Assembly (NCBI GenBank): GCA_026710795.1 | Contig: JAPOQK010000037.1 | Coordinates: 37,514 to 101,513, forward strand | Origin: Candidatus Poribacteria bacterium | GTDB taxonomy: Bacteria > Poribacteria > WGA-4E > WGA-3G | DNA length: 64,000 bases | Direction: 5' to 3' | Part shown: positions 1 through 64,000 of the stretch, piece after piece | Position numbering within the stretch: position 1 is the first letter of the stretch | How the letters are laid out: the number at the start of each line of letters is the position of its first letter | Position numbers and translations under genes: made by a program | The notes under the pieces: model-generated | What the model saw: the letters and a program-made list of their open reading frames with translations, nothing else | What the model was told of the DNA's origin: nothing | Database searches by the model: none

Positions 1-383
1 TTATCATAAGGAAGCATACCTACAACAGGAATCGTTGTTGTATAAGGTGTTAGGGATACCTCAGATTTTGCTTTAGTGAAGTTTGCAAGTATAGATGATT
101 TACCACTATTCGGAGGACCTAACATCACAATTTGTCCTGCTCCCTGTTTCGGTATATGTTCACTATACCCTTTTTTACCCGATTTCTTATCACCTTTTGC
201 ACTTCCACCTTTTTTCAACACTGCAATGCGTTTACGCAGATCCGATACAACTTTCTCAGTTCCTTTATGCTTCGGAACAATACGCAACATTTCCTCTAAC
301 AGACTCAACCGCTCTTCATCTGTTTTTGCTGCTTCGTGTTGATGTTTAAGTTTATAGTATGTTGGAGGTAAATTTGCTGGCAT
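1..383 (-). CDS. DRG/Rbg1-like OBG-type GTPase, N-terminal part (gene runs off the window start)
   Basis: Reverse-strand translation from ATG at 381-383 reads MPANLPPTYYKLKHQHEAAKTDEERLSLLEEMLRIVPKHKGTEKVVSDLRKRIAVLKKGGSAKGDKKSGKKGYSEHIPKQGAGQIVMLGPPNSGKSSILANFTKAKSEVSLTPYTTTIPVVGM with no stops. It has the G1 P-loop GPPNSGKSS, a conserved TT (TPYTTT) and a coiled-coil N-terminus typical of the DRG family. The + strand ORFs at 76..342 and 95..349 are shadow ORFs of this gene. Confidence 0.6.
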   Translation of the reverse strand, partial: MPANLPPTYYKLKHQHEAAKTDEERLSLLEEMLRIVPKHKGTEKVVSDLRKRIAVLKKGGSAKGDKKSGKKGYSEHIPKQGAGQIVMLGPPNSGKSSILANFTKAKSEVSLTPYTTTIPVVGMLPYD

Positions 384-775
384 AATACACTCCGTATCTT
401 GATTTGGTATCTATAGCATAATCTGATAATATCAAAGATACCTTTAGGTCTAACTGTGGAGTTAATCGATGTAGATACGTATTGCTTAGAAAATGATGTA
501 GTTAGAGATTATGTATAGTCATGATATACAGTTATATAATACCAAAATTGTGTCCTCATGTCAAGACCATTCATTTGTTATAGTTTTAAGAATTCTCTGT
601 AGATGAGTGTTACTTTGAGTTTATATTGTAGGTCGGTTTCGCATACTCTACCCATTGGTCTCAACTTAAGAAAAAATTGCCGATTCTTGATTTGGTAAAC
701 CTGATTCAGACAAATACAATATAATATACCTATAAAATACCAATATATATCCAATAAAACATTTCGCTTTTTAAT

Positions 776-804
776 TTGACACACACAAAAAGATAGTATA
801 TAAT
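776..804 (+). promoter_or_regulatory. Perfect-consensus sigma70 promoter (TTGACA-N17-TATAAT)
   Basis: TTGACA at 776-781, a 17 nt spacer, then TATAAT at 799-804, all read directly from the sequence. No protein-coding gene lies downstream on this strand. Confidence 0.5.
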
Positions 805-810
805 TAACAA

Positions 811-906
811 GTGTTTAGAATATAGGATTATATCTGTGGCACGAGTTGAGATCCGCTAGAAGGAGGTATAAACACAAACTCACCAAGTGTGTAGTACTTG
901 GTTTTT
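811..906 (+). ncRNA. Candidate small RNA of about 95 nt between the consensus promoter and an intrinsic terminator
   Basis: The predicted TSS is about 7 nt after the -10 box. The transcript would end at the hairpin CCAAGT-gtgtagt-ACTTGG (883-901) followed by TTTTT (902-906). It contains a GAAGGAGG stretch but no start codon follows, and no ORF of 60 aa or more exists here. Confidence 0.3.
883..906 (+). terminator. Rho-independent terminator-like hairpin plus T-run
   Basis: A 6 bp stem (CCAAGT/ACTTGG) with a 7 nt loop is followed immediately by TTTTTGTG. Confidence 0.45.
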
Positions 907-1000
907 GTGACTAAGGGACTGTATATTGGTTTTCTAAGTTTCATGTCTTACAAATTGTGAAGGTAGGTCAAGAGAAGAAAAAGACCAAAAAGGAACTCCA

Positions 1001-1079
1001 AAAAAAAAAGTGAAATTCGCGTCACATTCCTTATCCTGACTGAATTCTTTAGGTCACAGGTGACGTGCAAAACGTCACA
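1001..1079 (-). repeat. Copy 1 of a roughly 78 bp intergenic repeat with a poly-A/T tract, GTCAC/GTGAC palindromes and a conserved core CAGTCAGGATAAGGAATGTGACGCGAA
   Basis: This copy is about 86% identical to the reverse complement of 20809..20886. The shared core runs ...GTGACG-TTTTGCA-CGTCAC...AGTCAGGATAAGGAATGTGACGCGAATTTC(A/G)C-T(9-10). Its minus-strand reading ends in a T-run. Confidence 0.6.
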
Positions 1080-1311
1080 ATTTATCGCACATACAGATGA
1101 ACAATTTAAAGGTAAATTAACAGATATAGGTTACGTATCTCTCTATCCTACCTACAAGAGATTATATTGAATTGTGAAAAATATATCCGAAAAACCCTAA
1201 AACTAAATAACCCTACAGAATCAGAAATCTTCTTGTCAAAATTAGGAGAGTATGATATTATCTCAAGATTATTAACTTACATTGATTTTACTACAAAATT
1301 AGGAGACAAAT

Positions 1312-1734
1312 ATGGCTGTATTCTTACATACACGTGTTCGTGTTAGCGACCTTGATAAATCTATAAAATGGTATTGCGACCATCTCGGTTTCAAAGTACT
1401 GAGTCGTAGTGATAAATCACCAGCAGGAAACCAGATCGTCCATCTTGAACTTCCAGGGAACGCGCACACGTTAGAATTGACTTACTCCCCGGATTTCGAC
1501 CTTCAAGTACAAGAAGACTTGATGCACTTTGCTATCGGTGTTCCAGATATCGTTGAATTCTGTGAGGGTTTAGAAAAGGCAGGATTGGAAATATGGCCCG
1601 ATGGGTGGCATAAACAGTTTACATCGGGTGGAATGAAGATGGCATTCATTACAGATCCAGATGGATATGAGGTAGAGTTGTTAGAACGAAAAGATGCGGC
1701 TGGCGATCCACTTGATGTCCTTGATGAATCTTAG
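1312..1734 (+). CDS. VOC / glyoxalase-I family protein
   Basis: The 140 aa ORF starts with a recognisable glyoxalase/bleomycin-resistance fold opening (VRVSDLDKSIKWYCDHLGFKV ... HLELPG). AGGAGA lies 7 nt upstream of the ATG. Confidence 0.75.
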   Translation: MAVFLHTRVRVSDLDKSIKWYCDHLGFKVLSRSDKSPAGNQIVHLELPGNAHTLELTYSPDFDLQVQEDLMHFAIGVPDIVEFCEGLEKAGLEIWPDGWHKQFTSGGMKMAFITDPDGYEVELLERKDAAGDPLDVLDES

Positions 1735-2546
1735 ACAAAGGACCAAAAGTTGTTCCAAGCTGACATCCAATCTTTTCCATGACTTTCAGCGGTAACCGGA
1801 CCAGTTATTTCAACACCCGGTCTCCCTTTGAAATCAGAAAGTTTATCTACACTGGAGACTTCAATTTTTATTGTTGTAGGCTTATCAGGTATATATGGAT
1901 GAACACCTGTCATATCGGAAAGTGCATCTTTGACTGCTTGCTCAATCATTTCGCGAGCACGTACTGGAGGAATATGTCGCGCACTGTAACGACTCAGTCC
2001 TTTTTTGACTGCAACCGTTGGTAGTGATTCTCCGAGTAATTCTTGTGCTTCTCTACACACCGCAACATCACCAGTAACAAGCGCAATCGGCACACCGTAA
2101 TGACCGTTCAGGGCAGCATTTACACCAGTTTCTCCAACAAGATCATCGTTGAACCATAGGTTTCTATATTGGACAGTAGAAATAGTATGACACAGGACAC
2201 CGTCCGGAGTGTTATTACGGGCATGCATACCGATAAGCAAACAAGCATCACAACCATCTTTCCACATATCTTCGTAACGTCCCCAACCATGATGTGCTAC
2301 CCATTCACAATCTGGGTGAATCTTATCTGGAATCAACGAATTAAATGTCCAACCTCGACCGGCTCCATGACAGTCAACAACGACTATCTCTGTAGCACCT
2401 GCGGCTTTAGCACCTCTTACTGCAGCGTTGATTTCTTCTGTATAGAGATGTCTGCCTTCTTCAAACATCGCAGCACCCCCATCAACTTGATCCCAAACAA
2501 CAATACCGCTAACACCCTCCATATCGGACATTATCAATACTCGCAA
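1731..2546 (-). CDS. M55 family D-aminopeptidase (DppA-like)
   Basis: The 271 aa ORF begins MRVLIMSDMEGVSGIV...VVDCHG...GMHA, which is characteristic of peptidase M55 (DppA). It converges on the glyoxalase gene with a 4 nt overlap. Confidence 0.75.
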   Translation of the reverse strand: MRVLIMSDMEGVSGIVVWDQVDGGAAMFEEGRHLYTEEINAAVRGAKAAGATEIVVVDCHGAGRGWTFNSLIPDKIHPDCEWVAHHGWGRYEDMWKDGCDACLLIGMHARNNTPDGVLCHTISTVQYRNLWFNDDLVGETGVNAALNGHYGVPIALVTGDVAVCREAQELLGESLPTVAVKKGLSRYSARHIPPVRAREMIEQAVKDALSDMTGVHPYIPDKPTTIKIEVSSVDKLSDFKGRPGVEITGPVTAESHGKDWMSAWNNFWSFV

Positions 2547-2695
2547 TGTTTTATTCCTCTCTTTATCTATGACCTATGTTATTACCTGAGTATAAACAAG
2601 TCTTCCTTAAAATGCAAGTGCAAATTTGAACGACATAAACGGTATATGAAAACGGTGGTGATATAATTATCTGCATAGTTATGTAGTTAGGATAA

Positions 2696-4102
2696 ATGAA
2701 TACAAAAAGAGGTGATTTAACTCAAGGAGGTCTATTACGCCATCTGTTACAACTTTCAGTGCCGATAACATGCGGCTACATACTCCAAGATGCATTCAAT
2801 ATTGTTGATATGATTTTTGTCGGCAGATTGGGACCTGCAGCAATAGCAGCTGTTGGCATTAGCGGTAATTTGTTGCGGTTAATTGCTGTTTTATCTCTCG
2901 GTATTTCAACAGGTGCGGGGATATTGGTGTCACAATACCTTGGTGCAAGGAATCATGCACAAGCAGGATACGTGGCGATGCAGGCTATACTACTTGCATT
3001 TTTTGCTGCCATAGGAATTGGTATTGTTGGGTATCCATTGGCTGAATTCGGTTTACGTGCCGTCCGAACAACAGACATTGAGGTGATACAACTCGGTACA
3101 ACCTATATGCAGATAATACTAATCGGCATAAGTGCTATGTTTCTATCAATGACACTGGGTTCGATTTTCCGTGCTGGTGGTGATGCTGTTACACCAATGG
3201 TCGTCTTGATATTGTCAACCTTGGTTAACATTGGACTTGACCCTCTACTGATATTTGGTTTGTGGAAATTCCCAAAACTGGGTGTAGCAGGATCGGCTTA
3301 TGCAACACTGATCGGTAGAGGTGTCGGTGTCGTTATCTTGCTTTTTCTCTGTTTTAGTGGTAAAGCTCCTATATCACTTCGTAATGTATTATTGCGCGCT
3401 GATCTTGTAGAAATGCTTGACATTTTAAGGCTGGGAATTTATAGTTCTATGCAGGGTTTCTGGCGACATTTATCTCGACTCGGATTCCTCTGGATTATCG
3501 GTCCTTACGGTAAATTTGCCGTTGCTGCCTATACGATCTGTATGCGTCTTAGAATTCTGGTTATGAACCCAGGTTTTGGGATAGCCAACGCTGTTGCACC
3601 TGTTGTTGGTCAAAATATGGGGGCAAATTTGATAGAACGCGCAGAAAAAACAGCTAAGATTGGAAATATACTGGCAACAACGGTAATGACCGGAATTGGA
3701 ATATTATTCTTAGTTTACCCGCATATGTTCATACGGGTATTTACCGACGACCAAGAAGTTATAAAAATTGGTTCTGTATACATTCAATTCTTGTCTCTCA
3801 CTTTTGGATTTATAGCCTTTTCACTGGTATTAGGTAAAGCACTTAACGGTGCCGGTGATACTTTCTCACCGATGATTATTACACTCGCCGCACAGATTGG
3901 TGTAGGTTTAGGTCTTGTTATTATATTATCGCATTTTATCGGTCTAAATGGTGTTTGGATCGGCATTGCACTTTCAAATGTTGTTCAAGGCATTGCTATG
4001 TGGATATGGTATAGAACAGGCAAATGGAAAACTATTAAACTTATGAGTGGTAGAGAAAATTCTACCAGAAAGGTGGTGAAAAATGGCGTACAAAGGTTAT
4101 GA
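2696..4102 (+). CDS. MATE family efflux transporter
   Basis: The 468 aa polytopic protein has the MATE N-terminal signature (LLRHLLQLSVPITCGYILQDAFNIVDMIFVGRLGPAAIAAVGI) and 12 predicted TM segments. It ends in TGA, overlapping the next gene's ATG. Confidence 0.85.
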   Translation: MNTKRGDLTQGGLLRHLLQLSVPITCGYILQDAFNIVDMIFVGRLGPAAIAAVGISGNLLRLIAVLSLGISTGAGILVSQYLGARNHAQAGYVAMQAILLAFFAAIGIGIVGYPLAEFGLRAVRTTDIEVIQLGTTYMQIILIGISAMFLSMTLGSIFRAGGDAVTPMVVLILSTLVNIGLDPLLIFGLWKFPKLGVAGSAYATLIGRGVGVVILLFLCFSGKAPISLRNVLLRADLVEMLDILRLGIYSSMQGFWRHLSRLGFLWIIGPYGKFAVAAYTICMRLRILVMNPGFGIANAVAPVVGQNMGANLIERAEKTAKIGNILATTVMTGIGILFLVYPHMFIRVFTDDQEVIKIGSVYIQFLSLTFGFIAFSLVLGKALNGAGDTFSPMIITLAAQIGVGLGLVIILSHFIGLNGVWIGIALSNVVQGIAMWIWYRTGKWKTIKLMSGRENSTRKVVKNGVQRL

Positions 4103-4913
4103 AAATCCTCAGTTGGTTATTTCTGCTGAGGAACTGAAAAATAGTCTTGATGATACGTATTGTATCGTTGATACACGTCCGACACATGAATATATCCAAG
4201 GGCATATACCAGGGGCACTTCATCTTGACCTGTTTGGATTGAGTTTGATCAATACACGCAAAGAGACATTAGATACATTTATGTGGATGATTGCCTACCT
4301 ATTCCAACAACGTGGTATTGATCCAGCGAAAACCATAATTTGGTATGATAATATCTCAGGCATATATGCATCTCGTGGTTTTTGGTTTTGCGAGTATTTA
4401 GGACATCAAGAGAATCGTGTTTTAGATGGTGGCTTTAATGCATGGTTAGCAGCAGAAGGTTCGGTCAGTACAGAAGGTGTAGAACCCCCTAAAGTACCGC
4501 AATTTCCCATAGAGACGATCCACGAATTACATATGGATGCGAATCTGATACATTCAAATCTGACTCAAGACGATTTTGTCTCACTTGATACACGTACAGA
4601 TGAAGAACATTATGGACGAGTTGCTCGGGCAAAACGGGCAGGGGCAATACCAGGGTCGGTCCATATTGAGTGGGTCAATAATCTTGATGATTCTGGGGCG
4701 TTCAAACCTGCTGCTGAACTGAGAGAAATGTACGAAGCAGCAGGAATAACGCATGGAAAAAGGGTAATGTGCTACTGACAGGGCGGCTACCGTTCTTCGC
4801 AGACCTATTTAGCATTGCGGCTTATCGGGTATCAGTTAGTAAGCAATTACATTGGGTCTTGGAAAGAATGGGGAGACCAGCTGGATTTGCCGGTCGAAAT
4901 TCCTGAAGAATAG
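4083..4913 (+). CDS. Two-domain rhodanese / thiosulfate-3-mercaptopyruvate sulfurtransferase with in-frame TGA (putative selenocysteine) at the catalytic position
   Basis: The called ORF ends at TGA 4776-4778 (..KRVMCY*). The same frame continues QGGYRSSQTYLALRLIGYQLVSNYIGSWKEWGDQLDLPVEIPEE to TAG at 4911-4913. This is the canonical rhodanese C-terminus: active loop C-x-x-G-x-R, then GY..V..Y.GSW.EW. The TGA aligns with the catalytic Cys (U-Q-G-G-Y-R). Confidence 0.7.
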
Positions 4914-4915
4914 TA

Positions 4916-5650
4916 TTAGATTGTATTAGAGAAATTACTACATAATTCTGCAACTGCTGCTGGACATTCATGCGGTAAATAGTGTCCGGCACTTTGCAGC
5001 CATATAATTTGAATATTTTGGTTTGATGGAATGCGTAACTTAGTTTCAGTAGTCTCATTTCTTCCCATTCCACCGAAAACTTCATAGATGGGAATTGGTG
5101 TCCTTTCAAGGAAGTTATAAGCATCAAATTCTATGACTGTTGACCAAAAACTTCTCCATACGCTCTGCTCAAAACGGTTTCGCGTATCAGATGACTTTTT
5201 TTGTATCTTCTTAATCTCTATTTGTGAAAGTGTACCGTAAAACCTTCCTTCGTCAAAAGCACTACCGGCAGATGATAAACTTGTCCATCCCTCAAGCAAA
5301 ACAAGTCCAGCAATGCTTGAGGAACATCTTGCAGCATCCATTGCAACCATCCCGCCAAGACTGTGTCCAACAAGTATAAACTTATCAATTTCAATATAGT
5401 CTGTTAGTTTTAATACGTCATTAGAAAGATTTGTTAAGGTAAATGGTTCGGTGGGTGTACTACTCTTTCCATGCCCTCTAAAATCCAGTATGATACAACG
5501 ATGACTACTTGGCAATATATCTATCACCGTTTGCCAATCTTCTGAATCACATCCAGTTCCATGTAAGAATAGTAGCGGAATACCAGTTCCACCAGTATCA
5601 GAATAAGCCATTTTACCCCAACATGTCTGGAGATATTTGGTATTAACCAT
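4916..5650 (-). CDS. Alpha/beta-fold hydrolase
   Basis: It carries the HG oxyanion motif (LLFLHGTGCDSEDW) and the GHSLGG nucleophile elbow. The real start may be the internal MAYSD. Confidence 0.75.
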   Translation of the reverse strand: MVNTKYLQTCWGKMAYSDTGGTGIPLLFLHGTGCDSEDWQTVIDILPSSHRCIILDFRGHGKSSTPTEPFTLTNLSNDVLKLTDYIEIDKFILVGHSLGGMVAMDAARCSSSIAGLVLLEGWTSLSSAGSAFDEGRFYGTLSQIEIKKIQKKSSDTRNRFEQSVWRSFWSTVIEFDAYNFLERTPIPIYEVFGGMGRNETTETKLRIPSNQNIQIIWLQSAGHYLPHECPAAVAELCSNFSNTI

Positions 5651-5661
5651 TGTGGTGTAAT

Positions 5662-6888
5662 TTAATGCAAAAAGTGTGCGTCCACTGTATCGCCTGATTG
5701 TAAGGTCGCGCCAGATGGAATTATGATTAACCCATTTGCTAAAACGAGAGAATGTAATATACCCGAACCTTGTGGACCTGTCGTTTTTGCAATGTATTGA
5801 CCATTCTTTTCTGTAAGGATTGCACGCATATAGTTAACCCTACCATCTTTGTTGGTTACATCTGTTTCCAAAATGGCTTTTATGGTTGGACGTAACAAGT
5901 CGGTATGTCCAGCCATTTTCATGAGTGCAGGACGCACAAAAAGTTCAAAAACAACGAGTGAAGATACAGGATTTCCGGGTAATCCAAAGACAGGTTTTCC
6001 ATCAATTATTCCATATGCTTGTGGTTTTCCGGGTTTCATTGCCACACGCCAAAAGTTCATCTTACCCAATTTCGTCAGGACGTTTTTCACAATATCATGT
6101 TCACCGACAGACACACCACCGCTTGTTATTAGAGCATCGGCTTTAGCTATAGATTCTCGGAATATACGTTCTGTTTCCGTTTCATCATCCGGAGCAATTC
6201 CCATATCTATAGGAATTCCTCCTGCATTCTGCACTTGTGCATACATTCCGTATCGGTTACTATCTCTTATCTTACCGGGTTTGAGTGGTTCACCGAGTGG
6301 TGTGAGTTCATCACCAGTTGAGACAATGGCAACCGTCGGTTTTTGATGTACCGTAACTTCCGCACAATTCAGAGAAGCCATCATAGAAATTTCAGGTGGA
6401 CGCAAAACTTTACCGGGAGACATCACACAATCACCTTTTTTTACGCTCTCACCCGTAAAACGAACATTCTCATTTCTCTCAACACTCTCAAATATTTTTA
6501 CTTCGTCTCCAACAAGTTCTGTCACCTCTTGCATGACAACAGCATCAGCACCGTCTGGCATCATTGCACCGGTCATAATCCGTGCGGTTTGTCCACCGGA
6601 AACTTGTTCTTTTGGAGCATATCCTGCAGCTATGGTTTCCACAACTGATAACACTGTAGGATTTTCTTTGGTTGTTCCTTTCACATCTGTTGAACGAACT
6701 GCAAAACCGTCCATAGCAGAATTATCAAAAGGTGGGATGTTTTCTTTTGCGTGTAATTCTTCTGCAAGAACATATCCGGAACATTCAAGTATACCTCGGT
6801 TTTCTGTTGGTAAGATAGGGATACTTTCCAACATCTGTTGGCGTGCTTCTTCAACACTTAGCATTAAATTCACTCCAATCTTCTTCAC
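5662..6888 (-). CDS. moeA: Molybdopterin molybdotransferase MoeA
   Basis: It has the MoeA N-terminal domain (FDNSAMDGFAV) and a central MoCF-binding domain (GDEL...ALITSGGVSVGEHD), consistent with the MoeA/gephyrin E family. Confidence 0.85.
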   Translation of the reverse strand: MKKIGVNLMLSVEEARQQMLESIPILPTENRGILECSGYVLAEELHAKENIPPFDNSAMDGFAVRSTDVKGTTKENPTVLSVVETIAAGYAPKEQVSGGQTARIMTGAMMPDGADAVVMQEVTELVGDEVKIFESVERNENVRFTGESVKKGDCVMSPGKVLRPPEISMMASLNCAEVTVHQKPTVAIVSTGDELTPLGEPLKPGKIRDSNRYGMYAQVQNAGGIPIDMGIAPDDETETERIFRESIAKADALITSGGVSVGEHDIVKNVLTKLGKMNFWRVAMKPGKPQAYGIIDGKPVFGLPGNPVSSLVVFELFVRPALMKMAGHTDLLRPTIKAILETDVTNKDGRVNYMRAILTEKNGQYIAKTTGPQGSGILHSLVLANGLIIIPSGATLQSGDTVDAHFLH

Positions 6889-6929
6889 TACTTGTAACTA
6901 TCACAAAATATATTATCTATCTTTAGTAC

Positions 6930-7424
6930 TTATGTCGCATGTCCTATAAGCAGAACGGCAGCAGGTAAAGATGTGTCCGCTGCTTTTTCAAATGCCCAAT
7001 CTATATTACCAATATCCGTATCTGTTTCACACATCTTATATGGTAAATTCCATGCATTGAGTGTCGGTTCAAGGAAGGTTGCAACAGAATCTACCCATTT
7101 CCCTTCAGCATCCCGGTTATGATACCCACGATAACCTATGAATACAACGACAGGGATTTGCATGTTAAACACAGTTCCTCGGAACGCATCACCAGATTCG
7201 AGTAAACCAGTATTTTGGATAATAATAACAGGTTTCTTACCCCCAATATACAATCCTGCAGCGATAGCAAATGCTTCACCTTCCCGTGTTACAGTAATTA
7301 CATCAATTTCTGGATCTTTACGTAACGACTCGTATATTCGCGCACTACCGTTGTCTGGCACTCCAATAACATGGGTAATATTCTGTTTTTTCAATATATC
7401 TACTATTTTCTGAGTTGATGCCAC
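6930..7424 (-). CDS. TPP-enzyme N-terminal-domain protein (sulfopyruvate / phosphonopyruvate decarboxylase alpha-subunit-like), apparently stand-alone
   Basis: The 164 aa ORF has ITHVIGVPDNGSARIYESL...ITVTREGEAFAIAAGL...IIQNTGLLESGDA, the pyrimidine-binding N-terminal TPP domain. No beta subunit or C-terminal TPP domain is adjacent. Confidence 0.5.
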   Translation of the reverse strand: MASTQKIVDILKKQNITHVIGVPDNGSARIYESLRKDPEIDVITVTREGEAFAIAAGLYIGGKKPVIIIQNTGLLESGDAFRGTVFNMQIPVVVFIGYRGYHNRDAEGKWVDSVATFLEPTLNAWNLPYKMCETDTDIGNIDWAFEKAADTSLPAAVLLIGHAT

Positions 7425-7445
7425 AAGTGTTCCTCATTCATACAA

Positions 7446-7471
7446 TTGGGCAGGTTCAATGACCTGCCCAA
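7446..7471 (-). terminator. Strong GC-rich hairpin downstream of acs (putative intrinsic terminator)
   Basis: TTGGGCAGGT-tcaatg-ACCTGCCCAA forms a perfect 10 bp stem 66 nt after the acs stop on the minus strand. The trailing U-tract is weak (TTGTATGAATGA). Confidence 0.4.
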
Positions 7472-7536
7472 ACGATTATAACTCACCATAAATAAATCAG
7501 AGAAGCAAGGGAGAATATAACTTCTCCCAGTCAATA

Positions 7537-9480
7537 TTACTGTCTACCTTCTACCAATGCATCAACTACTGTTGGATCGGCAAGTGTAGACGTATCACCG
7601 AGATTAGATATATCACCTTCTGCAATTTTACGAAGAATACGCCGCATAATCTTACCTGATCGGGTTTTCGGTAATGCTGGAGTAAACTGTATCTTATCCG
7701 GTGTTGCGATAGGTCCAATATGTTGTCGTACGGCTTGTTTGATACCAGTCTCTACATCATCGGATGCAGATTCACCTGTCATGAGTGTGACATACGCATA
7801 GATTCCCTGTCCCTTGATGTCGTGTGTGTAGCCAACAACTGCAGCTTCTGCCACAGCATCATGTTGTCCAATAGCACCTTCAACTTCTGCTGTTCCTAAC
7901 CTATGTCCGGAAACATTCAGAACATCATCTACACGACCAGTAATCCAGTAATATCCATCTTCATCACGCAGCACACCATCACCAGTCATGTAATATCCTG
8001 GGAATCTTCTGAAATAGACATCAATGAAACGTTCATGATCACCATAAACTGTTCGCATGATACCGGGCCACGCTGTCTTAATACATAAATAACCCGTTGC
8101 TGGGTTGCCTTCGACTTCTTTACCTTCTTCATCCAATATCACAGGTTCAATTCCAAAGAAGGGGAACGTTGCAGAACCCGGTTTAAGCGGAGTTGCAGCA
8201 GGTAAAGGAGTAATCAGAATTCCACCAGTTTCTGTCTGCCACCACGTATCAATAATCGGACACCTTTTGTCACCAACAATGTTATAATACCACAACCATT
8301 CAGGCTCTTTAATGGGTTCACCGACTGTGCCGAGTAAACGTAGCGTTGATCTGTCGTATTTCTCCACCCACGTATTACCTTCCTTCATTAATGCGCGTAG
8401 TGCTGTGGGGGCAGTGTAGAATAGATTGATTTTGTGCTTTTCCACAACCTGCCAAAAACGACCAAAATCTGGATAGTTTGGAACACCTTCAAACATAACG
8501 GAAATGGCACGATTTGCAAGTGGTCCGTAGATGATGTATGAATGTCCGGTAATCCAACCAATATCCGCAGTGCACCAGTAAACATCACCTTCGTGGTAGT
8601 CAAATACCTGTTGATGGGTATATGAGGTATAAACCAGATAACCGCCTGTGGTATGTAAAACACCTTTCGGTTTTCCTGTTGATCCAGATGTATATAGAAT
8701 GAAGAGTGGGTCTTCAGCATTCATCACTTCCGGTTCACATTCGGCATCAGCAGTTTCCATCGCTTCGTGCCACCAAATATCACGTGATGCATCAAAATCT
8801 ACAGCATCACCCGTGCGTTTAACGACTACGATCTTTTCAATAGATGGACAAACTTCCACCGCAGCATCAGCATTCGCTTTCATCGGTATATCGCTTCGTG
8901 TCCCACGCAACGCTGTATCTTGTGTTATCAATAGTTTGCATGCAGAATCGTTTATACGATCTCGCAGCGATTCAGCAGAAAACGCACCGAATACAATGGA
9001 ATGAACTGCGCCTATTCTTGCACAAGCCAACATAGCAATTGATAATTCTGGGACCATTTGCAGGTAGATACAGACACGATCACCTTTTTCAACACCTTGT
9101 GCCTTCAAGACATTAGCAAACTTCTTTACTTCTACAAGTAATTCATTAAAACTGAATGTCTTATCCTCAGAAGGATCATTACCCTCCCAAATAATCGCTG
9201 TTTCATCTCCATATCCTGCTTCCACATGACGATCGACACAGTTATAACAAGCGTTTAAAGTACCACCCTCAAACCATTTTATCTCTGCTTTCACAAAATC
9301 GTAATCACGAACTGTATCCCATTTTTGATACCACGTCAACCGTTCAGCAATTGTTGCCCAAAAACCCTCTGGGTCTTGGATTGATTCAGCGTACCTTTGC
9401 TGATATGCCTCCAAACTATTAACGTGAGCGTCACCGATTGGATAAGCAGTTTCCATCGGTGGGAAAACATTATTAGCCAT
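7537..9480 (-). CDS. acs: Acetyl-coenzyme A synthetase (AMP-forming)
   Basis: The 647 aa protein has the Acs N-terminus ([18 protein letters not shown]), the AMP-binding motif [12 protein letters not shown] and a C-terminal [13 protein letters not shown] motif. Confidence 0.9.
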
Positions 9481-9745
9481 CTATTCTCTCCTCTATATAC
9501 TTATTCTCTATGCAATTCTATAGTCTTGAGTTTGTTACATTATATAGTATAACGGGTAGTGTGTCAATACATGAGATGCGAAAATCAGGGATATTTAGTT
9601 TTAGGTTTCTTGGTTATTTTTCACAGGTGTTATTATATCAATATATGATTACTACACCTATGATGTTGTCTTGTTACAGTCTCGGAGAGGAAACATTCCA
9701 TTTGGCATGAACCATTCTGTAACAGACATTAATTAATTTGACTTT

Positions 9746-9779
9746 TTAGGTAATATATAATATAATTATAGTTACCTAA
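9746..9779. promoter_or_regulatory. Inverted repeat TTAGGTAA-N18-TTACCTAA in the acs/rrf2 divergent promoter region (candidate Rrf2 operator)
   Basis: The 8 bp arms at 9746-9753 and 9772-9779 are exact reverse complements. They sit about 35 bp upstream of the Rrf2 regulator start, in an AT-rich divergent region. Confidence 0.3.
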
Positions 9780-9809
9780 ATTGGTTAGGTATAGAAAGGA
9801 TGGACGCAA

Positions 9810-10247
9810 ATGCAGTTATCCGCTAAATTGAAATATGCAGTTTGTGCAATGTTGGAACTCGGTTTACAATATCACAAACAATTTGTTTCTGTTACTGTGT
9901 TGTCAGAAAAACGCAGTATTCCTGGACCGTATTTGGAGAAACTTCTATTACAACTCAAACACGCTGGTTTAACTACAAGTCGACGAGGACCTGATGGTGG
10001 ATATAGTCTCGCACTACCTCCAGATCAAATACGGATAGGTGATATATTCGCAGCGGTGGCAGGTCCAGTTAATTTCACAGAAGGTTTTGAATCACAGGAA
10101 TCATCTGAAATAGGTGACTTTTTTGCTGAGATTGAGGAAGAGGTATGTAAAGTTTTGAACACAAAGACATTACATGAACTTTGTTGTCATGCACGGAAAA
10201 TCAATCAATTGTCAGCACCAACACATTCACATCCGTTTTCTATATGA
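9810..10247 (+). CDS. Rrf2-family transcriptional regulator (CymR-like, no Cys-x5-Cys-x5-Cys cluster ligands)
   Basis: It has the N-terminal HTH (MQLSAKLKYAVCAMLELG ... RRGPDGGYSLA). Its stop TGA overlaps the cysteine synthase start (ATGA). Confidence 0.8.
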   Translation: MQLSAKLKYAVCAMLELGLQYHKQFVSVTVLSEKRSIPGPYLEKLLLQLKHAGLTTSRRGPDGGYSLALPPDQIRIGDIFAAVAGPVNFTEGFESQESSEIGDFFAEIEEEVCKVLNTKTLHELCCHARKINQLSAPTHSHPFSI

Positions 10248-11194
10248 AACTCGCTAAAAATCTGACAAAACTCATCGGGAATACTCCGATGGTTCGACTA
10301 AATGCACTGCCGAATAAGGAAGATGCAACAATATATGCAAAGTTGGAATCCTATAATCCAGGTGGTAGCATAAAAGATCGTATCAGTTACGGCATGGTTG
10401 TAGATGCTGAAAAACGCGGCATTCTAAAACCAGGTGATACTATAGTTGAACCAACAGCAGGAAACACAGGTATAGGTCTCTCTATTGTCGGTGTGGCACG
10501 AGGTTATCATGTAATTTTAACCATGCCGGAGTATGTGAGTAGTGAAAAATATGCACTTCTTTCCGCTTTTGGGGCAGATATTGTATTAACACCAGAACAC
10601 GGAGGAATGGCAAGTGCAATTTGGGAAGCAGAGGAAATCATACGACGCAATTCACGACATTATATGCCTAACCAATTTGCGAATCCTGCAAACCCTCAGA
10701 TACATAGACAGACCACTGCAATTGAAATCTTGAAATCCGTAGGAAGTAATATAGATTATCTTGTTATAGGTGTAGGCACAGGTGGCACCTTAACAGGTGT
10801 TGGTGAAGTGATTAAGTCTCACAATCCGAAAACCAAAATTGTGGCTGTTGAACCACTGGTTTCATCGGTGTTATCAGGTGGAATGCCAGGACCAACACGC
10901 ATCGACGGACTCGGTGCAGGTATGGTCCCTGAAGTCTTGAATGTAGATATTATAGATGATGTAATTCCAGTTTCAGAAGAGACGGCTTACGAGATGATGA
11001 AAGAAATATCCAAAAAAGAGGGGTTGTTAGTAGGAATGTCTTCTGGAGCAAATGTGTATGCATCATTACAAGTCGCACAAGGTATTGGTCCAGAAAAGAC
11101 TGTGGTAACAATATTACCGGACACTGGTGAACGTTACTTTAGTTTGAGCAGGTATTTTGAACTTGAGACAGGTATAATGGAAACTATATCATAA
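10244..11194 (+). CDS. Cysteine synthase (CysK/CysM family, PLP-dependent)
   Basis: From the ATG at 10244 it reads MKLAKNLTKLIGNTPMVRLN...SYNPGGSIKDRI...TAGNTGIGL...GVGTGGTLTGVG, the classical OASS motifs. The 6-frame ORF from 10181 is an upstream run-in. Confidence 0.85.
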   Translation: MKLAKNLTKLIGNTPMVRLNALPNKEDATIYAKLESYNPGGSIKDRISYGMVVDAEKRGILKPGDTIVEPTAGNTGIGLSIVGVARGYHVILTMPEYVSSEKYALLSAFGADIVLTPEHGGMASAIWEAEEIIRRNSRHYMPNQFANPANPQIHRQTTAIEILKSVGSNIDYLVIGVGTGGTLTGVGEVIKSHNPKTKIVAVEPLVSSVLSGGMPGPTRIDGLGAGMVPEVLNVDIIDDVIPVSEETAYEMMKEISKKEGLLVGMSSGANVYASLQVAQGIGPEKTVVTILPDTGERYFSLSRYFELETGIMETIS

Positions 11195-11221
11195 AGAGAG
11201 TAACAGTAGGTATTTTTCGGT

Positions 11222-11980
11222 ATGACATGTCAAATTCAGAGTGCTTCAATTATGGAATTGAAGCAGCAGTTAAGTTTAACAGAAAACCCACAGGACGTTC
11301 TTTTTACTCTCTTTAAGAGGTTTAAAGATCGCGCAGCAATTGTTACAAGTGGTCAGTTGACCGGTATGGTCCAGATACATCTCGCAGCAGAAAACAAGGT
11401 GCCATTCAGGGTGTGTACAGTAGACACACTCCGACTATTCCCAGAAACCTATACTTTTTTTGAAAAAGTTGAAGAACGATATGGAATTGAAATTGAACGT
11501 ATTCAACCAGACATGTCTGAAGTTGATAAAATGGTTTCAGAACACGGGGAACACCTGTTTTTTGACAGCAGGACAAAACAAGAATTTTGTTGTGATATAC
11601 GAAAAATAAGACCTATGGAACGACTTTTAGATACATTGGATATTTGGATCACTGGCACGAGAAGAGATCAATCCGAAACCCGACAAAATTTCCAGAAAGT
11701 AGAAACAATTTCATCTAAACCCCATCCGGTACTCAAAGTAAGTCCATTGATATATTGGACAACTGAACAGGTGTGGGAATTTGTCCTTGAAAATGAAGTA
11801 CCTGTCAATCCCCTTTTTCTACCAAATGAAAATGGGCACTACTTCGATTCACTCGGGTGTATGACCTGTACAACACGGATTCGTCCTGGTGAGTCAAAAC
11901 GTGCTGGTCGATGGCGGTGGCAAAATACAACAGATACTGATCAAAACAACAAAGAGTGTGGATTGCACTACGCTATTTGA
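11222..11980 (+). CDS. cysH: Iron-sulfur APS/PAPS reductase (CysH family)
   Basis: It has LFPETYTFFEKVEERYG, then the Cys-Cys pair (EFCCDIRKIRPMER), then CMTC, and ends KECGLH like E. coli CysH. Confidence 0.75.
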   Translation: MTCQIQSASIMELKQQLSLTENPQDVLFTLFKRFKDRAAIVTSGQLTGMVQIHLAAENKVPFRVCTVDTLRLFPETYTFFEKVEERYGIEIERIQPDMSEVDKMVSEHGEHLFFDSRTKQEFCCDIRKIRPMERLLDTLDIWITGTRRDQSETRQNFQKVETISSKPHPVLKVSPLIYWTTEQVWEFVLENEVPVNPLFLPNENGHYFDSLGCMTCTTRIRPGESKRAGRWRWQNTTDTDQNNKECGLHYAI

Positions 11981-12073
11981 TTTCAGAACACATCAGCAGA
12001 TTTACATATCCGCAATTTGGATATTCAAACTATATTATGTTATCATAACACTGTCCTGATAAAGGAGGAAAAT

Positions 12074-12361
12074 ATGGCTGTAACAGTTCGTATACCGACC
12101 CCGTTGAGACGCTTGACACAGAATCTCGCGGAGGTTGAAACTGAAGGCACAGATATTGAAACTATCATTGAAAATCTGGAATCTGACTATCCAGGGATGA
12201 AAGAACGTCTCTGCGATGATGAAGGAAAAATACGACGTTTTGTAAACATTTATCTTAACGACGAAGATATCCGTTTTCTTGATGGAAAAGAAACAGCAGT
12301 TACAGATGGTGCTGAAATATCTATAATTCCTGCCATTGCAGGTGGTTTACCCCTTTCCTAA
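12074..12361 (+). CDS. MoaD/ThiS/CysO-like ubiquitin-fold sulfur-carrier protein with a 4-residue tail after the Gly-Gly
   Basis: From the start MAVTVRIPTPLRR (AAAGGAGG RBS 8 nt upstream) it reads ...GAEISIIPAIAGG-LPLS*. The beta-grasp carrier ends in GG followed by LPLS. Confidence 0.65.
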   Translation: MAVTVRIPTPLRRLTQNLAEVETEGTDIETIIENLESDYPGMKERLCDDEGKIRRFVNIYLNDEDIRFLDGKETAVTDGAEISIIPAIAGGLPLS

Positions 12362-12374
12362 TATCAATGTCTTA

Positions 12375-12407
12375 GCATACAGGCAGATACTATATCCGCC
12401 TGTATGC
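12375..12407 (+). promoter_or_regulatory. Perfect 10 bp stem hairpin (GCATACAGGC-N13-GCCTGTATGC) occluding the JAMM gene start codon
   Basis: The 3' arm at 12398-12407 contains the ATG at 12404-12406 of the downstream JAMM ORF. No U-tract follows. Confidence 0.35.
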
Positions 12408-12907
12408 GATACACACCGATAGTCACTCACGATTTAATGTTAACGCTACTACCGAAAACTTTGAATGAGATCTGTGAACATGCCAAGGCAGAATTTCCCG
12501 AAGAATGCTGCGGTGTAATATTATATGCCGAACAGAAGGAATTTGTCAGACCTTGTCGTAATATCCAAAATGAGATGCATAATGCTGAGCCAGAAACATA
12601 TCCACGGGATGCCCGAACAGCCTACTTAATGCATCCCGATGACCTGATTGCAATACACAAAGAGGCAGAAACACAACATCGTCCAATTAAAGCATTTTAT
12701 CATTCTCATCCAAACCATGAAGTGTATTTTTCAGAAAAAGATAAATCAGATGCAATGATATGGGGTGAACCCGCATATCCAGGGGTTGCATACCTCGTTA
12801 TCTCAATAATTGACAATACAATTAGAATAATCAAAGCTTTTGCATGGGACGAAACAAATTCAGATTTTATTGAAGTACCAATACAGACACACCATCAGGA
12901 GCAATAA
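12404..12907 (+). CDS. JAMM/MPN+ metalloprotease (Mec+-like)
   Basis: It has E..CG (EECCGVIL) and the JAMM motif HSHPNHEVYFSEKD (H-S-H-x7-S-x2-D). Confidence 0.8.
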   Translation: MRYTPIVTHDLMLTLLPKTLNEICEHAKAEFPEECCGVILYAEQKEFVRPCRNIQNEMHNAEPETYPRDARTAYLMHPDDLIAIHKEAETQHRPIKAFYHSHPNHEVYFSEKDKSDAMIWGEPAYPGVAYLVISIIDNTIRIIKAFAWDETNSDFIEVPIQTHHQEQ

Positions 12908-12909
12908 AG

Positions 12910-13149
12910 ATGACTGCATTAAAGGTTCGTCTAACTTTTCCTCCAGAAAAAATAAAAGAACCAATAATATACAATATCGGACAACAATTTGGCGTGATTA
13001 CCAATATCAGACGGGCAAATGTGACAGAGGAATCAGGATGGGTGATGTTAGAAATGCAAGGTAAGTCTGAACAAATTGAACGCGCTATAGATTACCTAAA
13101 AAATATCAAAGTCCAAATTGAGCCTGTTGAAGGTGATGTTGTCCAGTAA
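12910..13149 (+). CDS. NIL-domain small protein (MetN C-terminal-like ferredoxin-fold domain)
   Basis: The 79 aa ORF has VITNI..A.V...G.VMLEMQG..EQIERAIDYLKNIKVQIE, which resembles the NIL/ACT-like domain. It starts 3 nt after the JAMM stop. Confidence 0.5.
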   Translation: MTALKVRLTFPPEKIKEPIIYNIGQQFGVITNIRRANVTEESGWVMLEMQGKSEQIERAIDYLKNIKVQIEPVEGDVVQ

Positions 13150-13199
13150 GAATCTGTTCCTTAACATTCTGAACGCCATTTGCTTAACAATAAGAGCCA

Positions 13200-15539
13200 T
13201 TGATGCGAATCCTGCAAACAGGACTATTCCGTACTCTCCAAAGATTTCTACCAGACTTTAATATCAGTTTCAGTGTTCACCTCCGTCCATACATACGCAT
13301 TATTACAATCTCCGCATTTTCACTCGCAATAGGATTAGGAGTCACACTACGGAATTATCTTGTATTTGAATTCCATGACACATCGGGAGTTGTTGGTTGG
13401 ATAAGTGTTAATCAATATCCAAAACAACAGGAATTTTTCTACTACATTCTTGCGCTGGTTGGAATTCCAATCCTCATTTGGATTTACTGGTTCATCTGGT
13501 TAACTTATTCAAATTGGGCTGCAAAGGCAACGAATCAACCGATCCACCGTGTCCTAAAATATAATGCACTCGCTTCAATTCCGTTGTGGTTATGTTGGTT
13601 GCAGGTTTATTACTATGATCAGGCTGGAATTACCGGCTTAGTCCTTCCTATCGGGTTAACTCTATCTCTTGAATTCGTCTTACTGTTGCATTGGCACTAC
13701 TCTCAACGATTCCAGCCGAAAACTGTAAAACGCGATACAGTCAATGTAGAACCCGTGACACTTCAAAGTGGGATAATACCTCAAAAACCAAAAGGAGTTA
13801 GGATATTATTCTGTGTGTGTCAATACGTCCTGATACCGATTATTATATACCTACTCGTATATAATGGAAATATTGATCGCGGTATTGATATGTTCCATGA
13901 AGGTGAACGTCTCGCTCCACTAAATGAGATGTTACATGGTGGTGTAGTATTCCGTGATGTTTATGTGCAACATGGAATGTTTCAAAATGCTTATTTGGCA
14001 TGGTTCGGTAATAAGATATTTGAACCTACTTTAGCGGGTGTACGCTCTATGGAGCGTGTCTTGTCACCACTTGGCTATATTGCCATATATCTTCTTGGCT
14101 TACAAGTATTTCGTGGACGATTCCTAACAGCATTTGTATGTTTCCTGATAGTATCTGGAAGTAACTTTTCAGTTTCTCCAAGACATTCTCTCGGCTTACT
14201 TAGTTTTGTTTTCATCGCAAATTATCTAACTTACAACCGAGAGAAAGGATTATTCATTCCTTGGCAACGCAATCTATCTGAAAAACCTACTTGGATCATG
14301 CATCTTGTTAGGTTCGGCTGGAAACTTATTTTGGCTGGATTCTTCACAAGTTTAGCATTTTGGTATAGTACAGAAGTTGGTTTGTATACGCTCGGTGCAA
14401 TAGGTCTATTTCTGACGATATATAGTCTACAACGTAGGATACAACTTCACCTACGACCATTACCGCTAATAGCGTATTGTAGTGGAATTCTATTAGGATT
14501 TCTTCCAGTTGCAATCTATTTCTTAACACACGGTGCATTGGACGATATGATATGGAACTCCTACATACAGTGTAAATACCAGATTGCGACGTGGGGACTA
14601 AAATTTCCATCACTGTCAAGTACAATTGCGATCATATCAGAGAATGGGTGGAGAGATTTTTTACTCAGTACAGGATTTCGATGGTATCTTCCAATATTTG
14701 TATACATGTGTACTGCAGCATATCTAACATACCTGCGGTTATGTAGGAGTAGTGTTTCCGCAGATGATGCGTTGAAACTACTGCTGTTGTTTCTCGGTGG
14801 TATTGCCTATTTCCGTACTGCCCTCGGCAGATCAGACGGAGGTCATTTACATTTCGGTTCAACCTTTTTATGGCTTATCTGTTTGTTCCCAATAGACAGA
14901 GGTATATCGGGTATTCTTAACCTATTCAGGATAGGTGAGATAGGGGAAGGTATACGTAATCGTTTTTCTATACTAAAAGACAAGGCACGATGGCGGAGTG
15001 CTATGAAAGCTGCATGGATACTAATTCCAATTGCTGTATGTGTCTGGTATGTTGGTGAAATTCATCACCCATTGGAAGGTTTACGTAACAAATGGAAACA
15101 GATGCGTGCAAACCAGTTTAAACCACGTAATGCCTCTGTGGAATTGGAACGTGCTGGAAAGGTTGATATACCTGATGGTCAGGTTGAGCAGATTCAGAAG
15201 GTTGTGGCTTTTATTCAGGAAAATACTGATACAGAGGAAAAGATATTCGACTTTACAAGTCAGGGAGCATATTACTTCTTTGCTAATCGACCAAGTGTTA
15301 CCCGTTTTCACATGGTATCGTATGCATCAACTCCAGGAATGCAGCATGAGGTTATCGCTGACCTCAAAAAGGATCAAACACGATTAGTGATCTTTAAAAC
15401 TGGGGGTTGGTTTGATAGGGTTGACGGTATTCCTGTTGAGGAGCGGCATCCACTTATAGCGAAATACTTAAAGGAAAACTACGAACTTGCTATTGATATT
15501 AACAATACAGAGATTTTGTTCCGAAAAAATTTGCGTTGA
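13200..15539 (+). CDS. Large polytopic membrane protein with a C-terminal soluble domain (GT-C-like architecture, unknown function)
   Basis: The 779 aa protein has more than 12 hydrophobic helices across the first roughly 550 aa, then a roughly 200 aa hydrophilic C-terminus. I recognise no diagnostic motif. Confidence 0.5.
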   Translation: MMRILQTGLFRTLQRFLPDFNISFSVHLRPYIRIITISAFSLAIGLGVTLRNYLVFEFHDTSGVVGWISVNQYPKQQEFFYYILALVGIPILIWIYWFIWLTYSNWAAKATNQPIHRVLKYNALASIPLWLCWLQVYYYDQAGITGLVLPIGLTLSLEFVLLLHWHYSQRFQPKTVKRDTVNVEPVTLQSGIIPQKPKGVRILFCVCQYVLIPIIIYLLVYNGNIDRGIDMFHEGERLAPLNEMLHGGVVFRDVYVQHGMFQNAYLAWFGNKIFEPTLAGVRSMERVLSPLGYIAIYLLGLQVFRGRFLTAFVCFLIVSGSNFSVSPRHSLGLLSFVFIANYLTYNREKGLFIPWQRNLSEKPTWIMHLVRFGWKLILAGFFTSLAFWYSTEVGLYTLGAIGLFLTIYSLQRRIQLHLRPLPLIAYCSGILLGFLPVAIYFLTHGALDDMIWNSYIQCKYQIATWGLKFPSLSSTIAIISENGWRDFLLSTGFRWYLPIFVYMCTAAYLTYLRLCRSSVSADDALKLLLLFLGGIAYFRTALGRSDGGHLHFGSTFLWLICLFPIDRGISGILNLFRIGEIGEGIRNRFSILKDKARWRSAMKAAWILIPIAVCVWYVGEIHHPLEGLRNKWKQMRANQFKPRNASVELERAGKVDIPDGQVEQIQKVVAFIQENTDTEEKIFDFTSQGAYYFFANRPSVTRFHMVSYASTPGMQHEVIADLKKDQTRLVIFKTGGWFDRVDGIPVEERHPLIAKYLKENYELAIDINNTEILFRKNLR

Positions 15540-15579
15540 TTGAGATTGTCAGATAAGATAATCAAGGTTGGTTCTAATA

Positions 15580-16656
15580 CTATTTCTTCATACTTTCTTG
15601 TTGATCAACAAAAATGCGATAGATTTCCTCAAACAGCCTCACATCGGTAAGTGTATCTTCAGCAGATGAACGAAACGGTTCAGGATTGTGTAGGTTTCTT
15701 ATAAAGTATTCTGCTTCTCTGTGATATGCCCATGTCCAAGAAGGTCTGGGAATCGGACGTGTAATCTCCTGCTCCTCACCTGCTCGGTATATTTCTACCT
15801 CAGCTGGGGTGTTTTTCAACAATAGCGGTGGTGCCCACGTATGAACCCATCCGTGCTGAAAATAGATTTGCGAATGCTCATCCCAACGGTAATGCGAAAC
15901 ATGACCGGTTTCCAATGTAACTCTTATTCCATTCATATCAAAAATAACCACGCCAGTATAACCGTTATCATTTAAGTCTACTACTTTGACGGTAACATTG
16001 TCTCCAGCATCAAGAAACCATCGCATTAGATTGACATTGTGTGTATATTGCTGAAGGTATCCGATGTATTTCCCCCAATATTCTTCTGGAAGCCACTCAG
16101 GAAATTTCTGTGGGGCACTCGGTTTGGGTTCTTCTGTGCTGTCCATTGGAGTATCGAGATTACACACCCAATCACCACCGAAAGCATGATTACGAGCATA
16201 GGTCAAACGTCCGAGTTCGTCTGTCTTTCGGAATTGTGTGAGTTTCTCCTTTACAATCTCGTTGCCTGCATCGTATCGTTTCATATATCCTATCATCAGT
16301 TTTTTTCCTGATTTTTGCGATGCATCAACGATCACTTGTGCCTGTTCAACAGAGACAGCCATCGGTTTTTCCATGAAAACATGTTTACCTGCAAGCAGTA
16401 GGTCTTTTGCTATTTCACCTTGCAATGCAAAATCTGCGGACACTGCCACTGCTTCAATATCGGTATTTTTGGCAAGTTCAATATGGTCTTTGTAAAGATG
16501 GGGAATTCCAAATCTTTTTTGGACTTTTTCACCGAGTTCAGTTCGCACCTCTGCGAGTCCAACTATTTCACACTCTGGGATACTTGCAAAATTGGGTATA
16601 TGGACTTTCTGTGCCATAAATCCACAACCAATGTAACCAATTTTTATCTTTTCCAC
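15580..16656 (-). CDS. Gfo/Idh/MocA-family NAD(P)-dependent oxidoreductase
   Basis: It has the N-terminal Rossmann motif KIGYIGCGFMAQKVHIPNF...EKP. Confidence 0.85.
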   Translation of the reverse strand: MEKIKIGYIGCGFMAQKVHIPNFASIPECEIVGLAEVRTELGEKVQKRFGIPHLYKDHIELAKNTDIEAVAVSADFALQGEIAKDLLLAGKHVFMEKPMAVSVEQAQVIVDASQKSGKKLMIGYMKRYDAGNEIVKEKLTQFRKTDELGRLTYARNHAFGGDWVCNLDTPMDSTEEPKPSAPQKFPEWLPEEYWGKYIGYLQQYTHNVNLMRWFLDAGDNVTVKVVDLNDNGYTGVVIFDMNGIRVTLETGHVSHYRWDEHSQIYFQHGWVHTWAPPLLLKNTPAEVEIYRAGEEQEITRPIPRPSWTWAYHREAEYFIRNLHNPEPFRSSAEDTLTDVRLFEEIYRIFVDQQESMKK

Positions 16657-16669
16657 TATAAAGATCTCC

Positions 16670-17101
16670 TTAACCCACTGGTGATTCTATCTGTTCTACA
16701 GCAGTTTGTGCACCTTGTCGGACGAGTGCTGACGTGTCGTTTTGAGCAAGATATTTAAGTTTGTTAAGACTCGGTTTTGCTGCAAGTCTGCCAAGTGCAA
16801 CAGCAACGAAGTATCGGACATCAGCATCCTCATCCTCAAGTGCCTCAAGCAATGCTTCTGTGTCAGATGGAGTGGCAAGATGACGATCCAAATCTCCTAT
16901 ATTAATTAACGACTGCGCAGCAATACGGCGTGCATGAATATCACCATGGCGAAGTGACGCAAGTAGTTCGTCATTCCCATTCGTTATCTCAGATAAGTTG
17001 TCCCAATCGCAATCTAAACAAAACCATGATTTTTCATCCAACTGCTGAAGGTTGGTATTGCTACATTTGGGACAAGTTCCGCTCTTTTTTTGCTGCATCA
17101 T
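16670..17101 (-). CDS. Zn-ribbon plus HEAT (PBS-lyase-type) repeat protein
   Basis: It has CPKC...CLDC at the N-terminus, then repeats of the ..ARRIAAQSLINIGD.. / DVRYFVAVALGRLA type. Confidence 0.55.
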   Translation of the reverse strand: MMQQKKSGTCPKCSNTNLQQLDEKSWFCLDCDWDNLSEITNGNDELLASLRHGDIHARRIAAQSLINIGDLDRHLATPSDTEALLEALEDEDADVRYFVAVALGRLAAKPSLNKLKYLAQNDTSALVRQGAQTAVEQIESPVG

Positions 17102-17484
17102 GAGGTATTGATATCCTCCAATTCAGGCAAATCTCTCCAAATTTCTGGACCTTCCGGTTTGAAATTAATTGTTGCAATGAACTGCATGCCGTGGTAGAAG
17201 TTAATTTTGAACTTTCCTCCACCATAATTCTGTTTGAGGTAATCCAATGGTGCTTTAATTAGAGGTCCCATTTCGTCTGCATAATAGAAAGCAAGCGGTT
17301 TGAACCTTACTGTGTTGCCCACAGGTTCTTGTACTAAAAGTTGAGCGGATGTAGCGGGAAACAGTACTTGGAAAGCATCCCATAAGTCAGCGACAGTTGG
17401 GTTTGATTTCCCGATTCGCTTTTTAAAATCGTTTTCAAGATATTCAGAGAATGTGTTAAAAACCCAGTCCATAGTTATATCCAA
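17098..17484 (-). CDS. Hypothetical protein
   Basis: The 128 aa ORF is translationally coupled (ATGA) to the HEAT gene. No motif is recognised. Confidence 0.45.
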   Translation of the reverse strand: MDITMDWVFNTFSEYLENDFKKRIGKSNPTVADLWDAFQVLFPATSAQLLVQEPVGNTVRFKPLAFYYADEMGPLIKAPLDYLKQNYGGGKFKINFYHGMQFIATINFKPEGPEIWRDLPELEDINTS

Positions 17485-17581
17485 TCAACATAAAACGAAA
17501 GAATCATTATAATCCAGGAGCCTTCAAGAAGTCCTTCCAATCAAAATTCGGCAGAGGGAACTCCTCTGTGGCTTTACATTG

Positions 17582-17995
17582 TCAGAACGTTGCAGCTTGT
17601 TCAAAGAACTCAATATCCACACGTTCAACTTGTGCGGAACGTGCATTCTCTGCTACACGTTGGACAACCATCTCCCGCACAAATGGTATTGGAATACGTT
17701 TTACACGATGTACTACTTCGTCTGTGCAAGGTACATTTGTGTTATCAAGGTACGGTCCATCAAGTAGTTCTGCTTCTGCAGGATGGTCACATGTTTCCGG
17801 TACAAGTTGTTGTAACCGCATTGACACGTAATCTGTCACCCACTGTTGTATTTTTTCTGTGCCATCAGTCTCGGTAGCACTCACTTGTTGCGTCTGTGCC
17901 AACTTCTCATCAATGCTTGTAAGCAAACTTTCCAAACGTGCTAAACGGTCTTCCACATTTGTTAGTCGTTCTTGTGCGTTTATTTGATCGCTCAT
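17582..17995 (-). CDS. Coiled-coil protein with a C-terminal PCP_red-like module
   Basis: The C-terminus VVHRVKRIPIPFVREMVVQRVAENARSAQVERVDIEFFEQA matches the W/x-x-E-A..L..IP.FVR.....E.A...G...I module seen in ChlB/BchB C-termini (PF08369). Confidence 0.5.
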   Translation of the reverse strand: MSDQINAQERLTNVEDRLARLESLLTSIDEKLAQTQQVSATETDGTEKIQQWVTDYVSMRLQQLVPETCDHPAEAELLDGPYLDNTNVPCTDEVVHRVKRIPIPFVREMVVQRVAENARSAQVERVDIEFFEQAATF

Positions 17996-18004
17996 GTTTC
18001 CTCC

Positions 18005-18730
18005 TCAAATTGACCAATATTTCCATAGGTCTTCTGGAATTTCGTATCTAATCTCTTCACGACGTTTGTGATGATAACGTGCGAATAATCCGATGCGAGG
18101 TATGTCTCTTATATTTCCTGAACCTGTATGACACAAATAAGCATGCCATAGTACGACATCCCCAGCAGACGCAATAAATTCTCTGGGTCCCTCAGGTGAT
18201 AAATCTGAAAATACATGCCATCCCCAACCCTCAATCTCTGTAAAACTTCCATCTACTTGTTTTGGATGTTTCAGGAAGTATTTATGTGTTGTCTTATGAC
18301 TTTGGGGCCAATATACGAATGCCCCACCACCGGGTTCAACATCGTATACATAAGTTGTTGCCCCCATCAAAAACGGACTCCATCCGCCGGGACCATAAGC
18401 ATCAATGTGTCCACTACCCGGCAACTTCCATTCCTCATCCGGTTTTGGCCATCTAACAAGGGGTGAACCGCCGCCACCTACAAACTGACCACCACCTAAT
18501 TGATCAATAATCTCTTGCATCGCAGGTAATTGTCCGAACTGAGGTGAGAAACCGAAGTTTTGCACAACATACTCATTTGGCCAGGTCTCTGGCGTATTCA
18601 GACTGGAATTGAAATGTTTCCAGATCTGTTCCCGCCATCCATCAATTGTATCTGAATCAATAAGGTTTTCAAGTATTAGGTATCCATTTTCTTGAAAAAA
18701 ATCTACCTGTTTTGCTGTTAGCATATACAA
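18005..18730 (-). CDS. Phytanoyl-CoA dioxygenase (PhyH)-family Fe(II)/2OG oxygenase
   Basis: It has LTAKQVDFFQENGYLILENLI..., HIDAYG and WHAYLCHTGSGN, the PhyH-like pattern. Confidence 0.65.
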   Translation of the reverse strand: MYMLTAKQVDFFQENGYLILENLIDSDTIDGWREQIWKHFNSSLNTPETWPNEYVVQNFGFSPQFGQLPAMQEIIDQLGGGQFVGGGGSPLVRWPKPDEEWKLPGSGHIDAYGPGGWSPFLMGATTYVYDVEPGGGAFVYWPQSHKTTHKYFLKHPKQVDGSFTEIEGWGWHVFSDLSPEGPREFIASAGDVVLWHAYLCHTGSGNIRDIPRIGLFARYHHKRREEIRYEIPEDLWKYWSI

Positions 18731-18796
18731 GTTTCCTCAATTGTTTTGTGTTAAGAAAATCAGACTTACAAATCCTTCTACAGAAGATACACAGTT

Positions 18797-20101
18797 CTAA
18801 CGTCTTGGTCTAAATGAAGGAATGCCTGTTTTATCAAACCGTTCTTTTACTGCTTTCATTAGTTCAGGTGTTATTTCCCGATATCCGTGTTCGCGTGCAT
18901 ATTTTTCAACGCTTTTAACAACCATTCCGCGTGCAAATGAGGGGACTCGTTTTAACCTTTGTTCCGCAGCATCATTCCAATGCAAATCGTAATCAGGTTC
19001 TGTACCGAAAGCAGTTCGTTTTTCGAGCTGAACAGGTTTCTGTCCTTGTTGTCCCGGTTGGTATTCACACGATTCATCTGCTGCGAGATAGTTACCATTC
19101 GTTGCATAAGCACGTGCTCTACATCCACCACAAACTTCTCTGAATTCACATGCACCACATTTTCCCTGAAGCATATCTCGATTGCGTAAGTTATGAAATG
19201 TTTCCGACTCATTCCACAGTTTGACAAAGCTCTCATCTTTGAGATTTCCGACACTGACAGGTAAATATGGACATGGTGTTAGTTCACCTTCAGGACTGAT
19301 GCGGCAATAGTAGATACCACATGGACAAGTTCCGCTTGGATAACCTTGAAGGAAAGCAGAGTCCGATTGTTGTTCATAGATAACGCGTTTGTAGTGTGGT
19401 GCACATTTTGCTGCGATGAGCATCTTACCACTATATTCTGCTTGCAGTTTAAACATTGTCTCAAGCATCTCTTCATATTGTGCAGGTGTAATGTCCATTA
19501 CCGTTTTACCTCTACCGGTCCGCACCAGAAAATAGAGGTTTAGCACTTTCGCACCCAACTGATAAGCGTATTCTACTATCTCGGGGATTTCGTCGTAATT
19601 CCATTGCGTAACTGATGTTTGAACGAGGAAGTCAAGTTGTGCACGTTTCAGTGCATCAATACCACCCATTGTTGCTTTCCAAGCACCCTCCATTCCACGA
19701 AACTTGTCGTGATTTGTAGGTTGAATTGAATCAAGACTTATCCCCGCACCCGTAACTCCATGTTTTTGCATCTTCTCAACCACTTCGTCGTTTAGTAGCA
19801 CTCCATTTGTTCCCATCACGACAAGAAAACCTGTATCTGAAGCATATTTTGAAATCTCCAGAATATCAGGTCTTAACAGGGGTTCACCACCGGTGAGAAT
19901 AAGAAGGATATGTGGATTGATTTCGGCTATTTCATCAATTACACGGAAGCATTCAGATTGTGTCAACTCTGTATCTCTATGGAAACCTTGTGGAAATTCA
20001 TTGGTATCCACAAAACCAGCAGGAAGATAGCAGTGTGTGCATTTCAAATTGCACAATCTGGTGATATTCCATGAGACTGCTTGAACTTTTGTTTTTTCCA
20101 T
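18797..20101 (-). CDS. Radical SAM enzyme with SPASM domain and C-terminal PCP_red-like module
   Basis: It has CNLKCTHC (CxxxCxxC), LTGGEPLLRPD, and the SPASM Cys cluster (CAPHY...GTCPCG..YCRI...CPY...GKCGACEFREVCGGCRARAY). The C-terminus is WNDAAEQRLKRVPSFARGMVVKSVEKYAREHGYREIT. Confidence 0.8.
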   Translation of the reverse strand: MEKTKVQAVSWNITRLCNLKCTHCYLPAGFVDTNEFPQGFHRDTELTQSECFRVIDEIAEINPHILLILTGGEPLLRPDILEISKYASDTGFLVVMGTNGVLLNDEVVEKMQKHGVTGAGISLDSIQPTNHDKFRGMEGAWKATMGGIDALKRAQLDFLVQTSVTQWNYDEIPEIVEYAYQLGAKVLNLYFLVRTGRGKTVMDITPAQYEEMLETMFKLQAEYSGKMLIAAKCAPHYKRVIYEQQSDSAFLQGYPSGTCPCGIYYCRISPEGELTPCPYLPVSVGNLKDESFVKLWNESETFHNLRNRDMLQGKCGACEFREVCGGCRARAYATNGNYLAADESCEYQPGQQGQKPVQLEKRTAFGTEPDYDLHWNDAAEQRLKRVPSFARGMVVKSVEKYAREHGYREITPELMKAVKERFDKTGIPSFRPRR

Positions 20102-20104
20102 TTG

Positions 20105-20560
20105 TTATCTCAATAACATTGCAAGCGCGAACACAATTAATCCAGAAAAAAGTGTTAAATGACCAAAGATAGTGATATGAGGTGGCACGTTAACTTTGCT
20201 TTCTGGTTGTGTTGCTTCAAGATGTCGTCTAAACGACGAACTGTATAATCCCCAAAAGAGTGTCATAATACCGAATGCTGCTAACTTTGCACCTGAATAT
20301 ATCATATATTCCGTTTCGATTTTCATATCGTTATTCCAAGCAACTATGAAGATTACAATTCCACCAGTTAGTAAGATAATATTTATTACCACTTTGATTA
20401 GGTGCCGAAATCGGTTGTGGATTGCCAATAGGTCTTGCGCTGGTAGATTCTGCCGAACTATTGGGATTGCAATCAAGGTTGAAAAAACAATACCTCCAAA
20501 CCAAATAATTACTGCAATGAGATGGATATATCGAATAAAAAGTTCAACAAACGTCCGCAT
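20105..20560 (-). CDS. Four-helix membrane protein, CopD/HemJ-like
   Basis: It has the HLIAVIIWFGGIVF motif (H..A...W.GG), shared by the CopD and HemJ families. Confidence 0.45.
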   Translation of the reverse strand: MRTFVELFIRYIHLIAVIIWFGGIVFSTLIAIPIVRQNLPAQDLLAIHNRFRHLIKVVINIILLTGGIVIFIVAWNNDMKIETEYMIYSGAKLAAFGIMTLFWGLYSSSFRRHLEATQPESKVNVPPHITIFGHLTLFSGLIVFALAMLLR

Positions 20561-20808
20561 TGTCTGTTTTATTCTGAATTTACCTTATGATTAAGTATCA
20601 GATTATACTACCTCAGAGAATTCTGTTACATAACCGAACTATGTAGCCCATACTTTTCGTTGACAAAGATATGATGCAAACTAATAGTTTACGTTACAAA
20701 AAGATTCATATTTCGAGTTCACGTTATTATAAGTTGACACTATCGGTAAAGCCTTCTTAGGTGATAGCATTTGAAAGTAGAAGCATCATATCCTTACCTC
20801 ATGAAAAT

Positions 20809-20886
20809 GTGACCTTTTGCACGTCACTGTGACGTTTTGAATCCAGTCAGGATAAGGAATGTGACGCGAATTTCGCTTTTTTTTTT
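20809..20886 (+). repeat. Copy 2 of the roughly 78 bp intergenic repeat (inverted relative to copy 1), ending in a hairpin plus T10 on the + strand
   Basis: The sequence is GTGACCTTTTGCACGTCACTGTGACGTTTTGAATCCAGTCAGGATAAGGAATGTGACGCGAATTTCGC-T10. It contains the 15 bp palindrome ACGTCAC-T-GTGACGT. Confidence 0.6.
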
Positions 20887-21224
20887 GGGCACCCTTTTGG
20901 TTCTGTTTCATTCAATATATAGGTGTAAATTTAAGAACATACCTGTCATTCGCGGGATCAACGCACTCCAAGATAATTGTTGATTTCGCTAAGATTACAA
21001 TTTTGGGTTCCTGCATCATTAGGATTCTCTTAGACAAAGTTAACTTTTTGGAATATATTGTTTGGTTTTTCAATGTTTTCACACTTGAATAATATGATTG
21101 TTTGATGGCATTTATTGTAAATTTGCTTAGTAATTAATTGAATCAACTATTTGTAAAATATAATATAACACATATATTAACGTTTGTCAAATTATTTTTC
21201 TGTATATGTATTATTTATATCCGA

Positions 21225-21761
21225 TTAAAACTGTGTTGGGAAGTTTCCACGTGCTGCGTCCATTATTTCACCAGTTATTTCGGTATGTCCGTTATCTTTT
21301 GCAAAACTTTCAATCCCCATCTTTGCCATTGGACGCACAAAACTTGGTATACGTTCTAATCGTTCCAGTGCTTCGGGTGTCCATTTTAAACCTGACTGTT
21401 CAGGTTCAGACGTAGGCTCAAAATTTTCATCAAATGCATCGGAGATTACAGAGGTGAAAGGACATTTCCCACCCTCACCGGTTTCGCTATTTGCATTTTC
21501 CGATGATATGTTTGTGAATGAATCTTTCTTCGCGGTTTCTAATTGTGAACGTACCATCTGCATCGGTTGAGCTGCTTCGCTCTTTCCTCCGAGTTGAAGG
21601 TCCAGGGATTTCAGCATCTGCGTTTCCGATGGATTGAGGTACATGGCGATTTCTGTAAAACAGTCGGGACACTCAAAAACTGCCGTGACGGAACCTTGTT
21701 CAGGACGAGTTACGTCCTTAAATTTCATTGCTGTGTCGCAGTCTATACATAAGAATTTCAT
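21225..21761 (-). CDS. Zn-ribbon protein with C-terminal PCP_red-like module
   Basis: The N-terminus has CIDC...CPDC. The C-terminus is WTPEALERLERIPSFVRPMAKMGIESFAKDNGHTEITGEIM. Confidence 0.5.
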   Translation of the reverse strand: MKFLCIDCDTAMKFKDVTRPEQGSVTAVFECPDCFTEIAMYLNPSETQMLKSLDLQLGGKSEAAQPMQMVRSQLETAKKDSFTNISSENANSETGEGGKCPFTSVISDAFDENFEPTSEPEQSGLKWTPEALERLERIPSFVRPMAKMGIESFAKDNGHTEITGEIMDAARGNFPTQF

Positions 21762-21809
21762 TGTTTAGTCTCCATCATTTACTGAAAAGTCGAAGCACAG
21801 TAACTCATA

Positions 21810-22691
21810 TTATGTATTAAAGAAATCTTGAATCTTTTGTGCTATCTCTGTAATTGCTATTGTTACAGGGGTGTCATGATATTCATTCAGATACGGTGTG
21901 CCGTTATCGCTACAACTTGATAATTTGGGATCGAAAGGTATTCTACCGAGACTTATTTTGCTGAACGTATTTTCAGGTGTATCCTGATCAGAAAAGAGAG
22001 ATTCGTGTTCACCACAGTGTTTACACACATAATAAGCCATGTTTTCAACAACTCCGATAATCGGGACATTAAGAATATCCGATGCCATAGTTATTGACTT
22101 CTGGACAATCAGGTGTGAGACTTCCGATGGGATTGTCACTACGACCACACCACCGAGATTTGGGATAAGTTCAACCACATTTGGTAGACGATCTGATCCT
22201 GGTGGCAGATCCAGAAGAAGGTAATCTAAATCACCCCATTCAGTATCTCCGATAAACTCTCGTAGTGCGCCAACCTCCATTGTGCTACGCCATGTGAAAG
22301 CGTCCTTTTGTGTCTGTGCGTTCCACATTACAGGAGCATCATCTTCAGACAATAGTAGATCCATTGAGATAATCTTGGTGCCAAGTGAGGAGATGGCAGG
22401 TTGCACACCAGACAAAGTAAATTCAAGTTTAGCGTTCCGGACACCTATCATTTTTGCTATTGACGGTCCGTTGATGTCAGCATCTACAATGCCGACTGAA
22501 TATCCTTTCAGGGTAAGTGCAGTAGCAAGGTTAGTTGTAATTGCACTCTTACCAACACCCCCTTTTCCGCTCATGATAGCGACCGTATGTTTGATGGAAG
22601 ATAGACGTTTACTGATTCGGTTTGCTTGTGCAGTGACCTGTCCGATTATATTTGAACCGGCATCATCCGGTAGTTCCTTATAACTTTTCAC
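21810..22691 (-). CDS. apbC: Mrp/NBP35/ApbC-family Fe-S cluster carrier ATPase
   Basis: It has the deviant Walker A (SGKGGVGKS) and the C-terminal CKHCGE motif. Confidence 0.85.
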   Translation of the reverse strand: MKSYKELPDDAGSNIIGQVTAQANRISKRLSSIKHTVAIMSGKGGVGKSAITTNLATALTLKGYSVGIVDADINGPSIAKMIGVRNAKLEFTLSGVQPAISSLGTKIISMDLLLSEDDAPVMWNAQTQKDAFTWRSTMEVGALREFIGDTEWGDLDYLLLDLPPGSDRLPNVVELIPNLGGVVVVTIPSEVSHLIVQKSITMASDILNVPIIGVVENMAYYVCKHCGEHESLFSDQDTPENTFSKISLGRIPFDPKLSSCSDNGTPYLNEYHDTPVTIAITEIAQKIQDFFNT

Positions 22692-23974
22692 TCTTTACTT
22701 TCAATCTCATTGCTTATAGCATATAAAGCATCGTAACTTCGCAAGTATAACGTGCCATTTGCAATAACTGGTGATGCAGCAATGGTTTCGCCAATTGTAT
22801 TAGTAGCGACAATTTCAAATTCGCGTCCTGCTTTTATGACATTCACCACACCATCTCTTGCAGTGATATAGATGTTACCATTTGCATAGACAGGTGAAGA
22901 ACGGTGTCGGCGGTCATGCGTCCGTTTTTCATAAAGTTTCTCTCCTGTATTGGCATCAAGACAGATAAGAACCCCGTTTTCTCTGCACAGATAGACGAGA
23001 TTATCGTGAATGAGTGGTGATGGTACGTCAGGCGTTCCGCGTTGGAGTTTCCATAATTGGAATTCGGTGTCTGTTATAACACCAGTTCCTGATGGGTTTA
23101 TACCCAGAACAGGTCCGTTTTTTGCAGAAGGTACTACAATTAGTCCATCAGTTGCAACAGGTGTGGCAACAAGTCGGAATGCAGAATTATAACTTTCATG
23201 TGAATTTATACCTCCACATCGCCATATTTCGCTACCATCTTTTAGGTTGTGCGCTGTGACATAATCTGCACCATGAACTACGAGGAATTCGTGCTTAGAA
23301 TCACGGTAAATAATAGGTGATGTGTATGCTTGTTCCGACTCTCTCCTCGCATCACTCTCTCTTTCATGTTTCCATACTTCATTACCAGTCATCTTGTCAA
23401 GTGCTAAGACCAACCAAGCATTACTGTGGATTAGCTGAATATAAAGTCTATCCTTATATAGTAATGGTGAAGTAGACATGATAAAATATAAGCTAAAATT
23501 GCCGTAACGTTCTTCAAGGTTTGTTTTCCAAACAGGTTTCCCATTAATGTCATAACAAGCGAGATCACCGGATCCAAGAAATGCCCACACATACTTACCA
23601 TCAGTTGTTGGGGAGGGTGCAGCATTGTTAACTTCACCTCTGCGTTTAGTGCTGTTCCCTTGTGCTATAACTTGTTTCCATTGTTCCTCACCGTCAGTGC
23701 TAATACACATAAGCACTAAATCATCTTGGTCAGCACATGTTAGGAATATTTTGTCATCCCATACCGCGGGGGTAGATGCACCTTCACCCGGCAGTGGCAA
23801 TCTCCATTTAATATTCTCCGTTTGACTCCATTTGATAGGAACGTTTGTTTCTTGACTTATACCGTCGTTGTTTGGTCCCCTCCATTGGTGCCAATTTTCG
23901 GTAAAACCATAACTAATTATGATTAGAGACATAAGTAGGAAAATCAACGTAATTTTAATTGTATTTTTATGCAT
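22688..23974 (-). CDS. Secreted PQQ-like beta-propeller repeat protein (BamB-like fold)
   Basis: It has a signal peptide and repeated ...DG.LYA.D..TG...W... blades. Its stop overlaps the apbC start (ATGA). Confidence 0.7.
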   Translation of the reverse strand: MHKNTIKITLIFLLMSLIIISYGFTENWHQWRGPNNDGISQETNVPIKWSQTENIKWRLPLPGEGASTPAVWDDKIFLTCADQDDLVLMCISTDGEEQWKQVIAQGNSTKRRGEVNNAAPSPTTDGKYVWAFLGSGDLACYDINGKPVWKTNLEERYGNFSLYFIMSTSPLLYKDRLYIQLIHSNAWLVLALDKMTGNEVWKHERESDARRESEQAYTSPIIYRDSKHEFLVVHGADYVTAHNLKDGSEIWRCGGINSHESYNSAFRLVATPVATDGLIVVPSAKNGPVLGINPSGTGVITDTEFQLWKLQRGTPDVPSPLIHDNLVYLCRENGVLICLDANTGEKLYEKRTHDRRHRSSPVYANGNIYITARDGVVNVIKAGREFEIVATNTIGETIAASPVIANGTLYLRSYDALYAISNEIESKE

Positions 23975-24043
23975 GATGAATCTCCATATTCAGAGAACCT
24001 TGTTAGGGTTCGTTTTAAGTATGTGTGTCTCGTGTATGGCAAA

Positions 24044-24472
24044 TCAGCGGTTTTCGTCTGTCCACAGACCTCGGTCATGACCGTTCCACTGATACGGTAC
24101 TATTTTTGACAATGTGCCGATATCGTATTCAGGAAACTTGTATCCTTCCTCAATTACATAACCTTCGTTTGTATAAATGGGAAAATCAAGTTTGGGGTAA
24201 GAAGTTATAGGTTCAATTTCAATCCACACGTCAAGTTCACCGAGAACTGTTTTGTAGAAAAAGTCAGCGGAATGACTTTCATGTTTTAAAATCATGATTG
24301 TGCCAGATTGTTTCACCTCTCCGTTGGATGAACGGACTTTCAATGCAATTAATAGATCTTCTGTTGGTGGAGGATTTGAATGTAACTTGAACCACAGACC
24401 GTGGATAGAACCTTCGGCTGCACCTTCATTTGGTCCAAGGATTTGGAATGAAATCGTCGGAATTATATTCAT
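24044..24472 (-). CDS. Hypothetical protein
   Basis: The 142 aa ORF lies in the minus-strand operon. No motif is recognised. Confidence 0.4.
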   Translation of the reverse strand: MNIIPTISFQILGPNEGAAEGSIHGLWFKLHSNPPPTEDLLIALKVRSSNGEVKQSGTIMILKHESHSADFFYKTVLGELDVWIEIEPITSYPKLDFPIYTNEGYVIEEGYKFPEYDIGTLSKIVPYQWNGHDRGLWTDENR

Positions 24473-24489
24473 TTTATACCTCCGACTAA

Positions 24490-26424
24490 TTATGTTTCAC
24501 TATCTCCATTGTTCGATTGTTGGTAATACTCGCCTAACACCTCGTTTGCCAGACTTCTTCCGTTTTCAATAACCCGTGCAGCAAAATCAAGTGTAACCTC
24601 TGTGATATTTGCTTCTTGTGCACGTTGTTCAATGCGAGTTTGCGTTATTTTTCTCATAAAACCTTCAGGTACTAAGTTTAAGCGTTCCACTGCATCCTCA
24701 GTCCATTGAAAAATACTTTCAATGTCTACATTAGCAGAAGCATTTTGTGAGTCGGTCTGTGATTGCATAGCTCTGAGTTCTGGTGCATCTTCTCGGACAG
24801 CAGCTGCTTCTCCCATGCTGTCGTCAATAATCTCTGTTGCAAATGCATTCGTAATAGTGCCAATTTTCTGAGAACGTGCAGATTTTTCTATCCGTGCTTT
24901 AACGTTTCGTCGCATATAACCGCGAGGTACCGTACGAAGTGCTTTTTTGGCTTGATCTGACCATTGTAGACGGATCCCATCAAATGTCTCCTCCTCAGCA
25001 GTGCCACCTTCGTCAATAGCGATGTGTTCAAGTGAGTTTTTGTCAACCATTTGGAAACGTTCTGGTGGAGAACTACATACGGGACATTGGACGGGTTGTT
25101 GGTTATGTGCGGCATAACCACATTCGCCACAGATGTATGTTTGGACTGCATCCGCTTCTAAAACTTTTTGTTCAGCGATTTCCTTTGCAACGCGTGTCAG
25201 TTTTTCTGATGCGCGCTGTGGCATAATTGCTTCCATTGCTTTATCAATAACACTTTCAGTGATAACGGAATGACCTCGCTCAATAGCAAAACGGTGTACA
25301 GCTGTCTTTGCAATACCGCGAACCAGTGGCGGTGCTTTTTCCATACGATCCATAGCCTCTTGCGTCCAAACAAGTGTTTCTTCGGCTTTTACATCAATTT
25401 GTGGGAAATAGCGTTGGCTTGATAGAAGCACATTACACGGGGCGAGTCTTAGTAGATTTTCTGCAGTGCTGCCAATATCTGTATCTTGTTCACTATGAAC
25501 TCCGATTCTACCTAAAACAAGAAGCCAAGGTTCAGTTTTTCGTGTGTATTGTATAATTTTTTCGTAGGCTTTTCCGTCAAGAAGAGTGATTTTCAGTTGG
25601 TAGTTGTGTTCTTCTTTTGCGATTGAACGTGCAACCTCAAGGTGTGACTGATATATCTTGGCAAGTCCTGTATCTATTACTTCTTCATGCAGTTGTTCTT
25701 GTTCTTTAAATTTGAATGTTCTTGCGGCACGTTCGGTTAGTACGTTGACAACGGAATTAAACACGATGTAGTGCAGATATGGATCATATACACCCACTGC
25801 TTCCACTTGTCTGTTGAACTTCTGCCCAAGACTTATTGCAGTCTTCAACCCAGAAAAAGATTCTGGACTTCCATCAATTCCGACGAGAATATTCCCTTTT
25901 TGTTCCTCCATTGGTTCAAGGTTTCTCACGATCAGCGTATCTGTTGTAATCCGTCGCACGACGCGTTCACAGACTCCACCGATTAGACTATCCTTGACAG
26001 CCCCCATACCGAGTGCACCCATTATTACCAGATCGTAATCGCTTTCTTGTATGTCCTCAACCAATTTGATGTAGTGCTTCCCTTCTGGCATCTTTGGTTC
26101 AAATGGAATATCAAATTTTTCGCATTTATGCTTCATCACCTCAAGATAAGAATCCGATATGAGTTGGAGTCCCATAGTGATAAGCGTATCATGAATGCGA
26201 CGTTGTTTTTCCAGTTCCACTTCGTCTTGATATTCTTCCGGTAAAGTATACTCCATCTGTTTGAAGCGCACATCATGCATTTTTGCTGCGTAGACGTGTG
26301 ACCCGACCAAATGTGCATCGAATTTCTTCGCGAATTCCACTGCTAAGTCTATGCTGGCATCGGAATAGTCTGAATTGTCAACGGGAACATATATTTTATT
26401 CATAATCTTTTCCACACTTTTCAA
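24490..26424 (-). CDS. Multidomain protein with two UspA domains, three PCP_red-like modules and a Zn-ribbon
   Basis: Tandem Usp domains span the first roughly 300 aa. Three repeats follow: WTQEAMDRMEKAPPLVRGIAKTAVHRFA..., WSDQAKKALRTVPRGYMRRNVKARIEKSA... and WTEDAVERLNLVPEGFMRKITQTRIEQRA.... A CGECG...CPVC ribbon is also present. Confidence 0.65.
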   Translation of the reverse strand: MKSVEKIMNKIYVPVDNSDYSDASIDLAVEFAKKFDAHLVGSHVYAAKMHDVRFKQMEYTLPEEYQDEVELEKQRRIHDTLITMGLQLISDSYLEVMKHKCEKFDIPFEPKMPEGKHYIKLVEDIQESDYDLVIMGALGMGAVKDSLIGGVCERVVRRITTDTLIVRNLEPMEEQKGNILVGIDGSPESFSGLKTAISLGQKFNRQVEAVGVYDPYLHYIVFNSVVNVLTERAARTFKFKEQEQLHEEVIDTGLAKIYQSHLEVARSIAKEEHNYQLKITLLDGKAYEKIIQYTRKTEPWLLVLGRIGVHSEQDTDIGSTAENLLRLAPCNVLLSSQRYFPQIDVKAEETLVWTQEAMDRMEKAPPLVRGIAKTAVHRFAIERGHSVITESVIDKAMEAIMPQRASEKLTRVAKEIAEQKVLEADAVQTYICGECGYAAHNQQPVQCPVCSSPPERFQMVDKNSLEHIAIDEGGTAEEETFDGIRLQWSDQAKKALRTVPRGYMRRNVKARIEKSARSQKIGTITNAFATEIIDDSMGEAAAVREDAPELRAMQSQTDSQNASANVDIESIFQWTEDAVERLNLVPEGFMRKITQTRIEQRAQEANITEVTLDFAARVIENGRSLANEVLGEYYQQSNNGDSET

Positions 26425-26438
26425 ACAAGGGTATGGAT

Positions 26439-26711
26439 TTATTCAATCTCTACATCATTAGTAGGTTTGTAACGAGAACCGATAATACTTCCGAGTATGT
26501 GTGCAAGTATAACTACAGGCCATAAGTAAATCATCGCAGTTTGCCAATCCCAGTGTAAAACAAATCGTCGTATGACAATGTTAAGGACAATCGGAATATA
26601 TAAACATCTACCCCATGGACGACTAAACTTTTTGTATCGTACCCGATAAAATCCGAAAGGAAAATGAACCAGAAATGCTGCAAAGGAAATAATTAGGTTC
26701 AATTCCTTCAT
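26439..26711 (-). CDS. Small two-helix membrane protein (unknown)
   Basis: The 90 aa hydrophobic ORF overlaps the SCO1 stop by 4 nt. Confidence 0.35.
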   Translation of the reverse strand: MKELNLIISFAAFLVHFPFGFYRVRYKKFSRPWGRCLYIPIVLNIVIRRFVLHWDWQTAMIYLWPVVILAHILGSIIGSRYKPTNDVEIE

Positions 26712-27367
26712 CTTTCAAGAAGAGTCTTTACATCCTCGCGAAGACGTTTCATCGCGGGTTTGTGATGACTATCGTAATAATCGTATATTACTCCGTCTGG
26801 TGCGACGAGAACAAACTTTCTACTATGTGGAAGTATACCCTCGTGATATGCTGCGGCTAATTTAAATCCCTCGTTAGCCAGTTTGTAAATCTGTGCCTTA
26901 TCCCCCGTTAAGAAATGCCATCGACTCTCGTCTGCTCCGTGTTGCATAGCATAACGTGAGAGAACATCGGTTGTATCTCGTTCTGGATCAACTGTGAATG
27001 ATACAAAATTTATTTTTTGTGAGTCAAATTCCGATTGTAGGTTTGCCATCTCCAGTGTCATTTTAGGACATATCGTAGGACAATTGGTAAAGATAAAATC
27101 TGCAACCCAAACTTTTCCTGTTAAATCAGATAAGGTTAAGCTATCACCTTGTTGGTTGATTAGACTGAAGTTGGGAACATTTGTTGTTACAATCTCTGGA
27201 TTAGACTCTGGTTTATTATTAAAGAATGACCATATATTGAATAGGGCAATACTGATGATGATTATGCCTAAAACAATCCACAGTAGTGTGCTTTTATCAA
27301 TTTTTCGGTTTACCTGAGAGAGGTTACTTGAATAGTTCTCCATTTTATTTGTGGATACAGAAGGCAA
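26708..27367 (-). CDS. SCO1/SenC copper chaperone
   Basis: It has a TM anchor, a thioredoxin-fold and CPTICP (CxxxC) plus a downstream His. Confidence 0.8.
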   Translation of the reverse strand: MPSVSTNKMENYSSNLSQVNRKIDKSTLLWIVLGIIIISIALFNIWSFFNNKPESNPEIVTTNVPNFSLINQQGDSLTLSDLTGKVWVADFIFTNCPTICPKMTLEMANLQSEFDSQKINFVSFTVDPERDTTDVLSRYAMQHGADESRWHFLTGDKAQIYKLANEGFKLAAAYHEGILPHSRKFVLVAPDGVIYDYYDSHHKPAMKRLREDVKTLLER

Positions 27368-27388
27368 ATTTTTCCATTTATCCAGACC

Positions 27389-27733
27389 TTAGTGGGGAGT
27401 AGTATCAACTACTTCTGCAGCTGGTTTTTCTATTGCATTGAGACGTGTATCTATAGTAAGATCGGGCATCAGCATAATTACCAGAAAAACACAGATAAGA
27501 AATGGTGTAATAACGATTGTTGCCAAAATACCTTTCTCAAATTTAAGGTGCATGAAGTAAGCAGCAACTAATATAGCCTTACCACATGCCAAACCGATGA
27601 GTAGTATGGCTTTAATAATAATAGAATATTCTGGGATAGCAATTCCTACTTCAATAGCAGTTAAGATAGCAAGATATAAGAAAATTAACATGTATCTTGG
27701 ATGTTCATGATGTCCGTTTTGAGCCATATTCAT
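27389..27733 (-). CDS. Cytochrome c oxidase subunit IV (prokaryotic CoxD/CtaF-like)
   Basis: The 114 aa protein has three hydrophobic helices and is positioned immediately after subunit III. Confidence 0.5.
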   Translation of the reverse strand: MNMAQNGHHEHPRYMLIFLYLAILTAIEVGIAIPEYSIIIKAILLIGLACGKAILVAAYFMHLKFEKGILATIVITPFLICVFLVIMLMPDLTIDTRLNAIEKPAAEVVDTTPH

Positions 27734-27739
27734 GTCCTC

Positions 27740-28411
27740 CTACAGTAAATAGATAAAGGTGAAAACCATAATCCAAATTAGGTCAACGAAATGCCAATAA
27801 AGTCCTACTATTTCAACCTCATGGTTGAACTCAGCAGTATATCTTCCACGTAACCCATGTATCAGAATTACAATAAGATAAATCACACCACCAGTTACAT
27901 GTAACCCGTGGAAACCTGTGATTGTATAGAATGCGGGACCGAAAAGATTTGAACCAGAGATAGCACCACCTTTTAGTCCGTGCTCAGGAATTTCAGTGAG
28001 TGTTAACCCGTGTTTTATCAGAGCATTCCATTCATACGCCTGTAACCCCAGAAATATGATACCCCCTAAGATAGTTAAACCAAGGAAAGTACACATCCGA
28101 GATACGTTGCCTTTCTGAATTGATTCCAACGCTTTTACCATGGTAACGCTACTGCATATTAACAGAAAAGTCATGCCTGCAGTCAGATTAATCCCGAGGA
28201 TCTCACTTGGTGGAACCCATCCAATTACACCGGCACCAGCTCGGAGTGCGGCATAGACTGCAAGTAGTGCGCCGAATGACATGGTATCACCTATAAGGAA
28301 AATCCACATGCCGAGTTTGCCGAGACTATCAGGTGTTAACGATGGTTCGTATACGTCTTCAGTATGTTCTAAAGTGGTAGCTTGTTCCACTATATTTAAC
28401 TCCTTTTCCAA
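27740..28411 (-). CDS. Heme-copper oxidase subunit III
   Basis: It has the five-helix CoxC pattern (...GFHGLHVTGGVIYLIVILIHGL..). Confidence 0.8.
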   Translation of the reverse strand: MEKELNIVEQATTLEHTEDVYEPSLTPDSLGKLGMWIFLIGDTMSFGALLAVYAALRAGAGVIGWVPPSEILGINLTAGMTFLLICSSVTMVKALESIQKGNVSRMCTFLGLTILGGIIFLGLQAYEWNALIKHGLTLTEIPEHGLKGGAISGSNLFGPAFYTITGFHGLHVTGGVIYLIVILIHGLRGRYTAEFNHEVEIVGLYWHFVDLIWIMVFTFIYLL

Positions 28412-28508
28412 TAATTATATGCTTTGGTAGACATTGTTTGAAACAGCTGCTACAAACGTTAGTCCCCTTATTTAAGATGCATTATATTTCACAAATAGGC
28501 ATATTAAA

Positions 28509-29378
28509 TTAATGTGTGCCAACTTTAACGCGAGCATCTGCCATTGATGCGATCTCACTGTCAATCTCAAATCCGATAAAGTCACGTCCTTCTTTACGAG
28601 CTGCTATACCTGTAGAACCTGAACCAGCAAATGGATCACAGACAACTGAACCTTCTACAGAAAAAATCCTGATTAAATGTCGCAATAAAGGAACAGGTTT
28701 TGCAGCTATGTGTCCGAATTTCTTACGAGGTTTAGGTACTGGAATTACTGTTCCAGGAAAACGTCCTTTTTCAACGACAGGCTCGGATGTGTCTATGAGT
28801 CCAGTCTGATATTGAAGCCAGTTGTCCACGAATGTTCCTTCTCGTGGGGACTGTGCTAAAATAATTATCTCCATCTGTGGCTTGAGTTGTGGTGTTTTTC
28901 TTCCTCCCAAAACCTTTATAATTCTATCCTTTTCTTCAGCTGGTAAATCCCGTTTCCGTACGAAGTGGTCTTGTTTAAATGCTTTTGCTTGACCTTCATA
29001 TCGCCATGCTAACATATCCCTAATTTCAAACCCCGCATCTTCAATGGCGATAGCTGCGCGATGTGAAAGTCTTGGGTGTGAAAAACAGAGTACAAATCCA
29101 CCGGGTTTGACTATGCGAAACCACTGTTCCGCGACCGGTTTCAGGAATCGATATAAATTATAACCTTGTGCTCTGTCAAACTTCATTCCAACAGGAAGTC
29201 CACCAATAACTCCTTTTTTCTGCCTTGACCTTATCCTCTGTGTATCCCAACTGTCATCCATTCCATCCAAGAAATAGGGTGGATCAGTTAGAATAAGAGA
29301 CACACTTTGTGAAGTGACCTTGGACATACCCTTTCGGCAATCAATACATTGTACCCAAGAATCACCACTATTTTCCAT
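28509..29378 (-). CDS. Beta-class DNA (N6-adenine or N4-cytosine) methyltransferase, orphan, embedded in the oxidase operon
   Basis: It has the DPPY motif (LILTDPPYFLDG) followed by the C-terminal FxGxG motif (DPFAGSGSTG). No endonuclease gene is adjacent. Confidence 0.75.
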   Translation of the reverse strand: MENSGDSWVQCIDCRKGMSKVTSQSVSLILTDPPYFLDGMDDSWDTQRIRSRQKKGVIGGLPVGMKFDRAQGYNLYRFLKPVAEQWFRIVKPGGFVLCFSHPRLSHRAAIAIEDAGFEIRDMLAWRYEGQAKAFKQDHFVRKRDLPAEEKDRIIKVLGGRKTPQLKPQMEIIILAQSPREGTFVDNWLQYQTGLIDTSEPVVEKGRFPGTVIPVPKPRKKFGHIAAKPVPLLRHLIRIFSVEGSVVCDPFAGSGSTGIAARKEGRDFIGFEIDSEIASMADARVKVGTH

Positions 29379-29419
29379 TGTTACACCGTCTATAGTGCCT
29401 TATATGAAAGGCATATATC

Positions 29420-29659
29420 TTATGTCTTTAATTTATTATGTGCGCGTCGATAATAATAGAAAACACTTCCCCCAATAATACCAAACACCGTAAACGGCAT
29501 TGACATCATAAAAAGCACACTCCAGTTAAAACCTCTTGCAATCGGTTCGTTAAGGTTTTTACACGCAGGACATGCTTCAAGTGTATGTGGAAGAATTGAA
29601 ATTACAAATCCTATTATCAGAATCCATAAGATAATATGTCGTATCATGCATAACTCCAT
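29420..29659 (-). CDS. Small CxxC membrane protein, translationally coupled (TAATG) to subunit III-2
   Basis: From the MELCMIRHIILW start it has two helices and LEACPACKNL. The longer track ORF from 29728 overlaps the upstream gene by 70 nt. Confidence 0.4.
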   Translation of the reverse strand: MELCMIRHIILWILIIGFVISILPHTLEACPACKNLNEPIARGFNWSVLFMMSMPFTVFGIIGGSVFYYYRRAHNKLKT

Positions 29660-30252
29660 TAAGCGAAATATACCAGAAAGTATAGGATGGGCCACAAAGC
29701 GACTACATAAATCCAATATATCGTACAAGTTTCCACACCTATATGACTATCTGAGGAAAACCTTCCGGATATTGCCATACCGATTACAATTGTTAACCAA
29801 ATCACAGCACCTAAAACATGAACAGCATGGCATCCGATAAGCACATAAAAGATTGCTCCATATACACCAGACTGCAGTGTCAATCCTTTTTCAATAAGTT
29901 GTATCCATTCCCACCCTTGAATTATCAGAAATACCAGCCCTAACGCACCTGTGAGAATCAGCAAATTTTGGAACAGTTTTACTCTATCCAATTGAATAGA
30001 ACGAAGTGCTTGAAACATCGTGTATCCACTGATGACAAGAAGAATGGTATTAATACCAGTTACTAATCGTGGCAGTTGAATTTCTGCAAGGGACAATGGG
30101 GGCCAAGCAACACTTCCCATCCGAAAAACCAGAAATGCCCCTATTAAACCGGAGAATAACATTGTCTCAGATCCGAGCAAAATTAATACTGCCAATTTAG
30201 CGTTACTCAGCGGACGATTTTCGGTCATTTGAAAGTCAGTCTGTACCATCAT
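29659..30252 (-). CDS. Heme-copper oxidase subunit III-like (second paralog)
   Basis: The 197 aa protein is homologous in pattern to 27740..28411 (LIIQGWEWIQLIEKGLTLQ vs LGLQAYEWNALIKHGLTLT; HAVHVLGAVIWL). Confidence 0.7.
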   Translation of the reverse strand: MMVQTDFQMTENRPLSNAKLAVLILLGSETMLFSGLIGAFLVFRMGSVAWPPLSLAEIQLPRLVTGINTILLVISGYTMFQALRSIQLDRVKLFQNLLILTGALGLVFLIIQGWEWIQLIEKGLTLQSGVYGAIFYVLIGCHAVHVLGAVIWLTIVIGMAISGRFSSDSHIGVETCTIYWIYVVALWPILYFLVYFA

Positions 30253-30515
30253 TCGGAAATTCTACGTGCTCCTCTTTTTTTGAATCTGTCAACGATGTAT
30301 TGAATTACCATCTCATAGAAGGCAGCACCGATTAGTGAAATACCGATTATACCCACGATGATTGTGGCAATCACTGATATGATAGTCTTTATGACTGGAG
30401 GTGCATCTAAACCAATAACAAAGCCTAACATAGTTATTACGAACATACTTACAAAAAGTAGTCCTAATATCAAACCGACTTTTCTATTTCGATTCCTTTG
30501 TTCTTGCTCTTTCAT
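30249..30515 (-). CDS. Small two-helix membrane protein
   Basis: The 88 aa ORF shows ATGA coupling to the downstream gene. Confidence 0.35.
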   Translation of the reverse strand: MKEQEQRNRNRKVGLILGLLFVSMFVITMLGFVIGLDAPPVIKTIISVIATIIVGIIGISLIGAAFYEMVIQYIVDRFKKRGARRISE

Positions 30516-30533
30516 TTTTTCTCCTATGACTTT

Positions 30534-31460
30534 TTATATTTTATCTATTGCCATCATGAGAAATATCAATGGAAGATACAATAATGATGCGTGTAGGACA
30601 TATCTTGCTGCTTTAAGTGAACTTGTCTTTTGAAAATAGATACCACTTGCTAGGAACATTCCACCAATCAACATAGCAGAGAAAAAATAGATCCCTCCTG
30701 CAATGTTGAATAAGGTTGGAAGTAGACCGACACCGAACAATGCCAAACAGTTGATGACAATTTGATGACGTGTACTTGTTCCGTCTGGGTGTATAACAGG
30801 TAATAATTTTAATCCTGCATTTGCGTAATCTTCACGATAGATATATGCTATAGCAAGAGAATGTGGTAGTTGCCAAAGAAAGAGAATTGCAAACAATACC
30901 CAAGTAGAGCCTGAAAGTGTATTTTGTGCTGCAACCCATCCTACAACTGGTGGTAAAGCCCCCGGTATAGCTCCAACCAGAGTGCATAATGACGTGCTTC
31001 GCTTCATCGGTGTATATGCAAACAGATAACTTACTACAATAAGGGAGATGACAAAACCGCTTAATGGATTAACAGCGAACGTTAGATATAGCATTCCACC
31101 ACATGTTATAATCACACAGAATAGCAACGCTTCAGTTGCATTTAATCTACCTGTGGGTAATGGTCTTTGCTGTGTTCTGGACATCATGGTATCAATATCT
31201 CTTTCTAAATATTGATTAAGACCTAATACACCACCAGCTGTTAATCCTGAACCGATTAATGTATGTAAAAACAGCATCCAATTAACTGCACCCTGTGTGC
31301 CGAGATAAAAGCCTGCAGCGGTAGTAATCAATATCATCAGTACCATTCGCGGTTTTGTGAGTTCAATATAATCCTCTACCCGCTGGATGAAAACTGATGC
31401 TTTTGTCTGAGAGTTTGCGGCATCACTGTTATTTGGTAATGCTGCTGTGTTTAATGGCAT
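30534..31460 (-). CDS. ctaB: Protoheme IX farnesyltransferase (heme O synthase)
   Basis: It is a UbiA-family prenyltransferase with 8-9 helices and conserved D-rich loops (YLERDIDTMMSRTQQRPL). Confidence 0.85.
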   Translation of the reverse strand: MPLNTAALPNNSDAANSQTKASVFIQRVEDYIELTKPRMVLMILITTAAGFYLGTQGAVNWMLFLHTLIGSGLTAGGVLGLNQYLERDIDTMMSRTQQRPLPTGRLNATEALLFCVIITCGGMLYLTFAVNPLSGFVISLIVVSYLFAYTPMKRSTSLCTLVGAIPGALPPVVGWVAAQNTLSGSTWVLFAILFLWQLPHSLAIAYIYREDYANAGLKLLPVIHPDGTSTRHQIVINCLALFGVGLLPTLFNIAGGIYFFSAMLIGGMFLASGIYFQKTSSLKAARYVLHASLLYLPLIFLMMAIDKI

Positions 31461-31469
31461 ATTTTAATC

Positions 31470-32414
31470 TCATTCCGTAACCAATGAACCGTTGACCGGT
31501 TTAGGTACAGTAATAGTTTCCAGAGATAATCTATATAATTTCAACGTTATTACAAAACTACTTACTAACATGAGTGCCCCGACTGCTACGTGAGATGTCG
31601 TAATTATATCTGTAAGTAGTGTTGATACTGTTGTTCCGTAAGCTGTAAGTTTAGTAATATAAGCACCAAAACCAAGCAGTAATTGAATTATAAGTAATCC
31701 AATTAAAAATATCGTTAATTGCTGTCCGATAGCCTGCACTTCCTTACCACTAATAAAGTAACGTCTAACAAACAGGACTATGTGCAGTGCTACCAAGAAT
31801 GCAAATAGAAGGTGCGCGTCAAGTCTATTACCTGTATGCCGTAAAACAGCACCGAAAATAAGTTGAATATATATCAGACAAGTAGTAATCAAACTTAATC
31901 TGCGCAATTTTTTTGCTGTAATGTTATCAACATTTGTTTCGGACTGTTGCTGATTTTCAATCCAATCAGACGATGTAAATAAACATATTCCGCACAAAAG
32001 AGCAAAGAATGCTTGTGCCAGACATGCATGTAATATAGCAAAATTGAGATTTTCTTCTGTTACCCGAAGTCCACCGAGAACCCCTTGTACACTGACCCCG
32101 ATTAGGGCAGCTATCCCAAGCCATATTACCCACTTACGTGATTCTTTCACAATCAGCATGACTAACATAACTATCGTCAATATCCCAACCAGTGAACCCA
32201 TTAATCGATGGCTGTGTTCATATAGGATACCACCTACCATCTCTGATAATGGATACAGAAACATATTATAGCCGAAGGTTGTGGGCCAATCAGGGACTGC
32301 TAATCCCGATTCAGTGCTTGTTACAATACCTCCAATTACGATAAGTAAGAATGTTGCCCCAGCGGTAAGGAGTGCAATCCGATGTAGCCAAGGACTATAA
32401 CTGATTTGCTTCAT
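31470..32414 (-). CDS. ctaA: Heme A synthase (COX15/CtaA)
   Basis: It has the eight-helix duplicated pattern with His pairs (..EHSHRLMG.. and ..LRHTGNRLDAH..). Confidence 0.8.
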   Translation of the reverse strand: MKQISYSPWLHRIALLTAGATFLLIVIGGIVTSTESGLAVPDWPTTFGYNMFLYPLSEMVGGILYEHSHRLMGSLVGILTIVMLVMLIVKESRKWVIWLGIAALIGVSVQGVLGGLRVTEENLNFAILHACLAQAFFALLCGICLFTSSDWIENQQQSETNVDNITAKKLRRLSLITTCLIYIQLIFGAVLRHTGNRLDAHLLFAFLVALHIVLFVRRYFISGKEVQAIGQQLTIFLIGLLIIQLLLGFGAYITKLTAYGTTVSTLLTDIITTSHVAVGALMLVSSFVITLKLYRLSLETITVPKPVNGSLVTE

Positions 32415-32494
32415 CTTGCTTAATTCCGCGGAGGTAACCTATGTTGATAGGTGTGATCTAATCTACACCTATCATACATCAAGTAGTGACTCAA

Positions 32495-34462
32495 TTAATC
32501 TCCTGCACTCGCGGGTGCATGCTCAGGTTGTGCCTGTGGTATCCAATCAGATTCTTCACCGGGAACACTGTATTCATAAGGACCGCGATAGACAGTAGGT
32601 ATCTGTGCAAAATTACCGTGTGGTACTGGTGTTGGAGCTTCCCATTCTAATGTGGTGACATTCCACGGGTTCTTCTCAGCGACTTTACCGAATTTCATGC
32701 TCCAGAAGAAGTTGAATACGAGTATCAATTGTGCAAAACCGAGAGTAAATGCACTCATTGTAATAAAGATATTCATTCCCTCGAACCCTTGCAAGAAATC
32801 ATAAAACTGTGGGTTAGCAATACGGCGCATATGTCCGCCTACACCGAGGATATGCATTGGGAAGAAAGTGCAGTTAAATGCGATAAATGTTATCCAAAAA
32901 TGGATTTTGGATAATGTATCGTTCATATAACGTCCATACATTTTCGGGTACCAGAAAACAATACCACCGAACATAGCGAACAGACTTCCACCAAAAACGA
33001 CATAGTGTATGTGTGCTACGATGTAATATGTATCGTGTATGTATATGTCAACTGGTGTGTTTGCCATATAGATTCCGCTGAGTCCCCCTATTACAAACAT
33101 AGATACAAATGCAATGCCGTGAAGCATCGGTGTTGTAAATCGGATTGAACCACGGAACATAGTTCCCAGCCAGTTAAATGTTTTTATAGCAGATGGAACC
33201 GCAATAAGCATTGTTGTTGTCATGAAGAATGATCCCATTCCTGGACGCATTCCACTTTGGAACATATGGTGTCCCCAAACAATCCAACCTAAGAATGCTA
33301 TTGAAATCATAGCGTAGACCATAGAGCGATATCCGAAAATCGGTTTACGTGAATTAACTGCGATTAATTCGGATGCAATACCCATACCCGGTAGAATAAG
33401 AATGTATACCTCTGGATGTCCGAAGAACCAGAACAGGTGTTGCCATAACAGCGGGTCACCACCACCTTCAGTTGTAGTGGTAAAGAATGTTGTTCCCGCA
33501 AGTCTATCGAAGATGAGAAGTGCTAAAGCTGATGATAGGACTGGGAAAGCAAGTAGTAACAGGATAGCAACAATAAATAATGACCAGATGACTAATGGGA
33601 GTCTGAAGAATGTCATACCGGGTGCACGCATATTTATGATTGTAGTAATGTAGTTTATTGATCCTACTAATGAAGAAAATCCTTGTATCAACAAACTGAT
33701 TGCCCATAAGTTTTGCCCCCATCCAACATCTGTCCATTGTGGATCAACAGATAATGGGGCATAACCTGTCCAACCTGCTCCAGCGTGCCCTCCCGGAACA
33801 AAAAATCCTGCTGCCATTACAATTGCTGCAAGTACAGCAAGCCAAAAAGAGAGCATATTTAGGATAGGAAATGCCATATCTCTTGTCCCAATCATTAGCG
33901 GGATCAGGAAATTTCCGAACGCACCTACCAATATAGGAACAACGACAAAAAACACCATAATAGTGGCATGCATCGTAAATAGCATGTTATAGGTTTTGTC
34001 TTCTATTACTCCGTTTGGAAAGTGAGTTTCCATCAATTCCTCTTTTTCCGACTCGAAAATCTTCTCCCACCTTTTATCATTACTTGTGACGATTTCTCCT
34101 TCATCAATATATTTTTGAGAAGCACCAATGATGGGCAATGGTCTTCCTGGATATGCCAGCTGCCATCTAAAGAGCAGCGCAAGTCCTCCACCGACGAATA
34201 ACATGATTAATCCGTAGACAAGGAACTGCTTTCCGATCATCTTGTGGTCAAGTGAAAAGAGATATTTTCGAATAAAACCCTCTTCATGATGATGTTCATG
34301 GTGTCCATCATCGTCATGCTCATGTGTGTGTTGTATGGTATCGTTATCGTCATGTGCATGTTCGTGCTGTTCATCATCGTCATGCTCATGTGAAATATTT
34401 TCATTTTCTTGCATCTTTATTCTTGCTCCTTTCGCGACTAGCAACTTGGAATTGCTTTTCAT
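32495..34462 (-). CDS. ctaD: Cytochrome c oxidase subunit I (aa3-type) with a His/Asp-rich N-terminal extension
   Basis: It has the canonical CuB and heme ligand helices (WFFGHPEVYILILP, HHMF). The N-terminal roughly 60 aa are HEHDDDEQHEHAHDDNDTIQHTHEHDDDGHHEHHHEEG. Confidence 0.9.
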   Translation of the reverse strand: MKSNSKLLVAKGARIKMQENENISHEHDDDEQHEHAHDDNDTIQHTHEHDDDGHHEHHHEEGFIRKYLFSLDHKMIGKQFLVYGLIMLFVGGGLALLFRWQLAYPGRPLPIIGASQKYIDEGEIVTSNDKRWEKIFESEKEELMETHFPNGVIEDKTYNMLFTMHATIMVFFVVVPILVGAFGNFLIPLMIGTRDMAFPILNMLSFWLAVLAAIVMAAGFFVPGGHAGAGWTGYAPLSVDPQWTDVGWGQNLWAISLLIQGFSSLVGSINYITTIINMRAPGMTFFRLPLVIWSLFIVAILLLLAFPVLSSALALLIFDRLAGTTFFTTTTEGGGDPLLWQHLFWFFGHPEVYILILPGMGIASELIAVNSRKPIFGYRSMVYAMISIAFLGWIVWGHHMFQSGMRPGMGSFFMTTTMLIAVPSAIKTFNWLGTMFRGSIRFTTPMLHGIAFVSMFVIGGLSGIYMANTPVDIYIHDTYYIVAHIHYVVFGGSLFAMFGGIVFWYPKMYGRYMNDTLSKIHFWITFIAFNCTFFPMHILGVGGHMRRIANPQFYDFLQGFEGMNIFITMSAFTLGFAQLILVFNFFWSMKFGKVAEKNPWNVTTLEWEAPTPVPHGNFAQIPTVYRGPYEYSVPGEESDWIPQAQPEHAPASAGD

Positions 34463-34479
34463 TGTCGCTCCAGTGTGCC

Positions 34480-35139
34480 TTATTCAGGCCACTGTTCCTT
34501 GACCCATTCATCATATTTTTCTTGTGTATGTACATAGAGAAATCCGACCATAGTTGTGTGTCCAAATCCACAGAGTTCAGCGCACGGTATTTCATACGTT
34601 CCTGGGTCTCTCGCCTGAAACTTGATGTTATCAAGAAACCGATTCGGTAATGCGTCCTGTTTCAACCGTAAATTAGGTATAAAGAAACTATGAATCACAT
34701 CTTTAGATGTTAAAATGATCTGTACGAGTTTGTCCTGAGGTACGTGTAATTCGTTTTCTAATTCCAGATCATCTTCAGTTCCTATTTCATTATCTGGACC
34801 AGGATATATCATATACCAGTTAAACTGTTCGCCTCGGACTTGAACGACATAATCGGGATTTTCAGGTGCAGATTTAAGATTATTCCACTGCGGGAAACTC
34901 AACATTGCTAAGCCAAACACAATTACCGTTGTTGCTGCTGTCCAGATGATTTCAAGTTTTGTGCTACCTTCAATGTATTCAGCGCGATGTCCCTCACGGT
35001 GTCGGTACTTTATCAGAAATACTATAAGTGTACCCATCACAAGCACAAAGACAACCACAGTTATCCAATAAATGAGCTCAAAGAGTGTATCAACTCCCTG
35101 TGCATACTCTGATATATTTGGTGGAAGCCATCTTAGCAT
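34480..35139 (-). CDS. coxB: Cytochrome c oxidase subunit II (CuA, no fused cytochrome c)
   Basis: It has two N-terminal helices and the CuA motif H...CAELCGFGHTTM. Confidence 0.85.
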   Translation of the reverse strand: MLRWLPPNISEYAQGVDTLFELIYWITVVVFVLVMGTLIVFLIKYRHREGHRAEYIEGSTKLEIIWTAATTVIVFGLAMLSFPQWNNLKSAPENPDYVVQVRGEQFNWYMIYPGPDNEIGTEDDLELENELHVPQDKLVQIILTSKDVIHSFFIPNLRLKQDALPNRFLDNIKFQARDPGTYEIPCAELCGFGHTTMVGFLYVHTQEKYDEWVKEQWPE

Positions 35140-35192
35140 TCATTCCTCCTATTCCATAATCGTAGACATAAGTAATCATTAGGTACGCATTT

Positions 35193-35975
35193 TTATACTG
35201 TTTTTGCAGAAGCAGTAAACGTCGCGCCCATGTAAGTCAAAATACAAAACATAGATATTACCAATATAGAAAATTCCCACGTCGGTATATAGCCGTTAGT
35301 AGTAGCGGTATCAAAATAGAGACTTTTTCTAAATGCCGCAACCCCGTAAGTTAAGGGATTAAGTTTCATTACCCAAGCCAACCAACTGGGTGCTCCGTCA
35401 CTTGGAAAGAAAGCACCTGATAGCAACCAGATTGGAATGAGTATTAGGTTCATAATCGCATGAAAACCTTGCGTTGAGTCCATACGCCAAGCGATGATGA
35501 GACCGAGGTTCGTTAACCCGAACGCTAAAATAACCATCACACCTAACGTTAAGCACAGAGATGTTAGTCCAAAACGGATACCAATCAGTGGTGCCAAGAA
35601 AAGCAGTAGCACACCTTGAAAAAGTGCTAAAGTTGTCCCACCTAATGCTTGTCCCAGAACAACTTTCCATCTCGCTACAGGTGCAATAAGCACACCTTGT
35701 AGAAAGCCTTCACGTCGCTCATTTACAACAGAGATTGTAGCGAAAACAGCAGTAAAAAGCAAGACTAAAACGACAATACCTGGATAAAAGTATTCAATAT
35801 AGGTTGTTTCCTCCGATTTACCTGATGGTTGAAATGATGCACTCAATCCACTACCGATTAGAATCCAAAATACCAATGGCTGTGCAATTGCACTGAGTAG
35901 GCGACTCCTTTGCCGGTAAAAGCGAATTATTTCACGACACCAGATTGTTGTGACAGGTAACAGAACATTCACCAT
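35193..35975 (-). CDS. ABC-2 type transporter permease
   Basis: It is a six-helix ABC-2 permease, adjacent to an ATPase. Confidence 0.7.
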   Translation of the reverse strand: MVNVLLPVTTIWCREIIRFYRQRSRLLSAIAQPLVFWILIGSGLSASFQPSGKSEETTYIEYFYPGIVVLVLLFTAVFATISVVNERREGFLQGVLIAPVARWKVVLGQALGGTTLALFQGVLLLFLAPLIGIRFGLTSLCLTLGVMVILAFGLTNLGLIIAWRMDSTQGFHAIMNLILIPIWLLSGAFFPSDGAPSWLAWVMKLNPLTYGVAAFRKSLYFDTATTNGYIPTWEFSILVISMFCILTYMGATFTASAKTV

Positions 35976-35986
35976 TTTGTTCTTCC

Positions 35987-36904
35987 TTATACAAAAGGGT
36001 TCCCTGTTAACTTAATGAAAACGTCCTCTAACGAGGCTTTACCTACACGAACAGACTGAATTTCATTGGGAAACGCTGCAACTACCTCCTTTACAAACTC
36101 ATGACCTTGTTGACATTCAATGTGTATATAATTGTCAGTTATTTTTTGAGATACTTCAAAACTCTCTGCAATTGCCTGACTGAGTGTATCACCATTTGTT
36201 GTCTCAATCAACACAACATCACCAGCAATAGTATCTTTGAGTTCATCGGGTGTTCCGATTGTCACTAACCTACCTGAATCCAACATTCCGACTCGGGTGG
36301 ATAAATCAGCCTCATCCAGATGATGTGTTGTAAGAAGAATAAGAATGTTTTCTGTTGTTGCAAGCATATTCAGTTGATCACTGAGTTGTCTGCGAGAACC
36401 TACATCCAAACCGCTACTTGGTTCATCAAGCAGCAAAACACTCGGTGAATGAAGCATTGCCTTTGCGATTTCTACTCTTCTTCTTAATCCTCCAGATAAT
36501 TCTTCTACAATGTCCTGAGATCTATCACTGATACCAAACCGTTCTAACAATTCAAATATTCTATGTTTAAGAATCTTACCTTTAAGTCCGTAGAGATGTC
36601 CGTGATGTCGTAAATTCTCCGTAACAGTAAGCTTGATATCAAGTCCAGGATGTTGAAAAACAACACCGAGTAATTTTCGTATATCTTTTGTCTTGGTATT
36701 CAAGTCAAAACCGAGAATGTCAACACTCCCGTAGGTAGGTTTCATCAGGGTTGACAAAATCTTAAATAGTGTTGTTTTTCCACTACCGTTCGGACCAAGT
36801 AAACAAAAAATCTCTCCACGTGATACGGTGAAACTTATGTCATCTAACGCACATCTTGTACCATAAGAGTGCGTTAGATTTTCAACCGTAATTTTATTGT
36901 TCAC
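35987..36904 (-). CDS. ABC transporter ATP-binding protein
   Basis: It has Walker A GPNGSGKTT, the signature LSGGLRRR and Walker B LLLDEP. Confidence 0.85.
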   Translation of the reverse strand: MNNKITVENLTHSYGTRCALDDISFTVSRGEIFCLLGPNGSGKTTLFKILSTLMKPTYGSVDILGFDLNTKTKDIRKLLGVVFQHPGLDIKLTVTENLRHHGHLYGLKGKILKHRIFELLERFGISDRSQDIVEELSGGLRRRVEIAKAMLHSPSVLLLDEPSSGLDVGSRRQLSDQLNMLATTENILILLTTHHLDEADLSTRVGMLDSGRLVTIGTPDELKDTIAGDVVLIETTNGDTLSQAIAESFEVSQKITDNYIHIECQQGHEFVKEVVAAFPNEIQSVRVGKASLEDVFIKLTGNPFV

Positions 36905-36910
36905 ATCTTA

Positions 36911-37705
36911 CTACTTCTTGATTTTCAGAGTGAAATCTTGTTTGACTTCACCCCCAGCAGCGATAGTAACAACTACAGGTTCTTTGTTATTATTACCACA
37001 GGTTTCATGCCAGTACCCTAACTTATATTCACCAGGGGGAACATTTTCAAGTGTGAATTCACCCTTTTCGTTAGTCACTGCGAAATATGGATGCGGAACA
37101 TAAGCGACCCATGCTTTCATCCATCCGTGGATATCGCATTTTACTTCAACCGGACCTTCAGCTGCTTTTGCAGATGCGAGTTTCATTCTTTTTCGATTTT
37201 TTGTCTGTTGTTTATTGATTGATGTGCGATTCTTTTTGGTACCAAAGATATGCACATTATGTGTCGCCTTGTCGTTATTCAATACCGTAAGAGCTGTTCC
37301 AACAGGAATGATCTGTACATGTGGATTGAATCGGCATTCCTTCTGATCAAGTTCTACCTTCGCATCCTTGTCGAATTCTTTTCCTTGCGTAATATCCATC
37401 AGGTAGACAATTGTATTTTTCAATGCCATGTCTTCACCAACGACAAGTGATTCGTCAAATTTTTCAACAACATCACAAACCTTTGGGTCTTTATTTATTG
37501 CGATTTTTTTCTTTTCAGGTACTTTACCCTCAAATTTTACAATACCGCTAATCTTTCCACCGTTGTTAACTGCAACGGGTTTATACGCTTCTTTAGAAAA
37601 AACGAGTTTATTCATCTCCTCTTCTTCGTGGTCGTCTGCGAATACAATCAGACCGAACCCACAAGCGAGGAGTAGCGCGAAACATACCAACATTTTAGTT
37701 TTCAT
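36911..37705 (-). CDS. Secreted cupredoxin-like (type-1 Cu) protein with a CarboxypepD_reg-like C-terminal domain
   Basis: It has a signal peptide and the candidate ligands HNVH ... CDIHGWM (C-x2-H-x2-M). The C-terminus has NEKGEFTLENVPPGEYKL, a beta-sandwich. It is a paralog of 43917..44684. Confidence 0.55.
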   Translation of the reverse strand: MKTKMLVCFALLLACGFGLIVFADDHEEEEMNKLVFSKEAYKPVAVNNGGKISGIVKFEGKVPEKKKIAINKDPKVCDVVEKFDESLVVGEDMALKNTIVYLMDITQGKEFDKDAKVELDQKECRFNPHVQIIPVGTALTVLNNDKATHNVHIFGTKKNRTSINKQQTKNRKRMKLASAKAAEGPVEVKCDIHGWMKAWVAYVPHPYFAVTNEKGEFTLENVPPGEYKLGYWHETCGNNNKEPVVVTIAAGGEVKQDFTLKIKK

Positions 37706-37853
37706 CTTTTTTCTCCTTTATTGGCATACATGTGAGATGCATTAAATTACCATTTTCTCATTAGAAATAAAAACTGCATCCAATGTTACGCCTTTATGAG
37801 TAATATAAAATATCAGATAAGAGGACATTTCTGTCACAATTTTTTCTACAACT

Positions 37854-39551
37854 TTATGTATTTCTCCGCTGTACAAAGCCTCGTAGACCAACTAATATGC
37901 CTAACGAGAGTAAAGCCACTAACGGAGGATATATAAATCTTTTGGATGAAGGCACAGGTTCAAGGACGAAGGAGTACCAACTTGAGATTACCCGTTTTGT
38001 GTCAACATCACCGTTTGCACCATCCCAAACTGAGAATGCGATTGGTACAAATTCACCTGGTTCTATTTGTAAATCTTTTTTATCATCGGTTTTTAATGCA
38101 CGTTTAATCCATAACCTATATTGTCCATCCGTGTATTTACCTTCTGCCTGAAGGTCGCCTTGAACTTCTTGAACTTCAGCTTTTGTGATTCCTTTTGCTG
38201 TAAGTTCTGTCACAGTGTCAGCAGCAGAAGCTTTCCATTGCCATAGATAGACAGCCTTCTTGCCACCCCAGAGAAAATAAGGTTTTGGGGCAGTTGGATC
38301 TTCTGGGATTTTGACTGGAAATTGGATTGCAATTGCGTCTTCGAAGGTTTTGCCAAGATCTTCGTCTTCCATTTCCTCAGTATTATTTGTCCGGTCATCC
38401 CATATAAAAAGAAAGGCAACTTCAGTATCATTGTAAAATGATTTTACATTTACTGAATCAATGGTTGGATTAAATTGACGCGGTTCTACAACGATCTGTC
38501 CAACCAGTGGAAAGTAACTTGCTTCAAGAGTCTCCCAAGCAGCATCATCTATTGTTGGTAATGTGTCTACTGTATATTGTGATCGAAGTGCATTTTTTCC
38601 GATTGCTGGTTCTGGTCTTTTTTCTGGTGCCAGAGATTTGACATAATTGGCAATATGCCAACTTTTTTCTTGAAACACTTTCATTGCTTCAGCATGTAAT
38701 TGTTTCTGTTCTTCATCTGCTAAACCTTCTGTCATCATATCTAAGATGTCATAAGCGTTTCCCATTTTTTCATCAAGTGAGTTAAATTCTTCATCCTCGG
38801 CATCAGTCATTTCAACCTTATTCTCCAATTGACCGTATCGTTGTGCTTCTTCTACACTTAAGCCAAAAGATGCATCTTCAAACATTGGCATAGCGGATCC
38901 TGCAATACCACCAATGAAACGTTTGTAAATATCCTCTGTACTGCTACCGCCTCTGAAATTCCAACTTTGTGCCAAATTTGCTGGCCAACTCTTAAAACCC
39001 CATTCATCTTGCAGGGTTGGTGCAGATGTACCATCACCGCGCCCCACGTTTCCGTGGCATTCAAAACACGCAAATTGGGCATAAAAGAACTTGCCTATTT
39101 CAACACTCTCTTCAGAATAAGGTATTTTACCTTCTAAACTAATTTCTATAGGAGGAGATTCATTCTCCTTAAAGCCTTCATAGAAGGTTTTGATATATGC
39201 CACAACTTCCCAACGTTCATCAGCACTTAGTGCAGATTCCCATTCTGGCATTGATGATCCGGGCATTCCTTTGGAAATGATGTCAAATAAATCTTTATCT
39301 GTAGGTAGTTCACCACCCGCTGTTGAACGAATTTTATATATTCCGCCAGTAAAATCTCTTGGTTGGGGTAGAAGGTTCTTTGCTGCACTGCCATCCCCGC
39401 GTCCTTCAACACCATGACAATGTGCGCAACTTTCCTCATACACCTCTTTTCCTTTTTCAGAGACTTCTGGCGCGTCTTGGGCATAAACCATGATATTAAC
39501 AGAGAATATGCTAAAGATAATGAAGGACAAGACATAAATTGATTTTCTCAT
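37854..39551 (-). CDS. Diheme c-type cytochrome with a large extra domain and C-terminal anchor
   Basis: It has a signal peptide, CAHCHG and CFECHG, and a C-terminal hydrophobic segment. Confidence 0.7.
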   Translation of the reverse strand: MRKSIYVLSFIIFSIFSVNIMVYAQDAPEVSEKGKEVYEESCAHCHGVEGRGDGSAAKNLLPQPRDFTGGIYKIRSTAGGELPTDKDLFDIISKGMPGSSMPEWESALSADERWEVVAYIKTFYEGFKENESPPIEISLEGKIPYSEESVEIGKFFYAQFACFECHGNVGRGDGTSAPTLQDEWGFKSWPANLAQSWNFRGGSSTEDIYKRFIGGIAGSAMPMFEDASFGLSVEEAQRYGQLENKVEMTDAEDEEFNSLDEKMGNAYDILDMMTEGLADEEQKQLHAEAMKVFQEKSWHIANYVKSLAPEKRPEPAIGKNALRSQYTVDTLPTIDDAAWETLEASYFPLVGQIVVEPRQFNPTIDSVNVKSFYNDTEVAFLFIWDDRTNNTEEMEDEDLGKTFEDAIAIQFPVKIPEDPTAPKPYFLWGGKKAVYLWQWKASAADTVTELTAKGITKAEVQEVQGDLQAEGKYTDGQYRLWIKRALKTDDKKDLQIEPGEFVPIAFSVWDGANGDVDTKRVISSWYSFVLEPVPSSKRFIYPPLVALLSLGILVGLRGFVQRRNT

Positions 39552-39553
39552 GA

Positions 39554-40315
39554 TTAATGTCCCACCTCACGGTATGAATAACCGGTATATTCGGATAAAA
39601 ATAGTATTACATCCCATATTTCATCTTTTTCAAGGTGGTCTTCCCAAATAGGCATTGCTGAATTCCACGGTGTGCCTTCTTTGGGCAATCCTGGTCCACC
39701 TTTACTAATTCGCCAAAAGAAGAAAGATTCTTGGAAATTTGGGATAATCCCTGGATCCTGAAAATTAGCCGGTAATGGATTTAACGCGTTAGCAAAATGT
39801 CCTTGTCCATCAAGATGATCTCCATGACAATAGAAGCAGTTATCATAATATACCTTTCTACCATTTTCAACGTGAGATTTGAATTCTTCTGGATCGTCTT
39901 TTTTCAAGTGCCGATAAGGATTTTCAGTATTTTCAAGGACTTCATCCTTGTATGTTAATTCTAAAGGTGGTGACGGATGTGCATCCCGTGGATCTCCTGG
40001 AGGACTTGCTTTTTGTGCTATATTTGTATAGGTATATCCTAAAACAAATAGAGGGATCAACACCACTAAAACTATCCTTCGTACTCTTTTATTTTCATCA
40101 ACAAGCGTTTCAATAATTGGACGGAGGAATTCACTTAATCTTGAGTCCTCAACAGATATGTGAACCAAGATGGCAATGAGAATTAATGCCATATACATTA
40201 CAATGACACTATTCGGTATAGGAACAGAGATTACACTCCCAACGATAAACCTTAAGAAGATCCAACATGCGATAAAGATTACAAGACATATTGTGAAAAG
40301 TGATGGTTTTCTCAT
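39554..40315 (-). CDS. Membrane-anchored monoheme cytochrome c
   Basis: It has two N-terminal helices and CFYCHGDH. Confidence 0.7.
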   Translation of the reverse strand: MRKPSLFTICLVIFIACWIFLRFIVGSVISVPIPNSVIVMYMALILIAILVHISVEDSRLSEFLRPIIETLVDENKRVRRIVLVVLIPLFVLGYTYTNIAQKASPPGDPRDAHPSPPLELTYKDEVLENTENPYRHLKKDDPEEFKSHVENGRKVYYDNCFYCHGDHLDGQGHFANALNPLPANFQDPGIIPNFQESFFFWRISKGGPGLPKEGTPWNSAMPIWEDHLEKDEIWDVILFLSEYTGYSYREVGH

Positions 40316-40358
40316 GGTCTACCTCCTTTACGATTGAACAATACTGAGATATAATGGA

Positions 40359-41888
40359 TTATTCAGGTGTTACTTCAGATGAATTATCTGTATTAATATC
40401 ACTTGCTTCTTCTGTTGTAACACCAGTTAAAGTACTTAAATATGCAAGAAGGTTTGCCATATCAACCACAGATAAATCATTGGGAAAGTTTGTTGGCATT
40501 GGTGATGTATCATGCAACTTTTTACCTGAAGCAACCATTATTATTGCTTCTTCAATATCAAACGGATCAAAACTTTCTTCACTTCCATCAACCATCAAAA
40601 CGATTTCGTCATCATCCATAGTACCTGACATATATTCACCAACGGTCTGTACGCCGTCAAAATCAGTAAGTGTCATCATCTTTTTCACATCAATCTTTGA
40701 TACGATGATTGTTTCCTCCCCAACCTTGAGTGTAACTGTGTCAACACTTTCCTCAACAATATCACCACTTATGGGAGAGTCAGAATCCATCGGTGTGATT
40801 GTTAGCGTGAAATATCCATTATCAATTAGATTTACAATGTCCTCTTCATCGATTGGTTCCTCATCAAAATCACTAAAGAGGATAGTGTGTTCCTGTTCAG
40901 TACCGTCTGCAGCTTTTGTTCGGACTATAACCTTATCAGTATCCTCCGATACAAGTGTTCCTTCATAGGTTATACCATTTGCTTTCACCTTGACTGTTCC
41001 ATAACCCGCGACAATTAATGCGTTAGGTAATAGTATTGACTCTTCAATATAACGCATACTGTTTAGTGCTGCAATGTCTGTTAATTCTGGTGCGGTAACA
41101 ACTTCAAAGTCTTCATTTACCTCACCTGCCTTTGGATTTTCAAGACCTTGCACAACATGACATGAAATACATGCAGCATCTATAAATACCTGTTTTCCTT
41201 TTTCAATATCTCCAGGAAGTAACGGTTCAAGTGCTTCAGCAGTTGTTCCCACATCCGCTCTATCTATCGGTTCGTCAAACGGTTCTGGATCAATTTCACC
41301 ACCTTGACTTTGTAGAAATGCTATGACTGCTTGAATCTCAACCTTAGAGAGTGCAATTGGATTTTTCCATATCTCTGGCATGATACTACCATATCCAGGG
41401 ACCAAATACTTACTCGGTTCATATAGAGATTCAATAAGGTATTGTTTTGCATTTAAACCGGGTTGTCTGGTCGCTGCGAGTACACCGATGTCTGTCAAAT
41501 CTGGACATCGTCCCTTTGGTGCTGAAGTGTCTAAGGTGTGGCAAGCACTACACTGTCCTTTGGTGTTAAAGATGCTTTCACCGATTTCAATTACTGCATC
41601 TGGGTCACTCCAATCTAATTCGGTTACTGTTCCAGTTCCAGTAGCTGTGCTTGGAACCCAAGCAGCTATAAGCGCAAAAAACCAGATAATAGACAAAGCA
41701 AATGTCAACAGTTTCATGACAATTCCCCATACAACCATATTTATCAGAACAGCAATAAGAAACCAGACAGACCAAGGCAGCAAATTTTCAGATCCAATTG
41801 GAAATGCTGGAGCCTTCGCAATAAATGCTATAAAACTCACTACCATTAATATTAGACCTGCGATTTTTATGATTGTATTTTTAGACAT
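40359..41888 (-). CDS. Membrane-anchored diheme cytochrome c with an acidic linker
   Basis: It has four N-terminal helices, CSACHT and CISCHV, and D/E-rich segments. Confidence 0.7.
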   Translation of the reverse strand: MSKNTIIKIAGLILMVVSFIAFIAKAPAFPIGSENLLPWSVWFLIAVLINMVVWGIVMKLLTFALSIIWFFALIAAWVPSTATGTGTVTELDWSDPDAVIEIGESIFNTKGQCSACHTLDTSAPKGRCPDLTDIGVLAATRQPGLNAKQYLIESLYEPSKYLVPGYGSIMPEIWKNPIALSKVEIQAVIAFLQSQGGEIDPEPFDEPIDRADVGTTAEALEPLLPGDIEKGKQVFIDAACISCHVVQGLENPKAGEVNEDFEVVTAPELTDIAALNSMRYIEESILLPNALIVAGYGTVKVKANGITYEGTLVSEDTDKVIVRTKAADGTEQEHTILFSDFDEEPIDEEDIVNLIDNGYFTLTITPMDSDSPISGDIVEESVDTVTLKVGEETIIVSKIDVKKMMTLTDFDGVQTVGEYMSGTMDDDEIVLMVDGSEESFDPFDIEEAIIMVASGKKLHDTSPMPTNFPNDLSVVDMANLLAYLSTLTGVTTEEASDINTDNSSEVTPE

Positions 41889-41914
41889 TTTTCTGTCCTC
41901 TAACTTGTCGTTTG

Positions 41915-43846
41915 TTAGTCATCACTTTCTACAGCCACTTCTGCTTCAATTGGTACTGCAACTTGCTTTTTCTTATCTCCCCAAAGTCCGAGCCAGAATA
42001 TAAATCCTACAAGAGCAAAGAATATAACCATAATGATTGAAACCATATTCACAGCACTGCTAAGTGACGGTGTAAATGCATCTACAGAGGTATCTTTCAT
42101 TACACCAAAGATATGCCATCCCTCGCGTAGGCCTGAACGTGCATATCCCATCAAACCCATCAGTGATGTAAATGTAATAGCGAGTAGTATTAGAACGTAC
42201 TGAGAACGATCTGACATCTGCCCCCAATTGATCGTTCCTGACATAGTGGCTTTTCGATACATGATTATATCAAGGACTGTTACGACAACCATTACACCGA
42301 GTGCTACTAAGACTTGCCACGGGGTCAGTACATTTACGCGTACATTAGTTTCGACTGTAAACCCAACAATACCGATAACTACGATTATAACCACACCTAA
42401 AAAGAAAATAGCTGAAATAAGGATATTTCCCACACCTTTCCAACCTACAATAGGTGTTTTGCCTGATCGTCTATAAAAGAGAAAACTTAGAAAGGTGGTT
42501 AAAATAACGATATTTACAACAGTATTTTTTGCTGTCATCAACCCGAAAAAGCCGAGATGTGGATGGTTTGCACCTCCCATCGCACTAAGCTCTGTTGCGG
42601 ATGATATTTTGGATAACGAACGTGGGGTCATCCAAATTGCTACACAGATAACAATTACTGTAATCATATAAGGACGAAACCGTGCATATATCTCCGCACC
42701 TTTAATACGTCCCATACCAGACCAAAGATAGTAGTTTGCTCCAATAAACAGCACCCCAATCATCACAGCTTGTAGGATAAATAACCACGAGAAGAGACTC
42801 CCCATCATGTTAATGCCCATCGTGTTATTGAAATCGTAGATTTCTTTACCTAACCAATAACCTGCAAATGGCAAAGGGATCAATCCGATCAATGCGATGA
42901 AATTTCCATTGTAACCCATCCAATCGTAATGTGCTTTATCCTCTTTGGATTTTGCCACGAGAAATCGAAATGCAGCATAGGCTGCTACAATAGATCCACC
43001 AAAAGCGATGTTGCCGATGAGTCGGTGTATATTGACTGGCATCCAGGTGAAGTTGTTTATGGCATCCCACACCGTACCCAAAAATTCACCTGTAGTTTCG
43101 TCATGGAGCGAGATTACAGTTGCATCAACCTTTGCTGCGGCTTCGGCTGCAGTTAACTCAGGATCCTGGGCTAACATCTCAGCCACCATCTGTTCCTTAT
43201 TAAAATCTGGTAAGTTTTCCTTGGTAGAATCTGATAACTTCTTGAACTGTGTTGCGGGACTCGTCTGATAAGTAAGCCAAGTGTTTGACACAAACATAAT
43301 CGCTGTGCCCCAGATGTTTAAGAGCACACCGAGGAAAAGGTGTACCCATTTAAACCTACCCTTCATCTTATCCCAACCGTAGTAATAGATGTAGAGTGTA
43401 AAGGTTTCACCGAAGAACAGTATGACGTAAAAAATCATCGTAGGACCGAAGATTCCGCTTAGCTTGCTCAATACTTTGGGGTAGCACCATACTAAAACAA
43501 AGACGAGAACACCACCAAGTAAGGCAGTTGTTGAAAATGCTCCCATACAGAGTTTGATGAACTCATATGCCATTCGGTCATACCGTTCTTCCTTGGTTTT
43601 CCAACCGATGAATTCAATGATAACAGCAAACATCGGCACACCGAGGATAAATGAACCAAACAACAGATGAAGTTGTGCAGCTATCCAGGCAGCATTGCGG
43701 CTTCCTATAAGAGGAAACGGACGGTATTCCTCATCAGTCATGTCTTGTGCGAATGCAGGTACTACTGCAAATAAGACAAAACCCAGCATCACAAGTGCTA
43801 ATATGAGATATATTCTCTTTAATGTATGAGAAGAACAACAACGCAT
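41915..43846 (-). CDS. Cytochrome bd-like protein (CydA superfamily), no adjacent CydB
   Basis: It aligns by eye with E. coli CydA at the heme b558 region (AAQLHLLFGSFILGVPMFAVIIEF vs AMYHFLFVPLTLGMAFLLAIMET) and at GETFTLYIYYYGWDKMKG...FVSNTWLTYQ vs ESTFVGLFFFGWDRLGK...LVANGWMQNP. At 643 aa it has extra C-terminal helices. Confidence 0.75.
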   Translation of the reverse strand: MRCCSSHTLKRIYLILALVMLGFVLFAVVPAFAQDMTDEEYRPFPLIGSRNAAWIAAQLHLLFGSFILGVPMFAVIIEFIGWKTKEERYDRMAYEFIKLCMGAFSTTALLGGVLVFVLVWCYPKVLSKLSGIFGPTMIFYVILFFGETFTLYIYYYGWDKMKGRFKWVHLFLGVLLNIWGTAIMFVSNTWLTYQTSPATQFKKLSDSTKENLPDFNKEQMVAEMLAQDPELTAAEAAAKVDATVISLHDETTGEFLGTVWDAINNFTWMPVNIHRLIGNIAFGGSIVAAYAAFRFLVAKSKEDKAHYDWMGYNGNFIALIGLIPLPFAGYWLGKEIYDFNNTMGINMMGSLFSWLFILQAVMIGVLFIGANYYLWSGMGRIKGAEIYARFRPYMITVIVICVAIWMTPRSLSKISSATELSAMGGANHPHLGFFGLMTAKNTVVNIVILTTFLSFLFYRRSGKTPIVGWKGVGNILISAIFFLGVVIIVVIGIVGFTVETNVRVNVLTPWQVLVALGVMVVVTVLDIIMYRKATMSGTINWGQMSDRSQYVLILLAITFTSLMGLMGYARSGLREGWHIFGVMKDTSVDAFTPSLSSAVNMVSIIMVIFFALVGFIFWLGLWGDKKKQVAVPIEAEVAVESDD

Positions 43847-43916
43847 ATCTTTTTCTCACTTATTAGGAACATCTTCAACAGAAAACATACTTTATATAAA
43901 TACAGTATAGAAAAAT

Positions 43917-44684
43917 CTACTTTTTCTTTGGTTTCTTGAAATCAGTGCTTTTGAAGTCAACTGAAATATCTCCAGTTGCTGGTACTTCAACTGTTGTGTT
44001 AGCAGAACCAAGGTCTTCATGCCATGCAATCACACGTGCTCTACCTGCCGGAACATCTTTTATGGTATATTTACCTGCATCTGATGATTTTTCATAATCA
44101 TCTGGACTAATATAGTTGTCCTTCTCATCCTTTTGACCGGTTACAGTATAATAGTTGCTATCAACAGCAACGATATAGCCAGACATCCATGCATGAATAT
44201 CACAAGTCAACTTGATTGCTTCTGCTTTGGTAATTGTATATGGGTAGGTTTTGCCTTTCGATGCAATCTGCACATTTGGAGCTTCATTTTTCTCTGCATG
44301 TGAGTGAACATTGTGTGCTACTGGATCACTGGAAGTGACAGTAACTGTCACACCGACTGGAACAACAAGAACATGAGGAAGATACCGACATCCCACCTGA
44401 TCAACTTTTGGATTTTCTTTTGGCATCTTTAGTTCTTCTCTTGCACGAGTGCGCACGGAAATCACTACATTCTGAATACCTTTTCCTTTTGACACTACAA
44501 GTGCTTCTGATTTGGCACCTTCTGTAGCAGTAATGCAGTGTTGTTCCTGTGTATTGATTGTAAGTGCAGCACGAGCAGGGACATCACCTTCATAGGTGAC
44601 TGTACCTGTGATGTTTCCTGCGAAGGCAATACTTGTCATCGTAAATAAAATAAGTAAAGCAAGTATGGTCTTTAGACTTTTCAT
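43917..44684 (-). CDS. Secreted cupredoxin-like protein (paralog) with a CarboxypepD_reg-like domain
   Basis: It has a signal peptide, AHNVHS ... CDIHAWM, and a GKYTIKDVPAGRARV beta-sandwich. Confidence 0.55.
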   Translation of the reverse strand: MKSLKTILALLILFTMTSIAFAGNITGTVTYEGDVPARAALTINTQEQHCITATEGAKSEALVVSKGKGIQNVVISVRTRAREELKMPKENPKVDQVGCRYLPHVLVVPVGVTVTVTSSDPVAHNVHSHAEKNEAPNVQIASKGKTYPYTITKAEAIKLTCDIHAWMSGYIVAVDSNYYTVTGQKDEKDNYISPDDYEKSSDAGKYTIKDVPAGRARVIAWHEDLGSANTTVEVPATGDISVDFKSTDFKKPKKK

Positions 44685-44762
44685 CGTTTTTCTCCTTAAA
44701 ATAAATCTTTTTATTATATTAACACTTTAAGTTTTGAAATGGCAAACCCTAAAAAACAAACA

Positions 44763-44778
44763 TCACGGATATCCGTGT
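44763..44778. promoter_or_regulatory. Palindromic site TCACGGATATCCGTGT (15 of 16 symmetric), about 80 bp upstream of the cupredoxin gene
   Basis: It shares the 14 bp perfect palindrome CACGGATATCCGTG with the site at 50801..50816. Confidence 0.5.
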
Positions 44779-44782
44779 CTGT

Positions 44783-45139
44783 TTAAGGTCGGAAGGTTTT
44801 CTTTATATAACCGAGAAGTTCCTGTTGTTCTTTTGGATTGAGGTAATAGTGAAACGCAGGCATATCGTTCTTGCCACCACTTATGCTTTTAAGAAGCTGT
44901 GTATCGTCGTGCGTAATCCACAAATCACTATCAGTCAGATCTGCAGGATCTAATTTTTTGAAACGACCAATACGTCCATTCCCTTCACCACTGTTTCCAT
45001 GACATCCGGCACAGTATCTGGCATATTTGTATTCAACATCTGCCTGATATTTTGTGCGTGGGTCAATCTGTTTGCATAACCATATAAATCCGTTTATCCA
45101 AACAAATATCATGACGATTATAATCAGTAGATGTTTCAT
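44783..45139 (-). CDS. Membrane-anchored monoheme cytochrome c
   Basis: It has one N-terminal helix and CAGCHG. Confidence 0.7.
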   Translation of the reverse strand: MKHLLIIIVMIFVWINGFIWLCKQIDPRTKYQADVEYKYARYCAGCHGNSGEGNGRIGRFKKLDPADLTDSDLWITHDDTQLLKSISGGKNDMPAFHYYLNPKEQQELLGYIKKTFRP

Positions 45140-45185
45140 ACAAAACGGATACCCTGTGTAGTGATGAATGGAATCCGTTGCTACA

Positions 45186-48100
45186 CTAACGTCCTAAAGA
45201 GATTAAGTAATCACGAACTAACCTAATCTGTTTTTCTGCGTCATCATCCGCATAACCTTCAACTGGCATGTGTTGTCCCCCGACGAGTGGCCACGCCTGT
45301 GGCATCGCGGTACCGCGTTGGAATTGCTGTGGATTTTTCATCCAATCAATTAACCAATCCGCTTTAAGCCGCTGCTTCGCCAAGGATAAATCAGGTCTAC
45401 CCGCCTTGTCGCTACCTGCAGGTATTACTTCACCTTGTGAAGGATGACATGAATCGCATTTTAGTTCGTCAAAAATCTGTTTACCAGTTCGTAATTCTGC
45501 CTGAGTAGATGTAGGAAGTTCAATGGTCTCATAAGGGAAGGGTTCATTGTCTAAGGCAGAGAAGTATTTGATAAGTGTGGTTGCATCTTGATCCGACATA
45601 TCAAATGTTGGCATCCGCACTTTAAGTCCATATCGTATCTCCGAAGGATTCTTGAGGAAATCAAACAACCAATTAGGATAAACTCTTGCACCTTGCGCTT
45701 GCAGTGGTGGTGGTGATAGTTGCTTGGTAGTAATTGGATCTAAACCTTCGTGAGCAGTAATTACATTGCTATAGTCTCCACCTTCTCCCTCAATTACGTG
45801 GCATCCCGTACAGTTGTATCTTTTGACGACCCGTCTGCCAGCATCAATCTGGTTCTTTCTCTCAACACGATGAGATTCAACTGCATGATCATATATATAA
45901 TTTAATGGGTATGGTTGAGGTTGGAAACTCTTCAATAACACAGCGATAGACTTTGCTTCGTCATGATCAATCTGGAACACAGGCATACGTGAAACAATGC
46001 GGCGCGTTTGATAACGACGTGGGTCTGTGATTTTGCCAATAGTCCAACCGTGCCAACTATGTTCAACATCTTCCTCTAAAGTATCTCCAAAGTCAAGTTC
46101 GTCTGACAATTTTGCGCCAAATTCTCCAAGATCAGCACCTACCTTGGATTCATTCTCAAACCCTGGTATTTCGTGACAACCGAAACAACCATAAGTCCTA
46201 ACAAGTTTTTCACCTTCCTGCTTATCCTCTTCACCAATTGAATCAGAAATTGGTGATGGAGTTTGCTTCTGTAAACTCATTAAATATGCAACTACATTGT
46301 CAAGTTCACTATTGCTCAAACGCAAACTTGGCATTGAGGTGTCAGGATCATAATCTCTCGGATTTTCAATCCAACTCCGTAGATAACTCGGTTTGACCTT
46401 TGTACCTACACTGTCCAGAGCTGGCGCAAAATCGCTCCCTAAACCATCAACAGCATGGCATGATAGACATCCCACCGTTTTTACTGTCTCTTCACCTGCA
46501 CTTATATCACTTTCAGATTTCGAATATGTCCCTTGTGAAGCATCTATGGACTGATCGGTAAAATCTTTCAGATAGGCGGTAATAGATTTCACTTCATCAA
46601 CTATACGTAAAACATCATCTTTGGCATAAGGATATGTTGTTCCATCATCTGTTTTCAGAAGATAACCATTATCCGTTTCAGTGACAATACCAGTACGTTG
46701 TCCACCATTTTTGAAGTAGACAAGTTGGGTCATGCCATCTACTGGGAAGAAGTTAGGCATTGTCGTTTCCGGTAAATATGCTTCCGGTTTTTTAATCCAT
46801 TTTTCAAGCCAATCACCATCTTGCACTTTGCTGCCAATTTTGCTAAGCGATGGTCCAACCTTCTGAATTTTATCAATTGAACTATATCCTTCTACAGCAT
46901 GACACCCATGACATCCGAGATCTTCAAAAAGATCCATCCCTTTGGTTAGATTGGGTGCATAATCCACTGGCGCGTTTGTTTCAGAATTAACCCCGAAATC
47001 TAACTTCATTACACCATCATGACACCGTCGACAATTGGATTCCATGTATCCTTCTAATTCGTCCGATTTTCTTCCAGTGTGTTCATCTAATCCCAAGACA
47101 GGCGTTAACCAATATTCTGAATGTGTTAGTGCGTGTGCGGCTTTTGCGGTTAATCCGTGTCCTTGTCCACCGTGGCATGGTGTACAACCAAATTTTTCTA
47201 CTGGATGTTTCGCAAGAAGGACATCACGATGTGGGTGTGTCTGAAGGACTGAACGATAACCAGTCTCATAAGAAATTTCTACCTCACCAAATACATCCGG
47301 GTCAGTAAAGGTTAGGACACCATCCTCAGACAATTCATATTCATCAGCTTCTGCATCAAAACCATCAATTACTATTGTTTCATTACCGGGTTTTACCTTC
47401 GGGTGTTTGAGTTGGTGTTTGACAAGGTCTTCACCGTCACCTTCTATTTCAAATGTTTCTTCGGCATCGGGACCATAGCCACTTCTATCGACAGAGAAAT
47501 GACATGTTGCACACCGATCCGCGGTATAATCAAACTCTTCAAGATAATACTGTACGATTGTTCTGGTTTCTCGAAATGGATTTTCAAGAAGACTACCGAG
47601 GAAGGTACGTTTGATTCCACCTACATCTGCTAACTTCTCTTCAAGACGTGTGATTGCTTCAAGTTGTGCTTTATTCGCTTCGAGCGTGACAAGAGATTCT
47701 TGGGCAGTTGTTATTGCATTTGCAATTGTATCATCTGTAGGTTTATATTTTTGAGATATAAGATAGGTAGAAAGGGCATTAGTGGGATCACCACTGTTCT
47801 GGTAAAAATCGGCAAGGGTTTTGTTCGCATCAGCATATTCAACTTGTGCTGTTAGAACATTGGTAGTTAATTCACCTTCAATTCTTTTTTCGTATTCGTC
47901 TAATTTCTCTTTCCACTTTTCAACAGTATCATTATGCGTACCATGGGCTTCATGAAGGCTATGTTGGTATTTATAATTAATAGCATCTGATTTGCTTTGC
48001 TCAAACTTGCGTTCTTGCATTGCCTCATCCAATGCTACCTTTTTCGTTTCAACGATTTTCTCCAAATTTCCTAACTCTTTTGTATCTATCTGAGGTGCGG

Positions 48101-48338
48101 AGGGTTTTTCAGGTGGGTTCTGCTTTGCATGCTCCAATTCTGCCTTTGTCTTATCATATTCATATTGGTAAAACTGCTGCTGGATTTCCTTCCAAGGACG
48201 ACGCGTAATCATCTCATCCCAGAAACCCCATATCGTCACCAACCCTAATAGAGCTGATAATATAAAGAACAAAGCAGAATAAGATTTATTTTCTGCGGGA
48301 ATCTCTTTTTTGCTCCTCACGAAATGTATAACCTCCAA
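45186..48338 (-). CDS. Octaheme c-type cytochrome (bc-complex-associated), N-terminal anchor plus coiled coil
   Basis: It has eight CxxCH motifs (CATCHF, CTPCHG, CRRCHD, CHGCHA, CLSCHA, CFGCHE, CTGCHV, CDSCHP) across 1050 aa. Confidence 0.8.
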   Translation of the reverse strand: MEVIHFVRSKKEIPAENKSYSALFFILSALLGLVTIWGFWDEMITRRPWKEIQQQFYQYEYDKTKAELEHAKQNPPEKPSAPQIDTKELGNLEKIVETKKVALDEAMQERKFEQSKSDAINYKYQHSLHEAHGTHNDTVEKWKEKLDEYEKRIEGELTTNVLTAQVEYADANKTLADFYQNSGDPTNALSTYLISQKYKPTDDTIANAITTAQESLVTLEANKAQLEAITRLEEKLADVGGIKRTFLGSLLENPFRETRTIVQYYLEEFDYTADRCATCHFSVDRSGYGPDAEETFEIEGDGEDLVKHQLKHPKVKPGNETIVIDGFDAEADEYELSEDGVLTFTDPDVFGEVEISYETGYRSVLQTHPHRDVLLAKHPVEKFGCTPCHGGQGHGLTAKAAHALTHSEYWLTPVLGLDEHTGRKSDELEGYMESNCRRCHDGVMKLDFGVNSETNAPVDYAPNLTKGMDLFEDLGCHGCHAVEGYSSIDKIQKVGPSLSKIGSKVQDGDWLEKWIKKPEAYLPETTMPNFFPVDGMTQLVYFKNGGQRTGIVTETDNGYLLKTDDGTTYPYAKDDVLRIVDEVKSITAYLKDFTDQSIDASQGTYSKSESDISAGEETVKTVGCLSCHAVDGLGSDFAPALDSVGTKVKPSYLRSWIENPRDYDPDTSMPSLRLSNSELDNVVAYLMSLQKQTPSPISDSIGEEDKQEGEKLVRTYGCFGCHEIPGFENESKVGADLGEFGAKLSDELDFGDTLEEDVEHSWHGWTIGKITDPRRYQTRRIVSRMPVFQIDHDEAKSIAVLLKSFQPQPYPLNYIYDHAVESHRVERKNQIDAGRRVVKRYNCTGCHVIEGEGGDYSNVITAHEGLDPITTKQLSPPPLQAQGARVYPNWLFDFLKNPSEIRYGLKVRMPTFDMSDQDATTLIKYFSALDNEPFPYETIELPTSTQAELRTGKQIFDELKCDSCHPSQGEVIPAGSDKAGRPDLSLAKQRLKADWLIDWMKNPQQFQRGTAMPQAWPLVGGQHMPVEGYADDDAEKQIRLVRDYLISLGR

Positions 48339-48403
48339 GTCATTCGATAATAAGAGAACACATTTACAATAAACCGTTTTTGTCTAAAAAGAAGTCATAG
48401 AAA

Positions 48404-49270
48404 TTAAATGTTGAACCAAGGTGACACCCAAATATACTTCACATTCAATGCCAAACGTAAGATCATTTTTATCGGCAATGAAAGCATTGATAAAAACAAA
48501 AATGAAACGATAACATATCGAATCATTCCAAGTTCTTGTAAAAATTTACTACTTTTACATTTCCAGATATAAAATATTGGTCCGAGTGCGAAATAACCTG
48601 CGACAATAGCAAAACCGAAGAAATTTGCAGTCATATCATCACGAATACCGAAGAGATACGACAAATTTACGTTTGTTAATGGAACGAGTTTATGTGGATC
48701 CCAATATTCCCATGGCATAAATATGTTCCAACCTGGTCCTCTCAAGAAAGTACCTACTATCATCAAAACTATCCATAGTATTATGAACCCGAAACTAAAC
48801 ACAGCAAGTGCAAACGGTCGTTCTTTGATTGTATAGTATCCCTTTCCTTTAGGGTTGATATCAATGTACGGAATAGCGATAAGACCAACGATTATAAGTC
48901 CGGGTAATACAACACCTGCTATCCACGGATCAAAGTAGACCAACATCTCTTGTAAGGCGAGAAAATACCAAGGAGCCTTGGATGGGTTCGGTGTTTTGGC
49001 GGGATCACTCATCTCCTCAAGTGGTGCATCAATCATAATTGACCAAACACCCAAAATCAACATGATGATAATTGCACAGATAAACTCATTGCGACATAGA
49101 TATGGCCACACGTAAACCTTATCATTCAACGCAGCATCGGATGGAACACCTGTTCGATCAGTTTGCCGTGCCTGCTTATATGACAACCAGATAAAGAAAG
49201 GTATTAAAAAAAGCATAGCCAAAATCGGAACATTATCGGGTTTCGTTATCAGCAGTAGTAAATTGTCCAT
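48404..49270 (-). CDS. Cytochrome b C-terminal part (subunit IV / PetD-like, extended)
   Basis: It has the PEWY-equivalent KAPWYFLALQEML plus additional helices. Confidence 0.7.
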   Translation of the reverse strand: MDNLLLLITKPDNVPILAMLFLIPFFIWLSYKQARQTDRTGVPSDAALNDKVYVWPYLCRNEFICAIIIMLILGVWSIMIDAPLEEMSDPAKTPNPSKAPWYFLALQEMLVYFDPWIAGVVLPGLIIVGLIAIPYIDINPKGKGYYTIKERPFALAVFSFGFIILWIVLMIVGTFLRGPGWNIFMPWEYWDPHKLVPLTNVNLSYLFGIRDDMTANFFGFAIVAGYFALGPIFYIWKCKSSKFLQELGMIRYVIVSFLFLSMLSLPIKMILRLALNVKYIWVSPWFNI

Positions 49271-49382
49271 ATCTAAATCCGTTCTCCTTCAAAAAGGGAT
49301 ATTACAATCTTCTAAAACTTATACCATGTGAGTAGTCTTACGTATATATATTACTGACAATACTATTTACATTTGCCATAGA

Positions 49383-50153
49383 TTATAGAGGTCCGGATAT
49401 TCCACCATCTTTACGAACACGCCAAAAATGTAGTGCCATCAACAGACTTGCTACCAAGGGGACAGCAATACAATGCAATATATAGAACCTTAACAACGTT
49501 GACGGTCCGACGATAGTACCTCCAAGCAATGCAAATCTGACATCGTTTGCTTGTGTAATGTCTGGAGGGGCAAATGGACCTTCATGTCCTAATACTGGTG
49601 TAGCACGTGCCATATTCGTTCCAACAGTTACTGCCCAATATGCCAATTGGTCCCATGGAAGCAAATAACCAGTGAAACTCAGAAAGAATGTGATTAGCAA
49701 TAAAATCACACCCACAGCCCAGTTGAACTCACGTGGTTTTTTGTATGAACCTGTCAAAAAAACCCTAAACATGTGGAGCATCACAGAAATTACCATACCG
49801 TGTGCAGCCCAACGGTGCATATTGCGTAGAAGCATCCCGAAGGGAATGTCAAATTCAAGTGCCTGTACATCTCGAAAAGCATATTCGGCAACAGGTCTAT
49901 AGTAGAACATGAGCAAAACCCCTGTGACGGCTGTCACAAGGAACATAAGGAAGGTAATACCACCCATACACCAAGTAAAACGGAAGTTTAAAGCGTGGCG
50001 AGAAATTCGGGGAGGGTGCAGGTGCAGCCACACGTTTTGCAAAACTTGTAATGTGTAACGGCGACCGGTTTTTTCGTATCCATGACGAAATATTGATTTC
50101 CAAATATCAGAATTTGTTATCTTATCTTTTAGCCCTTTATGTTCTTCGTTCAT
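49383..50153 (-). CDS. Cytochrome b6-like (N-terminal four-helix heme b part of a split cytochrome b)
   Basis: It has the His ligands in HRWAAHGMV and HMFRVF and four helices. Confidence 0.85.
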   Translation of the reverse strand: MNEEHKGLKDKITNSDIWKSIFRHGYEKTGRRYTLQVLQNVWLHLHPPRISRHALNFRFTWCMGGITFLMFLVTAVTGVLLMFYYRPVAEYAFRDVQALEFDIPFGMLLRNMHRWAAHGMVISVMLHMFRVFLTGSYKKPREFNWAVGVILLLITFFLSFTGYLLPWDQLAYWAVTVGTNMARATPVLGHEGPFAPPDITQANDVRFALLGGTIVGPSTLLRFYILHCIAVPLVASLLMALHFWRVRKDGGISGPL

Positions 50154-50213
50154 TATTATCCTTTTCAGTCCGATGACGCATTACATCTCATCAGACGCAA
50201 TCTTCCCCTTAAG

Positions 50214-50699
50214 TTAGACTTTTAAAGATGCACCAGGGTCACCCCATTGACCTTTTTCACCCAAAAACTTTACAGATTTATCAATTTGCAATTGACCATC
50301 CTCTGCCAAAGTTATCTTTACTCGTTCAAGAGGACGTGGTGCCGGACCTTCATAGTTGATACCGTCCCGGTCGAAACCGCTTCCGTGGCAGGGACATTTA
50401 AATTTATTTTCAGAGGAGAGCCAACGCGGGGTACATCCTAAGTGGGTACAGGTCGTAAGTAGTGCGTAAAATTCCCCATCTTCGCGTCGGACTATCCAAA
50501 CCCCAAAAGGTTCTTTTTTATATTTTTCGCTGACGCTACCCGAAGGATATTCTGCTGGAAAACCCGCTTTAAAGATAGATGACGGTTCATACAGAACACG
50601 TGGATATAAGTATCTAACTAAACCTGGTCCAAAACATAAACCAAGTGCAGCCGTGAAACTTCCCCAACCGAGTGCTGTGAAAAAATTTCGTCGAGACAA
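50214..50699 (-). CDS. Rieske [2Fe-2S] protein with Tat signal
   Basis: It has SRRNFF and CTHLGC...CPCHGS. Confidence 0.85.
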   Translation of the reverse strand: MSRRNFFTALGWGSFTAALGLCFGPGLVRYLYPRVLYEPSSIFKAGFPAEYPSGSVSEKYKKEPFGVWIVRREDGEFYALLTTCTHLGCTPRWLSSENKFKCPCHGSGFDRDGINYEGPAPRPLERVKITLAEDGQLQIDKSVKFLGEKGQWGDPGASLKV

Positions 50700-50800
50700 C
50701 GTTAATGCTCCCTATTTATGAAACACATAATTAGTTTTGCAAAAGTATATCACAGAAATAGATTCTTTGCATGAATTTTGACTGCTTAAAAATTGCATTA

Positions 50801-50816
50801 TCACGGATATCCGTGA
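50801..50816. promoter_or_regulatory. Perfect 16 bp palindrome TCACGGATATCCGTGA, about 100 bp upstream of the Rieske gene
   Basis: It is read directly from the sequence. It is the second copy of the motif seen at 44763..44778. Confidence 0.55.
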
Positions 50817-50930
50817 ATTTTAGCTCTTATATTTCAAGTGTAATTATCGTTTATTTATTCTTTCAACACTATAGGATAGTCCACGATATAATGAATAATA
50901 ATAAGTTTTGCTTCACCATACGTAACAGAA

Positions 50931-50950
50931 AATGGACGGGTAAAAACCCG
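50931..50950 (-). terminator. Intrinsic terminator of the upstream secreted-protein gene
   Basis: GGACGGGT-TTTT-ACCCGTCC is a perfect 8 bp stem. On the minus strand it is followed by AUUUUCUGUU, about 45 nt after the stop. Confidence 0.55.
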
Positions 50951-50994
50951 TCCTATATAGGTGTAATATAACAACTACAAAATACTTATGATGT

Positions 50995-53484
50995 TTACCG
51001 AATAATCTTAACATTGATAACAGGACTATCCTGTTGAAATGTCTTACCGTTGATGACTGCGGTTGCTCGGAATTTAACCTGATATGTCTTAGGTTCAAGA
51101 GAACTGATTGCTGCAAGATCTACCTCAATATCATTTTCGTTGATAGGTATCGTTGCTTCCGGTATAGTGATGCCTTCTGGCACTGTAATTGGCGTGATGG
51201 TAACGATATCGGTAAAACTTCCTCTCCGAACAATACTCATAGTCAGTTTAGCAGTTTTTGTAATCGGTTCAACCTTTTCTTCAGTTTCAGTCTGTGCATT
51301 CTCTGCTGGACTCGGATTTGAGACAGCAACAGTTTCACCTTCACCAGTAGCAGCTGCAGGTTCTGTTTCATTCGCTGGTTTTGGGAAAACAATACTAAAA
51401 CGTAATGGTTCTATAGTCACTATAAATGGTGCTTCAACAACTGTCAAAGGAATCACAGGAGATGACTCCGTATAGTTTTCTCGGTTTACAGTTGCAGAAC
51501 CGCTAACTGAGATAAAACTTGTACCGGGTGTTGGAACAACGGAAAATTGCTCTCGTCTTTCGACTGTTCCAGCTCTAAGTGAAATTACAGCACTATTTTG
51601 TCCAGCAGGTATTGTTGCTTTTCCACCTGTAATGCGTGCAGAAACACCTTGAATATTTAGAGCAATTGCTCCATTGAAGTCATCCCTTCTATCAGCGATT
51701 ACGTGAAAGTTGGTAGCTTTATTATGTACAACGTTTACATCAACATCCGCAAATGATAGTGTAAAAGGTGGTGTATCCAACACTGTCAAGAGAATACCTT
51801 TTGGAGATGCAGTTTCTTCTATTCGTTGTCCACCAACAGCACTAACGCCAACAATGGAAAATGGATGTAATCCAAGTTCTGCGTCTACAGGTGCAGTGAT
51901 AGTTAATAATGCCTGATTTTGACCAGCAAAGAGTATAGTAGGACTAACGACAAATCCTTTTGGAAGATCAGGAGAATAAAAACGAAGTGCTCCATTAAAT
52001 CCATCAATACGTGCAACTGATGCTGTCAACATTAGCGTGCCACCACGACTAATTCGGGGATTGTCAGCATTTACATTCAGTCTATATCCTTGTTTCAGCG
52101 GACGTATTGTAAGTCTATATGGAAAATTCGCACCTCCTGCACCATTTAGGTCGCGTACAGATATACCGTAATCACCCGCTTCAGGAAATGTAAACCCGAT
52201 CCGTGCATCGGTTCCACTCGCATCATCATTCACTCTTAAGACCTGTTCTTCAACGCTACCTTCTGCTTCACCCTTTTTATGTGAATAGATGGTTAACACA
52301 GGATCCAGTTCTGAACGAAACTGCCGCGCTTGAACATCTAAGACTAAACCTGTTCCTTTTTCTGCCTTAATTGAGAACCTATCTACATCACCGGCTTTTT
52401 CAATTCTACCATTTACAGTGATCGGAGTGCCGATTTTGTTTTCTTCTGCTAAAGTATCATTAGGTTCTTTTTCGTTCGTTTCGTTAAATTCCCCGATTGC
52501 AAACGGATATGGATTTGTCTCTAAACCGTTGGGTGTGCTGACTCGCAGTTCCTGAATTCCAAGTGATGCATCCGGCGAAATGTCCAACTGTATCGTATTG
52601 ACTGAACCTAAATTTGCACCAGCAACGTTGACATTGTTTGCAGCACCACGTTTCCCACCAAGTGGAAATACACTTTGAAGATAAGGCAATTCACCTATGT
52701 TTAGTCTATATGTGTAATTTCCACCACCTTGATAGCGAACATCACGCAGATAAAGTGTATATTCCCCTTGCATTTCGGTTGTATAATCAATAAATGAATC
52801 TAATCCATTTCCGTCCTGACTTTTCAATATCTCAGTCCCATTTGGATCATATAGAACGAGGTAGGTATCTAAAGGAGAGCCAATACGTTGTGCGTGTATG
52901 TCACATATAAGGCGCGCGCCCTTCCTTAGTTTAAAACGGAAGAAATCCACGTCATCTATAGATGCTACCGTACCATTAACAGTAACTGGTAACTCAAGCA
53001 TGTTTGCTACTTCTTTTGTGGTATTCGGTTCCTGTTCCTTAATCTCTGGTAGGTCACCAACAATGAAGTTTTGAGGATTGGAAACACCGTTTGGTGTGAT
53101 AAGTCGTATCTGGTGGTTGCCAAGTGGGGCATCAGGGGCAATTTCGAAGGAAAGAACTAACCGAGGATTGTTTGGAATGTTTGCTGAAATACCAGAACCT
53201 GTAACACGGACCATTGCTACGGGTGATTTTTGCTTAATTTCTGCCTTGATTCCTTCTTTACTGAACCATATCTCCGCACTTTCATTTATATTTTTTCCAT
53301 CTAAAGTGATTTCAATAGTTTGTCCGCGCTGTGCAGCGCGCGGTGATATTCCAGTCAATTGTGGGGCAACTTGGGCATGTGCTATGCTGAAAATTAGGAA
53401 GAGAAACATGACTGTCTGTATTAGAAACAGTTTAGAATATTTGTTGTCTATATTTGCATGCTTGATAAATAAAATCGCTGGCAT
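50995..53484 (-). CDS. Large secreted repeat protein (IPT/Ig-like plus PPC pre-peptidase-C-terminal-like domains)
   Basis: It has a signal peptide and repeated beta-sandwich units with D-x-D-x-F-x-F type motifs (SIDDVDFFRFKL, GDVDRFSIKA). Confidence 0.55.
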   Translation of the reverse strand: MPAILFIKHANIDNKYSKLFLIQTVMFLFLIFSIAHAQVAPQLTGISPRAAQRGQTIEITLDGKNINESAEIWFSKEGIKAEIKQKSPVAMVRVTGSGISANIPNNPRLVLSFEIAPDAPLGNHQIRLITPNGVSNPQNFIVGDLPEIKEQEPNTTKEVANMLELPVTVNGTVASIDDVDFFRFKLRKGARLICDIHAQRIGSPLDTYLVLYDPNGTEILKSQDGNGLDSFIDYTTEMQGEYTLYLRDVRYQGGGNYTYRLNIGELPYLQSVFPLGGKRGAANNVNVAGANLGSVNTIQLDISPDASLGIQELRVSTPNGLETNPYPFAIGEFNETNEKEPNDTLAEENKIGTPITVNGRIEKAGDVDRFSIKAEKGTGLVLDVQARQFRSELDPVLTIYSHKKGEAEGSVEEQVLRVNDDASGTDARIGFTFPEAGDYGISVRDLNGAGGANFPYRLTIRPLKQGYRLNVNADNPRISRGGTLMLTASVARIDGFNGALRFYSPDLPKGFVVSPTILFAGQNQALLTITAPVDAELGLHPFSIVGVSAVGGQRIEETASPKGILLTVLDTPPFTLSFADVDVNVVHNKATNFHVIADRRDDFNGAIALNIQGVSARITGGKATIPAGQNSAVISLRAGTVERREQFSVVPTPGTSFISVSGSATVNRENYTESSPVIPLTVVEAPFIVTIEPLRFSIVFPKPANETEPAAATGEGETVAVSNPSPAENAQTETEEKVEPITKTAKLTMSIVRRGSFTDIVTITPITVPEGITIPEATIPINENDIEVDLAAISSLEPKTYQVKFRATAVINGKTFQQDSPVINVKIIR

Positions 53485-53673
53485 TTCTCCATTACCTCTT
53501 GCAAAAGTGCAAATTTATACTACACAGAAGTATAACCAAGTCAAATTTTAACAATTAGTTTGATGTTTCGTGTTTAGTCAATGTAATCGGTAGAATCTCT
53601 ATTTCATATATTAGAAAACCTGCACCTGAACAACAATTATTGTCCAAGTACAGGTTTCAGAATGGAAGTTGAA

Positions 53674-55122
53674 TTAGAATATTCCAGTAATCACTTCACC
53701 TTTTACCAATTCACGTGGTTGGTCTAAGTGATTCATCACGATAGTGTGCGGATCAATACCAAGCGTATGGTAAATCGTAGCGAGTATATCTCGTGGATGC
53801 ACTGGCTTTTCAAGTGGTGTTGAACCTGTCGCATCGGATTTTCCGTAAACTTGTCCACCTTTTACTCCAGCACCGGCAATTAGACCTGTATAGCAATAGG
53901 GCCAATGGTCTCGTCCATCAGGAGCGTTACCATTACCAGATGTGCTAATACCCATACGGGGGGAACGTCCAAATTCACCAATAGCGAGCACAAGTGTTTC
54001 TTCTAACATGCCCTTCTGATCTAAATCTTCAAGCAATGAAGAAACGGCACTATCTAACTTAGGACAGTGTAGGTTTTTCAACGGTCCGAAGTTCGCAGCG
54101 TGGGTATCCCATGCTGTAGTATTTGGATTGCCGTTAGCGACAGAGGGCCAATTCACCTGTACGAAACGGGTACCAGCTTCTACCAATCGCCGCGCGAGCA
54201 GCGCACTCTGACCGAATGTATGACGACCATATTTGTCGCGCATTTCATCCGATTCCTGTGCCAAATCAAACGCTTTACGTGCCTTCTGCGACAGAATGAG
54301 ATTATATGCTTTTTCATAATATTCGTTCAGGGCATAGGAATCTGCTACCTTGTCAATTTCTGGCATGTTGGCGTTAATCGTTTCAAGAAGCGTTTTTCGA
54401 CGCTGTAACCGCATCGGTGGCACTTCTGGACGAAGTGATAGATCGTCAAGATTGATCTCTTTATTCGGATCCTGGAAGAGAAAATATGGGTCATACGCTC
54501 TACCAAGGAACCCAGCATTTCCACCTTTACCGATGATGCCACTCTCCTGCATTGGACGCGGAAGTTGCACTGCCGACAACATCGGTTCATCTGGTGGTCT
54601 GAACTTAGCGATATGTGCTGCAGCATTTGGATGATCTGCAGGTGAAGGTGGATCAAGTTGTCCTGAAGGAGCAACCTTGTCCGGTGTTTCTCCTGTAACC
54701 ATCTGATACATTGCAGCTGTGTGATTGAATAATCCAGCCGGCGTATAACTTACGGAACGGATAAGACATGCTTTGTCCATCTGTTGTGCCAAACGCGGCA
54801 TTGTTTCTGATAACTGAATACCCGGAACATTCGTTGGAATCGGATTAAACTCACCACGAATGTTTGACGGAGCATCAGGTTTTGGATCCCAGATATCAAT
54901 GTGACTCGGTCCACCTTGCAAGAAAAGAAGAATGACAGAATTGGCTTTGCCCCAACCGTTTAGAGGCTTCGCGGGGTCAACTGTCGTGCTTGCCTTGGCT
55001 TGGAGTGACAATACTTGTGGTAGGCTAATGCCCAGCATCGCCGCGCCACCCACGCGGAGAAATTCTCTACGTGAGAACCCATCACATAATCTTCCGGGTG
55101 CTTGTGGTAACGATATCATCAA
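53674..55122 (-). CDS. DUF1501 family protein (sulfatase-like fold) with Tat signal
   Basis: It has SRREFLRVGGAAMLG. It is the typical partner of the DUF1549/DUF1553 gene. Confidence 0.85.
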   Translation of the reverse strand: MMISLPQAPGRLCDGFSRREFLRVGGAAMLGISLPQVLSLQAKASTTVDPAKPLNGWGKANSVILLFLQGGPSHIDIWDPKPDAPSNIRGEFNPIPTNVPGIQLSETMPRLAQQMDKACLIRSVSYTPAGLFNHTAAMYQMVTGETPDKVAPSGQLDPPSPADHPNAAAHIAKFRPPDEPMLSAVQLPRPMQESGIIGKGGNAGFLGRAYDPYFLFQDPNKEINLDDLSLRPEVPPMRLQRRKTLLETINANMPEIDKVADSYALNEYYEKAYNLILSQKARKAFDLAQESDEMRDKYGRHTFGQSALLARRLVEAGTRFVQVNWPSVANGNPNTTAWDTHAANFGPLKNLHCPKLDSAVSSLLEDLDQKGMLEETLVLAIGEFGRSPRMGISTSGNGNAPDGRDHWPYCYTGLIAGAGVKGGQVYGKSDATGSTPLEKPVHPRDILATIYHTLGIDPHTIVMNHLDQPRELVKGEVITGIF

Positions 55123-55182
55123 TTATTTCCTCCATTTATTTGTAAGAACTTTCGATATGAAAGCACAAATTCGGTTTCGGGC

Positions 55183-57672
55183 TTATCGGTTGAATAAGAA
55201 CGCGGGACTATTGATGAGTGCCCACATTAAATCTTGCGCACCTTCTTCTTTCGATTCGGTACTTGCAAGGTATTCAACCGCTGTCTTATATTCGTTTTCC
55301 ATTGGTAACCGAGCAAAAGTTGCAAGATACATCTCTTCAATCATAACACGATCATCCGTGTTTTCTTTGATGAGTTTAGCAATTCGTCCGTTTGGATCAA
55401 TAATTGCATTCGCAACTGTCGGACCGTTGATAAGGTTCATCGCATGTGCGAGGCTAACTTCTGTTGTTCTTTCACATTCACAAGAACTTTCACGTTCTGG
55501 ACGACCAAATAATTTCAGAAATCCATCATCCTTCACTTTGCTATCCGGTAATTGAACAGCTCGGAAGTCTTTTGGTACACCTTGAAACTTCGGTTGGCTA
55601 CCGGTAGCAACACCGATCGCATCTAACAACTGTTCTGCTGTCAAACGTCGTGCGATAGCGTGTGAGAAATTAATTGCATCCTCTTTATTCCACTTGTTCG
55701 TCTTGATACTCTGTTGATATGTACGAGAGCGGGCAATTGTTTTCATGATATGTTTAATATCAAATCCGCTTTCAATAAAATCTTTTGTCAATGCATCAAG
55801 TAGTTCCGGATTGCTGGGTGGATTACTGGATCTGATATCATCAACAGGTTCAATGATACCACGTCCCATAAAGTAACTCCAAATACGATTCACACCCGCT
55901 TTTGCAAACATCGGATTCTCAGAGGATGTGAGCCATTCTGCAAGAGACTCGCGCTTATTGGTTAAATCTTCTTTTGTCTCACCAAACGGGACAGATGGTG
56001 GAACAACGGCTAATGTCCTCGGATGTTTTACAGGAGTAGGACTGAAACTGGCGTAGACAACTTCTTCACCCGGTAATCGACCGTTTTTCACTTTTACATC
56101 AGAGAAGAATGCACCAAATTCATAATATTGATTTTGAGTCCATACCTCAAATGGATGATCATGGCATTTGTTACATGAGAAACGAACACCAAGGAACAGT
56201 TGTGTTGTATTTTCCACTGCAGCGGTATATTCTCGAGAAACTCGAAAATAATTCGCAGCTGGATTTTGATACGCACTACCTGTTGCTGTTATCAAGTCAT
56301 GGACAAACTTGTCATAAGGACGATTTTCTGAGATTGACTCGTGTATCCACTGTTGGAAAAGCCACATGCCGCGTTCACCGAGGAATTTACGGTTTGACTG
56401 CAATAGGTCACCCCATTTATGTGTCCAATGGTCAACATATTCTGTGGTGGCTACCAATTCATCAATCAGTTTTTCACGTTTCTCCTTAGAGGGTGTTTCA
56501 TCCATAAGGAAACTACGCACCTTTTCAGGAGAAGGTGGGAGTCCTGTCATATCAAAGTAAATTCTACGAACAAACTCTTCATCTGTGCAGAGTTCTGAAG
56601 GTAAAATCTTCAAACGTTTCAGTTTGTTGTGGACATGTGTATCTATATAGTTGTATTCAGGAGTTTTCACCCATTCATACCCACTACGATCACCCATGAC
56701 AATGATACCGTTTGTGCTATACGCACCTTCATATCGGGTTAGGATAGCAGTTTCTCCACGACGTTCTGCAGTCACAACACCGTCATCCGTTACCTTAGCT
56801 ACCTCAATCATACTACTTGTGAATTTTGCTTCACGGGTGACATCACGTGTTGAACCATCGGGATAGTGGGCAATCACCAACAATTGCTGTTTAGTACCAG
56901 GCATGGATAATTCAGCAGAATCTGGAAATACCTCCAACCTTTCAACACGTTGTGTTTTTTCAACATCTGAGACTACACCTTCACTAATCCACTGATGAAT
57001 AAGATTATAATCACGCGAATCTGGCACAATCACCTGACCACCTTTATGAGGCACTTCAGATGTCGGTTTGAGCAACATAAGACTCTGATCTGGAAACGCA
57101 CGATTAAATCGTCGTCCAGTTATATCTTCAATCAAGAGTTCGTAGTCGAAATCTGGATCATAACCGCGTAGTGACAATTTAAAACCATTTTTTCCTTTTG
57201 CTGAACCATGGCACGTTCCATTATTACAACCCGCATGGCTTAGAATGGGCATAATATCACGCACAAAACTCACTGGTGGAGCATCCATACTTTTTACAGC
57301 AACCGGTAATTCAGTTGTGATACCTTTTACCGATACAACGATCTTTGTCGTGCCAACTGTCATTGGAAAAATATAACCATCTTCATGCAATTTAACACCT
57401 TCTGAAGCAGGTTTTAACTCTGCCCATGAAGTTACATCTACCCAATTTCCATCCTTAGTTTGTCCCGATACAAGCACACGTCGACCATCTCGCGCATGCT
57501 CCAACGTCAACGACTCAGGATGAGTCTTCAACGCTTTTATGACGGGCATTTCTACACTCGGCACATTCTCCTCCATCTGACTCCAACTTGATTGCTGAAA
57601 TACCAAACAGCAGGAGAAGACGACAAGGAGTGTTACAACCAAGTAATAACTGAGTTTCACATTAACCTCCAA
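55183..57672 (-). CDS. PSD1-type protein: Big_2 plus PSCyt2 plus DUF1549 plus DUF1553
   Basis: It has CNNGTCHGSAKGKNGFKLSLRGYDPDFDY (PSCyt2) and SCNKCHDHPFEVWTQNQYYEFGAFF (DUF1549). Confidence 0.85.
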   Translation of the reverse strand: MEVNVKLSYYLVVTLLVVFSCCLVFQQSSWSQMEENVPSVEMPVIKALKTHPESLTLEHARDGRRVLVSGQTKDGNWVDVTSWAELKPASEGVKLHEDGYIFPMTVGTTKIVVSVKGITTELPVAVKSMDAPPVSFVRDIMPILSHAGCNNGTCHGSAKGKNGFKLSLRGYDPDFDYELLIEDITGRRFNRAFPDQSLMLLKPTSEVPHKGGQVIVPDSRDYNLIHQWISEGVVSDVEKTQRVERLEVFPDSAELSMPGTKQQLLVIAHYPDGSTRDVTREAKFTSSMIEVAKVTDDGVVTAERRGETAILTRYEGAYSTNGIIVMGDRSGYEWVKTPEYNYIDTHVHNKLKRLKILPSELCTDEEFVRRIYFDMTGLPPSPEKVRSFLMDETPSKEKREKLIDELVATTEYVDHWTHKWGDLLQSNRKFLGERGMWLFQQWIHESISENRPYDKFVHDLITATGSAYQNPAANYFRVSREYTAAVENTTQLFLGVRFSCNKCHDHPFEVWTQNQYYEFGAFFSDVKVKNGRLPGEEVVYASFSPTPVKHPRTLAVVPPSVPFGETKEDLTNKRESLAEWLTSSENPMFAKAGVNRIWSYFMGRGIIEPVDDIRSSNPPSNPELLDALTKDFIESGFDIKHIMKTIARSRTYQQSIKTNKWNKEDAINFSHAIARRLTAEQLLDAIGVATGSQPKFQGVPKDFRAVQLPDSKVKDDGFLKLFGRPERESSCECERTTEVSLAHAMNLINGPTVANAIIDPNGRIAKLIKENTDDRVMIEEMYLATFARLPMENEYKTAVEYLASTESKEEGAQDLMWALINSPAFLFNR

Positions 57673-57737
57673 ATGTGGTATGAAACTTGTTCATGTGGTA
57701 GGACCACTAATTTATAAATTAACTTTGTTTTTCTCTC

Positions 57738-58556
57738 TTACCTCTGGTTTTTTAATTCACCCCACACTACTGGTAACTTACCGCGTGAGGAAACATCTGT
57801 AAATTCCGATTCACTCGCTAACCAATTAATTATGTTTTCAGTTACTTGTTCTAACTGGTCTTTACTTTTGTTGTTGTTATGGTAGTTCGGAAGCCGCCAA
57901 TTCATATTAAACACTTTTCCGTCGCCTGCTTTCCAATAGCCAAATGCCCCAATCCTGTCAGCATAGTTTGTTCCACCTTCCCATGCATGAGCAAGGGTAG
58001 TAAAATTTTTAGCAAGACTGTCGAAATAGTCTCCACTCTTAGGAAATCCCGTTGAATTTAATTGAACCCAATCATTAAGTTTAGGAGCGTTACCGTCAAC
58101 ATTCTCAAGTCCTTCAACCAAACCTAAATCAAGCGTTTCTTTTAAAACAATAATGCCAACGTTACTACCATCATCAAGTTGAGGACCAAAAGCACGTGGT
58201 TGAGCATCTTCAAGCCCCATCGGTGTGGCATAACTGAATGCCTTGCCAGTTAACAAGATTGCCCCTCCACTTTCAGCGTAGTCAAGCAGGGCATCAATTT
58301 CTGCACCGGACAAAGGTCCGGGATCGGAATCACCCTCATTCCACCACACAACTCCAAACTGTTTTAACTTTGCACTATTAATATCTTTTTTTGCCAATTG
58401 TGTTGTATTAAACGTATCTTTAGCAAACTCCAATGCAGGTTTTGTAAAAGGTCCGTTTTCTCCAAGATAGAGAAACCCCACTTCAATTTCAGTATTTCCT
58501 ATATTTAAACCACAAAATAAAATTATAGTCAAGCAAAATACAATTTTTTTAATCAT
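57738..58556 (-). CDS. Secreted hypothetical protein (possible GATase1/ThuA-like fold)
   Basis: It has a signal peptide. No catalytic motif is recognised. Confidence 0.45.
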   Translation of the reverse strand: MIKKIVFCLTIILFCGLNIGNTEIEVGFLYLGENGPFTKPALEFAKDTFNTTQLAKKDINSAKLKQFGVVWWNEGDSDPGPLSGAEIDALLDYAESGGAILLTGKAFSYATPMGLEDAQPRAFGPQLDDGSNVGIIVLKETLDLGLVEGLENVDGNAPKLNDWVQLNSTGFPKSGDYFDSLAKNFTTLAHAWEGGTNYADRIGAFGYWKAGDGKVFNMNWRLPNYHNNNKSKDQLEQVTENIINWLASESEFTDVSSRGKLPVVWGELKNQR

Positions 58557-58559
58557 TTA

Positions 58560-59072
58560 TTACTCCTCCCAATTATCGTACACAATTTCTCCATTTTCTC
58601 TTGCCCATTTTTCAGAAAACCCAACATGAGAAATAGCATTTTGACTACGATCCAATTGACGTTCTGTTTCTGAAGCAATTATTTCTGGATCAAGTTCAAT
58701 AATCACTTTCACTTTAGTCTGGTTAGATGCATAAAATACTATCATAAATATTTTATCATTTCTCCATATTCTATTTAAAGATTCGTTTCGTTTTTCGGGT
58801 GGTTCCTTAAACATTCTATCAAACTGACCTGATCCGCCCTCTTTACATGATATGTATTCATATAATATTGAAGGATCATTAGGATCATGGGCATCTGCAT
58901 GTCGTTTGGATGTTATCAATGTGTGACCTAGTATATCTGCGATAATCATTTCTTTTGCAAGACCCGGCTGCAATAGATTGTTTATTCCTACTTTCCGAGC
59001 CAATTCTGATGCTCTTAATATCAATTTAATGATTTTTCGATATGTTTCTTGAGCCATAATCTCCCCTTTCAC
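58560..59072 (-). CDS. Hypothetical protein, candidate type II restriction endonuclease partner of the adjacent methyltransferase
   Basis: The 170 aa ORF sits in an AT-rich islet directly downstream of a DNA MTase. The call rests on context only. Confidence 0.3.
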   Translation of the reverse strand: MKGEIMAQETYRKIIKLILRASELARKVGINNLLQPGLAKEMIIADILGHTLITSKRHADAHDPNDPSILYEYISCKEGGSGQFDRMFKEPPEKRNESLNRIWRNDKIFMIVFYASNQTKVKVIIELDPEIIASETERQLDRSQNAISHVGFSEKWARENGEIVYDNWEE

Positions 59073-59198
59073 ATTACTGTAAAGTATTCAAAATGAATTG
59101 TAAGGACATATAGTATGAATTAGCTATTTCATATATCAATCATATACATGTCTTACTCAATATTAACAGTTTGGTATCAACATATTTAAAATAAACTC

Positions 59199-59969
59199 TT
59201 ACAACAATCCTAGTAGTCTTTCATTTGCAACTTTAACGAAATCTTCTTGAATCTCAAAAGCAATATAGTCTCTATCATATCTTTTACAAACTACAGGACA
59301 GGTTCCAACACCTGAAAAAGGATCTAACACTATATCACCCATTGAAGAACTAGCAAGGACTATTCTTTCAATTAATTTCTCTGGTTTTTGTATGGTATTT
59401 AGTGCTTCTCTACAAACTAATTCCTTTGACTTATAAGTTAATTGTTTTATATCACCCCAAACATTTCCAGGATTCTTTCCATTGGGATTGAACTTTGTTT
59501 TTCCAAATTTACCATTTGTTACAGATGGAACATTTTCACAACGAAGTCGATGTTCTAGTTCGACAAGTTGAGGCACTCTGATAGAATCAAGATTATAGCA
59601 TTTTGGACGATCACCTTTAATAAAATAGCAGATAATATCGTAATTATTGGTGTAATTGAGTCTTCCTTGTGCTAGTCGACTTGGTTGGTACCATACAATT
59701 TTCGATCTAAGGTTTAGATATTTACGGTAATCTATAAAGTCTATACAGTCCGATTTACCAAACAGATACATCGCACCACCATTTTTCAGTTTTGGAGTAA
59801 GTCTTTTTATAAGCATTAAATTAAATTCCTGAATTGAAGGAATTTTATCCCACTCCTCATTGGTAACTCCATAAGGACCGTCACATACAATAAGATCAAT
59901 TGAGTCATCTTTTACTTCATTGATGAGATTTAACGAGTCTCCACAATAAATTGTATTAAGTTTTAACAT
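59199..59969 (-). CDS. Beta-class DNA methyltransferase (DGPY variant of the (D/S)PPY motif)
   Basis: It has DLIVCDGPYGV and C-terminal DPFSGVGT. Its codon usage is AT-rich. Confidence 0.75.
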   Translation of the reverse strand: MLKLNTIYCGDSLNLINEVKDDSIDLIVCDGPYGVTNEEWDKIPSIQEFNLMLIKRLTPKLKNGGAMYLFGKSDCIDFIDYRKYLNLRSKIVWYQPSRLAQGRLNYTNNYDIICYFIKGDRPKCYNLDSIRVPQLVELEHRLRCENVPSVTNGKFGKTKFNPNGKNPGNVWGDIKQLTYKSKELVCREALNTIQKPEKLIERIVLASSSMGDIVLDPFSGVGTCPVVCKRYDRDYIAFEIQEDFVKVANERLLGLL

Positions 59970-60061
59970 TATTCAATAAAATCCACTTACTAAGAGATGG
60001 ATTCCTCCTAAAATACATTTAGCGTTCCTAAATGTTCAAAATCAACAAAGGCACCTACAAA

Positions 60062-61516
60062 TTACATTGGTCCAACACGTTCAGGACCTTTATCCATTGA
60101 GAACATTGAGGAATCAAAACTTCTTTTTATTAAATCAAATTTAATATCTTGCTTATCGGTAGTATACCATAAGTTAGTAAATTCATCAGGATCATCTACC
60201 AAATCGTAGAGTTCTCCTTCTTCGTGTCCGTGATATACTACTAACTTATAACGTTTATCTCGATACATTGTTGCGAAGGAATGATCACGTTGATCAAGGG
60301 CATCATAGTATTCACACCGAACGAAATCACGATGATGATTCGTATCTGACTCACCTTGAAGGATAGATAACAATGACCGTCCATGCATCTGTTCAGGTAT
60401 TGGTAATCCTGCTAATTCCAATAATGTTGGGGTTTTGTCAACAAGTTCTACAAGGGCATCGCTTTTTAAACCATTCTCAAAATGCCCTCGCCACGAGAAA
60501 ATTAACGGGACTCTGACTAAGCCTTCATAGAACCGACATCCTTTTTGAATGAGGCCGTGATCACCTAACATCTCACCGTGATCACTTGTAAATATAATTA
60601 CTGTGTTTTCTCGTTGTCCTGTTTCATCCAAAACGTTTAGTATCCGACCTAACTGATCATCAATCAGTTTAATCATGGCATAATATGCAGCTGTCAGTGT
60701 CTTAGAATCTCTTTGACCTACAAATTTAGGTTTCGTCTTTCCTTGTGGTGACTGAGGTATAATTGGATTCCGAATATCTAATTCATCAGGTGTACGAACT
60801 TTTGATTGGAAATCTATTTTACTCAGTCGGTTTTGTTGTTCTAAATCACTCTCCTTAAAGAGTGGTTCTGGCATGTCTGCTGGAATAAACTGTTCTCTAT
60901 ATGACTGAGGTGGATTGAACGGAGGATGTGGGTCATATATATTAACACTCGCAAGCCATGGGGTATCTCGTTCCTCACTAATAAACTCAATTGTCTTTTC
61001 TGCACACCATGTCGTTTGATGTAATTCTGTTGGAACACCTTCAGGATTTTGGGTTAACTCGCCAAGTATATATCCTTTTGAACGAACCCAATCAGCGTAA
61101 TCGTGACCTTCCTTCCAGTCATCTCGTGGTGCATGGCTATATTGCCAATACCGATAACCATCGTCTGCACGTGGCTCTATTCTACGAAAAGCACTCGCAA
61201 GATGTAATTTTCCAATCAATCCACAATCATATCCGATGTCTGCAAGTGTGCGTGTGATAAGTGGAAATGTATTCGGAAAATAATCATTCCCGTTACCATT
61301 GACATGAACCGCACTCGCATACATTCCCGTCAAAAAACTTGCTCGACTCGGTGTGCATATTGGACTTTGACAATATGCATGTGTAAATGCAACACCTTCA
61401 GCAACTAAACTATCAATGTTGGGAGTAGATACGTACGGATTCCCTAATGCTCCTATTGTGTCGTATCGCTGTTGATCTGTGCAAATCCATAAAATATTTG
61501 GCGTTTCAACAGACAT
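60062..61516 (-). CDS. Sulfatase (formylglycine-dependent arylsulfatase family)
   Basis: It has the C-T-P-S-R FGly motif (SPICTPSRASFLTG) and the metal-binding Asp pattern. Confidence 0.9.
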   Translation of the reverse strand: MSVETPNILWICTDQQRYDTIGALGNPYVSTPNIDSLVAEGVAFTHAYCQSPICTPSRASFLTGMYASAVHVNGNGNDYFPNTFPLITRTLADIGYDCGLIGKLHLASAFRRIEPRADDGYRYWQYSHAPRDDWKEGHDYADWVRSKGYILGELTQNPEGVPTELHQTTWCAEKTIEFISEERDTPWLASVNIYDPHPPFNPPQSYREQFIPADMPEPLFKESDLEQQNRLSKIDFQSKVRTPDELDIRNPIIPQSPQGKTKPKFVGQRDSKTLTAAYYAMIKLIDDQLGRILNVLDETGQRENTVIIFTSDHGEMLGDHGLIQKGCRFYEGLVRVPLIFSWRGHFENGLKSDALVELVDKTPTLLELAGLPIPEQMHGRSLLSILQGESDTNHHRDFVRCEYYDALDQRDHSFATMYRDKRYKLVVYHGHEEGELYDLVDDPDEFTNLWYTTDKQDIKFDLIKRSFDSSMFSMDKGPERVGPM

Positions 61517-61526
61517 ATTCGTTCAT

Positions 61527-63125
61527 TTACTTTGCAGTAGCAGTAAATCCTGCAGTCTTAATTACATTGGTAAGTTCATCAACCGAAACGCTATCCTTCC
61601 GCACCTTAATAACCGCTTGATCTGGTAGAGAAACTTCAGCACTGATAACGTTTTGGTGTTTTGTAAGTGCATCCTGCACTTTTTCAACACAAACCCCTCA
61701 CGTCATACCTGATACTGCCAAAGTAAGTTCCTCACTTGCATCGGTTTCTATTGGTACTGACATAAAAATGTGTAATTGTTTACCAGAAGTTGCATCAAAG
61801 ATACGGATCTTACCATCGAAACCACCCGTAGCGAGTTGGGTTCCATCAGGATGAAATGCAAGTGCAAATACTCCAACGGTATCACCTTGCATGGACAATA
61901 ACCGTTTACCATCTGACACGTTATATACACGTACTTCACCTGCGGAACTTCCAACAGCAAATTTGCTGCCATCTACAGAAAACGCGACCGCATCAATTGA
62001 TCCACCTTGTGCCTCATACGCTCTAATTAGGTTAAAATCTGTGTTTCCTACATCCCTGCGAGTTTCACGGAACATTTTGTATAACCGTGGAATTCTGTCT
62101 TCTCCGACACTCAAAACTTGGTCGGCATTTGGGTGACGTGCAATCGCATTAATTTCACCATAACCTTTGTTACTGGAGTTTACATCGTCAACAAAAGATC
62201 CTGTATCAACCTCCACCAATTTCAGCGCAGTATCACGACTACAACTAACAAAATGGGAACCGTCAGTAGAAAATACCGTACCGAATACCCAATCACCATG
62301 ATTGTCGAATTTCACAAGTTGCTTTTCATCTGCGATAGAAATGACACGCACCGTATGATCCGATGAACCGAAGGCTACTCGACTGGAATCTGGGGCAAAT
62401 GAGAGACCATAGATGGTATCATATGTGGAACGTATTGTTTTTGTGAGTTTATTTGTCCCAGTGTCCCACAACTGCACTTCACCAAATTGTGCCGGAGAAC
62501 CACCGGCAATACCGAGTATTTTTCCTTCATCTGTGTAGACAATTGATTGAATGCGACGTGCTTTACCTACCAATCGTGATTTAATGTCATAAGTCTTAGA
62601 ATCATACAATATTACTTCGCTGACTCCTGATACAGCAAGGGTTGTACCATCAGGAGAAAATGCAATTGCAGAAACAACGGGTGGAACTGTATATTGTGGG
62701 TAGTTTCCCTCTCCCATTTCATCTGTTACTTCAGGTGTGTCGTCTTTAGCACCTTCAAGAATCCAACGTCTAAATAGATCTATTTCATCTTTCGTGAGAG
62801 GTTCTTGGTTCTGTGGCATTGCGGGTGGGTCACCAGAAATAAGTTCAATGATGAGACTTTCATCAGGTTTTCCGGGGATTATCGCTTCGCCTGCCATACC
62901 ACCAAGCTTGAGTTCATCATAGGATGTTACAATCAGATCTGCATTTGCATCACCAGGATGATGGCACCCTTGACAACTCCGTTTAAGTAACGGAAGAATC
63001 TGTTTATGATAACTCACAGGATCTTCTTTTCCATGATTGTCTGCACTTACAAATGGACTCCACACGACAAAACAGAATAGAAAAATCACAACATAATTCA
63101 TTAACCTTAATCTTGATACATCCAT
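61527..63125 (-). CDS. PSCyt1 (CxxCH) plus WD40 beta-propeller protein fused through an in-frame TGA (putative Sec) to a C-terminal heavy-metal-associated (HMA) domain
   Basis: The start MDVSRLRL has GGAGGG 9 nt upstream, followed by a signal peptide. It has CQGCHHPG and WD40 repeats. The ORF 'ends' ...LTLAVSGMT-TGA(61698-61700), then continues in frame GVCVEKVQDALTKHQNVISAEVSLPDQAVIKVRKDSVSVDELTNVIKTAGFTATAK-TAA (61527). This reproduces the HMA consensus tLkVeGMtCxxC with the TGA at the first Cys. Confidence 0.65.
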
Positions 63126-63262
63126 ATTGTTGAAACCCTCCAGAAAAAACGAAAATATCCTATTGTAATCTCCGACGCAATTGATTAATTGGTATATTTT
63201 TAGGTAATTATACAACATTTTTGCCATAGAATACAAGTAAAATGTATTATAAGGAAACTGAC

Positions 63263-63960
63263 CTAATTTTCTATAATGGTCTAAATCTTGAAGTTAGGAT
63301 CACCGGAAATGTGTTGAATAAATTGAGTGATCAATCAAAATCAGTTGCAGTAACTGATGAGATTGATCGGTCATAACTTCGTGTTGCGTCTGAATTTCTC
63401 GGTGGATATGATCCTCATGTGTGGCGCGATGTTACTCTATGGATGAAAGCAACTGAGAAGGTACGTGACACATTGGTAAATCAGACCGAAAAAATGCACA
63501 ATTCTATCAGGAAATGCACAGAAATACATGACATCATTGAATAAATTATATCACGACCTTTTACTCCTTACCGCGCAAATGCCAGCTAAACGTAGAGTGC
63601 TTGTTACAACGCACGATGCCTTCGGGTACCTCGGAAGTGCCTATGGATTTGAGGTGCGTGGGTTATTGGGTATAAATACAGAAGACGAAGTAGGTATCGC
63701 AGATGTAAGAGAACTTGCTTCATTTATTGTATAACGTGGAATTCCAACAATGTTTGTTGATACCTCATCCTCATCACGTGGAATCAGGACCGTACATGCA
63801 TGAGTTCTTGCAAAGGGATTCAGAGTAGAAATCGGTGGTGGTCTTTACGCTGATGCAATGAGATCTCCAAGAACACCAGAAAGGACATATATCGGTATGA
63901 TGCGGTTTAACATTGAAACAATCGTGAATTCGTTGCAATCTGAGTTAGCATATCAGAAGT
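63263..63960 (+). pseudogene. ZnuA/TroA-like metal-binding lipoprotein remnant (N-terminus missing, in-frame stops, at least two frameshifts)
   Basis: It shows ETDLIFYNGLNLEV, GYDPHVW and VLVTTHDAFGYLGSAYGFEV (ZnuA hallmarks) spread over three frames. It has in-frame TAA and TGA stops and a local near-duplication AATGCACAattctatcagga/AATGCACAgaaatacatgac. Confidence 0.55.
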
Positions 63961-64000
63961 AGTGATTATGTAATGTGGAAGGTTATTGTAAATTGGTCTT

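What the first reader, a model, noticed from the sequence alone, without database searches (positions are those of the whole stretch)
41915..43846. CydA-superfamily 'cytochrome bd-like' protein without CydB, embedded among c-type cytochromes and cupredoxins
Clear CydA homology is visible by eye at the heme b558 His region and the GWDR/ANGWMQ block. The protein is longer (643 aa) with extra C-terminal helices. No CydB/CydX follows. Instead it is flanked by a membrane diheme cytochrome c with four extra helices (40359..41888) and a cupredoxin. This resembles the poorly characterised bd-like families reported from Nitrospirae and Planctomycetes-type genomes. Their substrates and acceptors are unknown.
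Basis: partly seen in the sequence, partly recalled or inferred. Interest (0 to 1): 0.7.

Follow-up and report, generated by a model that had tools for sequence, protein, structure and literature searches.

The report
Cytochrome bd-like (OR-N2) respiratory module
This is a real gene from a Poribacteria-type genome for a cytochrome bd-like membrane haem protein of the already catalogued but never purified OR-N2 family; it sits in its usual four-gene module with c-type cytochromes, so it is a new member of a known kind rather than a new kind.

Summary

The signature residues I could map match subfamily OR-N2 of Murali, Gennis and Hemp (2021). So does the operon: membrane dihaem cytochrome c (Kustd1711 homologue), membrane monohaem c, and a dihaem-c/NxrC-like protein.

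This module, including the two flanking cupredoxins, is the one already described in the nxr clusters of Kuenenia, Nitrospira and Nitrospina. It also corresponds to TO_1 of Manganitrophus.

Two points add context:
- No NXR gene lies in this window. The module sits between a Rieske/cytochrome b complex and an aa3-type oxidase operon.
- The four genes keep their order in 72 of 80 related loci from about 10 phyla. In other phyla, 13 of 42 loci have cox genes directly downstream.

The most likely function is a cytochrome c/cupredoxin:O2 oxidoreductase (about 0.5). A quinone-linked, alternative-complex-III-like role is the main rival. No member of the family has been characterised biochemically.

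The parts
41915..43846 (-). OR-N2-type cytochrome bd-like protein (CydA superfamily), 643 aa. N-terminal signal or anchor helix (res 7-33, AFA|QD) plus 13 TM helices.
43667..43669 (-). Codon of His60, the equivalent of E. coli CydA His19 (axial ligand of the active-site haem).
   Evidence: hhalign. Conserved in 32/34 diverse homologues. Codon verified.
43406..43429 (-). Tyr140...Glu147: positions of proton-channel E99 (here Tyr, with the one-residue deletion typical of non-qOR1 families) and E107 (retained).
   Evidence: hhalign. Y140 31/34, E147 27/34. OR-N2 reference has Y183/E190.
43340..43342 (-). Codon of His169, the equivalent of E. coli His126 (proton channel).
   Evidence: hhalign. Conserved 33/34.
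43025..43027 (-). Codon of His274, assigned as the equivalent of E. coli His186 (haem b558 ligand), at the periplasmic end of TM5.
   Evidence: Conserved 32/34. Lies in the NIHR motif within the Pfam-matched stretch and at the start of model helix 268-297. The hhalign alignment ends at residue 268, so this assignment is by motif and position.
42113..42565 (-). Family-specific C-terminal region with conserved His428, Met437/Asn441, Met563/Met566, Ser571 (in place of E445), Trp577 and His578. Possible extra haem or metal ligands on the periplasmic side.
   Evidence: Conservation counts. Spacing matches OR-N2 reference M430/N434, S563, W569. No sequence match to any PDB chain.
40359..41888 (-). 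Membrane-anchored dihaem cytochrome c (509 aa), homologue of Kuenenia Kustd1711. About 3 N-terminal TM helices, CxxCH at 113 and 240, very acidic C-terminal 170 aa.
   Evidence: PDB 7zs0_A E 7.4e-38. CxxCH and TM scan. Charge count. Conserved directly downstream in the related loci.
39554..40315 (-). Membrane-anchored monohaem cytochrome c (253 aa, about 3 TM, CxxCH at 160).
   Evidence: Pfam Cytochrom_C / Cytochrome_CBB3. Motif scan. Conserved third gene of the module.
37854..39551 (-). Alt-NxrC-like protein (565 aa): signal peptide, dihaem cytochrome c domain, EB_dh (EbdC/NxrC-type) domain, C-terminal TM anchor.
   Evidence: Pfam EB_dh 9.7e-22 plus 2 cytochrome c domains. PDB 6h5l_B 7e-47, NXR-C 7b04_C 1e-11, EbdC 2ivf_C. 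TIGR03477, sub-threshold. The Met haem ligand position is Gln410.
43917..44684 (-). Secreted cupredoxin-like protein (255 aa) with a type-1 Cu motif (H...C-x2-H-x2-M) and a C-terminal beta-sandwich domain.
   Evidence: Pfam Copper-bind 1.2e-3. PDB blue-copper and amicyanin hits. Conserved upstream in Poribacteria.
36911..37705 (-). Second cupredoxin-like paralogue (264 aa).
   Evidence: 29% identity, E 1e-32 to the first. Found downstream of the module in 37/38 Poribacteria loci and 19/42 loci of other phyla.
44783..50699 (-). Upstream context: Rieske (50214-50699), cytochrome b (49383-50153), PetD-like (48404-49270), octahaem cytochrome c (45186-48338), monohaem c (44783-45139). Together a bc-type complex III.
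   Evidence: Pfam. CxxCH count. Present upstream in 32/38 Poribacteria loci and 0/42 others.
26708..36904 (-). Downstream context: ABC-2 transporter (35193-36904), CoxII (34480-35139), CoxI (32495-34462), CtaA, CtaB, two Cox3 paralogues, SCO1. Together an aa3-type haem-copper oxidase operon.
   Evidence: Pfam. NCBIfam CtaD_CoxA 1.6e-187, score just below that model's own cut-off. Co-directional with gaps of 2-148 nt from Rieske to CtaB.

Best explanation
**What it is.** The gene encodes the membrane core of an OR-N2-type 'cytochrome bd-like' complex.

**Shown**
- It is a CydA-superfamily protein that keeps the nine-helix bd core. It keeps the His19-type ligand of the active-site haem (His60) and the His186-type ligand of the entry haem (His274). 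It also keeps part of the cytoplasm-facing proton path (Glu147 = E107, His169 = H126).
- It lacks the Q-loop, the E99 and E445 carboxylates, and any CydB partner.
- It is co-transcribed, or at least tightly co-directional, with two membrane-anchored c-type cytochromes and a membrane-anchored dihaem-c/NxrC-like protein. Two type-1 copper proteins bracket this set.

**Inferred mechanism**
- Electrons arrive on the periplasmic side from high-potential one-electron carriers. These would be the module's own c haems (the Kuenenia homologue titrates at about +350 mV) and the cupredoxins.
- In this organism those carriers would be fed by the adjacent Rieske/cytochrome b complex.
- Electrons enter the bd-like protein through the His274 haem and pass to the His60 haem, where O2 is reduced to water.
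- Protons for this step would come from the cytoplasm, so a membrane potential forms without pumping.
- On this reading the module is a cytochrome c/cupredoxin:O2 oxidoreductase. It would be a second, probably high-affinity, terminal oxidase beside the aa3 oxidase encoded directly downstream.

**Confidence by step.** Family assignment about 0.9. O2 reductase function about 0.5.
For: **Family**
- The OR-N2 signature positions I could map match Suppl. Table 6 of 10.1101/2021.01.16.426971. They are H60, Y140, E147, Y154/Y156, H169, G112/V115, H274, M437/N441, S571 and W577.
- Helix count is 14 including the N-terminal helix.
- The operon holds several cytochromes c and an EbdC homologue, as described for OR-N2.
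- Poribacteria are listed as OR-N-positive in that paper.

**Module**
- The four-gene order is conserved in 37/38 Poribacteria loci and 35/42 loci of other phyla.
- The order is the same as kustd1712-1709.
- A Kustd1711 homologue follows the gene. Its haems titrate at about +350 mV (PMC11791136).

**Function**
- The active-site His and the E107/H126 channel residues are conserved across 26-88% identical homologues. This is the expected pattern if chemistry that consumes cytoplasmic protons at the haem site is kept.
- The literature treats OR-N enzymes as putative cytochrome c-oxidising O2 reductases.
- The equivalent clusters are among the most highly expressed genes in Nitrospira moscoviensis and Manganitrophus.
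- All neighbours here are aerobic respiratory genes.
Against: - No OR-N enzyme has been purified or assayed. Papers from 2024-2025 still say experimental confirmation is lacking.
- The haem b595 ligand E445 is Ser, and E99 is Tyr, so a canonical di-haem O2 site is not assured.
- The same module occurs in strictly anaerobic anammox bacteria inside the nxr cluster. That is odd for an O2 reductase.
- This organism already has an aa3 oxidase in the same gene string.
- The second b558 ligand (M393) cannot be assigned with confidence. Met348 and Met437 are both conserved candidates.
- I had no model coordinates, so I could not check haem-site geometry.
Confidence: 0.5

Rival explanations
1. **Quinone-linked 'alternative complex III-like' module.** The bd-like protein would have evolved a new quinone site. 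It would connect the quinone pool with the periplasmic c haems and cupredoxins. In heterotrophs such as this one it would run forward, from quinol to cytochrome c or cupredoxin to the adjacent aa3 oxidase. In nitrite oxidisers and anammox bacteria it would run in reverse, from NXR to quinone.
For: - Proposed for the Nitrospina, Nitrospira and Kuenenia homologues (PMC3578206; PMC6606698).
- In other phyla, 13/42 loci place cupredoxin plus coxBA-ctaAB-coxC directly downstream on the same strand. 21/42 have cox genes within 10 kb and 0/42 have Rieske/cytochrome b nearby. This is the arrangement known for ACIII-caa3 operons.
- CoxII here has no fused cytochrome c domain, so it needs an external donor.
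- A highly conserved, near-invariant polar motif, HYDWMGYxGN (306-315), and G[KR]EIY (333-337) have no assigned role.
Against: - The Q-loop is missing and no motif resembling its quinol-binding residues was found. The segment that replaces it is about 28 residues. Lucker et al. report all quinol-binding residues lacking in the homologues.
- The retained E107/H126 path leads to the cytoplasm. That polarity would dissipate energy in forward quinol oxidation and would not drive reverse electron flow (inference from bd structures).
- In Poribacteria a complete bc complex lies immediately upstream, which makes a second complex III redundant.
Confidence: 0.25
2. **Membrane docking and electron-collecting module for a periplasmic dehydrogenase encoded elsewhere.** It would play the role proposed for NXR in nitrifiers. 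The NxrC-like subunit would receive electrons from a molybdo-enzyme or other soluble enzyme and pass them into the respiratory chain. The bd-like protein would be mainly an anchor or electron conduit.
For: - The 565-aa subunit carries an EbdC/NxrC-type domain.
- In Nitrospira this subunit is discussed as an alternative NXR gamma subunit and anchor.
- A MoeA molybdopterin-biosynthesis gene lies in the window at 5662-6888.
Against: - No molybdopterin oxidoreductase was found among the 40 window ORFs scanned. My synteny screen used only this window's proteins as queries, so it could not detect one in the related loci.
- The Met haem-b ligand of EbdC/NxrC is an invariant Gln in this family, so the domain may not work like NxrC.
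- A pure anchor would not need conserved active-site His and proton-path residues in the bd-like core.
Confidence: 0.15
3. **Detoxifying reductase for another small oxidant** (NO, H2O2, nitrite-derived species) rather than a respiratory O2 reductase.
For: - Canonical bd oxidases have peroxidase and NO-related activities (PMC4899803 abstract; discussion in PMC10839748).
- The module occurs in anaerobic anammox bacteria.
Against: - The module is embedded in a core respiratory gene string here.
- Its homologues show very high, constitutive-type expression in nitrifiers.
- There is no specific sequence evidence for this role.
Confidence: 0.07

Closest known systems
OR-N2 subfamily of the cytochrome bd superfamily (Murali, Gennis & Hemp 2021); NIDE0901-like 'bd-like oxidases' of Nitrospira
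   Same: - 14 predicted helices.
- His19, His186 and H126 equivalents are kept.
- Tyr at E99, Glu at E107, Ser at E445, Trp at W441, and Tyr/Tyr at F114/F116.
- No Q-loop and no CxxCH in the protein itself.
- The operon holds several cytochromes c and an EbdC homologue.
- No CydB.
   Different: - The host is Poribacteria-like, not a nitrifier.
- No OR-N1 paralogue is nearby that could form the proposed CydAA' pair.
- About 39% identity to the closest Nitrospira/Manganitrophaceae-labelled cluster I could name.
- I did not build a labelled phylogeny.
Kuenenia stuttgartiensis nxr-cluster genes kustd1712-1709 (plus blue-copper proteins), and the Nitrospira moscoviensis bd-like_3/alt_NxrC_2 cluster; the Manganitrophus TO_1 complex
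   Same: - Same gene order: bd-like, dihaem c, monohaem c, dihaem/NxrC-like.
- The dihaem c is a direct Kustd1711 homologue (E 7e-38).
- The alt-NxrC-like protein has the same size class (about 62 kDa), one TM anchor and two haem c motifs.
- Two cupredoxins are associated.
   Different: - No nxrAB in the window.
- The module is flanked instead by a bc complex and an aa3 oxidase operon.
- The dihaem c has two extra N-terminal TM helices and a 170-aa acidic tail.
Canonical cytochrome bd quinol oxidase CydAB(X) (E. coli 6RKO, Geobacillus 5DOQ/5IR6)
   Same: - His19 and His186 ligands, E107 and H126.
- GWD and NxW motifs.
   Different: - No CydB or CydX, no Q-loop, and no E99 or E445.
- Four additional TM helices plus an N-terminal signal or anchor helix.
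- Partners are c-type cytochromes and cupredoxins rather than quinol.
Alternative complex III-caa3 gene clusters
   Same: - A multi-haem c plus polytopic membrane subunit module encoded directly upstream of a haem-copper oxidase operon.
   Different: - No ActB-type Fe-S/molybdopterin-like subunit.
- No recognisable quinone site.
- A different membrane protein family.

Membership tests
Cytochrome bd superfamily (CydA-like) | Sequence and fold homology to CydA, in particular the first four helices | tested here: met
   [not shown]
Cytochrome bd superfamily (CydA-like) | Conserved His19-equivalent ligand of the active-site haem | tested here: met
   His60 aligns with His19. Conserved 32/34.
OR-N2 subfamily | Signature residues of Suppl. 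Table 6: Y(E99), E(E107), H(H126), Y/Y(F114/F116), G/I(L71/E74), H(H186), M/N(M393), S(E445), W(W441) | tested here: met
   Y140, E147, H169, Y154/Y156, G112/V115, H274, M437/N441, S571 and W577. The N-terminal positions rest on hhalign. H274 and the C-terminal positions rest on motif, position and spacing, not on a reference alignment. Two further Table S6 positions do not match: Trp179 where the reference has Leu (S140) and Asn188 where it has Ile (N148); both are inferred from the hhalign to E. coli.
OR-N2 subfamily | About 14 transmembrane helices | tested here: met
   The AF2 model has 13 TM helices plus the N-terminal helix 7-33. The count is 14 only if that probable signal peptide is included.
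OR-N2 subfamily | No quinol-binding Q-loop (K252/E257) and no haem c motif in the CydA-like protein | tested here: met
   No CxxCH. The segment after TM6 is a 28-residue amphipathic stretch. The Pfam match stops at profile position 239 of 418. K252/E257 could not be aligned.
OR-N2 subfamily | Operon with several cytochromes c and an EbdC-homologous subunit, often without a second CydA | tested here: met
OR-N2 subfamily | Placement inside the OR-N2 clade in a CydA phylogeny with labelled references | not tested
   Reference sequences (e.g. TKS59798.1) could not be fetched by accession with these tools.
[quoted passage not shown] | A second, OR-N1-type CydA paralogue as partner | tested here: not met
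   No second CydA-like ORF in the 64-kb window (family HMM). None within +/-10 kb in 78 of 80 related loci. A copy elsewhere in the genome cannot be excluded.
Canonical cytochrome bd quinol oxidase (CydAB) | CydB subunit; Q-loop with K252/E257; E99 and E445 | tested here: not met
   No PF02322 hit in the 40 ORFs scanned. Y140 and S571 replace E99 and E445. No Q-loop.
O2 reductase activity (any bd-type oxidase) | Haem-dependent reduction of O2 to water | not testable with these tools
   No OR-N enzyme has been assayed.
NXR-associated module (Kuenenia, Nitrospira, Nitrospina) | Genomic linkage to nxrAB | tested here: not met
   No molybdopterin oxidoreductase among the 40 window ORFs scanned. 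The rest of the genome was not searched.

The most novel reading that the evidence does not exclude
The four-gene bd-like module would not be an oxidase. It would be a third, so far unrecognised type of quinol:cytochrome c/cupredoxin oxidoreductase. In many heterotrophic phyla (Rokubacteria/Methylomirabilota, Gemmatimonadota, Latescibacterota, Poribacteria) it would feed the aa3 oxidase encoded directly downstream. Nitrite oxidisers and anammox bacteria would have recruited it to run in reverse. The non-nitrifier loci with module, cupredoxin and coxBA-ctaAB-coxC in one string, and no bc genes nearby, would be its natural forward-running form.
Probability: 0.2. Interest if true: 0.8.

Novelty: new member of a known kind. 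Interest (0 to 1): 0.35.

Why it matters
OR-N 'bd-like' enzymes are the presumed main terminal oxidases of globally important nitrifiers (Nitrospira, Nitrospina) and of Mn-oxidising Manganitrophus. None has been characterised.

This locus, and the 80 related loci, show three things:
- The complete module long regarded as NXR-associated (bd-like protein, two membrane cytochromes c, alt-NxrC; here and in some loci also cupredoxins) occurs in lineages not known as nitrite oxidisers.
- In these loci, which show no nxr genes where I looked, it is often fused into one gene string with an aa3 oxidase.
- In Poribacteria that string also includes a bc complex.

This argues that the module is a general respiratory device, not a nitrite-oxidation accessory. 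It also offers non-nitrifier, possibly more tractable, sources for biochemistry. The finding itself does not change the current picture of the family.

Tried and rejected
**Searches that found nothing**
- CydB or CydA' hidden nearby. Pfam scans of 40 ORFs, a family HMM and E. coli CydA phmmer against all six-frame ORFs of at least 60 aa found none. Small-ORF inspection of the intergenic gaps found no hydrophobic CydX-like peptide.
- NCBIfam has no model for the protein. Public records call it 'cytochrome ubiquinol oxidase subunit I', which is probably a misnomer.
- Tandem repeat and promoter/terminator scans gave nothing decisive. The one useful result is a strong terminator-like hairpin upstream of the Rieske gene (50953-50934), consistent with a transcript start there.

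**Technical dead ends**
- The search for related loci with the 34-sequence alignment failed because it had no conserved 7-mer. It succeeded with a 12-sequence alignment.
- The afdb50 fold library was unavailable.
- Lucker 2010 (PNAS) and the ISME version of Murali et al. were not held.
- Haem-site geometry could not be analysed because model coordinates are not exposed.

**Correction along the way**
- My first synteny count was wrong because of an ORF-overlap filter. It is corrected.

**Idea considered and set aside**
- I considered that the EB_dh domain is a genuine haem-b cytochrome like NxrC. I left this open because the Met ligand position is an invariant Gln.
Full report
**1. Observation**

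The ORF at 41915..43846 on the minus strand is intact (ATG start, 643 aa). The identical protein is called by independent pipelines on 15 public metagenome contigs. It matches Pfam Cyt_bd_oxida_I at E 1.1e-19, with 70.8 bits against a cut-off of 26.2. The match covers only profile positions 3-239 of 418.

Against solved structures the sequence signal is weak. The E-value is about 2e-4 and only the first ~150 residues align. A profile of 12 family members aligns to E. coli CydA with 88% probability over residues 49-268.

**2. Anatomy of the protein**

The model shows an N-terminal helix (7-33). It is preceded by basic residues and ends in a conserved AxA|Q motif, so it is probably a signal peptide. 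Thirteen transmembrane helices follow: 49-84, 87-121, 123-156, 166-195, 268-297, 301-322, 351-378, 391-405, 437-460, 470-494, 500-530, 546-572 and 595-625. An amphipathic periplasmic helix (325-348) sits where canonical enzymes carry the Q-loop. The topology is my inference from the positive-inside distribution.

The hhalign alignment and the Geobacillus alignment give the following equivalences in E. coli numbering. Conservation counts are from 34 homologues of 26-88% identity.

| Residue here | E. coli position | Conservation | Note |
|---|---|---|---|
| His60 | His19 | 32/34 | active-site haem ligand |
| Tyr140 | Glu99 | 31/34 | one-residue deletion typical of non-qOR1 families |
| Glu147 | Glu107 | 27/34 | proton channel |
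| Tyr154 / Tyr156 | Phe114 / Phe116 | 33/34, 27/34 | |
| His169 | His126 | 33/34 | proton channel |
| His274 | His186 | 32/34 | haem b558 ligand; assigned by motif and position, since the hhalign alignment ends at residue 268 |

Beyond residue ~340 nothing in PDB is sequence-similar. The family still conserves Met348, His428, Met437, Met563, Met566, Ser571, Trp577 and His578 there. It also conserves two polar motifs, HYDWMGYxGN (306-315) and G[KR]EIY (333-337).

**3. No CydB, CydX or CydA'**

- None of the 40 window ORFs scanned with Pfam hits Cyt_bd_oxida_II.
- A family HMM and E. coli CydA find no second CydA-like ORF among all six-frame ORFs of at least 60 aa.
- The gaps flanking the gene are 70 and 26 nt.
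- The only larger gap in the module holds no hydrophobic mini-ORF.

**4. Neighbours**

All genes from 50699 down to about 30534 lie on the minus strand, with gaps of 2-148 nt.

| Coordinates | Product |
|---|---|
| 50214-50699 | Rieske protein |
| 49383-50153 | cytochrome b |
| 48404-49270 | PetD-like |
| 45186-48338 | 1050-aa octahaem cytochrome c |
| 44783-45139 | monohaem cytochrome c |
| 43917-44684 | cupredoxin |
| 41915-43846 | bd-like protein |
| 40359-41888 | membrane dihaem cytochrome c |
| 39554-40315 | membrane monohaem cytochrome c |
| 37854-39551 | dihaem c, EB_dh domain, C-terminal TM anchor |
| 36911-37705 | second cupredoxin |
| 35193-36904 | ABC-2 transporter |
| 34480-35139 | CoxII |
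| 32495-34462 | CoxI |
| 31470-32414 | CtaA |
| 30534-31460 | CtaB |
| 29659-30252 and 27740-28411 | two Cox3 paralogues |
| 26708-27367 | SCO1 |

- The dihaem cytochrome is a clear homologue of Kuenenia Kustd1711 (PDB 7ZS0, E 7e-38). That protein's haems titrate at about +350 mV (PMC11791136).
- The 565-aa protein combines a dihaem domain like Kuenenia 6H5L_B (E 7e-47) with an NxrC/EbdC-type domain (7B04_C, 2IVF_C).
- The two cupredoxins are paralogues (29% identity, E 1e-32). Both have amicyanin-like H...C-x2-H-x2-M motifs.

**5. Relatives elsewhere**

The closest proteins (70-96% identity) are from Candidatus Poribacteria. A scan of one genome per species found 587 confirmed relatives. After Poribacteria, the best 80 include about 50%-identical proteins from these groups:
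- Latescibacterota
- Acidobacteriota (Thermoanaerobaculia, Polarisedimenticolia)
- Myxococcota
- Rokubacteria/Methylomirabilota
- Gemmatimonadota
- Chloroflexi, Acidimicrobiia and others

In a library clustered at 50% identity there are 1021 representatives at E<=1e-3 and 181 at E<=1e-30.

I compared all ORFs of the 80 loci with the window's proteins.

| Feature | Poribacteria loci (38) | Other phyla (42) |
|---|---|---|
| Full four-gene order (bd-like, dihaem c, monohaem c, NxrC-like) | 37 | 35 |
| Cupredoxin downstream | 37 | 19 |
| cox genes downstream, same strand | 31 (most of the rest are cut by locus or contig ends) | 13 |
| cox genes within 10 kb | 31 | 21 |
| Rieske/cytochrome b nearby | 32 | 0 |

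**6. What is already known**

- Murali, Gennis and Hemp (bioRxiv 10.1101/2021.01.16.426971) split the superfamily into qOR, OR-C and OR-N. OR-N2 has 14 helices and no quinol site. [quoted passage not shown]
- The OR-N2 reference residues in their Suppl. Table 6 match this protein at all positions I could map. Two of those positions (S140 and N148) differ: hhalign places Trp179 and Asn188 where the OR-N2 reference has Leu and Ile.
- Their Suppl. Table 3 lists Poribacteria as OR-N-positive.
- Lucker et al. 2013 (PMC3578206) describe a gene set conserved between Kuenenia, Nitrospira and Nitrospina. [quoted passage not shown] Membrane helices replace the Q-loop and all quinol-binding residues are lacking. 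They suggest it might act like an alternative complex III.
- Mundinger et al. 2019 (PMC6606698) report that the equivalent cluster in N. moscoviensis is among the 40 most transcribed genes.
- In Manganitrophus the corresponding 'TO_1' complex is at the 98th expression percentile.
- Kuenenia gene order kustd1712 (cydA-like), 1711 (dihaem), 1710 (monohaem), 1709 (dihaem) is the order seen here.
- Papers from 2024-2025 still state that composition and function lack experimental confirmation.
- No OR-N structure is in the PDB copy searched.

**7. How it most likely works**

*Shown.* The protein is a bd-fold haem protein that keeps the active-site His, the entry-haem His and part of the cytoplasmic proton path. 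It has lost the Q-loop. It is encoded with membrane-tethered high-potential c cytochromes and blue-copper proteins that all face the periplasm.

*Inferred.* Electrons from these carriers enter through the His274 haem and reach the His60 haem. In this organism the carriers would be fed by the adjacent bc complex. O2 is reduced at the His60 haem with cytoplasmic protons, which produces a membrane potential. I put the family assignment at about 0.9 and the O2-reductase function at about 0.5.

*Main rival (0.25).* A quinone-linked, ACIII-like function feeding the downstream aa3 oxidase. The strong linkage to cox operons in phyla without nearby bc genes speaks for it. The missing Q site, the polarity of the retained proton path and the bc complex next door in Poribacteria speak against it.

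*Other rivals.* A docking module for a periplasmic dehydrogenase (0.15) and a detoxifying reductase (0.07) are less supported.

**8. Verdict**

The locus is a new member, in a Poribacteria-like genome, of a known and catalogued but biochemically uncharacterised family.

The context adds two points. The module long called NXR-associated is widespread in lineages not known as nitrifiers. It is also frequently fused to aa3 oxidase operons. This adds modest value and gives a testable angle, but a specialist would not be surprised by the gene itself. Interest 0.35.

Noticed in passing
window 37854..39551 (-), residue Gln410 (EB_dh domain); homologues in L002-L080: In the NxrC/EbdC-like domain, the position of the EbdC haem-b ligand Met108 (also Met in Kuenenia NXR-C) is Gln. 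It is Gln in 19 of 19 homologues from several phyla, within a conserved QFP motif. The Lys201 position is Lys or Arg. This 'periplasmic cytochrome b' may bind haem differently or not at all.
   Followed up: partly
window 32495..34462 (-), first ~65 residues of CoxI: CoxI carries a long His/Asp/Glu-rich N-terminal tail (HEHDDDEQHEHAHDD...HHEHHHEE). Shorter His-rich tails occur on CoxI in other Poribacteria, Rokubacteria and Gemmatimonadota loci linked to the module. It may be a metal-binding tail.
   Followed up: partly
L051, L059, L066, L067, L069-L071, L073, L074, L076, L078-L080 (about 10-20 kb in each locus): In Rokubacteria/Methylomirabilota and Gemmatimonadota, the bd-like module, a cupredoxin and coxB-coxA-ctaA-ctaB-coxC form one co-directional string with no Rieske/cytochrome b genes within 10 kb. 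I did not find this linkage described in the papers I read.
   Followed up: partly
L048 (Myxococcota) and L055 (labelled Spirochaetaceae): The whole module (bd-like protein, two cytochromes c, NxrC-like protein, cupredoxin) is present twice, arranged divergently. The second bd-like copy is 44-46% identical to the query.
   Followed up: no
window 28509..29378 (-) and 59199..59969 (-): Two N6/N4 DNA methyltransferase genes. The first sits between the two Cox3 paralogues of the oxidase operon, flanked by the largest gaps of the gene string (280 and 97 nt). This suggests an insertion.
   Followed up: no
window 35193..36904 (-): An ABC-2 type exporter pair (DrrA/DrrB-like; also resembles the PQQ-alcohol-dehydrogenase-associated PedC system) lies between the second cupredoxin and coxB. 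It keeps this position in most Poribacteria loci. Its role is unknown; a part in maturation of the copper proteins is only a guess.
   Followed up: no
window 40359..41888 (-), residues 340-509: Compared with Kuenenia Kustd1711, the dihaem cytochrome c has two extra N-terminal TM helices and a 170-residue, extremely acidic C-terminal extension (41 D+E against 6 K+R). By eye the extension looks like repeats of the beta-strand 'nose'-like segment.
   Followed up: no
window 24490..26424 (-) and 18797..20101 (-): Two unusual proteins carry PCP_red domains (protochlorophyllide reductase 57 kD subunit family). One combines a universal stress protein domain, three PCP_red repeats and a rubredoxin-like motif. 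The other is a radical SAM/SPASM enzyme with a C-terminal PCP_red domain.
   Followed up: no
window 53674..57672 (-): A DUF1501 plus DUF1549/DUF1553 (PSCyt-type) gene pair. I recall this pairing as typical of Planctomycetes-like genomes, which would be consistent with the Poribacteria assignment.
   Followed up: no
[not shown]
   Followed up: no

What the first reader, a model, noticed from the sequence alone, without database searches (positions are those of the whole stretch)
44763..50816. Same 14-16 bp palindrome (T)CACGGATATCCGTG(A) occurs twice, each about 80-100 bp upstream of a respiratory gene start
A perfect 16-mer TCACGGATATCCGTGA lies upstream of the Rieske gene (50801-50816). A 15 of 16 copy lies upstream of the cupredoxin and bd-like segment (44763-44778). 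I found no other copies in the window. A long perfect palindrome at promoter distance in two places within one functional cluster suggests a shared dimeric transcription-factor operator. The half-site orientation (TCAC...GTGA) does not fit CRP/FNR.
Basis: seen in the sequence. Interest (0 to 1): 0.6.

Follow-up and report, generated by a model that had tools for sequence, protein, structure and literature searches.

The report
Conserved respiratory-promoter operator in Poribacteria
A 16-base palindrome sits at a fixed distance upstream of two respiratory-operon promoters in uncultivated sponge symbionts (Poribacteria) and is unchanged across about 29 species, so it is almost certainly the binding site of a still-unidentified transcription factor.

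Summary
TCACGGATATCCGTGA lies at 50801-50816, and a 15/16 copy lies at 44763-44778. No other copy within 3 mismatches occurs in the window.

The window comes from a Candidatus Poribacteria genome. All the genes concerned are on the minus strand. Site 2 lies 101 nt upstream of a Rieske/cytochrome b/multihaem-c operon. Site 1 lies 78 nt upstream of a cupredoxin-like/bd-like-oxidase operon.

In 43 non-identical promoter sequences from about 29 Poribacteria species, 15 of the 16 positions never vary, while the flanks cannot be aligned between clades. The palindrome ends 17 nt before the -35 hexamer and 41-42 nt before an extended -10. This puts its centre near -60.5. The same spacing holds in four independent promoter contexts.

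The palindrome stays with the downstream promoter when other genes are inserted upstream of it. Outside Poribacteria the 16-mer occurs mostly inside coding sequence.

The best reading is an operator for a dimeric transcription factor in a class-I-like position. Whether it activates or represses, and which factor binds it, remain unknown. No regulator gene lies next to it. It is a new member of a known kind, of moderate interest.

The parts
50801..50816 (.). Operator copy 2, a perfect 16-bp palindrome TCACGGATATCCGTGA upstream of the Rieske/cytochrome b operon promoter
   Evidence: It is unchanged upstream of the Rieske homologue in 19 loci with 78-100% amino-acid identity.
50788..50792 (-). 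T-tract (TTTTT) 9-13 nt after the palindrome. Its conserved TTT is centred about 19 bp from the dyad centre. It is probably an UP-element-like or alpha-CTD contact just upstream of the -35.
   Evidence: TTT at +10 to +12 carries 1.6-2.0 bits over 43 unique sites. The atp promoters that lack the palindrome have the T-tract too, so it is a general promoter feature.
50744..50783 (-). Candidate core promoter of the Rieske operon. It has a weak -35-like AGTCAA (50783-50778), a -10-like TATTTC (50760-50755; TATATT in close relatives) and an alternative extended -10 TGaTATACT (50752-50744).
   Evidence: Read from the sequence and from the alignment with relatives. In the higher-GC clade the same position holds a clear TTGATC-17-TGcTATAAT. 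The promoter and the start site are inferred, not mapped.
50214..50699 (-). Rieske [2Fe-2S] gene, the first gene of the operon Rieske / cyt b (50153-49383) / cyt b C-terminal part (49270-48404) / multihaem cyt c (48338-45186) / cyt c (45139-44783)
   Evidence: Pfam and NCBIfam matches.
44763..44778 (.). Operator copy 1, 15/16 (ACACGGATATCCGTGA on the - strand), upstream of the promoter of the cupredoxin-like/bd-like oxidase operon
   Evidence: It has 0-1 mismatch upstream of the p255 homologue in 22 loci with 51-100% identity. The only variation is the outermost base.
44716..44745 (-). Core promoter of the p255 operon: -35 TTGCCA, an 18-nt spacer, and an extended -10 TGtTAATAT
   Evidence: The promoter scan lists it with TG before the second hexamer. 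It is conserved in the low-GC clade and replaced by TTGATY-17-TGcTATCAT in the other clade.
44751..44756 (-). T-tract (TTTTTT) between operator 1 and the -35. In this genome it also follows an extended hairpin (UAAACA..core..UGUUUG) that could terminate the upstream operon.
   Evidence: (-17.5 kcal/mol for the 66-nt stretch).
37854..44684 (-). The downstream operon that operator 1 presumably controls: p255 cupredoxin-like (44684-43917), bd-like oxidase subunit (43846-41915), cytochromes c (41888-40359 and 40315-39554), and a cyt c/EB_dh haem-b protein (39551-37854)
   Evidence: The gene order is conserved in the related loci. The extent of the operon is inferred from tight spacing and shared strand.
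50934..50953 (-). A separate intrinsic terminator of the upstream PPC-domain gene (GGACGGGTTTTTACCCGTCC followed by ATTTTCTGTT). It shows that operator 2 is not needed as that gene's terminator.
   Evidence: -15.9 kcal/mol, z = -3.4.

Best explanation
The palindrome is the operator of a homodimeric, helix-turn-helix-type transcription factor specific to sponge-type Poribacteria. Its two half-sites, TCACGG and CCGTGA, are centred 10 bp apart, so they face the same side of the helix. The factor binds at about -68 to -53 (centre about -60.5) of two sigma-70-type promoters. From there it co-regulates the Rieske/cytochrome b/multihaem-c operon and the cupredoxin-like/bd-like oxidase operon. The neighbouring aa3-type oxidase genes carry no copy and lie outside this control. 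The fixed spacing is 17 nt to the -35 and 41-42 nt to the -10, with an A/T tract centred about 19 bp from the dyad. This matches a class-I arrangement, in which a bound dimer touches the alpha-subunit C-terminal domain of RNA polymerase docked on the T-tract. I therefore favour activation or modulation through RNA polymerase contact over simple occlusion. What is shown: the sequence, its invariance, its position relative to conserved promoter hexamers, and its restricted distribution. What is inferred: the transcription start sites, protein binding, the sign of regulation and the signal, which is plausibly oxygen or redox state.
For: (1) Both copies are real and unlikely by chance.
(2) Clusters retrieved by protein, not by motif, keep the 16-mer at both positions although their flanks differ: L005 (96% cyt b identity) and L006 (89%).
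Of these, 34 come from 29 Poribacteria species-representative assemblies. 32 of the 34 lie upstream of a Rieske or p255 homologue.
(4) Over 43 unique sites the information content is 2.0 bits at 15 positions and 1.6 bits at the first, against 0-0.4 bits in the flanks.
(5) The -10 hexamer starts 41-42 nt after the motif in four independent promoter contexts: Rieske, p255, the atp operon in L019, and a CopD/radical-SAM promoter in L010.
(6) The motif stays with the p255 promoter when 0.8-4 kb of other genes separate it from the upstream cytochrome c gene, as in L024, L049, L088, L114 and L128.
(7) The genes upstream of the Rieske site differ between lineages (PPC protein, aldolase, phosphoglycerate mutase, lectin-like protein), yet the motif and the promoter persist.
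(8) Non-Poribacteria hits lie almost all inside long ORFs.
(9) More distant relatives with the same gene cluster lack the motif, as expected for a lineage-specific factor and site pair.
Against: No cognate regulator was found. No transcription-factor gene is adjacent in the window or in any of about 45 related loci. No start site or binding data exist. In the higher-GC clade the core promoters are close to consensus (TTGATC-17-TGcTATAAT) and would not obviously need an activator. Near-total invariance of 16 positions is unusual for an operator. It is partly a retrieval bias, because most loci were found by exact match. In some lineages the flanks extend the palindrome, up to 38 bp in L088, which hints at an additional hairpin role.
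Confidence: 0.78

Rival explanations
1. It is a transcription-factor operator, but for a repressor or anti-activator that works from -60 by interfering with alpha-CTD or UP-element use, as GalR does at the gal OE operator centred at -60.5. It is not an activator site.
For: In the higher-GC clade the core promoters are near consensus with an extended -10, so they should be strong on their own. Promoters without the palindrome, such as atp in 8 loci, have the same T-tract, -35 and extended -10 layout. The palindrome therefore looks like an add-on control element on an otherwise self-sufficient promoter.
Against: No second operator that would allow looping lies within the loci at up to 4 mismatches. 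The low-GC clade Rieske promoters, including the one in this window, have a poor -35 (AGTCAA or GGACAA), which is typical of activator dependence. Most repressors overlap the core promoter.
Confidence: 0.25
2. It is an RNA hairpin acting as an intrinsic terminator or insulator that stops read-through from upstream genes. It has a 6-bp stem and an ATAT loop, followed by a T-tract.
For: The terminator scan flags both copies. At window site 1 the flanks extend the stem (UAAACA/UGUUUG) directly before U6. Several lineages have much longer complementary flanks: L088 with 38 bp, also L040, L010, L090 and L091.
Against: Terminator stems covary freely, whereas here 15 of 16 positions never change across lineages with 51-100% protein identity. 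Many sites have no stem extension, and their T-tract starts 8-9 nt after the stem; these include all low-GC Rieske sites and L019. Window site 2 lies 120 bp after a proper terminator of the upstream gene. The motif follows the downstream promoter, not the 3' end of the upstream gene, when genes are inserted. Sense and antisense folding energies are similar, -12.4 against -11.9 kcal/mol. The spacing to the -35 and -10 is fixed.
Confidence: 0.06
3. It is a site recognised at the nucleic-acid level by something other than a transcription factor. Candidates are a methyltransferase or restriction target (the core contains GATATC), a recombinase or transposase hairpin site, or a REP/MITE-type repeat.
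For: The core contains the GATATC palindrome. Two N6/N4 DNA methyltransferase genes are in the window. IS605-type and DDE transposase genes occur near some copies.
Against: GATATC is neither depleted nor enriched in the window: 15 observed against 18.4 expected. Only two or three copies per genome were seen, always at a promoter, whereas REP or MITE families have many copies. There are no terminal repeats or target duplications, and the flanks are unrelated. The atp promoter in L019 gained the motif in place, upstream of a promoter it shares with other species, not by insertion of a cassette.
Confidence: 0.03

Closest known systems
Class-I CRP (CAP) sites, e.g. lac P1, with a palindrome centred at -61.5
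   Same: A dyad of two 5-base half-sites separated by 6 bases (16-bp core). The centre lies about 60-61 bp upstream of the inferred start. An A/T tract lies about 19 bp from the dyad centre, where alpha-CTD docks in CAP/alpha-CTD/DNA complexes (this last point is from my memory of Benoff et al. 2002 and was not checked here).
   Different: The half-site is TCACG, not TGTGA, so the reading direction is opposite. No CRP/FNR-family gene was located. Several of the target promoters are near consensus. The factor and its ligand are unknown.
GalR operator OE of the E. coli gal promoters, centred at -60.5 (LacI family)
   Same: A 16-bp palindromic operator at the same promoter position. There it modulates RNA polymerase through alpha-CTD rather than by occlusion.
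   Different: LacI-family operators have a central CG and a GTnnAAnCGnTTnnAC-like pattern. GalR also uses a second operator inside the gene for looping, and no second site was found here.
ComA boxes and other NarL/FixJ (LuxR-type HTH) response-regulator sites, TTGCGG-N4-CCGCAA
   Same: A 6-4-6 dyad with a CGG-N4-CCG core, placed upstream of the -35 of the promoters it activates.
   Different: The outer bases differ (TCA against TTG). ComA needs a third half-site. No two-component genes lie near the Poribacteria sites. This resemblance is recalled from memory only.
Rex operators (TTGTGAA-N4-TTCACAA), which control respiratory genes in Gram-positive bacteria
   Same: A palindromic site shared by terminal-oxidase and, in some species, ATP-synthase promoters. 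The regulon is small and redox-related.
   Different: The half-site orientation is opposite (GTGA...TCAC against TCAC...GTGA). Rex sites usually overlap the core promoter and repress. The consensus is not matched.
The identical 16-mer next to an IclR-family regulator gene in Streptomyces/Kitasatospora
   Same: Exactly the same sequence, intergenic, conserved in 12 species. It lies 16-20 bp after an IclR-family gene and upstream of a CoA-transferase III gene.
   Different: It occurs in an unrelated phylum, next to unrelated target genes and in a different position relative to them. No IclR homologue was found in the 470 kb of Poribacteria DNA held here. It is only a lead to a possible factor family.

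Membership tests
Palindromic operator of a dimeric transcription factor | Dyad symmetry with half-sites about one helical turn apart | tested here: met
   TCACGG/CCGTGA have centres 10 bp apart. Site 2 is a perfect 16-bp palindrome and site 1 matches 15/16.
Palindromic operator of a dimeric transcription factor | Conserved in orthologous regulatory regions while the flanking sequence diverges (phylogenetic footprint) | tested here: met
   43 unique sites from about 29 species carry 2.0 bits at 15/16 positions, against 0-0.4 bits in the flanks. This includes L005 and L006, which were retrieved by protein.
Palindromic operator of a dimeric transcription factor | Fixed position relative to the core promoter | tested here: met
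   The motif ends 17 nt before the -35, and the -10 starts 41-42 nt after the motif, in four independent promoter contexts. The promoters are predicted, not mapped.
Palindromic operator of a dimeric transcription factor | A cognate protein binds it and changes transcription | not testable with these tools
   No regulator gene is adjacent. Gel-shift, DNA-affinity or reporter work is needed.
CRP/FNR-family binding site | Consensus TGTGA-N6-TCACA (CRP type) or TTGAT-N4-ATCAA (FNR type) | tested here: not met
   The half-site is TCACG, which differs from both consensus sequences by direct reading.
CRP/FNR-family binding site | Centre at -41.5 or near -61.5/-71.5 relative to the start site | tested here: inconclusive
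   The centre is about -60.5 relative to the predicted -10. For the low-GC Rieske promoter an alternative -10 would put it near -71. No start site has been mapped.
CRP/FNR-family binding site | A CRP/FNR-family regulator is encoded in the genome | not tested
None is present in the 64-kb window.
Rex operator | Consensus TTGTGAA-N4-TTCACAA | tested here: not met
   The half-site orientation is opposite, by direct reading.
   The site lies wholly upstream of the -35. The only Rrf2 gene in the window (9810-10247) heads a cysteine operon and has no motif.
Intrinsic (Rho-independent) terminator | A GC-rich stem directly followed by a U-tract | tested here: inconclusive
   This is met at window site 1 through an extended stem. 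It is not met at most sites, where the T-tract starts 8-9 nt after a 6-bp stem.
Intrinsic (Rho-independent) terminator | It belongs to the 3' end of the upstream gene, and only the structure, not the stem sequence, is conserved | tested here: not met
   The sequence is invariant. The element stays with the downstream promoter after insertions of 0.8-4 kb. Site 2 follows a separate terminator.
REP/MITE-type dispersed repeat | Many copies per genome in varied intergenic contexts | tested here: not met
   There are 2 copies in the 64 kb. Of 34 Poribacteria hits, 32 lie at two orthologous promoters. The counts per genome are lower bounds because the scan was truncated.

The most novel reading that the evidence does not exclude
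The palindrome defines a very small, very high-information regulon (about 32 bits per site) run by a Poribacteria-specific factor of unknown family. This regulon ties the Rieske/cytochrome b complex to the unusual bd-like oxidase as one switchable respiratory branch, separate from the aa3 oxidase. It is still growing by in-place gain of sites at other bioenergetic promoters: ATP synthase in one species, and a CopD/radical-SAM haem-related pair in another. In some lineages the same element also serves as a terminator hairpin between the two operons.
Probability: 0.3. Interest if true: 0.6.

Novelty: new member of a known kind. Interest (0 to 1): 0.45.

Why it matters
Poribacteria are uncultivated sponge symbionts, and I found no published description of any of their regulatory elements. 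The 14-mer core occurs in no paper of the library. A search for Poribacteria together with regulator and binding-motif terms found nothing relevant.

A site this well defined gives an experimental handle that needs no cultivation. Candidate regulators can be expressed heterologously and tested on the 16-mer. The two operons can also be followed in sponge metatranscriptomes.

It also shows which parts of the respiratory chain the cell treats as one unit. The Rieske/cytochrome b complex and the bd-like oxidase are controlled together, and the aa3 oxidase is not. That is a testable statement about how these symbionts cope with the fluctuating oxygen inside sponges.

The kind of element, a promoter-proximal palindromic operator, is entirely conventional.

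Tried and rejected
1. Terminator reading. I rejected it as the main function because the sequence is invariant, the element stays with the downstream promoter, and many sites have no stem extension or adjacent U-tract. A secondary role is kept open for some sites.
2. ATP synthase as a conserved third target. One species has the motif at its atp promoter (L019). Eight other Poribacteria atp promoters do not have it within 4 mismatches near the operon start.
3. Search for more targets in JGI metagenomes with motif-N17/18-TTG. It returned 14 loci. Only two are Poribacteria-type, and both are the known Rieske and p255 promoters.
4. Adjacent regulator. None was found upstream of the Rieske promoter in eight lineages, in the insertions between the two operons, or in the annotated ORFs of the window. 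The exception is a distant Rrf2 gene. One XRE-type gene (L065) sits beside a transposase and is not conserved.
5. The orthologous CopD/radical-SAM promoter in this window (20561-21224). It has no copy of the motif.
6. Restriction-modification idea. GATATC is not depleted.
7. Known RNA families. There is no Rfam match in 39000-54000.
8. A short upstream ORF ending in the palindrome in Streptomyces. This idea was wrong: the apparent ribosome-binding site is the coding end of an IclR-family gene.
9. Literature search for the sequence. No relevant paper turned up.
10. Half-site search. TCACGGAT occurs only inside the two sites, so there are no isolated half-sites in the window.


Full report
**Observation.** The perfect 16-mer TCACGGATATCCGTGA is at 50801-50816, and TCACGGATATCCGTGT is at 44763-44778. 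Nothing else in the 64 kb comes within 3 mismatches. Shuffled sequence gives 0.21 such matches on average. The 14-base core is exact at both places. Isolated half-sites (TCACGGAT) occur nowhere else in the window.

**Local anatomy.** All genes in this part of the window are on the minus strand. Reading that strand, the order is as follows:
- a PPC-domain gene (53484-50995) with its own strong terminator hairpin at 50953-50934;
- palindrome 2;
- Rieske (50699-50214), cytochrome b (50153-49383), a subunit-IV-like cytochrome b C-terminal part (49270-48404), a 1050-aa multihaem cytochrome c (48338-45186) and a 118-aa cytochrome c (45139-44783);
- palindrome 1;
- a 255-aa protein with a weak amicyanin (cupredoxin) match, here called p255 (44684-43917);
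- a bd-like oxidase subunit I homologue (43846-41915) and further c-type cytochromes.

Further downstream lie an aa3-type cytochrome c oxidase operon and its assembly genes. These carry no copy of the motif. Palindrome 2 ends 101 nt before the Rieske start codon, and palindrome 1 ends 78 nt before the p255 start codon.

**Origin.** The cytochrome b protein is found with an identical sequence on contigs from sponge metagenomes, including Ircinia variabilis. Its 89%-identical relative is annotated Candidatus Poribacteria. Neighbouring genes (PSCyt2/PSD1, DUF1501, sulfatases) fit that assignment.

**Comparative test.** Two orthologous clusters were fetched by protein identity, not by motif: L005 (96% cyt b identity) and L006 (89%). 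Both carry the palindrome at both positions, and their flanking sequences are different.

Of these, 34 come from 29 Poribacteria assemblies. In 32 of the 34 the motif lies upstream of a Rieske homologue or a p255 homologue. Together with the window, L005 and L006, that makes 19 Rieske loci (78-100% identity) and 22 p255 loci (51-100% identity). Where one chunk holds both promoters, the second site has 0 or 1 mismatch.

The other 86 hits are scattered over many phyla, and almost all of them lie inside long open reading frames. One of those 86, L045, carries only a generic 'metagenome' title and was at first counted as possibly Poribacteria; its copy lies inside a 459-aa ORF and looks like chance. 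One group is an exception and is described under 'Lead to the factor'.

More distant relatives have the same Rieske/cyt b/multihaem-c cluster (cyt b 74-78% identical: L007, L151, L153, L154). They have no copy within 4 mismatches. The element is therefore specific to one lineage and is not a general feature of this gene cluster.

**Architecture.** The 43 non-identical sites were aligned on the motif and oriented toward the downstream gene. Information content is 2.0 bits at 15 of the 16 positions and 1.6 bits at the first (T, or A at the p255 site of the low-GC clade). The flanks carry 0-0.4 bits.

Downstream of the motif a conserved promoter appears:
- a T-tract whose TTT at +10 to +12 is nearly invariant;
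- a -35 hexamer starting at +18 (TTGATC or TTGATT in the higher-GC clade, TTGCCA at the low-GC p255 promoter);
- a 17-18 nt spacer;
- an extended -10 (TGcTATAAT, TGcTATCAT or TGtTAATAT) whose hexamer starts at +41 or +42.

With the -10 hexamer at -12 to -7, the palindrome spans about -68 to -53 and is centred near -60.5. The conserved TTT is centred 19 bp from the dyad.

The low-GC Rieske promoter, which includes the one in this window, has only a weak -35-like AGTCAA. It has two candidate -10 elements about 10 bp apart: TATTTC (TATATT in close relatives), and TGaTATACT. The centre would then be near -61 or near -71, on roughly the same face of the helix.

**Independent recruitments.** Two Poribacteria hits lie at other genes with the same spacing. 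In L019 the motif precedes TTGCAT-17-TGcTAAAAT and the atpZ/atpI/atpB ATP-synthase operon. In L010 it precedes an extended -10 TGtTATAAT upstream of a CopD/UPF0093 and radical-SAM/SPASM gene pair.

Eight other Poribacteria atp promoters have the T-tract, TTGCAT and TGtTATAAT but no palindrome. The atp site is therefore a lineage-specific gain upstream of an existing promoter. The T-tract is a general promoter feature and not part of the operator. The window's own copy of the CopD/radical-SAM pair (20560-18797) has no motif upstream.

**Why not a terminator.** The palindrome can form a 6-bp stem with a 4-nt loop, and the simple scan flags it. At window site 1 the flanks lengthen the stem directly before U6. 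Some lineages have long extensions, up to a 38-bp palindrome in L088. A secondary hairpin role at some sites therefore cannot be excluded.

Several points argue against this as the main function:
- The stem sequence never covaries.
- Many sites have no extension, and their T-tract lies 8-9 nt after the stem.
- Site 2 follows a separate terminator.
- Sense and antisense folding energies are alike.
- The spacing to the promoter is fixed.
- The motif stays with the p255 promoter when lipoprotein, HicA-like or transposase genes are inserted between it and the upstream cytochrome c gene.

**Other readings.** GATATC, the core of the motif, is not depleted in the window (15 observed, 18.4 expected). 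A restriction-modification explanation therefore has no support. No Rfam family matches the region. The copy number and the unrelated flanks exclude a REP or MITE repeat.

**Mechanism.** The evidence supports a sequence-specific DNA-binding dimer placed one fixed distance upstream of RNA polymerase. The geometry matches established class-I CRP architecture: a 5-6-5 dyad centred near -60.5, with an A/T tract 19 bp from the dyad just upstream of the -35. That comparison rests on my knowledge of CRP promoters and was not tested here.

This favours regulation through contact with the polymerase alpha subunit. I put activation at about 0.5 and repression or modulation from the same position (as GalR does at OE) at about 0.25. 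The near-consensus core promoters of the higher-GC clade argue for repression or modulation. The weak -35 of the low-GC Rieske promoter argues for activation.

The targets are a quinol-oxidising Rieske/cytochrome b complex and a bd-like oxidase branch, while the aa3 oxidase is excluded. This makes oxygen or redox state the most plausible signal, but that is inference only.

**Lead to the factor.** No regulator gene lies next to any copy. The window's only recognisable regulator, an Rrf2 protein at 9810-10247, heads a cysteine-synthesis operon and has no motif.

The identical 16-mer is conserved in 12 Streptomyces/Kitasatospora species. There it lies 16-20 bp after the stop codon of an IclR-family regulator gene and upstream of a CoA-transferase III gene. 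That is probably an independent operator. It is the only hint at a protein family that can read this sequence. No IclR homologue is present in the 470 kb of Poribacteria DNA held here.

**Novelty and score.** The element is a conventional kind of thing: a promoter-proximal palindromic operator. The sequence, its regulon and its host lineage appear to be undescribed. No paper in the library contains the core sequence, and none on Poribacteria regulation was found. I rate it a new member of a known kind, with interest 0.45.

**Limits.** No transcription start sites are mapped and no factor is identified. The genome scan was truncated, so regulon size per genome is a lower bound. Most sites were retrieved by exact match, which inflates the apparent invariance. 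The sites found independently of the motif (both sites in L005 and L006, and the second sites in L009 and L046) are also within one mismatch.

Noticed in passing
L093 3447-3462 (Streptomyces rectiverticillatus NZ_CP040752.1); also L015, L030, L061, L069, L071, L078, L094, L097, L119, L120, L125: The identical 16-mer is conserved in 12 Streptomyces/Kitasatospora species. It lies 16-20 bp after the stop of an IclR-family regulator gene (87-91% identical between species) and about 40 bp before a CoA-transferase family III gene. It is probably an independent operator.
   Followed up: partly
window 20821-20835: A 15-bp palindrome, ACGTCACAGTGACGT, lies in the unusually long (660 bp) intergenic region upstream of the CopD/UPF0093 and radical-SAM/SPASM gene pair. 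The orthologous pair in another Poribacteria genome (L010) carries the 16-mer operator and promoter instead.
   Followed up: no
window 28509-29378 (and 59199-59969): An N6/N4 DNA methyltransferase gene is embedded between cytochrome c oxidase subunit III genes inside the aa3 oxidase operon. A second such gene lies near the end of the window. No partner restriction enzyme was noticed.
   Followed up: no
window 17582-26424; L151 14054-15952; L153 8432-10357: A run of proteins carries the small PCP_red domain. It includes a 644-aa Usp + 3x PCP_red + rubredoxin-like protein (24490-26424) and three others. The run accompanies the respiratory cluster, and the large protein is also conserved next to the cluster in distant relatives that lack the palindrome.
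   Followed up: no
L020, L040, L065, L110, L115, L123: about 50-150 nt after the motif: In the higher-GC clade the Rieske gene has a leader of about 100 nt. It contains a well-conserved block (ACTCGGATCGTGTCCTTTGCTTTTCACACGCCGTTTTAC) between the predicted start and the ribosome-binding site. This could be an RNA-level element.
   Followed up: no
L088 5432-5469; also L040, L010, L090, L091, L139: In some lineages the flanks of the 16-mer are complementary, with a purine-rich 5' side and a pyrimidine-rich 3' side. This extends the palindrome to as much as 38 bp. Other sites have no extension at all.
   Followed up: partly
L151 7109-7334; L153 672-907: Distant relatives lack the palindrome. They share a different conserved block (TTTGTCAAAGCAAAAATA) upstream of a TTGACA-type Rieske promoter. 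They also share a divergent gene for a 110-aa protein with a hydrophobic C-terminal stretch that looks membrane-spanning and has no Pfam match.
   Followed up: no
L114 2409-6155; L049 611-1924; L088 5626-6819; L128 4726-5838; L024 924-1145: In several species the gap between the two operons has taken up extra genes: lipoproteins of about 400 aa, a HicA-like toxin, and an IS605-type transposase. These insertions show that the two operons are separable units.
   Followed up: partly
window 9810-12907: An Rrf2-family regulator gene heads an apparent cysteine/sulfur-carrier operon (PALP cysteine synthase, PAPS reductase, ThiS-like, JAB). It is the only recognisable transcription factor among the main ORFs of the window that were scanned against Pfam.
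   Followed up: partly

What the first reader, a model, noticed from the sequence alone, without database searches (positions are those of the whole stretch)
61527..61760. PSCyt1-WD40 cytochrome continues through a TGA into an HMA metal-binding domain whose first Cys of GMTCxxC is the TGA, with a SECIS-like hairpin downstream
On the minus strand the protein reads ...EELTLAVSGMT-[TGA]-GVCVEKVQDALTKHQNVISAEVSLPDQAVIKVRKDSVSVDELTNVIKTAGFTATAK. The HMA domain, a ferredoxin-like betaalphabetabetaalphabeta fold, starts before the TGA (LTLAVSGMT). It therefore cannot be an independent downstream gene. The TGA occupies the first metal-binding Cys (GMT-U-GVC). A 7 bp hairpin, AAGUGCA-GGA-UGCACUU at about 61665-61681, has a GG-containing apical loop 17 nt after the UGA. 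This matches the distance of the E. coli fdhF SECIS. A c-type heme module, a beta-propeller and a Sec-containing HMA in one secreted protein is an architecture I do not recognise.
Basis: partly seen in the sequence, partly recalled or inferred. Interest (0 to 1): 0.85.

Follow-up and report, generated by a model that had tools for sequence, protein, structure and literature searches.

The report
Selenocysteine metal-binding tail on Poribacteria cytochrome-propeller protein
An apparent stop codon inside a secreted haem/beta-propeller protein of a sponge-associated Poribacteria genome is almost certainly read as selenocysteine, which places selenium in the metal-binding site of a C-terminal HMA domain; it is an unannotated selenoprotein family, but it uses a known mechanism.

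Summary
The minus-strand gene 63125..61527 has an in-frame TGA at 61700-61698, at the first Cys of the HMA motif GMT-C-xx-C. After it come 56 sense codons and a TAA stop.

- **Conservation:** all 80 related Candidatus Poribacteria loci plus the window (81/81) keep TGA at this position, followed by an open, protein-like tail.
- **Proof of translation past the TGA:** the Cys three codons later is invariant but uses both TGT (48) and TGC (33).
- **RNA constraint:** synonymous variation collapses exactly over the hairpin AAGUGCA-GGN-UGCACUU (61681-61665). This hairpin meets the published bacterial SECIS consensus.
- **Selenocysteine (Sec) use in this lineage:** a second conserved selenoprotein gene, a rhodanese with TGA at 4776-4778, lies in the same window. 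A published table lists SelA, SelB and SelD for Poribacteria WGA-3G, which carries the same TGA gene.

The selenocysteine reading is therefore strongly supported.

Sec in HMA-type proteins is already known (a MerP-like protein, P-type ATPase UxxC, the UxxU protein NF041115). The PSCyt1-WD40-HMA fusion is not in the selenoprotein lists and papers I checked, and public annotations cut it off at the TGA. No ortholog with Cys at this position was found. The protein's function is unknown; the best guess is periplasmic soft-metal binding or redox.

I rate it a new member of a known kind, of moderate interest.

The parts
61527..63125 (-). Full selenoprotein coding sequence, 532 codons including Sec476, plus the TAA stop. 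Domain order: signal peptide, PSCyt1 haem-c module, WD40 propeller, HMA(UxxC).
   Evidence: Translation. Start confirmed by homolog N-termini. Domains from Pfam. Read-through supported by 81/81 conservation.
63042..63125 (-). Probable N-terminal signal peptide (MDVSRLRLMNYVVIFLFCFVVWSPFVSA).
   Evidence: Read from the sequence. A hydrophobic core followed by VSA is inferred by eye and was not run through a predictor. It fits the requirement that c-type haem is attached in the periplasm.
62814..62975 (-). PSCyt1 (Planctomycete cytochrome c) domain, with the CxxCH haem-binding motif CQGCH at 62975-62961.
   Evidence: Pfam PF07635, E=2.6e-9, 38 bits against a cut-off of 22, residues 51-104. The motif is invariant in sampled homologs.
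61746..62678 (-). WD40 beta-propeller (approximately residues 150-460).
   Evidence: Pfam WD40 PF00400, 104.6 bits against a cut-off of 27, plus many propeller families.
61545..61724 (-). HMA (heavy-metal-associated) domain, residues 468-527. It spans the TGA.
   Evidence: Pfam PF00403, E=2e-10, profile positions 1-61 of 62. The PDB matches are metal-binding domains of ATP7B/ATP7A/CopA, MerP, CopZ and the MerA N-terminus.
61698..61700 (-). In-frame UGA, read as selenocysteine (U476). It occupies the first ligand position of GMT-U-xx-C.
   Evidence: TGA in 81/81 orthologous sequences, whereas the true terminators are TAG 58, TAA 21, TGA 1.
61689..61691 (-). Second ligand, Cys479, of the UxxC motif.
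   Evidence: Cys in 81/81 sequences with synonymous codon use TGT 48 / TGC 33. This shows the codons just after the TGA are translated.
61665..61681 (-). Bacterial SECIS apical hairpin: 7-bp stem AAGUGCA/UGCACUU with a GGN loop. It lies within the codons K-V-Q-D-A-L of HMA helix 1.
   Evidence: RNAalifold consensus. 98.4% of cells are paired. Synonymous entropy is 0-0.45 bit over codons +6..+12, against about 1-2 bits in the flanks. It meets the bSECIS model constraints.

Best explanation
**Recoding mechanism.** The gene encodes one 532-residue exported protein. It consists of a signal peptide, a PSCyt1 c-type haem module, a WD40 beta-propeller and a C-terminal HMA domain.

During translation the UGA at 61700-61698 is not used as a stop. 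The hairpin 16 nt downstream (61681-61665, GG in the loop) acts as a bacterial SECIS. It recruits SelB carrying Sec-tRNA(Sec), and selenocysteine is inserted.

The result is an HMA domain whose metal-binding loop reads GMT-U-x-x-C. It offers a selenolate plus a thiolate instead of two thiolates.

**What is shown.**
- The TGA is conserved.
- The codons after it are translated.
- There is an RNA-level constraint on the hairpin.
- The hairpin fits the SECIS consensus.
- The lineage has other selenoproteins, and sel genes are reported for it.

**What is inferred.**
- The protein sits in the periplasm.
- It uses the U-x-x-C site to bind, or exchange electrons with, a soft metal such as Cu(I) or Hg(II), in the manner of MerP or CopZ.
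- The haem c possibly supplies or accepts electrons.
- The propeller possibly acts as a scaffold.

Ribosomes that fail to insert Sec would release a 475-residue product lacking a functional HMA.
For: **Conserved TGA**
- All 120 best database homologs (71-100% identity) are called at about 475 aa, and the 15 I read end in (S/T)GMT.
- All 80 loci from Candidatus Poribacteria species-representative genomes have TGA at that codon, followed by 56 open codons.

**The tail is coding**
- Entropy by codon position is 0.46 / 0.32 / 1.22 bits downstream, against 0.60 / 0.39 / 1.32 upstream.
- There are no in-frame stops in any of the 81 tails.
- Cys at +3 is invariant with TGT/TGC alternation.

**Hairpin**
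- Third-position entropy falls to 0.15 bit over codons +6..+12, exactly where the hairpin lies.
- The third loop base is free (A/G/C/U) while GG is fixed.

**Published bSECIS criteria (PMC13188914)**
- Loop 3 nt, within the allowed 3-9.
- Stem 7 bp, within the allowed 4-16.
- G at loop positions 1-2.
- 23 nt from UGA to loop, within the allowed 16-37.
- MFE -12.4 kcal/mol for +4..+48.

**Alignment of U with Cys**
- U aligns with the first Cys of GMTCxxC in the solved ATP7B domains shown.
- The nearest Cys form, a free-standing HMA lipoprotein, is 53% identical.

**Sec use in the lineage**
- A rhodanese gene in this window has TGA at the active-site Cys. Poribacteria orthologs are truncated there, and more distant homologs carry Cys.
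- PMC5649159 Table S4 lists SelA = 2, SelB = 1, SelD = 1 for Ca. Poribacteria WGA-3G. Locus L065 is a WGA-3G assembly contig, so apparently the same genome, and it carries the TGA.
- Sec-type hydrogenases are reported in Poribacteria MAGs.
Against: - No sel gene and no tRNA-Sec lie in the window or in the 80 loci. The machinery was therefore not seen directly for this genome.
- The hairpin stem is nearly invariant, so there is almost no covariation: one compensatory pair, and shuffle controls are not significant.
- The single-sequence fold z-score is only -1.39.
- There is no Rfam match.
- No Cys-containing ortholog with the same architecture was found. The usual Cys/Sec ortholog pair therefore exists only at the level of the HMA domain.
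- No selenium incorporation data exist.
- The functional part (metal, redox role) has no direct support. Gene neighbours are uninformative.
Confidence: 0.88

Rival explanations
1. The UGA is recoded through the same SECIS/SelB route, but a non-canonical tRNA (tRNA-ReC, also called SelC*) inserts cysteine rather than selenocysteine. The mature protein would then carry an ordinary GMTCxxC site.
For: Such tRNAs exist and decode SECIS-dependent UGA as Cys (Vargas-Rodriguez 2018, as cited in PMC13582414). Nothing in the DNA distinguishes Sec from Cys insertion.
Against: In that study tRNA-ReC was enriched mainly in genomes with UxxU motifs and was found in only about 2% of other Sec-type genomes; the phyla it names as carrying it there (Armatimonadota, Desulfobacterota, JAPLJL01) do not include Poribacteria. 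If Cys were the product, TGT/TGC variants would be expected among 81 sequences, and none was seen. SelA and SelD, which make Sec, are reported for WGA-3G.
Confidence: 0.05
2. The TGA is a real stop. It could be a sequencing error, a pseudogenising mutation, or a normal terminator. In this reading the HMA-like tail is a decaying remnant, or a separate small gene starting at GTG 61679.
For: Gene callers annotate it this way in every public record seen. A decayed gene, the ZnuA-like one, lies next door in this window. An ORF from GTG 61679 exists.
Against: TGA is present in 81/81 independent assemblies. There are no in-frame stops in 81 tails. The tail shows a coding-type codon-position pattern. 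Codons between the TGA and GTG 61679 are under protein-level selection, with Cys +3 and Val +4 invariant despite synonymous variation. The HMA domain needs the residues before the TGA.
Confidence: 0.02
3. The organism uses an altered genetic code in which TGA is a sense codon everywhere (Trp or Gly, as in codes 4 and 25).
For: In-frame TGA codons occur in at least two genes of the window.
Against: Both TGAs sit at catalytic or ligand Cys positions, not at Trp or Gly positions. With TGA read as stop, the window gives 41 densely packed long ORFs ending in TAA 26, TGA 9, TAG 6. One ortholog uses TGA as its true terminator. G+C is about 40%, with no sign of general TGA read-through.
Confidence: 0.01

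Closest known systems
Cation-transporting P1B-type ATPase selenoprotein (COG2217/ZntA, UxxC), listed in the Olavius-symbiont, GOS and review tables
   Same: Per the review tables, this family carries a UxxC Sec motif. From general knowledge, that motif lies in an N-terminal HMA domain at the first Cys of CxxC, as here.
   Different: There the HMA is the cytoplasmic N-terminal domain of a membrane pump. Here it is the C-terminal domain of an exported haem-c/WD40 protein with no transporter domain.
MerP-like selenoprotein ('Mercuric transport protein MerP', GOS selenoproteome, PMC2398784)
   Same: MerP proteins are small periplasmic HMA-type metal binders, and a Sec-containing form is listed. 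MerP structures (1afi, 1osd) are among the PDB matches of this tail.
   Different: MerP is free-standing and belongs to mer operons. This tail scores 31.9 bits against the 92.55 cut-off of TIGR02052, it is fused to a cytochrome-propeller, and no mer genes were seen in the two neighbourhoods I read (the window's flanks and L050).
NF041115 UxxU_metal_bind, metal-binding (seleno)protein (putative mercuric reductase-like)
   Same: It ties with CopZ (NF033795) as the best NCBIfam hit. It is an HMA-like metal-binding selenoprotein.
   Different: The score is 37.1 bits against a cut-off of 95. The motif here is UxxC, not UxxU, and the protein has one Sec, not two. It is not a member.
E. coli fdhF SECIS
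   Same: Both are stem-loops inside the coding region just after the UGA. The apex sequences are similar: GCAGG..UGCAC here (AAGUGCAGGAUGCACUU) against GUUGCAGGUCUGCACC in fdhF.
   Different: The loop has 3 nt instead of 4, and there is no bulged U. The hairpin sits 5 nt further from the UGA: 16 against 11 nt to the stem, and 23 against 18 nt to the loop.
PSCyt1-WD40 proteins of other bacteria (37-50% identical, about 460-510 aa)
   Same: They share the same N-terminal haem module and propeller, and align end to end up to the ...F(V/M)xVP(I/L) motif.
   Different: They stop a few residues after that motif and have no HMA domain and no TGA. The Sec-HMA tail was seen only in the Poribacteria orthologs.

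Membership tests
Bacterial selenoprotein gene (Sec-UGA plus bSECIS) | The in-frame UGA aligns with Cys in homologous proteins (a Cys/Sec pair). | tested here: met
   U aligns with the first Cys of GMTCxxC in the solved ATP7B HMA domains shown, and the HMA profile spans the site. A 53%-identical Cys-form HMA lipoprotein exists. No Cys form with the full PSCyt1-WD40-HMA architecture was found.
Bacterial selenoprotein gene (Sec-UGA plus bSECIS) | The UGA is conserved in orthologs, with coding conservation on both sides. | tested here: met
   TGA in 81/81 sequences. No stops in 81 tails. Third-position entropy is 1.22 bits against 0.46 and 0.32 at positions 1 and 2.
Bacterial selenoprotein gene (Sec-UGA plus bSECIS) | A downstream stem-loop fits the bSECIS model: loop 3-9 nt, stem 4-16 bp, G in the first two loop positions, 16-37 nt from the UGA, MFE <= -7.5 kcal/mol. 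| tested here: met
   Loop GGA is 3 nt, stem is 7 bp, spacing is 23 nt, MFE is -12.4 kcal/mol for +4..+48 (the hairpin alone gives -6.4).. Synonymous sites are frozen over the hairpin. Covariation is essentially absent because the stem is invariant.
Bacterial selenoprotein gene (Sec-UGA plus bSECIS) | The genome encodes selA, selB, selC (tRNA-Sec) and selD. | tested here: inconclusive
   None is present in the 64-kb window or the 80 flanking loci, and whole genomes could not be scanned. The literature table lists SelA, SelB and SelD in Ca. Poribacteria WGA-3G, the source of L065, which has the same TGA gene. A second conserved selenoprotein gene lies in this window.
Bacterial selenoprotein gene (Sec-UGA plus bSECIS) | Selenium is actually incorporated at the UGA position. 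| not testable with these tools
   This needs 75Se labelling or mass spectrometry.
HMA domain (Pfam PF00403) | Score above the gathering threshold over the whole domain, with the GMTCxxC metal-binding loop. | tested here: met
   41.3 bits against 24.8, profile positions 1-61 of 62, with C substituted at the TGA. The motif reads GMT-U-GV-C. The fold itself was not modelled.
NF041115 UxxU_metal_bind | Score above the curated cut-off (95 bits) and a UxxU motif. | tested here: not met
   37.1 bits, and the motif is UxxC.
MerP (TIGR02052) / CopZ (NF033795) | Score above the curated cut-off for the equivalog model. | tested here: not met
   MerP 31.9 bits against 92.55. CopZ 37.1 bits against 91. 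These are resemblances only.
PSCyt1 (Pfam PF07635) | Score above the gathering threshold, with a CxxCH haem-attachment motif. | tested here: met
   38 bits against 22, with CQGCH at residues 51-55.

The most novel reading that the evidence does not exclude
The Sec-HMA tail is not just a metal buffer. In this reading it is the working site of a Poribacteria-specific periplasmic redox device. Haem c passes electrons to, or takes them from, a metal or metalloid held by the selenolate-thiolate pair, with the propeller as a docking platform. Selenium would be indispensable, which would explain why no Cys form was seen among 81 orthologs from one candidate phylum.
Probability: 0.2. Interest if true: 0.65.

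Novelty: new member of a known kind. Interest (0 to 1): 0.45.

Why it matters
**Annotation.** Every public version of this gene that I read is cut off at the TGA, so a whole domain is missing from databases. Correcting this adds a selenoprotein family present in all 80 Poribacteria species-representative genomes examined.

**Biology.** It extends the small group of selenoproteins in which Sec is a metal ligand rather than a thiol-redox catalyst. It links that group to an exported haem protein of a very large family of unknown function (PSCyt1-WD40).

**Sec fixation.** No Cys ortholog was found in any of the sequences examined, which is unusual for a selenoprotein family. This makes the family a useful case for asking when selenium cannot be replaced by sulfur.

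**Limits.** The recoding mechanism is standard, and Sec in HMA-type proteins has been reported before. The finding is useful rather than surprising.

Tried and rejected
- **Rfam:** a scan of 61400-61900 at E<=10 gave only noise (snoR60, CsrB) and no SECIS family.
- **Lower stem:** the extended lower stem seen in the single-sequence fold (columns 11-15 with 41-45) is not conserved. Only 74% of cells are paired, and it is broken by the TGT/TGC alternation. I dropped it; only the 7-bp apex is claimed.
- **sel genes:** tblastn with E. coli SelA, SelB and SelD against the window plus 80 loci gave no hits. ARAGORN found no tRNA in the window.
- **Representative library:** I searched the 475-aa part instead.
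- **C-terminal query:** a 110-aa query with Cys, run against 5.8 billion proteins, collected only 4 candidates, all of them truncated fragments. This is weak negative evidence because of the word index.
- **Gene neighbourhood:** the downstream sulfatase and DNA methyltransferase are syntenic in L050. Upstream there is a ZnuA-like gene in 13 relatives and a sigma-54 regulator fragment in L050. This gives no coherent functional clue.
- **Rival readings:** pseudogene or sequencing error, an independent downstream ORF, and genome-wide TGA reassignment were each considered and rejected on the comparative data.
Full report
**1. What is in the sequence**

On the minus strand an ORF starts at ATG 63125. 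It reads through a hydrophobic N-terminus, a CQGCH haem motif and a long WD40 region, up to ...EELTLAVSGMT. Then comes TGA (61700-61698). The frame continues as GVCVEKVQDALTKHQNVISAEVSLPDQAVIKVRKDSVSVDELTNVIKTAGFTATAK and ends at TAA (61529-61527).

Pfam confirms the domains:
- PSCyt1 at residues 51-104 (38 bits, cut-off 22).
- WD40 / beta-propeller families over residues ~150-469.
- HMA PF00403 for the 68 residues around the TGA when Cys is placed there (E=2e-10, 41.3 bits, cut-off 24.8, profile positions 1-61 of 62).

The hairpin AAGUGCA-GGA-UGCACUU lies at 61681-61665. On its own it is unremarkable (76-nt fold z = -1.39).

**2. Comparative evidence**

A search of 5.8 billion predicted proteins returned 120 best hits at 71-100% identity. 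Those with names are from Candidatus Poribacteria. All are called at about 440-494 residues and cover only 83-89% of the read-through query. The 15 I read all end in (S/T)GMT.

A scan of species-representative genomes gave 80 loci; 77 are titled Poribacteria and 3 'uncultured bacterium'. In all 80, plus the window, the codon after GMT is TGA. It is followed by 56 sense codons and then a real stop (TAG 58, TAA 21, TGA 1).

The tail is under protein-coding selection:
- Mean column entropy by codon position is 0.46 / 0.32 / 1.22 bits. The 56 codons upstream give 0.60 / 0.39 / 1.32 bits.
- None of the 81 tails contains a stop.
- The Cys three codons after the TGA is invariant but alternates TGT (48) and TGC (33). 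The next Val uses all four codons.

The ribosome must therefore pass the TGA in frame. This excludes sequencing error, a pseudogene, and an independent ORF starting at GTG 61679.

**3. The RNA element**

Among sequences sharing the majority amino acid, codon entropy is 0, 0, 0, 0, 0.10, 0.45 and 0.37 bit for codons +6 to +12 (AAA GTG CAG GAT GCA CTT ACA). Neighbouring four-fold codons give about 1-2 bits. Third-position entropy in this stretch is 0.15 bit. This stretch is exactly the hairpin.

RNAalifold on 45 distinct sequences returns only that 7-bp stem with a 3-nt loop. The stem is paired in 98.4% of cells. The first two loop bases are GG and the third varies freely. Because the stem hardly varies, covariation is nearly absent: there is one A-U to G-C change at the basal pair, and the shuffle controls are not significant. 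The argument therefore rests on frozen synonymous sites, not on compensatory changes.

The element meets the published bacterial SECIS model (PMC13188914):

| Criterion | Model | Here |
|---|---|---|
| Loop length | 3-9 nt | 3 nt |
| Stem length | 4-16 bp | 7 bp |
| G in first two loop positions | required | GG |
| UGA to loop | 16-37 nt | 23 nt |
| MFE | <= -7.5 kcal/mol | -12.4 for +4..+48; -6.4 for the hairpin alone |

A lower stem predicted in the single sequence is not conserved. Rfam has no match.

I extracted and folded E. coli fdhF for comparison. Its apex is similar (GCAGG..UGCAC), but its stem begins 11 nt and its loop 18 nt after the UGA. Here the values are 16 and 23 nt.

**4. Does this lineage decode Sec?**

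No tRNA and no sel gene lie in the window or in the 80 loci. I could not scan whole genomes. Three indirect lines support Sec decoding.

- **A second selenoprotein gene in the same window.** A tandem-rhodanese sulfurtransferase (4083..4915, + strand) has TGA at 4776-4778, at the active-site Cys (VMCY-U-QGGYRS). Homologs above ~60% identity (those with names are Poribacteria) are all called at about 232 aa. Homologs at 53-58% identity are full length and read CYCQGGYRS. Six contigs of a 78%-identical ortholog keep the TGA and an in-frame tail with synonymous changes. This family is a catalogued selenoprotein (COG2897 SseA).
- **Published sel gene counts.** Table S4 of PMC5649159 lists COG1921 SelA = 2, COG3276 SelB = 1 and COG0709 SelD = 1 for Ca. 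Poribacteria WGA-3G. Locus L065 is a WGA-3G assembly contig, so apparently the same genome, and it has the TGA-HMA gene.
- **Other Sec proteins in the phylum.** Sec-type group 4 [NiFeSe] hydrogenases have been reported in Poribacteria MAGs (PMC13582414).

A genome-wide change of code is unlikely. Read with the standard code, 41 long ORFs in the window end in TAA 26, TGA 9, TAG 6. Both in-frame TGAs sit at Cys positions.

**5. Mechanism and function**

The best-supported mechanism is standard SelB/SECIS-dependent insertion of selenocysteine at codon 476. This gives an HMA domain with a GMT-U-x-x-C loop.

The SECIS lies inside the codons for K-V-Q-D-A-L, the start of the first HMA helix. The double constraint, on protein and RNA, explains why this stretch is so invariant.

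One nuance cannot be excluded from DNA alone. A tRNA-ReC could deliver Cys through the same route. I give this about 5%, because no TGT/TGC form exists among 81 sequences and because SelA and SelD are reported for the lineage.

The function is inferred, not shown. The N-terminus looks like a signal peptide, and c-type haem is attached outside the cytoplasm, so the protein is probably periplasmic. The nearest solved relatives of the tail are metal-binding domains of ATP7B/ATP7A/CopA, MerP, CopZ and the MerA N-terminus, which bind Cu(I) or Hg(II). My working proposal is a periplasmic soft-metal binding or redox site, possibly coupled to the haem.

Gene neighbours do not help:
- A sulfatase and a DNA methyltransferase lie downstream, syntenic in L050.
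- Upstream there is a ZnuA-like binding-protein gene in 13 relatives, or a sigma-54 regulator fragment in L050.
- In this window the ZnuA-like gene is decayed, with two TAA, one TGA and a frameshift.

**6. Comparison with what is known**

Selenocysteine in HMA-type metal binders is already catalogued:
- A P1B-type cation-transporting ATPase with UxxC.
- A MerP-like protein from the GOS data.
- The UxxU metal-binding protein NF041115.

The present tail fails the curated cut-offs of NF041115 (37.1 against 95 bits), MerP (31.9 against 92.55) and CopZ (37.1 against 91). It is not a member of those families.

WD40 is mentioned in none of the four selenoprotein papers I searched for it: the 2026 review, the GOS paper, the deep-Sep paper and the Haft preprint. 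No NCBIfam model covers the fusion. Public records name the truncated product 'hypothetical protein' or 'WD40 repeat protein'.

Distant PSCyt1-WD40 homologs (37-50% identity) end just after the ...VP(I/L) motif and have no HMA. The Sec-HMA tail was seen only in the Poribacteria orthologs. The nearest Cys form I found is a free-standing HMA lipoprotein on a metagenome contig, 53% identical to the tail. No Cys ortholog of the whole protein was found.

**7. Verdict**

It is a new, unannotated selenoprotein family that works by a known mechanism and belongs to a known class (Sec as a metal ligand in an HMA fold).

Interest is moderate at 0.45. It is valuable for annotation, for selenoproteome catalogues, and as a case where Sec appears fixed across the orthologs examined. 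It does not challenge current understanding.

Noticed in passing
window 4083-4915 (+), TGA at 4776-4778: A second selenoprotein gene: a tandem-rhodanese (SseA-type) sulfurtransferase with TGA at the active-site Cys (VMCY-U-QGGYRS). Close homologs (named ones are Poribacteria) are all annotated truncated at about 232 aa. Homologs at 53-58% identity are about 275 aa and carry Cys. An ortholog on six contigs keeps the TGA and an in-frame tail. The family is a known selenoprotein family.
   Followed up: yes
window 63242-63990 (+): A ZnuA/TroA-like metal ABC-transporter binding-protein gene, divergent from the selenoprotein gene, is decayed here. It has in-frame TAA twice, one TGA and one frameshift. 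Apparently intact copies lie at the same place in 13 of the 80 related loci.
   Followed up: partly
L090 4500-4862 and 4935-5261 (+) (metagenome contig JYMV01027328.1): Two tandem small lipoprotein HMA genes with ordinary Cys (GMTCGACVAKVQGAL and GGLECGKCVNKVQ). The first is 53% identical to the window's HMA tail and is the nearest Cys form found. They lie next to a gamma-glutamyltranspeptidase-like gene; that identity was judged by eye from the translation and was not scanned. The organism is unknown.
   Followed up: partly
window 61665-61681 (-) compared with L089 (E. coli fdhF): The SECIS apex here (AAGUGCAGGAUGCACUU) shares the core GCAGG..UGCAC with the E. coli fdhF SECIS apex (GUUGCAGGUCUGCACC), despite the phylogenetic distance. 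The spacing from the UGA differs by 5 nt.
   Followed up: partly
window 50995-57672 (-): Two 829-residue ORFs (50995-53484 and 55183-57672) flank a 482-residue ORF. The translation of 55183-57672 looks like the Planctomycete-type PSCyt2/DUF1549 plus PSD1/DUF1553 architecture (CHGSAKGKNGFKLSLRGYDP...). This was judged by eye only and no domain scan was run.
   Followed up: no
window 58560-59969 (-): A DNA methyltransferase-like ORF (59199-59969, CDGPYG motif) lies next to a 170-residue ORF (58560-59072). This may be a restriction-modification pair. The methyltransferase and the sulfatase 60062-61516 are syntenic downstream of the selenoprotein gene in L050.
   Followed up: no
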